Positions 1-32,000 of a DNA stretch of 32,000 nucleotides are shown piece after piece; positions within the stretch are counted from its first letter, which is position 1; each line of letters begins with the position of its first letter. The stretch covers positions 660,001 through 692,000 of the forward strand of contig OZ246396.1 of the NCBI GenBank assembly GCA_965230905.1. The letters run 5' to 3'. The translations under genes were made by a program, and so were the position numbers. The DNA is from Candidatus Saccharimonadota bacterium (GTDB taxonomy: Bacteria; Patescibacteriota; Gracilibacteria; UBA1369; 2-02-FULL-48-14). Below the pieces are notes generated by a model that saw nothing but the letters and a program-made list of their open reading frames with translations, did not search any database and was not told where the DNA came from.

Positions 1-151
1 AAAATACCGAACTTTTTACAGCTCGGTTTCTAAGCACCAGGTGGTGCCGAAGTTTGAAACGAGGTGTCCCGTATGTACGAGGAAGATTCTAAAAGCAGAA
101 TCTTGCATTTTGTAATGCAGTATTTAAAGGAATTGAAGGGGCTTGTCAATA

Positions 152-511
152 TTAGAAGTTCATGGCTGAACTGAAGATGTTCCTCAAAAAGTGCAGAAAT
201 CCCTCCTCTTCGGGTTCAGGTTCTCCGGCGATGCTGTGATGAGGCTCCTCTTCTTTTTCGGAAGCCATGCTGATTCGCCCAAGTTTATGGATTCCTTCTT
301 TAAGTTCAGAGAATTCGCCCACTTCTTCAGCAATGTTCACGGCTGGATTCTCGATGTGAGGAACGTTTTCCTTAGACATCATGACTTCGCTGCTCCAAGC
401 AAGCAGGTCGAGTTTCTTGAGAGAAGGAACGTTCATTTCCTGACCGATTGCAGGTAGGCCCACAAAGGTGAACAGGGCGAGAGAGGCTAGGACGAGCTTC
501 CAGTTGAACAT
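152..511 (-). CDS. small secreted acidic protein, function unknown
   Basis: 119-aa ORF. The N-terminus MFNWKLVLASLALFTFVGLPAIGQE looks like a Sec signal peptide. The C-terminal half is Glu/Pro-rich. The antisense ORF 191..457 is judged a shadow. Confidence 0.5.
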   Translation of the reverse strand: MFNWKLVLASLALFTFVGLPAIGQEMNVPSLKKLDLLAWSSEVMMSKENVPHIENPAVNIAEEVGEFSELKEGIHKLGRISMASEKEEEPHHSIAGEPEPEEEGFLHFLRNIFSSAMNF

Positions 512-610
512 ATTTTTGTTTTTAAGTTCCCTTAATTATAAAACAATTTTCGTCATTTGGCAAGCTTGTAAAGGACGGAATGTGTGCAATAATGCTTTCT
601 TATTTAAATT

Positions 611-1576
611 ATGGCACTTGTTGATGTAAATCCAATGGGAAAGGTGGTGGACGTAAAGAGCCTTGGCCGGACAGCCCTAACTCTTGCTGCGTTTCAAAAA
701 TGTGTGGGTGGGCTTGAACTCATCGAGGATCGCGGTAGGGAAATAGATGTGAGGGTGGTTGGGCAGGAATTTAACCTGAGAGTTGAGCGAGTGATGGGTG
801 GAAATCAGTGGAATGTGCTCAATAATTTACGAGTTTTAAACGAGGCGGGTTTCCCCAGTTTGGAGGTGGAAGCCCACTTTGGGCTGGGAACTGAGGAGGC
901 GGTGGCCCGGAAATCCCTTTATTTGCCAGGTTGCTCTAAAATTGACCTCGAAACGCCAGAGGGTCCTGGGCAAGTTATTTTTGATAAGCGTCTCAAGGAA
1001 AAAAACATTGTCATCAGTTCGGCGCCGCATGGGGAGAGTGGTCAGGCGTGGTGGAGGGCGTGGGAGCGGTTTTTATTGGAAGACAAATCGTGTTCTTATT
1101 ATTGGAATCCGGCGCGTAAACAGTTGGATGGGGGAGTGCCGGGGGAAGTGAGACGGCGATTGCACGGCCGCGTAGCTATTTTCCAGGTGAATGAAAGGGA
1201 GGCACAGCAGTATTTGAATGCCTATGCATCCGGAGCACAGCTTAAGGATTTGCCGGAAGTGGTGGGGGCGGAGTGGACAGTGATCACCCGGGCTGAGAAG
1301 GGCATGCGCTTGTATGCGGGTGGAGAAGTGTATGAGGAAGAGGTGATTTCACCCGGAGTGGCTAAAGAAATTTTGGGTGCGCAGTTTTTGGAAAAACAGG
1401 ATGTGGGTTGTGGCGATGCCGGTTTTGCGGCTTTTATTGCGGCCAAAGAAGGTGGCCGAGCAATGAGCCCCCAGGAAGCGCTTCGTATGGCCAGCAATGT
1501 GAGTGGTATTCAATACAATCACGCAGGTTCCAACTTACGGAGCTTGAGAGGAGTGGATCTTTCATCTATAGTCTAG
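611..1576 (+). CDS. pfkB/ribokinase-family sugar or nucleoside kinase (divergent)
   Basis: 321-aa ORF with three pfkB-like motifs in the expected order: MGGNQWNVLNNLRVLNEAG (GG..N motif), VAIFQVNEREAQQYL (NE.EA motif) and DVGCGDAGFAAFIAA (the G.GD anion-hole motif near the C-terminus). The substrate cannot be inferred. Confidence 0.55.
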   Translation: MALVDVNPMGKVVDVKSLGRTALTLAAFQKCVGGLELIEDRGREIDVRVVGQEFNLRVERVMGGNQWNVLNNLRVLNEAGFPSLEVEAHFGLGTEEAVARKSLYLPGCSKIDLETPEGPGQVIFDKRLKEKNIVISSAPHGESGQAWWRAWERFLLEDKSCSYYWNPARKQLDGGVPGEVRRRLHGRVAIFQVNEREAQQYLNAYASGAQLKDLPEVVGAEWTVITRAEKGMRLYAGGEVYEEEVISPGVAKEILGAQFLEKQDVGCGDAGFAAFIAAKEGGRAMSPQEALRMASNVSGIQYNHAGSNLRSLRGVDLSSIV

Positions 1577-1591
1577 GCTTACTTTATTAGT

Positions 1592-2512
1592 ATGGGATTA
1601 CGAGAAGAATTTTCACGGCCACGAAACCACTATGTGCTTGCTTTTGCTGCTGGTGGTTTATTCGCCATGTGTAGGGATGAACCAAAAGAACCCAAGCCTG
1701 CTCCTGTAAAAATGCCGTCTTCTCCCCTTCCTAAAAAAATTAAACGAAATAGAGAAGAGGTGCGGGCACAGGTGGATGAATTGATGGAAGCTTTGGCAGA
1801 GGGAGGCGAACCGCGGGTGGTGTTTGGGGCCGACCCCAAAGGTGAGCTCTATGCCGTGGAACAGGGCTTGGCCGATTGTATTCAAACGGAAGAAAATACC
1901 TGTTATTTAAGCGCTGATTTTAGGCGTCGGTTTGGTACCAACTTAATGTGTTTCGCTAATGATTGGGGCGGAGATGCTCTTGAGATAAGTTTTGGTGGAT
2001 CTGCTCCGGATGGAATGAGCACGGTGGTTCGCATACCTGATGGTGAACGAATGGAGTATGAACAATCTCCCCACCCCGCCATTGACTCTGTGGCGGCTGG
2101 AGATTTTTATACGGATATTTGTAGAGATGTTTTGGAACTTTTGCAAAAAGAACCTCCTGTGAATCCTTGTATAGAAAGGCCGGATTCCTTTGAATGTTTT
2201 GATGTGGAACACAGCGCCGATTGGGCCTTTGACTTTGCCCCCACGGTTAAGGATACTTTTGCACTTTTGAGTGAAAATGGCTTTGAAATGAAAGATGGGG
2301 GAATGAATTTTTTTAGTATCGGGTTTGAAGCTTTGGATGGAACGCGCAAGTCACAAACTTTTTTTCCAAAACCTGCCCATTGCTTTGAAGAATACGATCT
2401 GATTCCTTGTTGGAAATTCGAACTCCAGTTTGGGGGCGAATACACCACCGACGAACTTTTGGAGAAATCTTTTGAGATGCAGGAAACTTTGGATGAGGAG
2501 GGAGAACTTTAG
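1592..2512 (+). CDS. hypothetical acidic protein
   Basis: 306-aa ORF starting 15 nt after the kinase stop, so probably the same operon. It has a short hydrophobic N-terminal segment (HYVLAFAAGGLFAMC) followed by a Lys/Pro-rich linker and ends in an acidic tail. No motif recognised. Confidence 0.55.
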   Translation: MGLREEFSRPRNHYVLAFAAGGLFAMCRDEPKEPKPAPVKMPSSPLPKKIKRNREEVRAQVDELMEALAEGGEPRVVFGADPKGELYAVEQGLADCIQTEENTCYLSADFRRRFGTNLMCFANDWGGDALEISFGGSAPDGMSTVVRIPDGERMEYEQSPHPAIDSVAAGDFYTDICRDVLELLQKEPPVNPCIERPDSFECFDVEHSADWAFDFAPTVKDTFALLSENGFEMKDGGMNFFSIGFEALDGTRKSQTFFPKPAHCFEEYDLIPCWKFELQFGGEYTTDELLEKSFEMQETLDEEGEL

Positions 2513-2525
2513 TTGGAACTAAAAA

Positions 2526-2547
2526 GGCCCGCACTTGTGCGGGCCTT
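2526..2547. terminator. bidirectional rho-independent terminator (serves ORF 1592..2512 and tuf)
   Basis: GGCCCGCAC-TTGT-GTGCGGGCC, a perfect 9-bp GC-rich stem. AAAAA lies on the left and TTTT on the right, so a U-tract follows the hairpin on either strand. It sits between two convergent stop codons. Confidence 0.8.
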
Positions 2548-2571
2548 TTCTTGTTTCTAATTGGTCGAGTA

Positions 2572-3762
<1,191 letters not shown>

Positions 3763-3807
3763 ATCGTTATGGTGATAAAAAAATAAATGGCTATTTGAAG
3801 CGAGGGC

Positions 3808-3836
3808 ATTGTAGTAGATGCAAAAGCCTTATGCAA
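3808..3836 (-). promoter_or_regulatory. sigma70-like promoter for tuf
   Basis: The minus strand reads TTGCAT-N17-TACAAT. The -10 ends 45 nt upstream of the tuf ATG. Confidence 0.55.
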
Positions 3837-3884
3837 GCTGAAATCCAGGGTGTTCTAATTACAAGGTTTGGATTGAATGAAAGC

Positions 3885-4907
3885 CTATTCTCCTTTCGGA
3901 AAAGCTAGAATCATTTTAAGTGGGTAGATCCCAACGTCAGTATCATGGGAGCAAAGCCTTGCTTCAGGATTCGTCCATTCAGCTTCTGGAACAGAATCCC
4001 ACCGATACCATTGTGGACCGATTTTAAGCGCCACTCCATATCTGTCTGAATCAGTGAGTATTCGAGGGATATCAGAGGAGCCTAGTAGTACCACCTTATT
4101 TTCACTCAATAGTCTCTCGATAGTTTGTTTTGTTTCAAGCCCTTGCATGTCTTCCACTGGGATGGCTTCAAATTCTCCTGTTTTCATGCCTCGAAGAACA
4201 TCTGCGTTAATCCCTTTCGGTCCTGTAAGTGTATACTTGCGGGCGATCTCTGTGACAATGTCTTTTACTGCTTTAGCTTTATCACCGTAGAGGCTTTGAA
4301 CACTTGCTTCGTCTACTAAATCTCCGAAAGCACCACTCACCTCTATTTGTATACTCCACGCCTGCTGATTGCTCTCTTGAGTTTGTTTGAATTGCTCGTG
4401 CCTAGAGGAGAGAGCTTTTTTAAATTCGGGACTTGCTAGAAATTGATCAAGCGTTACTTCGCTAGATGGAAGGCAGAGGTCCCTTTCACCCTGTCTTAAG
4501 TTTATATCGTATAACCACACATGCCGATCATCTGCTTCCTCAAAGTGAAGAATTGGACTAGTGGATAAAATGCGCTCCAAAGTTTTTGCCCAGGCTTCTT
4601 CGGAAAACTCCTTAGGATTTTCTGATGATTCAGCGTCTTTACCTTGGACACACGTGAGTTCTATACCAAGGACTGAAAGTAAGCCGCTGTAATGTGCGCA
4701 CAGTTCTGTGACGCTTTCTGTTGGAGTCCCTTCACGACAATTTAATTGTATAGCTTTTTGATCGACTGGCGCAGGTCCACCCTTTAATAAGCGAGCAAGG
4801 CGCTCGTTTATAGTCGTATATAATAAGTTTAAAGCTCTGTGAGTGACTGGGGCGGAAGCAATGTTTGTTGGTAAGGTTAATCTATTTTTTAATCTTTCGC
4901 TCCCCAT
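3885..4907 (-). CDS. hypothetical protein (orphan inserted between fusA and tuf)
   Basis: 340-aa ORF with no signal peptide or TM segment and no recognisable motif. It is bracketed by its own promoter-like element and the fusA terminator. Confidence 0.6.
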   Translation of the reverse strand: MGSERLKNRLTLPTNIASAPVTHRALNLLYTTINERLARLLKGGPAPVDQKAIQLNCREGTPTESVTELCAHYSGLLSVLGIELTCVQGKDAESSENPKEFSEEAWAKTLERILSTSPILHFEEADDRHVWLYDINLRQGERDLCLPSSEVTLDQFLASPEFKKALSSRHEQFKQTQESNQQAWSIQIEVSGAFGDLVDEASVQSLYGDKAKAVKDIVTEIARKYTLTGPKGINADVLRGMKTGEFEAIPVEDMQGLETKQTIERLLSENKVVLLGSSDIPRILTDSDRYGVALKIGPQWYRWDSVPEAEWTNPEARLCSHDTDVGIYPLKMILAFPKGE

Positions 4908-4933
4908 AGTAGAAATTTTAAAAATAAGAACCC

Positions 4934-4961
4934 ATAATAGGACTTATAGGGGTTTCGTCAA
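4934..4961 (-). promoter_or_regulatory. sigma70-like promoter for ORF 3885..4907
   Basis: The minus strand reads TTGACG-N16-TATTAT, about 26 nt upstream of the ATG at 4907. Confidence 0.45.
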
Positions 4962-4997
4962 GATTCTAGGTCGGATGTTTTAAGCGAGTACAAAAAA

Positions 4998-5015
4998 AGA
5001 GACCCTGGGGTCTCT
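4998..5015. terminator. rho-independent terminator downstream of fusA
   Basis: AGAGACC-CCTG/CCAG-GGTCTCT, a 7-bp stem. An A7 run precedes it and a T6 run follows on the plus strand, so on the minus strand a T7 run follows the hairpin. It lies about 20 nt after the fusA stop. Confidence 0.7.
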
Positions 5016-5034
5016 TTTTTATTTGGCAAATAAT

Positions 5035-7122
5035 TTACGCCTTCACTCCGCGGTCGGCCTTGATCTTTAGGGCAACGTTGCTTGGCACTTCAGCGTAGTG
5101 GCTGAATTCCATTGCGTAGTTACCACGTCCTTGTGTCATGGAACGGAGATCGGTTGCGTATCCGAACATCTCAGAAAGAGGAACGGTACATCGAACCACC
5201 TTGGCCATACCACGGTTGGTGCTTTCCACAATTTGTCCACGACGAGATGAGATGTTTCCCATAACGTCTCCAAAGTAATCTTCGGCAACGGTTACTTCCA
5301 CTTTCATGATTGGCTCGAGAAGCACTGGGCTAGCGGCGCTGCAACCTTTTTTGAAGGCCATAGAACCGGCGAGCTTAAACGCCATTTCGGAGGAATCCAC
5401 ATCGTGGTAAGAACCATCGGTGAGTTCAACCTTAACGTCCACTACTGGGTAACCGGCCACCACTCCACGGGAGAGGGCTTCCTTAATACCTTTATCAACA
5501 GCTGGGATGAATTCACGAGGAATACGTCCTCCCACCACTGAGTTGATGAACTCGTATCCTTTTCCTGGTTCGTTGGGTCCAACGGTCATGATTACGTGTC
5601 CGTATTGTCCACGTCCTCCTGTTTGCTTGGAGTATTTTTCTTCACATTCTACTTCCTTCTTGATGGTTTCACGGTAAGCCACTTGAGGTGCACCTACGTT
5701 AGCCTCTACCTTGAACTCTCGTTTCATACGATCCACGATGATGTCCAAGTGAAGTTCTCCCATTCCGGCGATAAGGGTCTGGCCGGTTTCATCGGAAGTA
5801 GATACACGGAACGTAGGATCTTCTTCGGAAAGTTTTTGGAGAGCCATACCCATTTTTTCTTGGTCGGCCTTGGTCTTAGGTTCAATTGCGATTTGGATAA
5901 CCGGTTCAGGGAAGGTCATGGATTCCAAAGTGATTGGATGATCCGGATCCGTGAGGGTGTTTCCGGTGAAGGTGTTCTTAAGACCAATGGCAGCGGCAAT
6001 GTCTCCGGCGTGCACGGTCTTGATTTCTTCACGGTCGGCAGCGTGCATACGAACGAGACGTCCGATACGTTCCTTGTCACCGGTTGCAGTGTTGAGAACG
6101 TAGGAACCTGCATCGAGCTTCCCTGAGTAAACACGGAAGAAGCAGAGTTTTCCTACGAATGGATCGGTAGCAATCTTGAAGGCGAGCGCCGCGAAAGGTT
6201 GATCGTCGTCGAGCGTACGAATTTCTTCGGCATCGGTGTCTGGGTTGATACCTTTAATAGATCCCACATCCATTGGAGAAGGGAGGTAATCACGAACTCC
6301 ATCAATAACGAGCTGAACTCCCATGTCGCGGAGCGCAGATCCACAGAATACTGGGTAAATTTTTCCAGCAACGGTTCCCTTTCGGATACCACGCTTGATT
6401 TCGTCGATGGTGAGTTCGGTTCCTTCGAGGTATTTGTTCATGAGGTCGTCTTCTTGTTCCGCAGCGGCTTCAACCACCTTAGCGCGGTATTCTTCCACTT
6501 GCGCGTTCATGTCTTCTGGAATGGGGATTTCAATTTGAACTTCTCCGTGTTTTCCTTCAAAGCGGTAAGCTTTTCGTTCCACGAGATCGATGATTCCGCT
6601 GAAAGAAGAATCTTGTCCGATAGGGAGTTGAATAGCGAAAGCGTTCTTAGCCAAACGGTCCCAAATGGACTTAATGGACATGTAGAAGTCGGCTCCGATT
6701 TTGTCCATCTTGTTCACGAAGGCGATACGAGGTACTTCGTATTTATCTGCCTGACGCCATACGGTTTCAGACTGAGGTTCCACTCCTTGTGATCCGTCGA
6801 ATACGGCAACGGCTCCGTCGAGTACACGCATAGAACGTTCTACTTCCACGGTGAAATCCACGTGACCTGGAGTGTCGATGATGTTGATCTTAATATCTTT
6901 CCAGTAACAAGTCGTTGCAGCGGCCGTAATTGTAATTCCACGTTCCTGTTCTTGTTCCATCCAGTCCATGGTTGCGGCTCCTTCGTGCACTTCTCCAATC
7001 TTGTGGCTGCGTCCTGTGTAAAAAAGAATACGTTCGGTTGTGGTCGTTTTTCCGGCATCGATGTGCGCGCAAATTCCAATGTTACGTAGATGAGCTAGGT
7101 CGGTCTGGATAGGTTCTGCCAT
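5035..7122 (-). CDS. fusA: translation elongation factor G
   Basis: 695 aa with [17 protein letters not shown] and NKMDK GTPase motifs. EF-G domain order and length are normal. Confidence 0.98.
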
Positions 7123-7158
7123 AAAATCTGTTAAATGTGAGTTAAAAAAAGCTTTGGC

Positions 7159-7186
7159 ATTATAAGGAAGCCAAGAGAGAAGTCAA
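7159..7186 (-). promoter_or_regulatory. sigma70-like promoter for fusA
   Basis: The minus strand reads TTGACT-N16-TATAAT, near consensus. The -10 ends 36 nt upstream of the fusA ATG. Confidence 0.6.
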
Positions 7187-7214
7187 CGGCAAGCCTTTTA
7201 CGCAATGATCGCGA

Positions 7215-7589
7215 CTACTTTTTCGCGAAGTAGTTTACGTTTGGTAGATCTTTGAAATCAGCATCTTGAGTCCAGAGAGTGGCACCATAGAGGAGGGCAG
7301 TGGCATAGATGATGGAGTCGGCCATACCCAAGCTTTCTCCTAGACTTATTTTGCTCCCTAGTACTGCTGTCCATTCATCAAGTTCAAGAACTTTTCCCAA
7401 CTGCATTTGTTCCATTGCTGTTACTGCTGCTGTTTGTCCGCGTTCTTTCATTACTTTTTTGAACACTTCATAAATGTTTATTGTAGGTACAAGCAAGTTA
7501 TCAATATCTTCAATTGCTTCCGAAAAAAGGTCAGCTCGCTCTGTGTCAGCGAAGTATTCGAGCCAACCTGAAGAATCCACTATATTCAT
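7215..7589 (-). CDS. vapC: type II toxin, PIN-domain ribonuclease VapC
   Basis: 124 aa. The N-terminus MNIVDSSGWLEYF carries the first PIN acidic residue, with later conserved acidic positions (E in INIYEV, D in TQDADF). There is a 4-bp ATGA overlap with the upstream antitoxin gene. Confidence 0.85.
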   Translation of the reverse strand: MNIVDSSGWLEYFADTERADLFSEAIEDIDNLLVPTINIYEVFKKVMKERGQTAAVTAMEQMQLGKVLELDEWTAVLGSKISLGESLGMADSIIYATALLYGATLWTQDADFKDLPNVNYFAKK

Positions 7590-7804
7590 AATTCTCGGTC
7601 TGGTTCACGGACTATGGTGGGATCCATCCCCTTGAGAAACCCTCTTAATTCCCGAATATTTTTTACTTTTACTGGGAATAGTTTGATGGAACCGTCCATT
7701 TCAATAGTAGTGGCGAATTTAGTTCCAGGCTTCCATCGCAAGAGGGTGCGCAATTCTTTTGGGATGACTATTTGATATTTTGGCGAGAGAGTCATGATAT
7801 TCAT
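7586..7804 (-). CDS. vapB: type II antitoxin, AbrB/MazE/SpoVT-fold VapB
   Basis: 72 aa. KYQIVIPKELRTLLRWKPGTKF is a typical SpoVT/AbrB swapped-hairpin motif. It is translationally coupled to vapC. Confidence 0.8.
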   Translation of the reverse strand: MNIMTLSPKYQIVIPKELRTLLRWKPGTKFATTIEMDGSIKLFPVKVKNIRELRGFLKGMDPTIVREPDREL

Positions 7805-7836
7805 ACGTTTTTGTGATCGATCGAATAAACGTAAAA

Positions 7837-7865
7837 ATTATAGGCTAAAAAGCGAAATAAAGCAA
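7837..7865 (-). promoter_or_regulatory. sigma70-like promoter for vapBC
   Basis: The minus strand reads TTGCTT-N17-TATAAT, 32 nt upstream of the vapB ATG. Confidence 0.5.
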
Positions 7866-7879
7866 GTGCACACAAGGCC

Positions 7880-10800
7880 TTATTCTTCCGCAATAACCAC
7901 GTCTGGATTTTGAGATAAAAGGCTTATCTTTAAAAATTCTGCGTAACTTACGGCACTGTCTGGTTTGAAGCTGCCGTCTTCATAACCTTTTATAACTCCC
8001 TTTGAGTAGGCGTGGAGTAGGTAAGGGGCGTACCATTCATTCAAGTCTACATCGTTGAAGGGATTTTCATCGAGATCATATAAGGAAAGTAGTTCCTCGT
8101 CTTGAAGGTTTGTGTCCACTGTTTCGTTGAAGAAACGAGCCACGATCTTTAGAGCTTCGGCACGGGAAATGGTTTGAGTGGGGCGGAAGGTGCGGTCGGG
8201 GTAACCGTTGATGAGGCCTTGCTGGTAGGCATAGTCGATATAAGCGGAGCGTTCGTACGTGGGGGGCACGTCTGTGAAAATGCTTTGGGTCTCATCGCTA
8301 AGGGTTACGTCGCTCACTTCATAGGATGAGAGGGACATTAAAAATTCCAATGATTCGCCGCGATTGATGGCTCCATTGGGACTCACGAAAATTTCTACGA
8401 GTATGCTTAGCAAGGTTGGAGCGCTTGTAGCCGTGTTTGCTACTTTTTGTTCTAATTGCAGGTGCTTTAAATAGCCACTGGACCAGTGCACGGGAAGTGG
8501 GTAAGCAAAGTTTTTCCAAAAACTTTCTAAGTTGATAGATGCTTGCTCGGGCGTTGGAGTTGTGGTGACGGTGCTTTCGGTTTCGGTGCTGGTGTTTAGG
8601 GAGATTTCCGTGGATGAGGGCGTTTCGACGGTGCTGTTGGAAGAAGTGTTGTTTCCGTGGTTTTGTGTGAAACTAGCGGCGATGAAAAGGAGAGGAGAGC
8701 TTGTGATATTACCAAAATCATCGATGGTAAAAATTTTAAAATATTTCCAACGGGGGTCACGGCCGTCAATGCGCACCGTGTTTGTGCTTGCTAGGCTTAG
8801 AGCTGCATCGTTGGCAGGTCCCCAGCTTTCTCCCGTTAGGCTGTTCATCTCGGCTGAAGCTTCCCCTTCACCGTGCCAGATTTCGTAGTGCTTGAAGTTG
8901 GAATCTGAAGCGGGTAGCCATGTCAGAATGATGTGGTTGTCGGAAAAATCCATATGATTAAAATTGGTCACGGCGCTTGGTGGAAGGAAGTCTAAGACGA
9001 ATTCGTCGCTCACAATCGTGACCCCGGATTCAGTGCCGTCGTTGGGTGTGATTCGAATTTGTGCATGCGCCGCGTCGGCAGGAAGATCGAGCCGGGCGTT
9101 CCAGTTGAGTAGGGCGGAGCTAGGTCCGCTAGTCGTGCTGAAATTGGTTTGACCGGCGAGGGTTGGACTTGCCCAGGTGTCTCCGCCGTCTGTGCTGTAT
9201 TCGATTTGTGTTTCTACCGCGTCTTGGTCTGTGTCCTCTACGACGAAACTTATTGAAGCTAAACCTGTTCCGTCGGTGCTTTGCTGGGCAGTCAGTTCGC
9301 TAAGAACCGGAGCCACGTTGAAGACCCAGTGCACATTGTTGCCGGAGTTGAGGCTGCTGACTTGTTGAATGGGATTTCCGCCGCTCGCGTTGGAATCGGA
9401 CACATCTACGTACGAGACATTTTGGCTGCCGGTTGAAATTAAATACCAAGGCATGCCGGATTCACTTGATTGAAGCAGCAGAGGGTTCTCGAGGCTACCT
9501 GTTAAGTTTAGCTGCCCGCTCACGGTCTGGGTGCTGCCGGCCGTGAAGGCCAAAAATTTACCGGGATTTATGGAATTCAAATGGTTGAAGTGGTTGTCGC
9601 CGGATATCACGGACGGTGTGCTGGAGGCAAAGCTGACCGTGCCGTTGTTGTGTGAAAAAGTTCCACCGCTTCGATTCCAGTCCTCGTAAATACTCAAGTT
9701 TGCTGTGGGTGCGCTTAAAGTGCCTGAGTTCAACGTGAGGTCACCCGTGATTACCACGTTTGCATTGCCTCCCGTGAAGGTGCCTCCGTTTAGGGTGAGT
9801 GCGGAAGCATGGATGCTAAAAGCGTTTTGTTTGAACTCACCACTTTCAATGGTGAGACTGTTCTCAATATTCAAAATAGCCGAGAGAGCGAAGCTGTCTT
9901 TGGCGGAATTTTGGTCATTGATTTTTAAATCGAAGTAATCGGTTCCGGCGCCAAAGTCGGTAATGGTGAAGCTCTCGGTAAGAAGGTCTCCGTCGCCACT
10001 GTATTCAACCGTTCCGCTGCTCGTGTCCATAAGCCCCGTAAAGGTTTCTGCGCCCAGCCGCCTTAAGGTTCCTTCGTTTGAGAAAGTTCCCGTGACGGAA
10101 AGATTGAATCCATTTTGCGAAAATATTCCTGAAAGAATGGTGAGATTTCCTGCAATGGTTTTGCTGGCGGGAAGATTGAAGAGCGAGTTGGAGTCGCTGC
10201 TTATGATGAGGTTTTGGTAGCTGTAATTCTTGAGCGTGTAGGGGCCGGCTGTACCTTCGTAAAGCACGGTGGATCCAGCTTGAAGAGAGGGGTAGTTGGT
10301 GTTTGCGGTTAAAGTCTCATTGCCGTTCAATTCAAGTATTCCTGTGCTTTGAACGATCAAAGTGCCGGAACTTCCGTTAACGCTTAAATTGTTTCCGTTG
10401 AGCGCGAACGAGCCATTTTGTATTTTTAGATCTTGGCTGCTGGCGTTGAGCACAAGTGCTTGGCTTAGTTCCACGGATCCGCCGAGTTTATTTATGGTGA
10501 GGTCGCCGTCTATATTGTTTACCGCGGTGCTCAGCATTTGGGTGCCTGTTCCGCTGAGCGTGAGTGGCACATTCATTGCATCGGCATCAGCGCCCAGCGT
10601 TAAATTTCCATTCAATTGAATGGAAGCCGTGCTGCCGGAAAGCAGGCCATTTATTATGGTGAGGTCGCTAAAAATCGTCCATGCATCCAGGGCTCCGATG
10701 GTTTTCGTTCCCGTGCTGTTGATGCGTAGTTTGTAAAAACTTTCAGTGTTGGGTACATCAATCGTCGCTCCTGCTCCATTGAATTCCACGGTTCCATTGT

Positions 10801-11923
10801 TGTGGAAAAAGCTTCCACTTGCACCCCGCGTCCATGCTTTTGAAGCGGTGAGTGTCCCCGAAGTGGCGGTGAAGCTGCCTCCTGTCAGGCTCACAATTCC
10901 AGTGAAGCCCAGACTGCTGCTGCCTCCATTAAAAACTCCTGAATTGAGTGTGAAGGTTCCTGCGAAGGTTTTGCTGCCGCTGCCTGCGGTGTAGGTTCCG
11001 CCGGAAAGAGTGACGACCCCGGAATGACTTACGTTGTAGCCGTCCATATTTAAAGTTCCGGACGTGAGCGTGAGGGCTGCAAATTCAATGGTCCCTGAGC
11101 CCGTTCCACTCAGCGTGCTGCCTGTTCCATTTAGGGTAATGGTCTGTGTAAGGTTGGAGGCAAGTTCACCTGGAATGGTGATGGTCTCGTTAGTACTCGT
11201 AATATTAAAAAGTCCGGTTCCGTTTCCGTCCCATGCGGAGGCAATATTTACGGCTCCTTTGGATTGAATGGTGCCTGTGGCCCAGCGACCTTCACTAAGG
11301 TTGAGGGCGCCGTTCACTACCACAGTGTCTCCGCTACTCACGGTTAAAATGACTCCATTGTTTTTATTGATTCGGAAATTGTAAAAATTCACCGCTGTTT
11401 TGCCTGGCAGATTCATGGTCGAGGTGCCTCCATCGAGCTCAACGCTTCCGTTGTTGTGTACAAAGGTTCCAGCTGAGTTGGCCCAGCCGGCGGATACAAA
11501 CAGAGTGCCGGACGTGGATGTGAAGCTGCCACCGGAAAGGGTATAAGTTCCGTTGATGTCTATGTTTGCCGTGTCGCCCAAAAAGGTTCCGGCGGCTTGA
11601 GCATAATTTCCGTTTATAGTGAGCGAACGGGATTGGGTGATTGTGCCGGTGTAGCCGGTGGAAATGGTGAGGCCCGTAACGGTGCCAACGGCGCTGCTGT
11701 CCAGCGTGGCGCTTTTTGTTGAAGTGGTGTTGAAGGTTACGCTGTCGCTCGCAGTGGGGCAGGCATTGCTGGACCAGTTCGCGCAGGTGGACCATTTTGC
11801 GTCTGAGCCACCACCGTCCCAAGTGCGTGAAGCTGCATTGGCAGTGCTTGCTTGTGCCATGCACAAAAGTGCGCCAAGCCCGAGTATAAAGCCGAATAAA
11901 AATGTGTGGTGGAGGATTTTCAT
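7880..11923 (-). CDS. large secreted cell-surface protein: beta-helix-like repeats, Asp-box, FN3-like domain, C-terminal SLH anchors (S-layer/adhesin-like)
   Basis: 1347 aa with the signal peptide MKILHHTFLFGFILGLGALLCMAQASTANA. About 850 aa are Gly/Thr/Ser/Asn-rich beta-strand repeats. It also has the Asp-box YSTDGGDTW, an FN3-like segment (PPSAVTNF...ILTWLPASDSNFKHYEIW) and a Thr/Ser-rich linker. Two clear SLH-like repeats follow (FTDVPP..YIDYAYQQGLINGYPDRTFRP and FNDVDLNEWYAPYLLHAYSKGVIKGYEDGSFKP, DNA about 7883..8278). Confidence 0.85.
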   Translation of the reverse strand: MKILHHTFLFGFILGLGALLCMAQASTANAASRTWDGGGSDAKWSTCANWSSNACPTASDSVTFNTTSTKSATLDSSAVGTVTGLTISTGYTGTITQSRSLTINGNYAQAAGTFLGDTANIDINGTYTLSGGSFTSTSGTLFVSAGWANSAGTFVHNNGSVELDGGTSTMNLPGKTAVNFYNFRINKNNGVILTVSSGDTVVVNGALNLSEGRWATGTIQSKGAVNIASAWDGNGTGLFNITSTNETITIPGELASNLTQTITLNGTGSTLSGTGSGTIEFAALTLTSGTLNMDGYNVSHSGVVTLSGGTYTAGSGSKTFAGTFTLNSGVFNGGSSSLGFTGIVSLTGGSFTATSGTLTASKAWTRGASGSFFHNNGTVEFNGAGATIDVPNTESFYKLRINSTGTKTIGALDAWTIFSDLTIINGLLSGSTASIQLNGNLTLGADADAMNVPLTLSGTGTQMLSTAVNNIDGDLTINKLGGSVELSQALVLNASSQDLKIQNGSFALNGNNLSVNGSSGTLIVQSTGILELNGNETLTANTNYPSLQAGSTVLYEGTAGPYTLKNYSYQNLIISSDSNSLFNLPASKTIAGNLTILSGIFSQNGFNLSVTGTFSNEGTLRRLGAETFTGLMDTSSGTVEYSGDGDLLTESFTITDFGAGTDYFDLKINDQNSAKDSFALSAILNIENSLTIESGEFKQNAFSIHASALTLNGGTFTGGNANVVITGDLTLNSGTLSAPTANLSIYEDWNRSGGTFSHNNGTVSFASSTPSVISGDNHFNHLNSINPGKFLAFTAGSTQTVSGQLNLTGSLENPLLLQSSESGMPWYLISTGSQNVSYVDVSDSNASGGNPIQQVSSLNSGNNVHWVFNVAPVLSELTAQQSTDGTGLASISFVVEDTDQDAVETQIEYSTDGGDTWASPTLAGQTNFSTTSGPSSALLNWNARLDLPADAAHAQIRITPNDGTESGVTIVSDEFVLDFLPPSAVTNFNHMDFSDNHIILTWLPASDSNFKHYEIWHGEGEASAEMNSLTGESWGPANDAALSLASTNTVRIDGRDPRWKYFKIFTIDDFGNITSSPLLFIAASFTQNHGNNTSSNSTVETPSSTEISLNTSTETESTVTTTPTPEQASINLESFWKNFAYPLPVHWSSGYLKHLQLEQKVANTATSAPTLLSILVEIFVSPNGAINRGESLEFLMSLSSYEVSDVTLSDETQSIFTDVPPTYERSAYIDYAYQQGLINGYPDRTFRPTQTISRAEALKIVARFFNETVDTNLQDEELLSLYDLDENPFNDVDLNEWYAPYLLHAYSKGVIKGYEDGSFKPDSAVSYAEFLKISLLSQNPDVVIAEE

Positions 11924-12068
11924 TTTGGAAAAGAATCATAGGTTTTTTTCTTTTGATAAACAAAGAAAGCCACTTGCTAGGTACCTTTATTCAAGGTCTT
12001 CTAAATGATTTTTGCTCTCGAGAAAAACGGGTTTGGGAAAGAGTCCGTCAATAGTGGACAATATGTTC

Positions 12069-12596
12069 TTATTCTACTTCTGTGCTCACGTAGCTTTCCA
12101 AGGTATCGACCAAGTCATTGTTGGCCTCAATGAAGGTGGTGTAGTTGATGTGCATGGTTTCATCCAGGCTCTCCACTTGGCTGATGTCTTCCTTGTAAGT
12201 GCCTTCGCTGTAGTAGCTGAGCATGGCGGCGTAGCTTTCCAAATAAAGTTCAGCGGCCGTGCGGTAGGTTTCCACTTCGGTGCGAACGGCGTTTTGTTGC
12301 TCCAAATTGCGGGCTTCCAAAGTCAGGAGCTCGGCGGTTTTTTCCAACGCGCTCACGGCGTCGTCGTAGCTGCTTTCCATGGCAGCGGTATCAATAAGGT
12401 CTTCTTCGGTCACTACATCGGGCAGCGTTTCATTGTAAAGACTGGTGGTGTTTTCAATGGCGAGGGATGTGGCGTTCACTTCTTCAACCACCAGATTGTT
12501 GTATTCCACTTCACTGTATTTACCAAGCAGGTTGCAGCCGGAAAGAACAAAGGCGCTGACAAGCAGAAAGGCGGAAAGAGATTTTTTCATAAACAT
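12069..12596 (-). CDS. lipoprotein, function unknown
   Basis: 175 aa. MFMKKSLSAFLLVSAFVLSGC carries a lipobox (L-S-G-C). The mature part is acidic and predicted helical. The antisense ORF 12012..12638 is judged a shadow. Confidence 0.7.
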   Translation of the reverse strand: MFMKKSLSAFLLVSAFVLSGCNLLGKYSEVEYNNLVVEEVNATSLAIENTTSLYNETLPDVVTEEDLIDTAAMESSYDDAVSALEKTAELLTLEARNLEQQNAVRTEVETYRTAAELYLESYAAMLSYYSEGTYKEDISQVESLDETMHINYTTFIEANNDLVDTLESYVSTEVE

Positions 12597-12654
12597 GGGT
12601 TTTGGCGTGTCCTGATTTTAGCAGGACTCACTGAATAGGGCTACAAGAGCAAGA

Positions 12655-12683
12655 TTGACGAAATGCCGTAATTGTATTAGAAT
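12655..12683 (+). promoter_or_regulatory. sigma70-like promoter for ORF 12702..13712
   Basis: TTGACG-N17-TAGAAT. The -10 ends 18 nt upstream of the ATG. Confidence 0.5.
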
Positions 12684-12701
12684 AGCTTTTCAATAAAGCT
12701 T

Positions 12702-13712
12702 ATGGGAAATTTTTCCAACCGTATTAAATTAGCCTCAAAGATTTGGCCGATTTTAGCTGAACGTGATCTGCCTCATAATCTGGAGGGCAGGGGTGCCATA
12801 CCCGGATTGGGGCTTTTGCTTCAAGAAGCAGTGAGCTTTGAAGAAATCATAAAGCTTACCTTGTTGGAAGATACACAAACCGATTTTGGCAGAGCGATTT
12901 CTCCAGCTGAAGCTGCCACTTTGCTCTTTTCCAGCAGTGGGTGGACTCGTACGCGGAAATTGACCATTGGTTTTTGGGACGCGGCTTGGGCAGCTTTGAA
13001 GGCAAACCCGAACGATCAAGTTCACGTTCTTTATATTGGTACGGGGCCGTACGCCAGCTTGGCTTTGCCAGTGGCGGCCGCTTTCCCTCAAGAAAAGCTC
13101 GTAGTGCATGCCGTGGATATTCATCAAGAGTCTTTGGATATGCTCGATCGCGTGCTTCGCCACTTTGATTTAGAGGAAACTTTTCCAACGCGCCTCTGTG
13201 CGGATGCCACTCAAGTTGATTGGCATAAACACCTCACCGTGAAGCCGAAGATTGTGCTGGTGGAATGTATGGATCGTGCGCTTTTACGGGAGCCTCAGGC
13301 AAAGATTGTGGAAAATTTGAATCAACAGTATGGCTCAGATTTTTTGCTTGTCCCCGGGCGTGTGATGGTGAATGTATATCTCTATGGAGAGGACGGACGA
13401 ATCATGGAGAACTTCCCATTTTTCTTTCTTGATAGCTCAGGAGTGGTGGGTCGTGGGGCTGATTACAGCGGGTCTGAACACACTATTTCCAAAGAGTTTT
13501 CTTGGGAGGATTTAGAGCAAGGTGCCACGGAACGAGTTCATTTTAGTTTGGAAACCATCGTTAGGGTGGGGCCAGAAAATATTCTTTCTGATGATGAAAA
13601 TGCTATCACCCGTGAAGTGTATTTGCCGGCACTTCCCTCAGGTACTAAAAAGGCCCGCATTTCCTATAGACTGGGATGCGAGCCTAGAGATGTTCGGGTA
13701 GAAGCACTCTAG
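12702..13712 (+). CDS. class I SAM-dependent methyltransferase, PRMT-like (protein arginine methyltransferase-like motif set)
   Basis: 336 aa. Motif I-like VLYIGTGPYASLAL, post-I VVHAVDIH, motif II plus a double-E-loop-like KIVLVECMDRALLRE (E-x-M-x5-L-x-E spacing as in SEWMGYxLLxE), then LLVPGRVMV (motif III-like). No THW loop recognised. Confidence 0.45.
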   Translation: MGNFSNRIKLASKIWPILAERDLPHNLEGRGAIPGLGLLLQEAVSFEEIIKLTLLEDTQTDFGRAISPAEAATLLFSSSGWTRTRKLTIGFWDAAWAALKANPNDQVHVLYIGTGPYASLALPVAAAFPQEKLVVHAVDIHQESLDMLDRVLRHFDLEETFPTRLCADATQVDWHKHLTVKPKIVLVECMDRALLREPQAKIVENLNQQYGSDFLLVPGRVMVNVYLYGEDGRIMENFPFFFLDSSGVVGRGADYSGSEHTISKEFSWEDLEQGATERVHFSLETIVRVGPENILSDDENAITREVYLPALPSGTKKARISYRLGCEPRDVRVEAL

Positions 13713-13715
13713 CTA

Positions 13716-14183
13716 TCACTTCTTCTTAGTGAAGCGAGCGTAGTGAGCGAAAGCTCGGTTCGCTTGTGCCATACGTTCCACGTCGTCTTTCTTCTTTACT
13801 GCTCCGCCGTTTCCGTCGGAAGCTTCAAGGATTTCGAGAGTGAGACGTTTGAACATAGGCATTCCTTTTCGTTTGCGAGCTCCGTCGATGAGCCATCGGA
13901 ATGAAAGCATTCGTTGTCGTTTTGGGTTCACTTCAAATGGCACTTGGTACACCGCTCCTCCGATACGTTTTGGACGTACTTCCATGGCAGGTTTAGTGTT
14001 TTCAATGGCACGGAAGAAAAGTTCACGAGGTTCTTTGTGTCCACGCTTTTCGATTTCACCGAGCATGTCGTTGAAAATGGTTCGAGCAATGGTCTTCTTT
14101 CCACCTTCCATGATGTAGTTGATGAACTTCTCAGAAGTTTCATCAGACAGAGGAGGTACGTAGGTAGTGATCTTAGTCTTCAT
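13716..14183 (-). CDS. rpsG: 30S ribosomal protein S7
   Basis: 155 aa with the typical S7 sequence (RAIENTKPAMEVRPKRIGGAVYQVPFEV). It starts 3 nt after the rpsL stop. Confidence 0.97.
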   Translation of the reverse strand: MKTKITTYVPPLSDETSEKFINYIMEGGKKTIARTIFNDMLGEIEKRGHKEPRELFFRAIENTKPAMEVRPKRIGGAVYQVPFEVNPKRQRMLSFRWLIDGARKRKGMPMFKRLTLEILEASDGNGGAVKKKDDVERMAQANRAFAHYARFTKKK

Positions 14184-14186
14184 GAT

Positions 14187-14600
14187 TTACTTTTTAGGTT
14201 TCTTAGCTCCATAACGGCTTCGGCTTTGCCGGCGGTTTTGAACCCCTTGGCAATCCAAAGATCCACGGATGATGTGGTAACGAACTCCGGGGAGGTCTTT
14301 AACACGTCCTCCACGAACCATAACAATGGAGTGTTCTTGTAAGTTGTGTCCTTCTCCTCCGATATAAGCATTCACTTCCATTCCATTGGTAAGTCTCACA
14401 CGCGCAATTTTTCGAAGAGCTGAGTTAGGCTTCTTAGGAGTCATGGTCGTCACCTTGGTGCATACTCCGCGTTTAGCGGGGCAAGCTAGGGGACGGTTCT
14501 GAGAACGAAGCGTATTGAAAATAGTCTGAAGCGCAGGAGCTTTACTCTTTTTCTTTACAGCCTTACGAGGCTTGCGGATGAGCTGGTTGATGGTTGGCAT
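14187..14600 (-). CDS. rpsL: 30S ribosomal protein S12
   Basis: 137 aa with [11 protein letters not shown] at the N-terminus, [16 protein letters not shown] and [13 protein letters not shown]. Confidence 0.98.
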
Positions 14601-14628
14601 TTAGATTGAAAACTATAAAAGCTGAGAG

Positions 14629-14657
14629 AGTTTAGTGCGTTTTAAGGCCTAATGCAA
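14629..14657 (-). promoter_or_regulatory. sigma70-like promoter for rpsL-rpsG
   Basis: The minus strand reads TTGCAT-N17-TAAACT, 28 nt upstream of the rpsL ATG. It sits immediately after the stop of ORF 14664..15581. Confidence 0.5.
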
Positions 14658-14663
14658 GGGAAT

Positions 14664-15581
14664 TTAGGGCTGATCTATGCTAAGCACTGGGCGCAACTCT
14701 GTTTCAGCCTCAATATGCTTCGTGCTGCCCCAGGGCGTCCTCACTAAATTTACATCTGGATTGTGAGCGTAGCTGTCCTCTTGAAAGTGGCCATTTGTTA
14801 CCTGATTTGGGTTCGGCAAGTCGAATGGTCCACAAGACACGGTGATGTAATAAGGATCCATTTTTTCAGTTAGGGTGGGAGTTTCAGCGCGGTCCAATTC
14901 CGCCAAATTCCAGAGGCAGGCTGAGGGACTTTGGAACTGTAGAGTTAAAATTTCGCCTCCAACTGCGTTCATACAAGCCTCCGTAGCCTCTTTATCTTCG
15001 TGCGGAGCCATGAGCACCAGGCGATCTTCAGGTGCAGCGCTGGAGTCATAGAAGGTGCTGGTGAAACTTAAAGTACCATCTTGATGCACCAAGGTTTCGG
15101 TATTGATTTTTTCCTGTTCTAGAAAGGAATTGGACTCGCTGAGGTAAATATTCTGGCAGTCACCTAGTATACCACCCACCACCCAAGTCAGCATGTTTTG
15201 AGAATATTCTTTATTTAAGCGATCAAGTTCTCTGTCGGCGCTTTTTGAGAGAGTTAATTTAGGATAAGCACAAACGGCAGCACCTGTTTCAGGGGCTATG
15301 CTATGAGGACGCGTCACCGCTCCCATATATATAAAAGCGGCCAAGCCTATAGTGGCGTGGAAGCTAGTTTGAATGACAGCGCGGGGGAGGACGACACTTT
15401 TTACAAACTCACCTCCATTGTGAGTATGGCGGGTTCCTTCAGTTTCCTCGATGAATTCCAAAAGAGGATTCAACCTTACGTAAACCGCTTGGTGGATTAT
15501 GCGAGCAGCAAAGGCACTGACAATACCCTTTGCAAGGGGATGGATTTCAGGTGTTTTTTGGGTTCGTTCAGGCTTGTTCAC
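14664..15581 (-). CDS. hypothetical protein
   Basis: 305-aa ORF with a GTG start; the next in-frame ATG is not until about codon 86. No signal peptide or recognisable motif. Confidence 0.55.
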   Translation of the reverse strand: MNKPERTQKTPEIHPLAKGIVSAFAARIIHQAVYVRLNPLLEFIEETEGTRHTHNGGEFVKSVVLPRAVIQTSFHATIGLAAFIYMGAVTRPHSIAPETGAAVCAYPKLTLSKSADRELDRLNKEYSQNMLTWVVGGILGDCQNIYLSESNSFLEQEKINTETLVHQDGTLSFTSTFYDSSAAPEDRLVLMAPHEDKEATEACMNAVGGEILTLQFQSPSACLWNLAELDRAETPTLTEKMDPYYITVSCGPFDLPNPNQVTNGHFQEDSYAHNPDVNLVRTPWGSTKHIEAETELRPVLSIDQP

Positions 15582-15587
15582 GCGTAT

Positions 15588-15616
15588 ATTTAAACACTAT
15601 TTTCTTTATACGTCAA
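15588..15616 (-). promoter_or_regulatory. sigma70-like promoter, predicts a leaderless mRNA for ORF 14664..15581
   Basis: The minus strand reads TTGACG-N17-TTAAAT. Only 6 nt (ATACGC) separate the -10 from the GTG start. Confidence 0.4.
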
Positions 15617-15657
15617 TTACCAGGCGGAAAAGCTTATACAGAAAGACCCTTACGCAG

Positions 15658-16008
15658 TTAAAGCAAAATCGCTGACTTAGAGTTGAGGCTCAGCAGGGTT
15701 TTTAAAAGCAAGTCTACTTCTTGAGCGAGTTTTTTAAGATCGCCTTTATTTAACAGATATAGCGAAGCCAGTAAATCTCTCCAGCGGAGCAGCTCAAAGC
15801 GAAGGTTTCCTTTCTGACAGCAAATAGTGAGGTCGGTGAGTTCCAGTGCGCGTTCTATGGTGAGCTTAAGAGTTTCTTCGTCTTGATCTGCTGCGAGGCT
15901 GCTGAGGAGGCGGTTTATCTCATTCCCGATCATGAAAATTTGCTTCTCAGTAGGGAAGCTAGACCAACGTTCGGGGGTTAGACTGGGGTGATGCTTGAGT
16001 GCGTACAT
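15658..16008 (-). CDS. hypothetical helical protein, partner of the DUF5674-like gene
   Basis: 116-aa ORF whose ATG lies 1 nt after the stop of the upstream ORF, so the two are tightly coupled. The composition is Leu/Glu-rich and helical. No motif recognised. Confidence 0.55.
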   Translation of the reverse strand: MYALKHHPSLTPERWSSFPTEKQIFMIGNEINRLLSSLAADQDEETLKLTIERALELTDLTICCQKGNLRFELLRWRDLLASLYLLNKGDLKKLAQEVDLLLKTLLSLNSKSAILL

Positions 16009-16009
16009 T

Positions 16010-16345
16010 TTACTGGATTAGTTTCTCTACAAGTACTTGAATCTGTTTTTGAATGTGTGGATCTTCAACGGACATGCTTTTATTTCCTTGAACGGGGCGA
16101 ATGTTGATGAGCGAAGTAAGTTCAAGCAACTTTGGTGGGCTAAAGTAAATATTCGCACCCCATAGGTTTTCTTGCTTGCTGTCGTGCGACTCTAAAAGAA
16201 GCTCTTCGAGGTCTGCATGAAGTTCGGCGTCGAGTGCGATTATTTCTTGCTCAAGGTCCACGACAATCTTCACCATCTTTTCAAAAAAATGATTGTGATT
16301 TTCTTGGATTTCTTTGAGAGAAAGAGGAGTTTTTATGATGAGCAT
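16010..16345 (-). CDS. DUF5674-like protein
   Basis: MVKIVVDLEQEIIALDAELHADLEELLLESHDSKQENLWGANIYF...LINIRPVQGNKSMSVEDPHIQKQI matches my recollection of the DUF5674 family pattern (KaVvD...HaD...L...GS.QedlWG.N...iNiRP.qgN.s..VeD). The start is placed at the ATG at 16345 (MLIIK). The ORF track begins at a GTG at 16378 that lies inside the upstream palindrome. Confidence 0.6.
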   Translation of the reverse strand: MLIIKTPLSLKEIQENHNHFFEKMVKIVVDLEQEIIALDAELHADLEELLLESHDSKQENLWGANIYFSPPKLLELTSLINIRPVQGNKSMSVEDPHIQKQIQVLVEKLIQ

Positions 16346-16351
16346 GTGGAG

Positions 16352-16380
16352 AGTGTAGCAAGTTTTGTGCACGTGCACAA
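16352..16380 (-). promoter_or_regulatory. promoter of the DUF5674-like operon, predicts a leaderless mRNA
   Basis: The minus strand reads TTGTGC-N17-TACACT, then 6 nt (CTCCAC), then the ATG at 16345. The -35 and spacer are embedded in the 20-bp palindrome. Confidence 0.4.
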
Positions 16381-16382
16381 AA
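16363..16382. promoter_or_regulatory. perfect 20-bp palindrome, putative operator
   Basis: TTTTGTGCACGTGCACAAAA is identical to its reverse complement. It overlaps the -35 and spacer of the DUF5674-like operon promoter. A 14/15-nt copy lies at 25792..25806. Confidence 0.55.
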
Positions 16383-16431
16383 TCGAATCAGTACTTGGCT
16401 CCTTGGTTTGTCAATGTTTGCAGCTTGGGTT

Positions 16432-16447
16432 CTTGCCGCGCGGCAAG
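16432..16447. promoter_or_regulatory. perfect 16-bp GC-rich palindrome in the divergent control region
   Basis: CTTGCCGCGCGGCAAG is identical to its reverse complement. No U-tract follows on either side, so it looks more like a protein-binding site or RNA hairpin than a terminator. Confidence 0.35.
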
Positions 16448-16464
16448 AAAAGCCGCTAGTTGTT

Positions 16465-16493
16465 TTGCGTCAGCAGCTTCTTTGTGTTTTAAT
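16465..16493 (+). promoter_or_regulatory. candidate promoter for ORF 16513..17148
   Basis: TTGCGT-N17-TTTAAT, or TAATAT at N19. It lies about 20 nt upstream of the ATG at 16513. Confidence 0.35.
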
Positions 16494-16512
16494 ATTGGCT
16501 TCTAAGTTAAAT

Positions 16513-17148
16513 ATGGCGATTGAATTTGGCGGTATCGAGTTTGAAGAAGAGGGGAGTTTTTTGCGGCCGAAAGATAAGAAGGTGCAGGTGGAGCGGACCT
16601 GGCTTGACAGTCCAGATTTAAATTCGAGACGTTTGGGTGAACGCATCGTGCTAGCTCCTATTGATAAAGAGGGAAGCTGGGCGGCACGGAAGTCTGATCA
16701 GGTGTGGCCTAATTCGGCGGTTTTTTGGCATCAGGATCGTCTGGGGTGCACGGTTTTGGCGGTAGCGAATATTGCCAATGGCAATCAACGAGGGAATTCT
16801 CGGTGGGTTTCTTCAAGAAACGCCTTGGTGGACTTAGCGGTCATGCCACAGCATAGACCTCGCGTGGCCGAGTTTTTGAACCTCGACCAAAAGAAATTAT
16901 TTGATTTAAATAATGAAGAGTTTATTGCGCATCGAACTCGATTGAATGAATGTATAAGGGCGATTTTGCTAAGTGATGGTGCTCCAGCGGATTTTTCTAA
17001 CGGAGTACTGGAGGTGAATTGGGCGGAAAATCCTTATACCGTTGCCATTTTAAATAATCTAGCTGGTTTCCATGCGGGTACAGCCAAGGGAGTTTTTGGC
17101 GCATTGGCATCCAATGATTTGCATCGGCATATGAAGATTGCTTGCTAG
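16513..17148 (+). CDS. hypothetical protein
   Basis: The ORF is open from 16408. I place the start at the ATG at 16513 (MAIEFGG...), because the upstream 35 codons cover the divergent promoter and palindrome region. That gives 211 aa with no recognisable motif. Confidence 0.55.
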   Translation: MAIEFGGIEFEEEGSFLRPKDKKVQVERTWLDSPDLNSRRLGERIVLAPIDKEGSWAARKSDQVWPNSAVFWHQDRLGCTVLAVANIANGNQRGNSRWVSSRNALVDLAVMPQHRPRVAEFLNLDQKKLFDLNNEEFIAHRTRLNECIRAILLSDGAPADFSNGVLEVNWAENPYTVAILNNLAGFHAGTAKGVFGALASNDLHRHMKIAC

Positions 17149-17160
17149 GCTAAAGCAAAA

Positions 17161-17182
17161 AGCCCCACCTTGCGGCAGGGCT
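17161..17182. terminator. bidirectional rho-independent terminator (rpoC and ORF 16513..17148)
   Basis: On the minus strand: GCCCTGCC-GCAA-GGTGGGGC, an 8-bp stem including two G.U pairs, followed by TTTTT. On the plus strand: the same hairpin with a 2x2 internal loop, followed by T7. It lies 43 nt after the rpoC stop. Confidence 0.7.
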
Positions 17183-17225
17183 TTTTTTGAATGTCCTTTT
17201 GATAGGCTCGACTTCGTCGAGTGGA

Positions 17226-20200
17226 CTAATCCTCGCGGGTGTCGATTTCCTCTCCGCGGAATTGTTTGCGGAAGGTTTCTCCGGCAGGGATCAAACGTCC
17301 GATGATCACGTTTTCCTTGAGACCGGCGAGCAGATCCACTCGGTGAGTGGTTGCAGCCTCCACGAGTACGCGGATGGTTTCTTGGAAGGAAGCGGCTGAG
17401 AGCCAGCTTTCCGTGTGCAGAGCGATACGAGTGAGTCCGAGGAGCAGTCGTTCGTATTCGATGACTGGCTTCTTTTTCTTTTCGAATTCGTTGTTTTCTT
17501 CCACCATCGTTTGGTAGTCCACGATTTCCCCTGGGAGGAAGTCGCTGGCTCCAGATTCCGCCACGCGGATCTTGGAGAACATCTGACGAGTGATGATTTC
17601 GATGTGCTTGTCGTTGATGGTTTGTCCTTGAGACGCGTAGATGCTTTGTACTTCAGACATGATGTACTTTTGCGTGGTGTAGATGTCCGTGAGCTTCATC
17701 AGCTTGCGGAGATTGAGGTGTCCTCCAGTGAGCGGAGTTCCCTTGGCCACGAGGTCGCCGTTCTTAACTTTAACGGTTTTACCAGAATCCACTTTGTATA
17801 CGGACTCAACCACATCTGGCTGAATAACGATTTCCTTTTTGCCGGCTTTCACTACCACTCCATCGAGCGTAGCGCGGAGTTTCTTTCCTCCTTTTTCAGC
17901 GAGCACATCTTTGATGTTGATCTTGTCGTCCTTCTTCACAACCACCTCGAATCCTTCTGGTACTTCGAAGGTTTCTTCGGGTACATCGGTTGGGGTGATG
18001 GTGATGACGGTTTGGTTGGCCTTGTTGCTCACGTTCACCTTTCCATCGATTTCCGCCAAGAGGGCAGGCTTCTTTGGAGTGCGGGCTTCGAAGAGTTCTT
18101 CCACACGAGTCAAACCTTGCGTGATATCGTCTTCGTCGGCGATTCCTCCCATGTGGAAGGTACGCATGGTGAGCTGAGTTCCAGGTTCTCCAATGGACTG
18201 AGCTGCAATGATTCCCACTGCGGTTCCCAGGTCCACGGTCTTGTTGGTTCCAAGGTCACGTCCGTAACACTTTTGGCAAACCCCGTTGAGGGTGAGACAA
18301 GTCATCACAGAACGTACACGGATGGTGGGCAGTTGATCTTCTTTAATGAGTTTGAGAGCAGCCTTGTCGATTTCGGTTCCGGCAGCGATCATCACTTTGC
18401 CTTTCTTATCGAGTACGTCTTCTCCAACCGTGCGTCCGAAGATTCGGTTTTCAAAGGCTTCTCCAATCTTTTCAGATTCTTCACGAGTCACCAAGTGAGT
18501 GCGGTCGGTTCCACAGTCTTCTGCCTTAATAACGATGTCCTGTACCGCGTCCACCAGACGTCGGGTGAGGTATCCGGCTTCAGCCGTCTTAAGCGCGGTG
18601 TCGGATTTACCTTTTCGTCCTCCGTGCGTCGCAATAAAGTATTCCAAGATCGTGAACCCTTCCATCAAGTTGGACTTGATTGGCAATTCAATGGTCTTAC
18701 CGGCGGGATTCGCCACGAGACCTTTCATTCCACATAGCTGAGTGATTTGTCCCCAGTTACCACGAGCTCCAGAATCTACTTGGTAGAAAATGTCGTTTTC
18801 AACATCGAAGCTTTCGATCATCTTTTTGGAGATGTCGTTCTTGGTCGTTCCCCAAACCTTAATGGCTTGGTTGTAACGTTCATCTTCCGTGATGAATCCG
18901 GTTTCAAAGTACTCTTGGATTTGAGCCACAATCTTTTCAGACTTCTTCATGATTTCTGCTTTCTCCTTAGGGATGTGCAGATCGGCTCCAGCAATGGAGA
19001 TTCCGGACTTGGTTGCGTACTTGAACCCGAGTTCCTTGAGGTCGTCACAAAGCTTAGCGGTCACTTCGATTCCATATTTTTCGAATACAAGCGCCACGAT
19101 TTCCGCGATTTCCTTTTTCTTCAAGGTGTGGTTTTGGTAACCCATTCCTTCTGGAACCACGGTGTTGTAAATGGCACGTCCAATGGTGGTCTCGATGATT
19201 TCACCACGCAGACGAATCTTAACCTTGGCTTGCAAATGAACTTCCTTGAAATCCATAGCAATGATGGCTTCTTCCAAGTTTCCAAACACTTTTCCTTCTC
19301 CCTTCTTGTTCTTCTGTTGAACCGTGAGGTAGTAGAGACCAAGCACCATGTCCTGAGTAGGAACGGTGATAGGTTCTCCGGCAGAAGGCTTCAAAAGGTT
19401 ACGAGCGGAACACATGAGTTCGCGGGCTTCTTCTTGAGCTTTGTTGGAAAGGGGAACGTGTACGGCCATCTGATCTCCGTCGAAGTCGGCGTTGAACGCA
19501 GAACATACGAGAGGGTGAACTTGAATAGCCTTACCTTCGATGAGTACAGGTCGGAACGCTTGGATACCCAGACGGTGCAGGGTAGGTGCACGGTTGAGGA
19601 GCACGTAGCGTCCTTTGGTCACGTCTTCCAAGATGTCCCAAATAGCTTTGTCGCTTCCTTGGATCATCTTTTCAGCGCTCTTGATGTTGTGAGCGTACCC
19701 ATCGTTGATGAGTTTTCCAATCACGAAAGGCTTGAAGAGTTCAAGCGCCATGATTTTTGGAAGTCCACATTCGTCGAGTTTGAGGTTTGGTCCAATAACG
19801 ATTACAGAACGTCCGGAGTAATCCACACGTTTACCGAGCAAGTTCTGTCGGAAACGTCCTTGTTTACCCTTGAGCATGTCAGACAGGGAACGGAGCTTGC
19901 GCTTGTCACCTGAGTTGAACACGGTCTTTCCTTGACGAGCTGAGTTATTGATCAAAGTGTCCACGGCTTCTTGAAGCATACGTTTTTCATTTCGGCAGAT
20001 TACCTCTGGTGCTCCAATCGCAATCAAACGTTTGAGACGGTTGTTACGGTTGATCACACGTCGGTAAAGGTCGTTCAAGTCGGAAGCGGCGTAACGCCCT
20101 CCATCGAGCTGAACCATCGGACGAAGATCTGGTGGAATAACAGGCAGAACGGTCATGATCATCCATTCTGATTTGATACCTGCTTTTACAAGAGATCCGA

Positions 20201-21041
20201 TGAGCTTGATGCGCTTCATGATCTTGGTTTTCTTTTGTCCGCTGGCCTTTTCCATTTCGACTTCCATGTCTTTGATCTCTTTGTCCATGTCCATGTTTCC
20301 AATAATCTTGTGCAGAGATTCCGCACCGGTACCGGCCTTGAACACGTGTCCGAATTTCATGGACATGTCTCGGTATTCAAGCTCGGTGAGCACCTTGCTG
20401 TTCTCCAGAGATTCCAAGTCCATGCGGGCTTGTTCCATTTGTTCGTTCAATTCTTCAACCTTGTTTGCTTGTTCTTTTTCAATATCCTTAGGGCTGGTTC
20501 CACCGGCACGAAGACGTTCTTCGTATTCACGGATCAAATCCTTTTTGTAGCTTTGGAACTCGTCGTCCAGCTGAGCAATCGCGGCTTCCTTAGCCTTTTC
20601 ATCCACTTCCGTGATGATGTAAGCGGCAAAGTACACGATTTGTTCGAGCGTCTTCACGGGCAAGTTGAGGAGCAAACCGATACGGCTTGGAGTTGAGCGC
20701 AGGAACCAAATATGAGTCACCGGCACCGCGAGGGTGATGTGTCCCATACGGCTTCGGCGAACGATAGAGCGGGTAACTTCCACTCCACATTTTTCACAAA
20801 TAACTCCCTTGTAACGAATGCGTTTGTATTTTCCACAGGCACATTCCCAGTTCTTCGTAGGACCGAAAATGCGTTCGCAGAAAAGTCCATCACGTTCCGG
20901 CTTTTGAGTTCGGTAGTTGATGGTCTCCGGCTTTTTCACTTCTCCATGAGACCAGGAAAGGATCTGTTCAGGGGAAGCAACGGAGATTGCAATCGCGTCA
21001 AAGAGCACAGGGGCTTTCTTTGAATCTTGATTGTTCATCAT
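17226..21041 (-). CDS. rpoC: DNA-directed RNA polymerase subunit beta-prime
   Basis: 1271 aa with the catalytic NADFDGDQM motif and the N-terminal zinc motif CACGKYKRIRYKGVICEKCGVEV. The start ATG overlaps the stop of the upstream antiporter gene (ATGA). Confidence 0.98.
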   Translation of the reverse strand: MMNNQDSKKAPVLFDAIAISVASPEQILSWSHGEVKKPETINYRTQKPERDGLFCERIFGPTKNWECACGKYKRIRYKGVICEKCGVEVTRSIVRRSRMGHITLAVPVTHIWFLRSTPSRIGLLLNLPVKTLEQIVYFAAYIITEVDEKAKEAAIAQLDDEFQSYKKDLIREYEERLRAGGTSPKDIEKEQANKVEELNEQMEQARMDLESLENSKVLTELEYRDMSMKFGHVFKAGTGAESLHKIIGNMDMDKEIKDMEVEMEKASGQKKTKIMKRIKLIGSLVKAGIKSEWMIMTVLPVIPPDLRPMVQLDGGRYAASDLNDLYRRVINRNNRLKRLIAIGAPEVICRNEKRMLQEAVDTLINNSARQGKTVFNSGDKRKLRSLSDMLKGKQGRFRQNLLGKRVDYSGRSVIVIGPNLKLDECGLPKIMALELFKPFVIGKLINDGYAHNIKSAEKMIQGSDKAIWDILEDVTKGRYVLLNRAPTLHRLGIQAFRPVLIEGKAIQVHPLVCSAFNADFDGDQMAVHVPLSNKAQEEARELMCSARNLLKPSAGEPITVPTQDMVLGLYYLTVQQKNKKGEGKVFGNLEEAIIAMDFKEVHLQAKVKIRLRGEIIETTIGRAIYNTVVPEGMGYQNHTLKKKEIAEIVALVFEKYGIEVTAKLCDDLKELGFKYATKSGISIAGADLHIPKEKAEIMKKSEKIVAQIQEYFETGFITEDERYNQAIKVWGTTKNDISKKMIESFDVENDIFYQVDSGARGNWGQITQLCGMKGLVANPAGKTIELPIKSNLMEGFTILEYFIATHGGRKGKSDTALKTAEAGYLTRRLVDAVQDIVIKAEDCGTDRTHLVTREESEKIGEAFENRIFGRTVGEDVLDKKGKVMIAAGTEIDKAALKLIKEDQLPTIRVRSVMTCLTLNGVCQKCYGRDLGTNKTVDLGTAVGIIAAQSIGEPGTQLTMRTFHMGGIADEDDITQGLTRVEELFEARTPKKPALLAEIDGKVNVSNKANQTVITITPTDVPEETFEVPEGFEVVVKKDDKINIKDVLAEKGGKKLRATLDGVVVKAGKKEIVIQPDVVESVYKVDSGKTVKVKNGDLVAKGTPLTGGHLNLRKLMKLTDIYTTQKYIMSEVQSIYASQGQTINDKHIEIITRQMFSKIRVAESGASDFLPGEIVDYQTMVEENNEFEKKKKPVIEYERLLLGLTRIALHTESWLSAASFQETIRVLVEAATTHRVDLLAGLKENVIIGRLIPAGETFRKQFRGEEIDTRED

Positions 21042-21988
21042 GAGAATAAAGGATTAATAAATTGAAGTAAGAATACGAGGTAGAGCAGAATCATGAGTGC
21101 CCCCTCGTAAGCGGACCACTTTTTTTGAAGTGTAGAAAAAGTAAACAAAATGAGAGCAATGAGCAGAAAGGGCAGGGCCAAGTTGAGCGTATCACCGGTT
21201 ACATTCAGCGTTCCGAAGAAAGAAGGAATGGCCATGACGAGGGTTGCGTTTAGCACCGTGGAAGCCACGAGCAAACTCACCACTGCGTCTCCATTTCCCC
21301 GTTTTGCGGCCCGGTGTGCGAGCAGCATTTCTGGGGCAGACACTCCGAGCGCAACCACGCTGCCACCCAGCACGCTGGGAAGCCAGTTTTGCATTTCGGA
21401 AATCTCAATCACTCCGGTTACCGTGAAGTAGGCTCCGGCCACTAACGCAGCTGCACTCAGCAGAAGGGTCAGGGCAAGGGGAGCGCTCCAAGCTTCCATA
21501 TTGAAAAGTTGGCTGATACGGTCCATGAGGCCTTGTTTGTGGTCTTCACGGCGAGCTGCCAAAAAGACGCCAAGCGCAAGGAGCAGGACACCGCCTTCGA
21601 TTGCCGTGAGGCTTCCGTCGGCGGAAAGAACAACGAGCAAGAACAAAGTACCGAGCAGTAAAGGCACTTGCCGAATGGTGCTCTCTTTCTGCACGCTTAA
21701 CGTTCGTGTGGTCAGTGCGCAGATTCCCATGATCAACAATAAGTTGACCAGGTTTGCGCCCCACACGTAAGCGGGGACAAAAGAGGAGTACCCTTTAGCG
21801 GAAGCTACTGTGGAAATCACCAGTTCAGGCAAGCTGACGCCCAGAGCCATGAGCACCACGCCCCAAAAGAAGGGAGAGAGCTTGCTGGCCCGCGCGCCTT
21901 CCTCTGCCTTGGCAGCAAAGACCTGGGAGGCCGCTGCTGCCACTGCGAGGGAGCTTACGAGGATGAGAGTCCAGAGTAAAATTTGCAT
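21038..21988 (-). CDS. CaCA-superfamily cation/Ca2+ antiporter (YrbG-like Na+/Ca2+ exchanger family)
   Basis: 316 aa and about 10 predicted TM helices. Two internally repeated alpha-repeat signatures, ALGVSLPELVIST...GANLVNLLL and ALGVSAPEMLLAH, correspond to the G(T/S)SxPE motifs. It starts 28 nt after the rpoB stop. Confidence 0.75.
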   Translation of the reverse strand: MQILLWTLILVSSLAVAAAASQVFAAKAEEGARASKLSPFFWGVVLMALGVSLPELVISTVASAKGYSSFVPAYVWGANLVNLLLIMGICALTTRTLSVQKESTIRQVPLLLGTLFLLVVLSADGSLTAIEGGVLLLALGVFLAARREDHKQGLMDRISQLFNMEAWSAPLALTLLLSAAALVAGAYFTVTGVIEISEMQNWLPSVLGGSVVALGVSAPEMLLAHRAAKRGNGDAVVSLLVASTVLNATLVMAIPSFFGTLNVTGDTLNLALPFLLIALILFTFSTLQKKWSAYEGALMILLYLVFLLQFINPLFS

Positions 21989-22016
21989 TTAAAGTGAATT
22001 AAGGGAGAGGGCAGGA

Positions 22017-25565
<3,549 letters not shown>

Positions 25566-25689
25566 GGGGCTGAGTCGGATTAAGGATGTAAAAAAACGAA
25601 ACTAGACGGATTCCGCTAGGGGAACCCGACTATCGTGCTTTGCTCTCTTGCGCAACTAAATCTGTAATTCGAGAGCGATGTCGACTGCT

Positions 25690-25717
25690 ATTTTATTTAT
25701 AAATGACCAATTGTCAA
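25690..25717 (-). promoter_or_regulatory. sigma70-like promoter for the rpoB operon
   Basis: The minus strand reads TTGACA-N16-TAAAAT. It predicts a 5' leader of roughly 115-120 nt before the rpoB ATG. Confidence 0.5.
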
Positions 25718-25791
25718 TCTAAAAAGTAGACATGATGAAATCCCCTGCTCGGCGAGTTTGGTTGACAAGCGCAATGAATCATTGAATAAAC

Positions 25792-25821
25792 TTGTGCGCG
25801 TGCACAGATTGCTGGTAAAAT
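25792..25821 (+). promoter_or_regulatory. candidate promoter of the ABC exporter gene with an embedded palindromic operator-like motif
   Basis: TTGTGC-N18-TAAAAT, then 9 nt to the ATG at 25831. The segment TTGTGCGCGTGCACA (25792..25806) matches the 16363..16382 palindrome at 14 of 15 positions. An alternative upstream promoter, TTGACA(25762)-N17-AATAAA, would place the motif at the transcription start. Confidence 0.4.
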
Positions 25822-25830
25822 TTGCCAATT

Positions 25831-27585
25831 ATGAAACAAAGCACCAAGCTCACTTTACGATTTTATGCAAAATATGTGCGCCGGCACTGGGTTTTGGCTT
25901 TGGTGGGCCTGATTGGCGCAATTGGGGGAGCGGCCGGTACGATGATTTTGCCCTTCTTTTTTAAGGATTTTGCAGATGCGCTTACAGCGGGCGAGACGGA
26001 AAAACTGGTGCCCATTCTTATAAGCATGACCGTGGTGTCTTTGGTGGAGTTCGCCTTTTGGCGGACTTCGTTTTATGCGATGGCTTCTTTTGAGGCCACG
26101 GGGATGAAGGAAATTGCGGATGATTGCTTTGAATATTTGCATAAACATTCCTTTAACTTTTTTAGCAATCAATTCGTGGGTTCGCTGGTGAAGCGGGCGA
26201 ACCGAATGGCGCGCAGCTTTGAAGATATTATGGATCGTCTTTATTACGACTTCACGACTTTGGCGGTGCGCATAAGCATTGCGATTGTGGTTTTCTTCTC
26301 CATCGATATGACCTTGGGTTTGATTGTTTTTGCTTGGGTGGTGATTTTTATGGGACTGCACTTGAAGATCGGAAATTATAAGATGGCTCGTTACGACGTG
26401 CCTAAGTCGTTGGCTGACACACGAGTGACCGGCGCGCTGGCGGACACGGTGACCAACAACAGCACTATTAAATTGTTTGCGCGGCTGCCTTTTGAAAAAG
26501 TGGAGTTTGGGAAGGTGACTAAGGATTGGTCTTCCAAAGTCAGGGCTTCTTGGTTCTTCAGTAATCACGTGGAAAGTGTGCAAGTTTTATTTATGGTGGG
26601 GCTGAATTCTTTGGTGCTTTATATCGCGATTGGTATGTGGGAAGAGGGTACTCTTTCGGTTGGATATTTTATTTTATTTCAAACGTATTTTATTGAACTC
26701 TTTTCGCAACTGTGGAGCTTTGAACGTGTGCTTCGGCATTTTTATGAGAACCTCGCAGATGCCGAGGAAATGACGGAAATTTTGAACATGCCTTTTGAAG
26801 TGGTGGATGTGCGCGGTGCCAAAAAACTGCTGGCAAAAAAAGGCGAAGTGAAGTTTGAAAATGTTTCGTTTTCCTACACGGATGATGAAGAAAGCAGTGT
26901 GGTTAAAAATTTGTCTTTCGTGGTGGAGGCAGGGGAGCGCGTGGCTTTGATTGGACCTTCGGGCGGAGGAAAAACGACCATCGTAAAATTGCTGCTGCGT
27001 TTGTTCGATGTGGATAAAGGGCAGATTTTAATCGATGGTCAGGACAGTTCCAAAGTGACGCAGGACAGTTTGCGTGCGAATATTGCACTGGTGCCGCAGG
27101 ATCCGATTTTGTTCCACCGAACGCTCATGGAAAACATTCGTTATGGAAAATTGGATGCCACGGACAGCGAAGTTTTTCGCGCTGCAAAATTGGCGCACTG
27201 CCACGAATTTATTTCTAAATTTCCAAGTGGCTACAAAACTTTGGTGGGGGAACGTGGCGTGAAACTTTCCGGCGGAGAGCGTCAACGCGTGGCGATTGCC
27301 CGTGCCATTTTAGCCGACACAAAGATTTTAATTTTGGATGAGGCGACGAGCAGTTTGGACAGCGAATCCGAAAAACTTATTAAGGACGCGATGCGCGTTT
27401 TGATGAAAGGAAAAACAGTGTTCATTATTGCGCACCGGCTTTCTACTATTGTGGATATGGATCGCATAATTGTGCTCGAAAAAGGTCGTATTGTGGAAGA
27501 AGGCGGTCACAAAGATTTACTTAAAAAGAAAGGCGGGCTTTACAAGCGCCTTTGGGATTTGCAAGTGGGTGGTTATTTGGAGTGA
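25831..27585 (+). CDS. ABC transporter, fused permease/ATPase (type I exporter, MsbA-like)
   Basis: N-terminal six-helix TMD. The NBD carries Walker A GPSGGGKTT, Q-loop VPQDP, signature LSGGERQRVAIARA, Walker B ILILDEATS and H-loop IIAHRLS. The ATG at 25831 (MKQSTKL) is preferred over the TTG at 25822 used by the ORF track. Confidence 0.9.
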   Translation: MKQSTKLTLRFYAKYVRRHWVLALVGLIGAIGGAAGTMILPFFFKDFADALTAGETEKLVPILISMTVVSLVEFAFWRTSFYAMASFEATGMKEIADDCFEYLHKHSFNFFSNQFVGSLVKRANRMARSFEDIMDRLYYDFTTLAVRISIAIVVFFSIDMTLGLIVFAWVVIFMGLHLKIGNYKMARYDVPKSLADTRVTGALADTVTNNSTIKLFARLPFEKVEFGKVTKDWSSKVRASWFFSNHVESVQVLFMVGLNSLVLYIAIGMWEEGTLSVGYFILFQTYFIELFSQLWSFERVLRHFYENLADAEEMTEILNMPFEVVDVRGAKKLLAKKGEVKFENVSFSYTDDEESSVVKNLSFVVEAGERVALIGPSGGGKTTIVKLLLRLFDVDKGQILIDGQDSSKVTQDSLRANIALVPQDPILFHRTLMENIRYGKLDATDSEVFRAAKLAHCHEFISKFPSGYKTLVGERGVKLSGGERQRVAIARAILADTKILILDEATSSLDSESEKLIKDAMRVLMKGKTVFIIAHRLSTIVDMDRIIVLEKGRIVEEGGHKDLLKKKGGLYKRLWDLQVGGYLE

Positions 27586-27589
27586 GCTA

Positions 27590-28009
27590 CTAGCGGAAAA
27601 ATAAGCCTTTTATAGTATTGGCAAAACTATTGGTGTGACGTAAAACCGTATGAGCTTCGGATCTTTTATTCCCGCGAACCGTTTCCCTTAAGGCAGCTTT
27701 AATCTTTGCCTCCGCCTCCATAATACCAAGCTCACCCTTTGCATTTAGATAAGTGACTAAGTATGGATTTGTTTCGTTTTGAAAACGTTCTCTAGCGGCT
27801 TCGTCCAAGTTTACTCCCTGGCTATCCAGGCAATGACGTAAGGCGTCTTGGAGGTTTGGAATAGTTGCAGATGATTGAGCTTCTTTACGTGCTGCAGCTA
27901 GGGATTTTATTAAGTCGTGCAAAGGTTTGTCCTCCGGTAGGCGCTTTTTTTTACGAGCCAGATTCTTTGAGTCCTCGATTTCCCGAGTTGCTTGATGACG
28001 GTCATTCAT
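27590..28009 (-). CDS. hypothetical basic helical protein
   Basis: 139-aa ORF converging on the ABC gene with a 4-nt gap. It is Lys/Arg/Glu-rich with no recognisable motif. Confidence 0.45.
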   Translation of the reverse strand: MNDRHQATREIEDSKNLARKKKRLPEDKPLHDLIKSLAAARKEAQSSATIPNLQDALRHCLDSQGVNLDEAARERFQNETNPYLVTYLNAKGELGIMEAEAKIKAALRETVRGNKRSEAHTVLRHTNSFANTIKGLFFR

Positions 28010-28109
28010 GTGTGTGGAAGAGTAGTTCTGATTTTTATTTTTTTCAATCAGATTATTATACGCTTTTTTGGACTTTCATTCAAGCTAAGCCCTTTGTTAG
28101 ACTTACGGC

Positions 28110-28778
28110 ATGGATGTAAAGATTCACGATTCGTGGAAAAAGCATTTGGAAGCGGAATTTGAAAAACCCTATTTCAAAGAGCTCGTGGAGTTCGTGAAGA
28201 GCGAGTACACGGGCAAAAAAATCTATCCGCCGCCGGCGAATATTTTTCGTGCCTTTGAACTGTGTCCGTTTGAAAAAGTGAAAGTAGTGATTTTGGGACA
28301 GGATCCGTATCACGGAGTGGGGCAGGCGAATGGACTGTGTTTTTCTGTGAATCACGGGGTTCACAATCCGCCGTCGCTGCAAAATATTTTCAAAGAAATG
28401 AAGGACGATGTGGGTGGTGAAATGCGGATGGATGGAAATTTGGAGGACTGGGCGCGGCAGGGCGTTTTGCTTTTGAATGCAACTTTAACGGTGGAGGCGA
28501 GTAAGGCGGGTTCGCATCAAAAAAAAGGTTGGGAATCTTTTACTGACGCCGTTATAAAAGTGCTCTCCGATGAAAAAGAAAACCTCGTGTTTATTTTGTG
28601 GGGACGTTATGCGCAAGAAAAAGGCGCCGTGATTGATGAGAAAAAACATTTGGTTTTACGGGCGGCGCACCCATCGCCATTTTCTGCTTACAGCGGATTT
28701 TTTGGCAGCAAACCGTTCAGCAAAACCAATGAGTATTTGGAGGGGAAGGGGGTTGACAAAATACAGTGGGCTGCTTAG
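28110..28778 (+). CDS. ung: uracil-DNA glycosylase, family 1
   Basis: 222 aa with the water-activating loop GQDPYHG, LLLNATLTV and the Leu-intercalation loop region HPSPFSA. Confidence 0.92.
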   Translation: MDVKIHDSWKKHLEAEFEKPYFKELVEFVKSEYTGKKIYPPPANIFRAFELCPFEKVKVVILGQDPYHGVGQANGLCFSVNHGVHNPPSLQNIFKEMKDDVGGEMRMDGNLEDWARQGVLLLNATLTVEASKAGSHQKKGWESFTDAVIKVLSDEKENLVFILWGRYAQEKGAVIDEKKHLVLRAAHPSPFSAYSGFFGSKPFSKTNEYLEGKGVDKIQWAA

Positions 28779-28789
28779 AATCAGGTGCT

Positions 28790-29479
28790 ATGAATCTGGC
28801 TGAGCACGATATAGAGCAGGAAACTATTGCAGGACCCTGCCCTGAATTTCCAAATGGGTATGGGCGCGTATGGCGAACAGAGGAGCCACTTCCTGCCATT
28901 GATTTAGTTCGTGAGAACCCTGACTTTTTTGAGTCTTTGTTGAAGGAAACAGGGGTGATAAATGTTGTGAACTCAGAAGTTGGGGGGTCTCCAACTATAC
29001 CCCCTAAGCGGTCAAGGTTTTTGCCCCTTCATAAGGATGAGGTGGCATCTTTGGCGTTTCAGGCTAGTGATCGTACAAACCCACGTCCATTTCCTTTTCA
29101 AACGGCTCCAATGTCCGTTGCGGCTAATGGACTTCGTCAACGTGCTTCAGTTTGGCTTGAAAATCGCGGCCTCGACTTAGAAATAAGAGAGGTAATGGAG
29201 CGATTTTTATTGTCAGGCGGAGGAGACGACTACATTGTATTGCTTGCAGATCGCATGAGTGCCCGATTTTCCACTTCACAAATTACTAAAACTTTTCGGA
29301 CTTTTTTAAGAGAGGCTCATACTTTTAGTAGCCCTAAATACGATCATTCTTTTCTTGAATTCCCAAACTCTACGTTGCTTGTTTCTGGACTTGTTCAACA
29401 TGGCCGCTTTGTGCCAGAAGATTTATTAGATAAGGCGGACACGCCGTATCTACACTCGTGGATTTCCTATAGATACTAG
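28790..29479 (+). CDS. hypothetical protein; weak HxD...H(GR) pattern reminiscent of Fe(II)/2-oxoglutarate dioxygenases
   Basis: The ORF is open from 28766. The ATG at 28790 (MNLAEHD) avoids overlap with ung and gives 229 aa. It contains LPLHKDEV (H81-x-D83) and LLVSGLVQHGRF (H204). Its stop shares a CTAG tetranucleotide with the serS stop. Confidence 0.5.
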   Translation: MNLAEHDIEQETIAGPCPEFPNGYGRVWRTEEPLPAIDLVRENPDFFESLLKETGVINVVNSEVGGSPTIPPKRSRFLPLHKDEVASLAFQASDRTNPRPFPFQTAPMSVAANGLRQRASVWLENRGLDLEIREVMERFLLSGGGDDYIVLLADRMSARFSTSQITKTFRTFLREAHTFSSPKYDHSFLEFPNSTLLVSGLVQHGRFVPEDLLDKADTPYLHSWISYRY

Positions 29480-30777
29480 GCCTTTCCAATCACCGTTCGT
29501 CCACCCATGTAAGGCCGCAGCACTTCCGGGATGGTGATGGTTCCGTCGGCATTTTGGTACATTTCCAAAACGGGGATGAGGATGCGGGGCGACGCGACGC
29601 AGGTGTTGTTGAGGGTGTGCACGTATTGGGATTTTCCGTCCGCGTCTTTGTAGCGAATGTTGAGGCGGCGCGCTTGGTAGTCCAAGAAAGTTGAGCAAGA
29701 GTGGGTTTCGCCGTAACTCTTGCGGGAAGGCATCCACGTTTCGATGTCGTTTTTGTAGTATTGGCCCTGGCCCATGTCTCCGCTGCACACGGCAACCACT
29801 CGGTAGGGAAGTTTTAAATCTTGCAAAACTTCTTCGGCATTTTTGAGCAGAAAGTCGTGGAGGCGTTTGCTTTCTTCGGGATCATTTTTGCACAAAACCA
29901 CTTGTTCGATTTTTTGGAATTGGTGAATGCGGTAGAGTCCACGAGTGTCTTTTCCGTAGGTTCCCGCTTCACGTCGGAAGCAGTTTGAGTAACCGGCCAT
30001 CAGTTTTGGCAGCTCTTCTTCCTTCAGCATTTCACCGCTGTGGTAAGAGGCCACTGCCACTTCGCTGGTTCCAATTAAATACTTTTCATCGCTTTCCATT
30101 TCGCCGGTTTCGCTGTTTCGTACGCCGAGCAAGTAAGCTTGTTCTTCACCGCCCGGAAAGTATCCGGTGGCTTCCATCGCCTCGCGGTTCACCATGAGTG
30201 GAGGCAGGAAAGGCGTGAAGCCTTTGGCCACAAGTTTGTTGAGCGTGTATTGCAAAATAGCGAGCTCCAGCAGCATGCCCTCGTTCTTTAAAAAGTAGCT
30301 GCGGCTGCCGCCAATTTTCACGCCGCGTTCTACATCAATAATATCCAAGTCTTCGCCGAGGGCGATGTGGTCTTTGATTTCAAAATCCCATTTTGGTAGC
30401 TCACCCCAGGTGTACATTTCTACGTTTTCGCTGTCATCTTTGCCTTCGGGTGCATCGGGGGAAATCATTCCGGGGGCGCGGAGGAGCAGGGCTTTCCACT
30501 CCGTTTCTACTTGAGTGAGCTCTTCGCTGATGCGTTTTTCATCGTCGCCTTGAGCGCGCATTTCTGCGATGGCGGCTTGTTTTTCTTCACCTTGGAGTTT
30601 TTGAATTTTGTCAGAGGCTTTGTTTTTTTCTGCACGCATCGCGTCCACTTCCGCTTGGAGGGAACGGCGTTTTTCATCGAGTATGATGAAGGCGTCTACA
30701 TCGAATTTAATATGTTTTTTGCGTGCCGCTTCGCGAACGGCGTCGGGGTTTTGGACGATGGTTTTTGGGTCGAGCAT
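29476..30777 (-). CDS. serS: seryl-tRNA synthetase
   Basis: 433 aa with an N-terminal coiled-coil arm, class II motif 2 FRREAGTYGKDTRGLYRIHQF and the motif 3 region TLNNTCVASPRILIPVLE. Confidence 0.96.
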   Translation of the reverse strand: MLDPKTIVQNPDAVREAARKKHIKFDVDAFIILDEKRRSLQAEVDAMRAEKNKASDKIQKLQGEEKQAAIAEMRAQGDDEKRISEELTQVETEWKALLLRAPGMISPDAPEGKDDSENVEMYTWGELPKWDFEIKDHIALGEDLDIIDVERGVKIGGSRSYFLKNEGMLLELAILQYTLNKLVAKGFTPFLPPLMVNREAMEATGYFPGGEEQAYLLGVRNSETGEMESDEKYLIGTSEVAVASYHSGEMLKEEELPKLMAGYSNCFRREAGTYGKDTRGLYRIHQFQKIEQVVLCKNDPEESKRLHDFLLKNAEEVLQDLKLPYRVVAVCSGDMGQGQYYKNDIETWMPSRKSYGETHSCSTFLDYQARRLNIRYKDADGKSQYVHTLNNTCVASPRILIPVLEMYQNADGTITIPEVLRPYMGGRTVIGKA

Positions 30778-30878
30778 AAGTTTTTAATAGAGGGCACTGA
30801 AGTGCCTGGTGCGCAGAGGATAACGCTAATTCTAAAATTTGCCTAGGAGGGCTGTTTGACGTAAATCACAATTATTTC

Positions 30879-30907
30879 TTGACTCGACACCCTTTATCCT
30901 GTAAAAA
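30879..30907 (+). promoter_or_regulatory. sigma70-like promoter for ORF 30932..31399
   Basis: TTGACT-N17-TAAAAA(T), 24 nt upstream of the ATG. Confidence 0.5.
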
Positions 30908-30931
30908 TACTTGAAGTTTATTTTCACTTAG

Positions 30932-31399
30932 ATGGAAGTCGATATTGAAGCATTGTTCCGTTTACAGAAGGGTTGGGTTGAGCCCAATGCTTTACCTGAA
31001 CAGGACCATTCCGTTCTTTTTTCACAAAAACGATTGTTTAGCTCTATGGCTGCATTCGTTTTGAGTGAGGTGCGTGCTGGCATCCTGTCTGCTTCTGATG
31101 AAATTCCCACTTCGCAAGCTTTGGCCCAGTACTTGAATTCTGTGCAGGCTCACTTCACCCTTGAAAATTGTCTTAAGGTCGCTGCCTTTCATGGTCTAGT
31201 GGGCAGTACTTATAAGACTCCTAAAGATATGGATATCATAACTCACTTGGATTTCCCGGCACCTTTTGCTGTGTTTGGGAGTGCTGGTTTTTGGAATCGC
31301 GTACAAGGTATTAAGCCTGAGGCTTCTTCTTCACTTGAATCACCGGCAAACGTTTCACAAACACTTGCTTTCCCTCAAACAGAATCTGCAACTCAATAG
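30932..31399 (+). CDS. hypothetical protein
   Basis: 155-aa ORF with a good upstream promoter. The last 30 or so codons (a low-complexity Ser/Pro/Thr tail) overlap the 3' end of the convergent ORF 31311..31703, so the true 3' extent is uncertain. Confidence 0.45.
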   Translation: MEVDIEALFRLQKGWVEPNALPEQDHSVLFSQKRLFSSMAAFVLSEVRAGILSASDEIPTSQALAQYLNSVQAHFTLENCLKVAAFHGLVGSTYKTPKDMDIITHLDFPAPFAVFGSAGFWNRVQGIKPEASSSLESPANVSQTLAFPQTESATQ

Positions 31400-31703
31400 G
31401 TTCCCAGCTTTCGATTTTGAGGCCTTGAATGCCCCAAAAATGGGTATGTGATCCGAGTGGTTTTTCCATTTCCTTTTCGATGGTCGATTTGGCGAGCACC
31501 TTGTCTTGCTGCATGAGACTGAAGGTGATGCTGTGCTTTCCTTTTGGGATGAGGATTTTGGAAACCACAAACATTTGAGGATGCACGGCCGGCATTTGTT
31601 CGGACATGATGCGTTCAAAAATTCCGACTAAATTGAGCTTTCCGTCGATGGACATTGAAGCGTAGTCACAGAAGAGTGCGTATTCAATGGGTTGGATTTT
31701 CAT
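31311..31703 (-). CDS. hypothetical small beta-rich protein (possibly DUF6941-like)
   Basis: 130 aa. YALFCDYASMSIDGKLNLVGIFERI...PAVHPQMFVVSKILIPKGKHSITFSL resembles a small bacterial family of unknown function, recalled from memory only. There is an ATGA overlap with the upstream 81-aa ORF. Confidence 0.55.
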   Translation of the reverse strand: MKIQPIEYALFCDYASMSIDGKLNLVGIFERIMSEQMPAVHPQMFVVSKILIPKGKHSITFSLMQQDKVLAKSTIEKEMEKPLGSHTHFWGIQGLKIESWEPIELQILFEGKQVFVKRLPVIQVKKKPQA

Positions 31704-31945
31704 GCAGCTGCAGTGGTGAAATATTTTTCTACTTGGGCCTCGCTCAAATGAGCGAGTTGGGTTGGAACTTTGGATTGGCGAGAAGGGAAGGTGCGGAGTT
31801 TTTTAAGCTCCTCCTTACTGATCTCCATGGATTCGTGACGCTCTTTGATGGCAGGGGTTTCGCCTTCCGCCTCTTGAGTGACGGCAATGTATACGAGAGT
31901 GAATTTACCGTTGTCCTTCTTCTTTACCGTGCAGAGCCGAACCAT
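31700..31945 (-). CDS. hypothetical small protein
   Basis: 81-aa ORF translationally coupled (4-bp overlap) to ORF 31311..31703. No motif recognised. Confidence 0.45.
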   Translation of the reverse strand: MVRLCTVKKKDNGKFTLVYIAVTQEAEGETPAIKERHESMEISKEELKKLRTFPSRQSKVPTQLAHLSEAQVEKYFTTAAA

Positions 31946-32000
31946 GAGAAAGGGTTAATATAGACTACTGTATAGGATCACCTGGTGCTTGCCAAGGACC

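Follow-up and report, generated by a model that had tools for sequence, protein, structure and literature searches.

Genes between rpsL and rpoC

The window, meaning the whole stretch of 32,000 nucleotides analyzed in this study, contains four open reading frames between rpsL and rpoC. Their coordinates agreed with those given by an earlier interpretation made from the DNA letters and open reading frames (hereafter, the sequence-only reading). The genes and the terminator-like element of the gap are as follows.

14187–14600: rpsL, flanking the gap
14664–15581, minus strand: orf305, a lineage-restricted orphan gene and apparently a separate cargo of the rpoC–rpsL spacer
15658–16008, minus strand: orf116, partner gene (116 aa) encoding a predicted helical-bundle protein; second gene of a conserved bicistron
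16010–16345, minus strand: DUF5674 gene (111 aa; Pfam PF18924); first gene of the conserved bicistron
16513–17148, plus strand: orf211, strain-variable cargo gene for a probable, divergent TauD/TfdA-like Fe(II)/2-oxoglutarate dioxygenase
17160–17186, no strand assigned: G+C-rich hairpin with A and T runs on its flanks, in the space where orf211 and rpoC converge; resembles a bidirectional terminator
17226–21041: rpoC, flanking the gap

The stop codon of the DUF5674 gene and the ATG of orf116 were separated by 1 nt, as previously described. The start codons of the DUF5674 gene (ATG at 16345) and orf211 (ATG at 16513) were supported by their homologues, as the 111-aa homologues of the former and the homologues of the latter start at the identical residue.

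Conservation of the DUF5674 gene and its partner

The 111-aa protein was a full-length, high-scoring member of Pfam DUF5674 (PF18924; 98.2 bits against a cut-off of 27 bits, E-value 3.5e-28, model positions 2–109 of 109). The Pfam entry states no function, and no mention of DUF5674, PF18924, its pairing with the partner gene, or the Nostoc accessions was found in the searchable literature. Its obligate partner, the 116-aa protein, belongs to no Pfam family. The AF2 model of DUF5674 (pLDDT 96.8) had no structural match in PDB or BFVD according to Foldseek, and the model of the partner (pLDDT 93.5) matched generic helical bundles at best, such as FliS (TM about 0.5, E-value 0.35, 11–18% identity). 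The partner resembles FliS-type export chaperones in size and in its up–down helical bundle; however, the insignificant E-value, the low identity, and the lack of a flagellar context leave membership in that family unsupported.

The 111- and 116-aa proteins had been described as a tightly coupled pair, a view that a lack of conserved linkage between their genes would have refuted. The linkage proved to be very widely conserved: a profile HMM of the 116-aa protein detected the partner adjacent to the DUF5674 gene in all 85 testable loci from many phyla, with −4, −1, and +1 nt as the commonest junctions. We regard the pair as a real, coupled module on this basis. DUF5674 had more than 310 homologues and was present in at least 483 of 185,579 GTDB species genomes, and 13 direct homologues of the 116-aa protein were found. 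Identity of DUF5674 across phyla was approximately 50%; among the matches listed, some homologues from Peribacteria (50–51% identity) were more distant than those from Cloacimonadota, Clostridia, or Bacteroidales (55–56%). The dN/dS ratios of 0.03–0.07 for DUF5674 and 0.04 for the partner (dS about 1.2) indicated strong purifying selection on both genes, at values as low as those of ribosomal proteins. DUF5674 was the more conserved component and the partner the faster-evolving one. The median isoelectric points were 4.9 for DUF5674 and 8.8 for the mostly basic partner, and DUF5674 of the window was likewise acidic (pI about 5).

Next, we focused on the genomic contexts of the pair. No contig or genome record contributed more than one of the 80 loci examined, so that no multi-copy genome was present among them. 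BLAST clustering of 399 neighboring proteins showed no third conserved gene, the largest neighbor cluster covering 7 of the 80 loci, and scans of 148 immediate neighbors with Pfam and PADLOC found diverse content and no link to a pathway. The neighbors were mostly ordinary metabolic or housekeeping genes, and matches to defense-system profiles were few and mostly single. Genes for Pol-beta nucleotidyltransferases neighbored the pair in four loci, and the pair of locus L001 adjoined vapBC. The pair was also found on plasmids of Nostoc and Calothrix, and one of these plasmid-borne pairs adjoined a gene for an IS4 transposase and a NERD-domain gene; no phage carriage was detected in INPHARED or IMG/VR. 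A 118-aa open reading frame downstream of the cyanobacterial DUF5674 gene was considered as a member of the partner family and rejected, as it was collinear but not significantly similar (no HMM match; hhalign E-value 0.1). The best explanation of these data is that the pair is an old, self-contained two-protein module, occurring in many phyla and on megaplasmids of cyanobacteria, that probably moves between unrelated contexts as a pair.

Variable gene content of the rpoC–rpsL gap

Four relatives with RpoC proteins 92–94% identical carried four different gene sets in the rpoC–rpsL gap. The DUF5674 pair was present in this spacer in three of the four and absent from that of L089, and L095 contained, in tandem, a degenerate second copy of the pair with its own control region, a remnant of duplication and decay. 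orf305 was a clean indel relative to L005, and orf211 was absent from L005, L089, and L095. L089 possessed its own divergent gene of 295 aa and L095 a gene of 357 aa; homology of the former to orf211 and of the latter to orf305 was examined and rejected. The rpoB–tuf cluster of the genome containing the window also contained many unrelated insertions, including a Na/Ca exchanger gene, a gene for an SLH protein, a PIN gene, and orphan genes. Together, these data suggest with fair probability that this Peregrinibacteria-like genome has, in its rpoC–rpsL gap, a hot spot of gene turnover rather than a four-gene system, with the DUF5674 bicistron as the only conserved unit. The orphan orf305 and the TauD-like dioxygenase gene orf211 would then be independent, strain-variable cargo genes.

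Putative control elements upstream of the pair

We then examined the sequences upstream of the minus-strand genes, which contained the following elements.

15588–15616, minus strand: promoter-like TTGACG–17 nt–TTAAAT, 6 nt ahead of the orf305 start codon GTG; putative function, unflagged by a consensus scan
16352–16357, minus strand: −10-like hexamer TACACT, 6 nt before the ATG of the DUF5674 gene, in leaderless geometry; putative function
16363–16382, no strand assigned: P1, TTTTGTGCACGTGCACAAAA, operator-like dyad over the −35/spacer region of the predicted promoter of the pair
16430–16449, no strand assigned: P2, TTCTTGCCGCGCGGCAAGAA, second dyad; with respect to the pair, it lies 47 nt upstream of P1
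25793–25806, no strand assigned: P1-like dyad TGTGCGCGTGCACA, before an ABC-transporter gene with a −10 element TAAAAT and an ATG at 25832

Both P1 and P2 are perfect palindromes of 20 bp; the lengths of 20 and 16 bp given previously were thus inaccurate for one of them. Markov shuffles predicted 0.03 perfect palindromes of at least 20 bp per 32-kb window, and three were observed, two of which fall inside the 167-nt spacer between the divergent starts of the DUF5674 gene and orf211. The core of P1, GTGCACGTGCAC, was invariant in the window, L005, and both copies of L095, and its flanks varied symmetrically by compensatory changes (TTTT..AAAA against ATCT..AGAT, and T..A against C..G). In L005 and L095, TATAGT or TATATT was followed by 6 nt and ATG, the same geometry as at the predicted promoter of the pair in the window, and P1 kept a constant register with the −10 hexamer and the start codon in the window, L005, and L095. 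The overlap of the dyad with the promoter of the pair and the symmetry maintained in relatives agreed with the operator-like element proposed by the sequence-only reading.

The further proposal that the palindromes form a control region shared by the two divergent genes was not borne out. The core of P2, TTGCCGCGCGGCAA, together with approximately 40 following nucleotides, was retained upstream of the pair in L095; it was degenerate in the duplicated copy of L095 and absent in L005. Since both palindromes are present in L095, where the divergent gene orf211 is missing, they are attributable to the upstream region of the pair itself. We also considered the palindromes as a general operator of DUF5674 genes, for which no enrichment was found in 79 other loci. 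For the divergent spacer, a structured RNA was likewise considered and rejected, with no Rfam match and a folding z-score of −0.22. A P1-like site also occurs at the promoter of the ABC-transporter gene, which speaks against P1 as an operator reserved for autoregulation of the pair; this site was not conserved at the ABC-transporter promoter of L005.

Based on this geometry, transcription of the operon in this lineage would start at a promoter that P1 overlaps, with P2 upstream, and would yield an apparently leaderless mRNA. Such an arrangement would imply a dimeric DNA-binding repressor, which could be a product of the pair itself or a trans-acting regulator.

orf211 and orf305

The sequence-only reading had assigned no function to any of the four products. 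This still describes the DUF5674 protein, its partner, and orf305, but not orf211, in which we found a weak but coherent TauD-like signature. Only seven homologues of orf211 were found among 1.84 billion representatives. In this seven-sequence family, the invariant motifs occurred in the order WHxD, NxR, W, and GxH, with W72-H73-x-D75 and G185-x-H187 constituting an HxD...H triad in the conserved order. A profile of orf211 matched only TauD entries in PDB (E-values of 0.012–0.42), with the HxD motif and the distal His aligned, and hhalign of the C-terminal His motif gave a local E-value of 8e-4 at 24% probability; no match to Pfam TauD was obtained at E-values up to 1. WHxD aligned to WHTD of TauD and GxH to QH, and the G-x-T-x-W and C-terminal L-[YH]-R motifs were also collinear with TauD. 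We take the TauD residues aligned with WHxD and the distal GxH to be His99/Asp101 and His255 (E. coli numbering). Thus, orf211 shares the order of the metal triad and collinear flanking motifs with the TauD/TfdA family but differs from it in its length (211 aa, whereas TauD has about 283 aa), its score below the Pfam threshold, and the tiny size of its own family. Its motifs indicate that orf211 is probably a divergent TauD/TfdA-like Fe(II)/2-oxoglutarate dioxygenase.

A single homologue of orf305 was found in 5.8 billion proteins, namely P0135 (454 aa, 37% identity, E-value 9e-62), which is encoded in the rpoC–rpsL spacer of L089, the relative without the DUF5674 pair. orf305 matched nothing in Pfam, NCBIfam, PADLOC, PHROG, or PDB, and searches of Pfam, PDB, and other sources for its function were likewise negative when P0135 was used. 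By these comparisons, orf305 is a lineage-restricted orphan.

Functional interpretation of the pair

The sequence-only reading had treated all four genes as one undescribed module under a shared divergent palindromic control, possibly acting on RNA polymerase or the ribosome. In favor of this interpretation are the physical position between rpoC and rpsL, the recurrence of the pair at this site in three of the four relatives, and a more distant Peregrinibacterium in which the pair adjoins rplJ–rplL and miaA. However, relatives with nearly the same RpoC lack orf305 and orf211 or have other genes in their place, these two genes accompany the pair nowhere else, the rpoB–tuf cluster of this genome is already full of unrelated insertions, and the pair retains both palindromes where the divergent gene is missing. 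The position next to genes for RNA polymerase and ribosomal proteins is specific to one lineage, and the contexts of the pair in other phyla are unrelated to transcription or translation; the placement is therefore uninformative regarding such a role. These comparative sequence data largely refute the interpretation, which we consider highly unlikely, and they show for the annotation of CPR genomes that a position inside the rpoBC–str supercluster, which in this lineage is probably a hot spot of turnover, is not functional evidence.

For the pair itself, we infer that DUF5674 and its partner form a stoichiometric complex through invariant Asp/Glu residues of DUF5674 and invariant Arg residues of the partner; candidate interface residues are D30, D39, E41, D45, and E47 of DUF5674 and R33, R53, R75, and R77 of the partner, in the numbering of the 116-aa protein. 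In the mechanism that we consider most likely, although with somewhat less than an even chance, the two proteins would be an effector and its neutralizer with a toxin–antitoxin-like logic in the toxin-first order of higBA or hicAB. In this case, the activity would reside in the more conserved DUF5674, and the partner, which evolves faster, would control it. Two small, co-oriented, adjacent genes with a 1-nt gap show the coupling of toxin–antitoxin genes, and the pair resembles the type II systems higBA, hicAB, and mqsRA in comprising two translationally coupled genes for products of ~110 aa, of which the first is more conserved, in its acidic and basic products, in its variable context and patchy distribution, and in being plasmid-borne in one clade and preceded by a promoter-overlapping dyad in this lineage. 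Its absence from the spacer of L089, its duplication and decay in L095, and its presence on cyanobacterial plasmids also fit this reading. On the other hand, the pair differs from these systems in several respects. Neither protein contained an antitoxin DNA-binding domain (RHH, HTH, AbrB, Phd/YefM, and others) detectable with Pfam or NCBIfam, and Foldseek gave no significant match; no toxin fold or family was matched in Pfam, NCBIfam, PADLOC, PHROGs, PDB sequences, or PDB structures. Assignment to known toxin–antitoxin, defense, or phage families was rejected because PADLOC, NCBIfam, and PHROGs gave no match. In addition, the neighbors of the pair are ordinary, no multi-copy genome occurs among the 80 loci, other phyla show no enrichment of palindromes upstream of the pair, and the operator is not conserved beyond this lineage.

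The identity of ~50% across phyla and the dN/dS ratios like those of ribosomal proteins fit a cooperative function equally well. The pair might alternatively be a two-subunit cellular factor with an accessory physiological role in place of any toxin or addiction logic, such as a small enzyme or a ligand-binding protein whose helical subunit acts as an adaptor or in the manner of a chaperone. The fact that both genes are under very strong purifying selection, the lack of a multi-copy genome among the 80 loci, the ordinary neighbors with few defense-profile matches, and the absence of any toxin–antitoxin or defense HMM match for the pair argue for such a factor, as do the FliS-type chaperone bundles that are the best, albeit weak, structural neighbors of the partner. 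Its patchy distribution (at least 483 of 185,579 species genomes), its absence from the spacer of one close relative, the decayed duplicate in L095, the plasmid carriage in cyanobacteria, and the fact that no pathway gene was ever linked to the pair argue against it, and we regard it as a possible but rather doubtful alternative. A divergent HEPN–MNT-type toxin–antitoxin module of a nucleotidyltransferase and a HEPN RNase would resemble the pair in protein sizes and gene overlap and in combining an alpha/beta protein, encoded first, with an entirely helical one, and Pol-beta nucleotidyltransferase genes do neighbor the pair in the four loci mentioned above. Nevertheless, this identity is extremely improbable: the motif G[GS]x9-13Dx[DE] was absent from DUF5674 in an alignment of 70 sequences, the motif Rx4-6H was absent from the partner, in which no conserved His follows the invariant Arg residues, no nucleotidyltransferase or HEPN structure was among the Foldseek matches of the two high-confidence models, and Pfam, NCBIfam, and PADLOC gave no match. 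A PD-(D/E)xK or nucleotidyltransferase identity of the pair was likewise rejected on motifs and Foldseek results.

More broadly, and only tentatively, the pair may represent an undescribed two-protein system of more than 15 phyla with a fold lacking a solved relative, such as a new toxin–antitoxin or stress-switch family or a new small enzyme–regulator complex, which in Peregrinibacteria would have its own double-dyad operator and be lodged in the RNA polymerase/ribosomal-protein supercluster. The linkage described here turns DUF5674, a "known unknown" entry of Pfam, into a defined two-component system with a helical partner that is unclassified in databases. With a confident model of DUF5674 that has no relative in PDB, selection like that on ribosomal proteins, and accessory behavior, the pair is a good and inexpensive target for structural and functional studies. 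A genetically tractable variant of the pair, NPUN_RS34590/34595, is located on pNPUN01 of Nostoc punctiforme.

Gene turnover in the rpoC–rpsL spacer

The positions that an earlier sequence-only reading had assigned to the open reading frames (ORFs) between rpsL and rpoC were all borne out on the window sequence, as was the 1-nt gap between the DUF5674 stop codon and the ATG of orf116. The 111-aa product was a full-length member of the Pfam family DUF5674 (98 bits, E = 3.5e-28).

Genes of the rpoC–rpsL region in the window
14187–14600 (−), rpsL
14664–15581 (−), orf305
15658–16008 (−), orf116, the partner of DUF5674
16010–16345 (−), DUF5674 gene
16513–17148 (+), orf211
17226–21041 (−), rpoC

The window sequence matched a 1.3-Mb contig from Hainich groundwater. 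We compared the window with three recovered relatives, L005 (GCA_040960175.1), L089 (GCA_964476745.1), and L095, whose RpoC proteins showed 92–94% identity to that of the window and among themselves where compared.

Contents of the rpoC–rpsL spacer (arrow, divergent gene)
Window: orf211 (←); DUF5674, orf116, orf305
L005: 62-aa ORF, DUF5674, orf116, then rpsL directly
L089: 295-aa gene (←); 454-aa orf305 homologue, 75-aa ORF; DUF5674 pair absent
L095: DUF5674, partner; fused, degenerate second copy; unrelated 357-aa gene

Between the window and L005, orf305 was a clean indel. The second copy in L095 was a 121-aa ORF (5830–6195) fusing the DUF5674 C-terminus (LINIRPAQGNKSM...) in frame to a partner-like sequence with internal deletions, and is a tandem duplicate of the pair in decay. 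Beyond this spacer, insertions interrupted the whole rpoB–tuf supercluster of the window genome: two orphans of 336 and 340 aa, a lipoprotein-like ORF, a PIN gene, the gene for a 1347-aa SLH protein, and, between rpoB and rpoC, a Na/Ca exchanger gene. The differing spacer contents and the interrupted supercluster therefore identify the rpoC–rpsL spacer as a turnover hot spot, so that a position there carries no functional implication. What had been read as a single four-gene module is a composite island, in place of which close relatives hold other gene sets.

Cargo genes

Seven homologues of orf211 were found among 1.84 billion representatives, and all began at the same residue, supporting the ATG at 16513. 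Invariant motifs of the family were WHxD, NxR, W, and GxH. Its profile matched only TauD dioxygenases in the PDB (E = 0.012–0.42), in alignments that paired both the HxD motif and the distal His, and hhalign against E. coli TauD aligned the block 'W..P..[IV].[IV].[DN]N....H' (E = 8e-4). The orf211 product is thus probably a short, divergent TauD/TfdA-like Fe(II)/2-oxoglutarate oxygenase. For orf305, the only homologue among 5.8 billion proteins was located in the same spacer of L089, indicating that orf305 is a real gene; family and profile searches gave no assignable function.

Distribution and linkage of the DUF5674–partner pair

DUF5674 had >310 homologues. The family was present in no fewer than 483 species genomes of GTDB, and the matches listed covered Patescibacteria, Cloacimonadota, Bacteroidota, Fibrobacterota, Omnitrophota, Acidobacteriota, Calditrichota, Elusimicrobiota, and others, the closest named homologues among them being from Peregrinibacteria and Peribacteria MAGs. 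A direct search with orf116 returned only 13 homologues, and an orf116 homologue was found immediately 3' of the DUF5674 gene in three unrelated contexts. Gene-neighbourhood analysis confirmed conserved linkage to the 116-aa partner: an HMM built on 14 orf116-type sequences and tested on ORFs adjoining DUF5674 matched in 85 of 85 loci with the flank present, leaving out two loci without a match that were contig ends. The partner was located downstream on the same strand in 84 loci and upstream in one, and the commonest junctions were −4, −1, and +1 nt. No further neighbour was conserved (the largest neighbour cluster covered 7 of 80 loci), and Pfam and PADLOC scans showed the 148 immediate neighbours to be diverse, mostly ordinary genes. 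At dS ~1.2 between the window and L005, the dN/dS ratios of DUF5674 (0.03) and the partner (0.04) were as low as those of rpsL and rpsG.

Megaplasmids of Nostoc, Calothrix, and Gloeothece carried more distant DUF5674 genes (31–40% identity). Two of the Nostoc loci were inspected, and in both an overlapping 118-aa ORF directly followed DUF5674, collinear with the partner but without significant homology. No DUF5674 genes were found in phage collections. In a more distant Hainich Peregrinibacterium (L097 3329–6605; DUF5674 68% identical), the pair was divergent from rplJ–rplL and directly upstream of miaA, a context different from that of the window, yet again near translation genes. In one Clostridia MAG (L015 1877–2377), a single case, the partner C-terminus was fused to a Trm112p/YcaR-like zinc ribbon (PF03966, E = 5e-10).

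Control region of the pair

The two perfect palindromes previously noted in the 167-nt spacer between the divergent DUF5674 and orf211 starts were both present, although the one recorded as 16 bp also extends to 20 bp.

Palindromes of the control region
16363–16382, P1, TTTTGTGCACGTGCACAAAA, perfect 20-bp palindrome
16430–16449, P2, TTCTTGCCGCGCGGCAAGAA, perfect 20-bp palindrome

Markov shuffles gave an expectation of 0.03 perfect palindromes of ≥20 bp per window versus three observed, two of them in the spacer; the third (TTCCATTCAATTGAATGGAA, 10606–10625) was located inside the 1347-aa SLH surface-protein gene. A distance of 17 nt separated P1 from the DUF5674 ATG downstream of it, in the order P1, CTTGC, −10-like TACACT, 6 nt, and ATG. 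The same architecture was found in L005 (ATCTGTGCACGTGCACAGAT ... TATAGT, 6 nt, ATG) and twice in L095 (CGTGCAC[G/A]... ... TATATT or TATAGT, 6 nt, ATG). Across these copies, the 12-nt P1 core GTGCACGTGCAC was invariant and flank substitutions were symmetrical on both arms despite saturated synonymous divergence, which is good evidence that the dyad symmetry is under selection and points to P1 as a putative binding site for a dimeric protein, overlapping the −35/spacer region of a promoter with leaderless geometry.

In L095, P2 and ~40 nt following it were kept upstream of the pair although the divergent gene was absent, and the tandem duplicate, preceded by its own P1 copy and promoter, took along the whole control region. 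Both palindromes therefore belong to the operon of the pair and not to a shared divergent switch, as originally supposed. DUF5674 genes of other phyla showed no upstream palindrome enrichment, and the spacer RNA gave neither a significant fold nor an Rfam match. A P1-like dyad (TGTGCGCGTGCACA, 25793–25806) occurred in the same register (−10 TAAAAT) before an ABC-transporter gene (ATG at 25832) and was absent from the corresponding L005 promoter, suggesting that P1 is one instance of a portable type of promoter/operator that a lineage-specific regulator recognises.

Predicted structures and function of the pair

The AF2 model of DUF5674 (pLDDT 96.8) showed a beta-alpha-beta-beta-alpha-beta-beta-alpha topology with no meaningful structural match in the PDB (best TM 0.35) or BFVD, and sequence and profile searches against the PDB gave no match. 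Its invariant residues were K26, D30, H43, D45, E47, W62-G63-x-N65, and N81-x-R83-P84. The partner, which had no Pfam family, was modelled as a helical bundle (pLDDT 93.5) whose best structural matches (E = 0.35 or worse) were of a generic kind, namely FliS, MIT domains, and designed bundles. Arg and Glu made up most of its conserved residues, which fell in the motifs NExNR, ERAxE, and ELLRxR. An HEPN-MNT identity was rejected on motifs and folds. DUF5674 was acidic (median pI 4.9) versus the mostly basic partner (8.8). Cyanobacterial DUF5674 carried G and Y in place of the acidic D39 and D45, respectively, and its downstream neighbour had diverged from the partner beyond detection; a putative co-evolving charged interface would be compatible with these changes. 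The literature searched contained no mention of DUF5674; it appears that no description exists of its unmatched fold, of the partner family, which is unclassified, or of the obligate pairing of the two.

Together, the data support well a turnover hot spot with two independent cargo genes and one conserved bicistronic two-protein module, the latter under putative repressor-type control. The idea that all four genes form a module acting on RNA polymerase or the ribosome is contradicted by the comparative data and essentially refuted. For the pair, we tentatively favour an effector–neutraliser, toxin–antitoxin-like logic as the most likely. The grounds are the size and coupling of the two, their asymmetric conservation and complementary charges, a distribution that is patchy across phyla, presence/absence and duplication-decay in close relatives, carriage on plasmids, and the dyad at the promoter. 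That the proteins form a cooperative two-subunit factor seems somewhat less likely; it would fit their very low dN/dS, the ordinary neighbours, the observation of no genome with more than one copy in the set of loci examined, and the failure to find a toxin or DNA-binding fold in either. As a widespread two-protein system that is uncharacterised, and known here from sequences and predicted models, the pair offers a solid lead.

Other features of the rpoB–tuf supercluster

The gene between rpoB and rpoC encoded a 316-aa Na+/Ca2+ exchanger-family membrane protein (window 21038–21988 (−)) and was kept in all four genomes (L005 4437–5387, L089 218–1168, L095 1–734). Its stop codon overlapped the rpoC ATG by 4 nt, an unusual case of a translationally coupled membrane transporter within the rpoBC operon. 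The SLH-domain gene (7880–11923 (−), between rpsG and fusA) is another strain-specific insertion, as L005 had only small ORFs at this position. A non-coding region of ~140 nt upstream of rpoB (about 25566–25710) was ~90% identical to L005 (about 700–870), in contrast to the synonymous sites of flanking genes, saturated at dS ~1.2; it had no Rfam match and may represent a conserved leader or a regulatory RNA. The PIN-domain (VapC-like) gene between rpsG and fusA (7215–7589 (−)), with a small ORF upstream, was kept in L005 (13281–13655) and L095 (9233–9607) and is a classical TA-type insertion within the str gene cluster.

Follow-up and report, generated by a model that had tools for sequence, protein, structure and literature searches.

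The window, a 32,000-nucleotide stretch of contig OZ246396.1, contains the genes for the two large subunits of RNA polymerase and, between them, a gene for a membrane transporter. All three genes lie on the minus strand, which corrects the earlier note on this DNA, whose ORF coordinates, lengths and junctions otherwise stand. The first gene, rpoB (22017..25565), ends with TAG and encodes a beta subunit of 1182 aa with six Pfam Rpb2 domains and a TIGR02013 match of 1560 bits. The last, rpoC (17226..21041), also ends with TAG and encodes a beta' subunit of 1271 aa with five Pfam Rpb1 domains and a TIGR02386 match of 1586 bits. The middle gene (21038..21988, 951 nt) encodes a 316-aa exchanger of the CaCA superfamily with 10 TM helices and two Na_Ca_ex repeats, which we call V-type; ORF coordinates and a match to PF01699 confirmed the original description of a CaCA-type gene 28 nt past the rpoB stop. 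The source MAG annotates this protein as 'hypothetical protein'. The 28-nt spacer between the rpoB TAG and the exchanger ATG (21989..22016, minus strand) is pyrimidine-rich and AT-rich, and no hairpin, T-run or Shine-Dalgarno motif was found within it. At the other end, the TGA stop of the exchanger gene overlaps the ATG of rpoC by 4 nt as ATGA (21038..21041, minus strand), as first described, and a second in-frame rpoC ATG follows directly at 21036..21038 (ATGATG). A divergent gene for an ABC transporter lies upstream of rpoB on the plus strand (25822..27585). Because the neighbouring downstream gene, called at ~16513..17148 on the plus strand, is convergent, rpoC is the final gene of the unit; rpsL, rpsG, fusA and tuf follow further downstream on the same strand as rpoBC. 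The genome is compact, with tight gaps and overlaps common between its genes.

The adjacency of rpoB and rpoC is regarded as near-invariant, and few bacterial gene pairs are more conserved. A chimeric assembly or a wrongly binned contig, a generic worry for any MAG, could have produced an apparent exception, and the earlier note had asked for both junctions to be checked. Two independent, single-run Logan assemblies (L104 and L105) were 100% identical to window positions 20911..22431, agreeing over 1.46-1.52 kb that span both junctions, and a third sample (L103) was collinear and 97% identical. Misassembly is ruled out because the independent assemblies are identical over both junctions. The locus also lies within a contig of 1,307,106 bp, and four data sources (ENA, JGI, NCBI and Logan) together supplied over 15 orthologous loci with the same gene order. 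We found no support for a chimera or mis-binning, which the independent assemblies already refute and to which we attach a negligible probability.

UGA recoding occurs in related Gracilibacteria and would abolish the stop codon of the exchanger gene. We rejected it here: TGA never occurs in frame in the 4,739 codons of eight conserved genes, which include 372 GGN glycine codons, and it terminates rpsG and the ABC transporter gene at the lengths expected of them. By these counts UGA is a stop codon in the source genome. A programmed frameshift fusing the exchanger to beta' was also rejected; the last 48 nt of the exchanger gene contain no slippery heptamer of the form X XXY YYZ, and the rpoC frame has a TAA 15 nt upstream of its ATG.

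The PF01699 (Na_Ca_ex) model matched the protein with an E-value of 9.8e-42 and 142.9 bits, compared with a cutoff of 24.9, in two stretches of which the best-scoring covers residues 172-310. Both halves thus matched above the Pfam gathering score, as the first description had led one to expect. A CaCA profile aligned NCX_Mj over its full length (E 1e-36). The AlphaFold2 (AF2) model of the exchanger had a pLDDT of 85.7 and a pTM of 0.85; it was obtained with an input of 36 sequences, and a model from 11 sequences with a pLDDT of 51 was discarded. Foldseek matched the retained model at probability 1.00 to NCX_Mj, VCX1 (TM-score 0.81), CAX_Af, YfkE, CAX1 and NCLX, the first four being the best matches. 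The protein therefore has the features of the CaCA superfamily, namely two repeats, a predicted 10-TM inverted-repeat fold and an acidic residue in each alpha-repeat, and no syntenic ortholog departs from these two residues, E55 and E220. Hence, the gene between rpoB and rpoC encodes a genuine member of the CaCA exchanger family. With the YrbG/NCX_Mj branch (TIGR00367; PDB 3V5U, 5HXH) it shares 10 TM helices, two inverted Na_Ca_ex repeats, the Glu and Pro of the alpha-repeats, and S52/S217, N82, S243 and A48/A213. Unlike that branch, it has lost three hydroxyl ligands (T50V, T209V and S77A in NCX_Mj numbering); D240 of NCX_Mj is replaced by Asn, likewise in sampled bacterial homologs. The window protein scores 125.5 bits against TIGR00367 (YrbG-type), under the curated cutoff of 179.65; V-type proteins score 74-125 bits, whereas T-type syntenic orthologs pass with 200-213 bits.

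Peribacteria are ultra-small groundwater bacteria. We found the order rpoB-CaCA-rpoC in every sampled Peribacteria locus (L001-L008, L011-L014, L016-L019 and L022-L024), at rpoC identities of 73-98%, so that the survey of relatives proposed at the outset found the order kept in more than 15 orthologous loci. The word-index protein search overlooked orthologs below ~50% identity, which were regained via rpoC homologs and their contigs. Among more distant Peregrinibacteria, the deeper relatives L020 and L021 have ssb in the interval between rpoB and rpoC: the order is rpoB-ssb-CaCA-rpoC in L021 and rpoB-ssb-rpoC, without the exchanger gene, in L020. These two loci are the whole outgroup, which limits how the gains and losses of ssb and the exchanger gene can be ordered. 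Identity between exchangers falls monotonically from 90% to 32% as rpoC identity falls, and this parallel divergence indicates vertical inheritance in place. Elsewhere, rpoB and rpoC are both absent within 5 kb of 77 of 80 other relatives of the exchanger, and the three with such a neighbour (3/80) are all from Peribacteria. A recent horizontal insertion was considered and rejected, as the GC content is not anomalous beyond membrane-protein bias and the exchanger and rpoC diverge in parallel. The gene had been described as 'wedged' into the rpoB-rpoC operon; its location is as stated, but the implied local or recent insertion does not hold, since the arrangement is clade-wide, ancient and vertically inherited. 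Our literature searches turned up no report of a gene in the rpoB-rpoC interval, nor did the genome paper on Peribacteria contain anything relevant. The clade-wide order rpoB-CaCA-rpoC is thus real and inherited, and it departs from a conserved gene pair in a way that has apparently gone undescribed.

A consensus scan identified a sigma70-like promoter (TTGACA-16-TAAAAT, 25690..25717, minus strand) with 11/12 matching positions, ~125 nt upstream of the rpoB ATG. A TTGAC-type -35 box and a TAnAAT -10 box lie at the same place in L002, L005, L017, L018, L019, L020 and L021. The 5' leader of rpoB (25566..25689, minus strand) contains a conserved 6-bp hairpin with stems at 25671..25676 and 25642..25647 and a loop GATTGnGTTG; the consensus fold of six aligned loci has 6 pairs, and one of these shows a compensatory change. 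No Rfam family reached the gathering threshold in the leader or anywhere else in the window. In 21000..22050 the same type of scan detected neither a sigma70-like promoter nor a terminator on the minus strand, consistent with the original remark that the rpoB-exchanger gap lacks both, although a scan with an E. coli-type consensus might overlook internal promoters that are weak or atypical. The junction between rpoB and the exchanger gene varies in orthologs between a 4-nt overlap and a 39-nt gap, and this range holds for Peribacteria junctions generally except for a 100-nt spacer between the exchanger gene and rpoC in L019. In L019 and L021 this second spacer measures 100-123 nt and has structure or repeats, so not every locus is tightly linked. 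With one strand, short or overlapping junctions, a conserved gene order, a conserved promoter before rpoB and no promoter- or terminator-like site inside, the locus has the sequence hallmarks of a single operon, in support of the co-transcription proposed earlier. From this geometry and conservation, which are the basis of both the co-transcription and the coupling readings, we strongly infer that rpoB, the exchanger gene and rpoC are co-transcribed; no other reading is as economical.

The nine V-type loci all share the ATGA overlap unchanged (9/9). The last 14 codons of the exchanger gene (21042..21082, minus strand) appear to contain an embedded translation-initiation region for rpoC: identity of synonymous codons is 0.69-0.83 here versus 0.43 gene-wide, and the initiation region of rpoC has a local GC content of 0.24 and weak predicted structure. 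The final 16 nt (21042..21057, minus strand; TTAATCCTTTATTCTC) agree with the stop codon and spacer of L022, a T-type locus, in 14/16 positions, and V-type genes have 10 nt fewer than L022 between the CAA codon and the ATG. These comparisons trace the overlap to a deletion of 10 nt that the sub-clade of the window underwent towards the 3' end of the exchanger gene. Because of this deletion the TAA stop came to lie out of frame, and the codons for the C-terminal NPLFS therefore correspond to the former stop and 12-nt spacer. The ancestral state between the exchanger gene and rpoC was a spacer of 12-17 nt.

The nucleotide-level constraint in this region also bears on whether rpoC could be an independent unit, with its own promoter in the 3' part of the exchanger gene and an overlap that has no effect on expression. 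The last ~40 nt of the exchanger gene are AT-rich and constrained and could in principle be a promoter, and the spacers of 100-123 nt before rpoC in L019 and L021 could house one. However, the exchanger gene has no sigma70-like match on the minus strand, while the rpoB promoter of the clade scores 11/12; codons 263-302, where the -35 and -10 boxes would be expected, show baseline synonymous constraint (0.39-0.47); and the 16 constrained nucleotides are homologous to the T-type stop and 12-nt spacer and too short for a promoter. We consider separate transcription of rpoC unlikely.

None of the 24 genes in the window (0/24) has a Shine-Dalgarno motif. The rpoC gene thus has a stop/start overlap and no Shine-Dalgarno motif of its own, the pattern associated with translational coupling, but the second feature discriminates weakly here because no gene in the window has such a motif. 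Both start sites, of the exchanger gene and of rpoC, have low structure and low GC content. The earlier note had taken the ATGA as a sign of coupling; the overlap is there, but as a by-product of a 10-nt deletion it is no evidence of a special adaptation for coupling. The spacer sequence, an AU-rich initiation region for rpoC without Shine-Dalgarno motif, has been preserved, so that de novo initiation of rpoC may persist alongside termination-reinitiation. The beta and beta' subunits are required in equal amounts and the transporter presumably at a far lower level. Given this unequal demand, strict 1:1 coupling fits poorly, again suggesting that rpoC also initiates independently. Translational coupling between the exchanger gene and rpoC is plausible within these bounds.

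The sub-clade with the overlap also replaced Thr by Val, Phe or Leu in both alpha-repeats and Ser by Ala in TM3; a further sequence, P0160, may represent an intermediate form. In the window protein, the alpha-1 signature GVSLPE (residues 50-55; 21824..21841, minus strand) has V51 at the position of T50 of NCX_Mj and E55 at that of E54, and the alpha-2 signature GVSAPE (residues 215-220; 21329..21346, minus strand) has V216 and E220 at those of T209 and E213. The alpha-1 position is Thr or Ser in 25/25 homologs outside the clade, in 79/80 metagenome relatives and in 147/149 library representatives. At the alpha-2 position, all members of the sub-clade have V, F or L, and all metagenome relatives (80/80) have T. 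The Val residues pointed out earlier in both signatures are thus real, derived and rare, Thr or Ser being near-universal outside the clade. Among the twelve ion-coordinating residues of NCX_Mj (A47, T50, S51, E54, S77, N81, A206, T209, S210, E213, S236 and D240), 8/12 are identical in the window protein and four have changed (T50V, S77A, T209V and D240N), so it lacks the full NCX-type set. The side chains of T50 and T209 form Na+ sites in NCX_Mj and their backbone carbonyls bind Ca2+ (PMC4753433). The V-type exchanger probably binds Ca2+ or another divalent cation, with an altered coupling to the counter-ion or a lower turnover.

The rate of evolution of the V-type exchangers raises the question of whether they transport at all. 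The ratio of exchanger to rpoC distances has a median of 4.9 for V-type pairs versus 2.0 for T-type pairs, with non-overlapping ranges; relative to rpoC, the exchanger evolves 3.4-7.1 times faster in V-type loci and 0.9-2.3 times in canonical orthologs, so that V-type exchangers evolve ~2.5 times faster than canonical ones. Together with the lost canonical ligands, this could signify a partial loss of function. In its strongest form, the V-type gene would be a non-transporting ORF, kept as a translated bridge because initiation at rpoC needs ribosomes to read through. The loss of three canonical ion ligands, the TIGR00367 scores below the cutoff and the faster evolution agree with this, as does the effect of T209A and S77A in NCX_Mj, which lower kcat/Km to 10-25% of wild type (PMC4753433). 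Yet dN/dS values of 0.09-0.19 indicate that the V-type exchanger remains under purifying selection, its length is fixed at 315-316 aa, and the AF2 model with a CaCA fold is confident. Moreover, E55, E220, P54, P219, S243 and N247 are invariant across proteins of 44-100% identity, and a mere bridge would not keep the glutamates of the ion site. We therefore regard a purely bridging ORF as improbable and the V-type protein as an exchanger.

The reading that we favour, with a probability of about 0.72, is that rpoB-CaCA-rpoC of Peribacteria is one inherited three-gene transcription unit with a history of overlap and ion site as follows. The exchanger gene has resided between rpoB and rpoC since before Peribacteria diversified, and the conserved sigma70-type promoter and leader before rpoB would drive the whole unit. 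With no Shine-Dalgarno motifs, each cistron would start from a short, AU-rich, weakly structured region. In the sub-clade of the window, the 10-nt deletion knocked the TAA out of frame, and the exchanger ORF has since extended through the old 12-nt spacer (...NPLFS) to the TGA within ATGA. The old spacer would still be the initiation region of rpoC, in keeping with its constraint at the nucleotide level. Ribosomes completing the membrane protein would terminate on the start codon of rpoC and either re-initiate there or hold the region unfolded for new ribosomes. The exchanger is predicted to be still a working protein, although three hydroxyl ligands of the NCX_Mj Na+ sites are gone (T50V, T209V/F/L and S77A). 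Within this reading, the gene anatomy and its conservation, the vertical descent, how the overlap arose, the constraint on nucleotides and the derived ion site are established by the sequences, whereas co-transcription, coupling and the identity of the transported ions are inferred.

Transertion may reasonably be proposed for the rpoBC mRNA by extrapolation from E. coli, where polycistronic mRNAs that include genes for inner-membrane proteins become enriched at the membrane (PMC4874777). One could go further and propose that the position of the gene is adaptive, the membrane-protein cistron tethering the rpoBC mRNA and, via coupled transcription, the locus by transertion and being selected for polymerase assembly or mRNA turnover. 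The arrangement has been retained over deep divergence, with rpoC identity down to 67%, and with TM1 beginning at residue 2 the protein would be targeted to the membrane early. However, no sequence feature bears on tethering, and neutral lock-in also predicts long retention, since excision from an essential operon is risky. L020 lost the exchanger gene and retained ssb alone in the interval, the inserted genes (ssb and CaCA) have no common membrane theme, and localisation should matter little in such small cells. Selection for tethering seems to us quite doubtful. A bolder idea is that, after the deletion, beta' synthesis became dependent on ribosomes that translate the exchanger and insert it into the membrane, with exchanger output tied to expression at polymerase level; the lost three ligands and the sustained faster evolution of precisely this sub-clade would then reflect selection to tame an over-produced transporter, and the rpoBC mRNA and, via coupled transcription, the locus would be obligatorily tethered to the membrane. 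We rate this a long shot; if true, it would be a natural case of an essential cytoplasmic machine expressed through a membrane-protein cistron.

The simpler three-gene unit that we favour can be set beside several known systems. As in the classical rplKAJL-rpoBC cluster, rpoB and rpoC are co-directional and appear to form a single unit whose promoter precedes rpoB. Unlike in that cluster, a 951-nt membrane-protein cistron parts the two genes, and rpoB is preceded by its own promoter, a leader and the divergent ABC transporter gene instead of rplJ and rplL. Known rearrangements of the cluster are insertions between operons, for example of tusDCB between rpoBC and str (PMC8046335). The fused rpoB-rpoC genes of Helicobacter and Wolbachia (NF007172, NF011417) likewise represent a lineage-specific change of the junction on one transcript, but fusion abolishes the junction, whereas here a foreign cistron widens it and both proteins are separate and full length; indeed, the window proteins score far under the cutoffs of both fusion models. 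The 4-nt overlap, the lack of a Shine-Dalgarno motif for the downstream gene and an initiation region inside the upstream ORF are shared with ATGA-coupled bacterial operons. Here, in contrast, the upstream gene encodes an integral membrane protein and the downstream gene an essential, abundant cytoplasmic enzyme subunit, and the overlap is the by-product of a 10-nt deletion from an ancestor with a 12-17 nt spacer. Mixed operons of E. coli also combine cistrons for cytoplasmic proteins and inner-membrane proteins on polycistronic mRNAs (PMC4874777), whereas the cytoplasmic partners at our locus are core RNA polymerase subunits.

The adjacency of rpoB and rpoC serves as an anchor in studies of gene order and operon evolution. 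The Peribacteria locus is a well-supported, lineage-wide exception. The rpoB-rpoC junction is not untouchable and, once occupied, tends to remain occupied. For annotators, the V-type exchanger falls under the cutoff of TIGR00367, the curated YrbG-family model. The locus also makes the birth of a stop/start overlap traceable, an out-of-frame deletion having made an intergenic initiation region coding. Finally, it offers a natural test of how cells reconcile the output of a cytoplasmic enzyme needed in abundance with that of a membrane transporter when a single mRNA encodes both, and of whether the membrane attracts such a mixed mRNA.

The rpoB-rpoC interval of the window holds a gene for a 316-aa Ca2+/cation exchanger (CaCA). 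The three genes are encoded on the minus strand: rpoB at 22017..25565 (1182 aa, six Rpb2 domains, TIGR02013 1560 bits), the CaCA ORF at 21038..21988 and rpoC at 17226..21041 (1271 aa, five Rpb1 domains, TIGR02386 1586 bits). An earlier note had described these ORFs, a 28-nt gap between the rpoB TAG stop and the CaCA ATG, an ATGA common to the CaCA TGA stop and the rpoC ATG, and the motifs GVSLPE (residues 50-55) and GVSAPE (residues 215-220), and its description was accurate. A second in-frame ATG adjoins the first (ATGATG). PF01699 (Na_Ca_ex) matched each half of the middle ORF (E 9.8e-42, 142.9 bits, cutoff 24.9), consistent with the transporter family proposed there.

An assembly artefact was ruled out. 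Two single-run Logan assemblies had 100% identity to window 20911..22431, spanning both junctions, and a strain from another sample, 97% identical, was collinear with the window. The identical CaCA protein is also present on a 1,307,106-bp contig of an NCBI 'Patescibacteria group bacterium' MAG, where it is annotated as hypothetical protein, and in further samples. The reading of TGA matters because related Gracilibacteria recode UGA. In-frame TGA was absent from eight conserved window genes (4,739 codons, 372 GGN glycine codons); hence, UGA is a genuine stop codon in this genome.

The close relatives are Candidatus Peribacteria, one of them labelled Gracilibacteria. The more diverged orthologs escaped a word-index search and were reached via rpoC homologs and their contigs. 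The order rpoB-CaCA-rpoC was present at every locus down to an rpoC identity of 74% (86, 83, 77, 77, 75, and 74%), and all CaCA orthologs at 54-90% identity had the same 4-nt overlap. CaCA identity to the window protein drops alongside that of rpoC (90, 79, 76, 55, 48, 44, 39, 36, and 32%), which is what vertical descent in place would predict. As a baseline, rpoB and rpoC flank only 3 of 80 metagenome CaCA relatives (24-40% identity), which are the three best and all Peribacteria; the other 77 loci have neither gene within 5 kb. The arrangement is thus clade-wide and old. In two more distant Peregrinibacteria the interval holds ssb (PF00436), with the order rpoB-ssb-CaCA-rpoC in L021 (rpoC identity 67%; ssb at L021:4260-4829) and rpoB-ssb-rpoC, without CaCA, in L020 (68%; L020:5427-5933); no ssb was found in the window. 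With ssb lodged there too, alone or beside CaCA, the rpoB|rpoC junction is thus a place where genes have repeatedly landed or been kept in this phylum. The str-operon neighbourhood of the window (5035..17225) is also loosened, with several small genes (one DUF5674) and one opposite-strand gene between rpoC and rpsL, and ∼6.6 kb from rpsG to fusA that include genes for a PIN-domain protein (7215..7589) and an SLH-domain protein of 1347 aa (7880..11923). For comparison, only 81 nt separate rpoC from rpsL in the related locus L005.

A consensus scan identified a sigma70-type promoter (TTGACA/TAAAAT, 11/12 matches) upstream of rpoB at 25717..25690 on the minus strand. Within 21000..22050 the same scan detected nothing that resembled a promoter or, on the minus strand, a terminator, bearing out the earlier claim that the gap contains neither. 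The promoter and rpoB 5' leader (25642..25717, minus strand) are conserved across orthologous loci and common to Peribacteria with rpoC identity down to 74%. The leader contains a hairpin of 6 bp (GCTCTC...GAGAGC) together with a loop motif, GATTGnGTTG, that does not vary. No Rfam family matches it, so it may represent an rpoB leader or attenuator that has yet to be described. Within Peribacteria, rpoB and CaCA overlap by up to 4 nt or lie up to 39 nt apart, and CaCA and rpoC overlap by up to 4 nt or lie up to 17 nt apart, except in L019, where 100 nt separate them; the gene after rpoC is convergent. Given the conserved promoter, the short junctions and the convergent gene, it is economical to suppose that rpoB, CaCA, and rpoC are co-transcribed from the rpoB promoter, and the locus is best read as an inherited tricistronic operon. 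Among loci with the canonical Thr form of the exchanger (T-type), rpoB stop and CaCA ATG share a 4-nt overlap at L022:5001-5004 and L019:4905-4908; therefore, tight or overlapping junctions arose independently on either side of the exchanger. Two T-type loci have CaCA-to-rpoC spacers of 100-123 nt (L021:5878-6000 and L019:5901-6000), a GC-rich tandem repeat (gcatgccctatgcc)n in the former and a hairpin-forming sequence in the latter, possibly repeat elements that were inserted there or structures with a regulatory role.

All 24 window ORFs lack a normally spaced Shine-Dalgarno motif; AT-rich sequence precedes their starts, and they end in TAG (14), TAA (7), or TGA (3). The CaCA and rpoC start regions are among the region's least structured 50-nt windows, with a GC of 0.24 at the rpoC start. 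We measured codon constraint as the same-codon share among same-amino-acid residue pairs in seven overlap-type orthologs. The share was 0.43 across the whole CaCA gene (0.29-0.56 in 10-codon bins), 0.69 at codons 303-312 and 0.83 at codons 313-316, so there is extra nucleotide-level constraint directly before the rpoC ATG. Codons 263-302 showed only baseline values, evidence against a conserved embedded promoter further upstream. The L022 exchanger ends in ...CTT TAA, followed by a 12-nt spacer, TCCTTTTATTTC, and ATG. The 16 nt before the window's rpoC ATG, TTAATCCTTTATTCTC, are the same at 14 of 16 positions, with the TAA out of frame, and a conserved Gln codon (CAA) lies 23 nt from the rpoC ATG in the window type versus 33 nt in L022 and L018, another T-type locus. 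This match and the shorter distance show that a 10-nt deletion shifted the CaCA frame past the old TAA stop, so that the ORF runs through stop and spacer, gains the conserved tail NPLFS and ends at the TGA within ATGA. The overlap thus arose as a side effect of this deletion, and what was the rpoC initiation region is retained within the CaCA coding sequence, which explains the codon constraint. Termination-reinitiation at rpoC is plausible in both overlap and spacer states, as only 0-17 nt separate stop codon and start codon; sequence alone fits this and de novo initiation alike.

A profile of the syntenic CaCA proteins matched NCX_Mj, a solved exchanger whose numbering is used for the ion ligands, over its full length (E 1e-36). 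The best structural matches of an AlphaFold model from 36 sequences (m27719b7ccf1f, pLDDT 85.7) were NCX_Mj, VCX1, CAX_Af, YfkE, CAX1, and NCLX. TM-scores were 0.76-0.82 to VCX1 and other CAX H+/Ca2+ exchangers versus 0.61-0.64 to NCX_Mj structures, and this better superposition suggests that the model may be in a different, possibly inward-facing, conformation. T-type proteins (L018, L019, L021, L022, L024, and L023, whose genome region partly coincides with that of L018) have canonical GTSLPE in both repeats and GSN...N in TM3 and TM8. V-type proteins (the window and all overlap-type loci) have GV[S/A]LPE and G[V/F/L]SxPE, and most of them carry Ala instead of Ser77. The window protein keeps 8 of 12 NCX_Mj ion ligands, the changes being T50V, T209V, S77A, and D240N; every sampled bacterial homolog likewise has Asn in place of D240. 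In NCX_Mj, T209A and S77A lower kcat/Km to 10-25% of wild type (PMC4753433). The Val in both alpha-repeats, which the earlier note had called unusual, is indeed so: Thr/Ser occupies both positions in 25/25 homologs from outside the clade, and Thr the first in 79/80 and the second in 80/80 metagenome relatives. In a library of 1.84 billion proteins, 144 of the 149 best representatives have Thr/Ser at both positions, and the only V/V case among the 149 is an ortholog from the same clade.

T-type proteins pass the TIGR00367 cutoff of 179.65 bits (200-213) and V-type proteins fail it (74-125). V-type pairs have dN/dS of 0.09-0.19 where dS is unsaturated, indicating purifying selection, and the exchanger/rpoC divergence rate is 3.4-7.1x (median 4.9) in V-type and 0.9-2.3x (median 2.0) in T-type, with disjoint ranges. 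The V-type protein is thus probably a functional but derived exchanger that would retain divalent-cation binding, with altered counter-ion coupling or lower turnover. Overlap, ligand losses and rate rise all map to one sub-clade. The protein record P0160 (315 aa, alpha-1 TVSSLPE, alpha-2 GTALPE, TIGR00367 155.6 bits) looks intermediate between the two types; its tail, QFLNPSL, together with one repeat still GT, hints that the tail change preceded the ligand losses.

Our literature searches turned up no paper on a gene lying between rpoB and rpoC. The rearrangements published for the secE-rpoBC-str cluster place inserted genes between operons (PMC8046335). In E. coli, polycistronic mRNAs that include inner-membrane-protein genes become enriched at the membrane (PMC4874777), and by analogy the rpoBC mRNA might be drawn to the membrane via the exchanger cistron (transertion), but neutral lock-in within an essential operon would explain the gene's long retention equally well. 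Operon, transporter family and overlap type are each known; their combination is undescribed. The arrangement is robust and unusual, but any functional link between transporter and RNA polymerase is putative.
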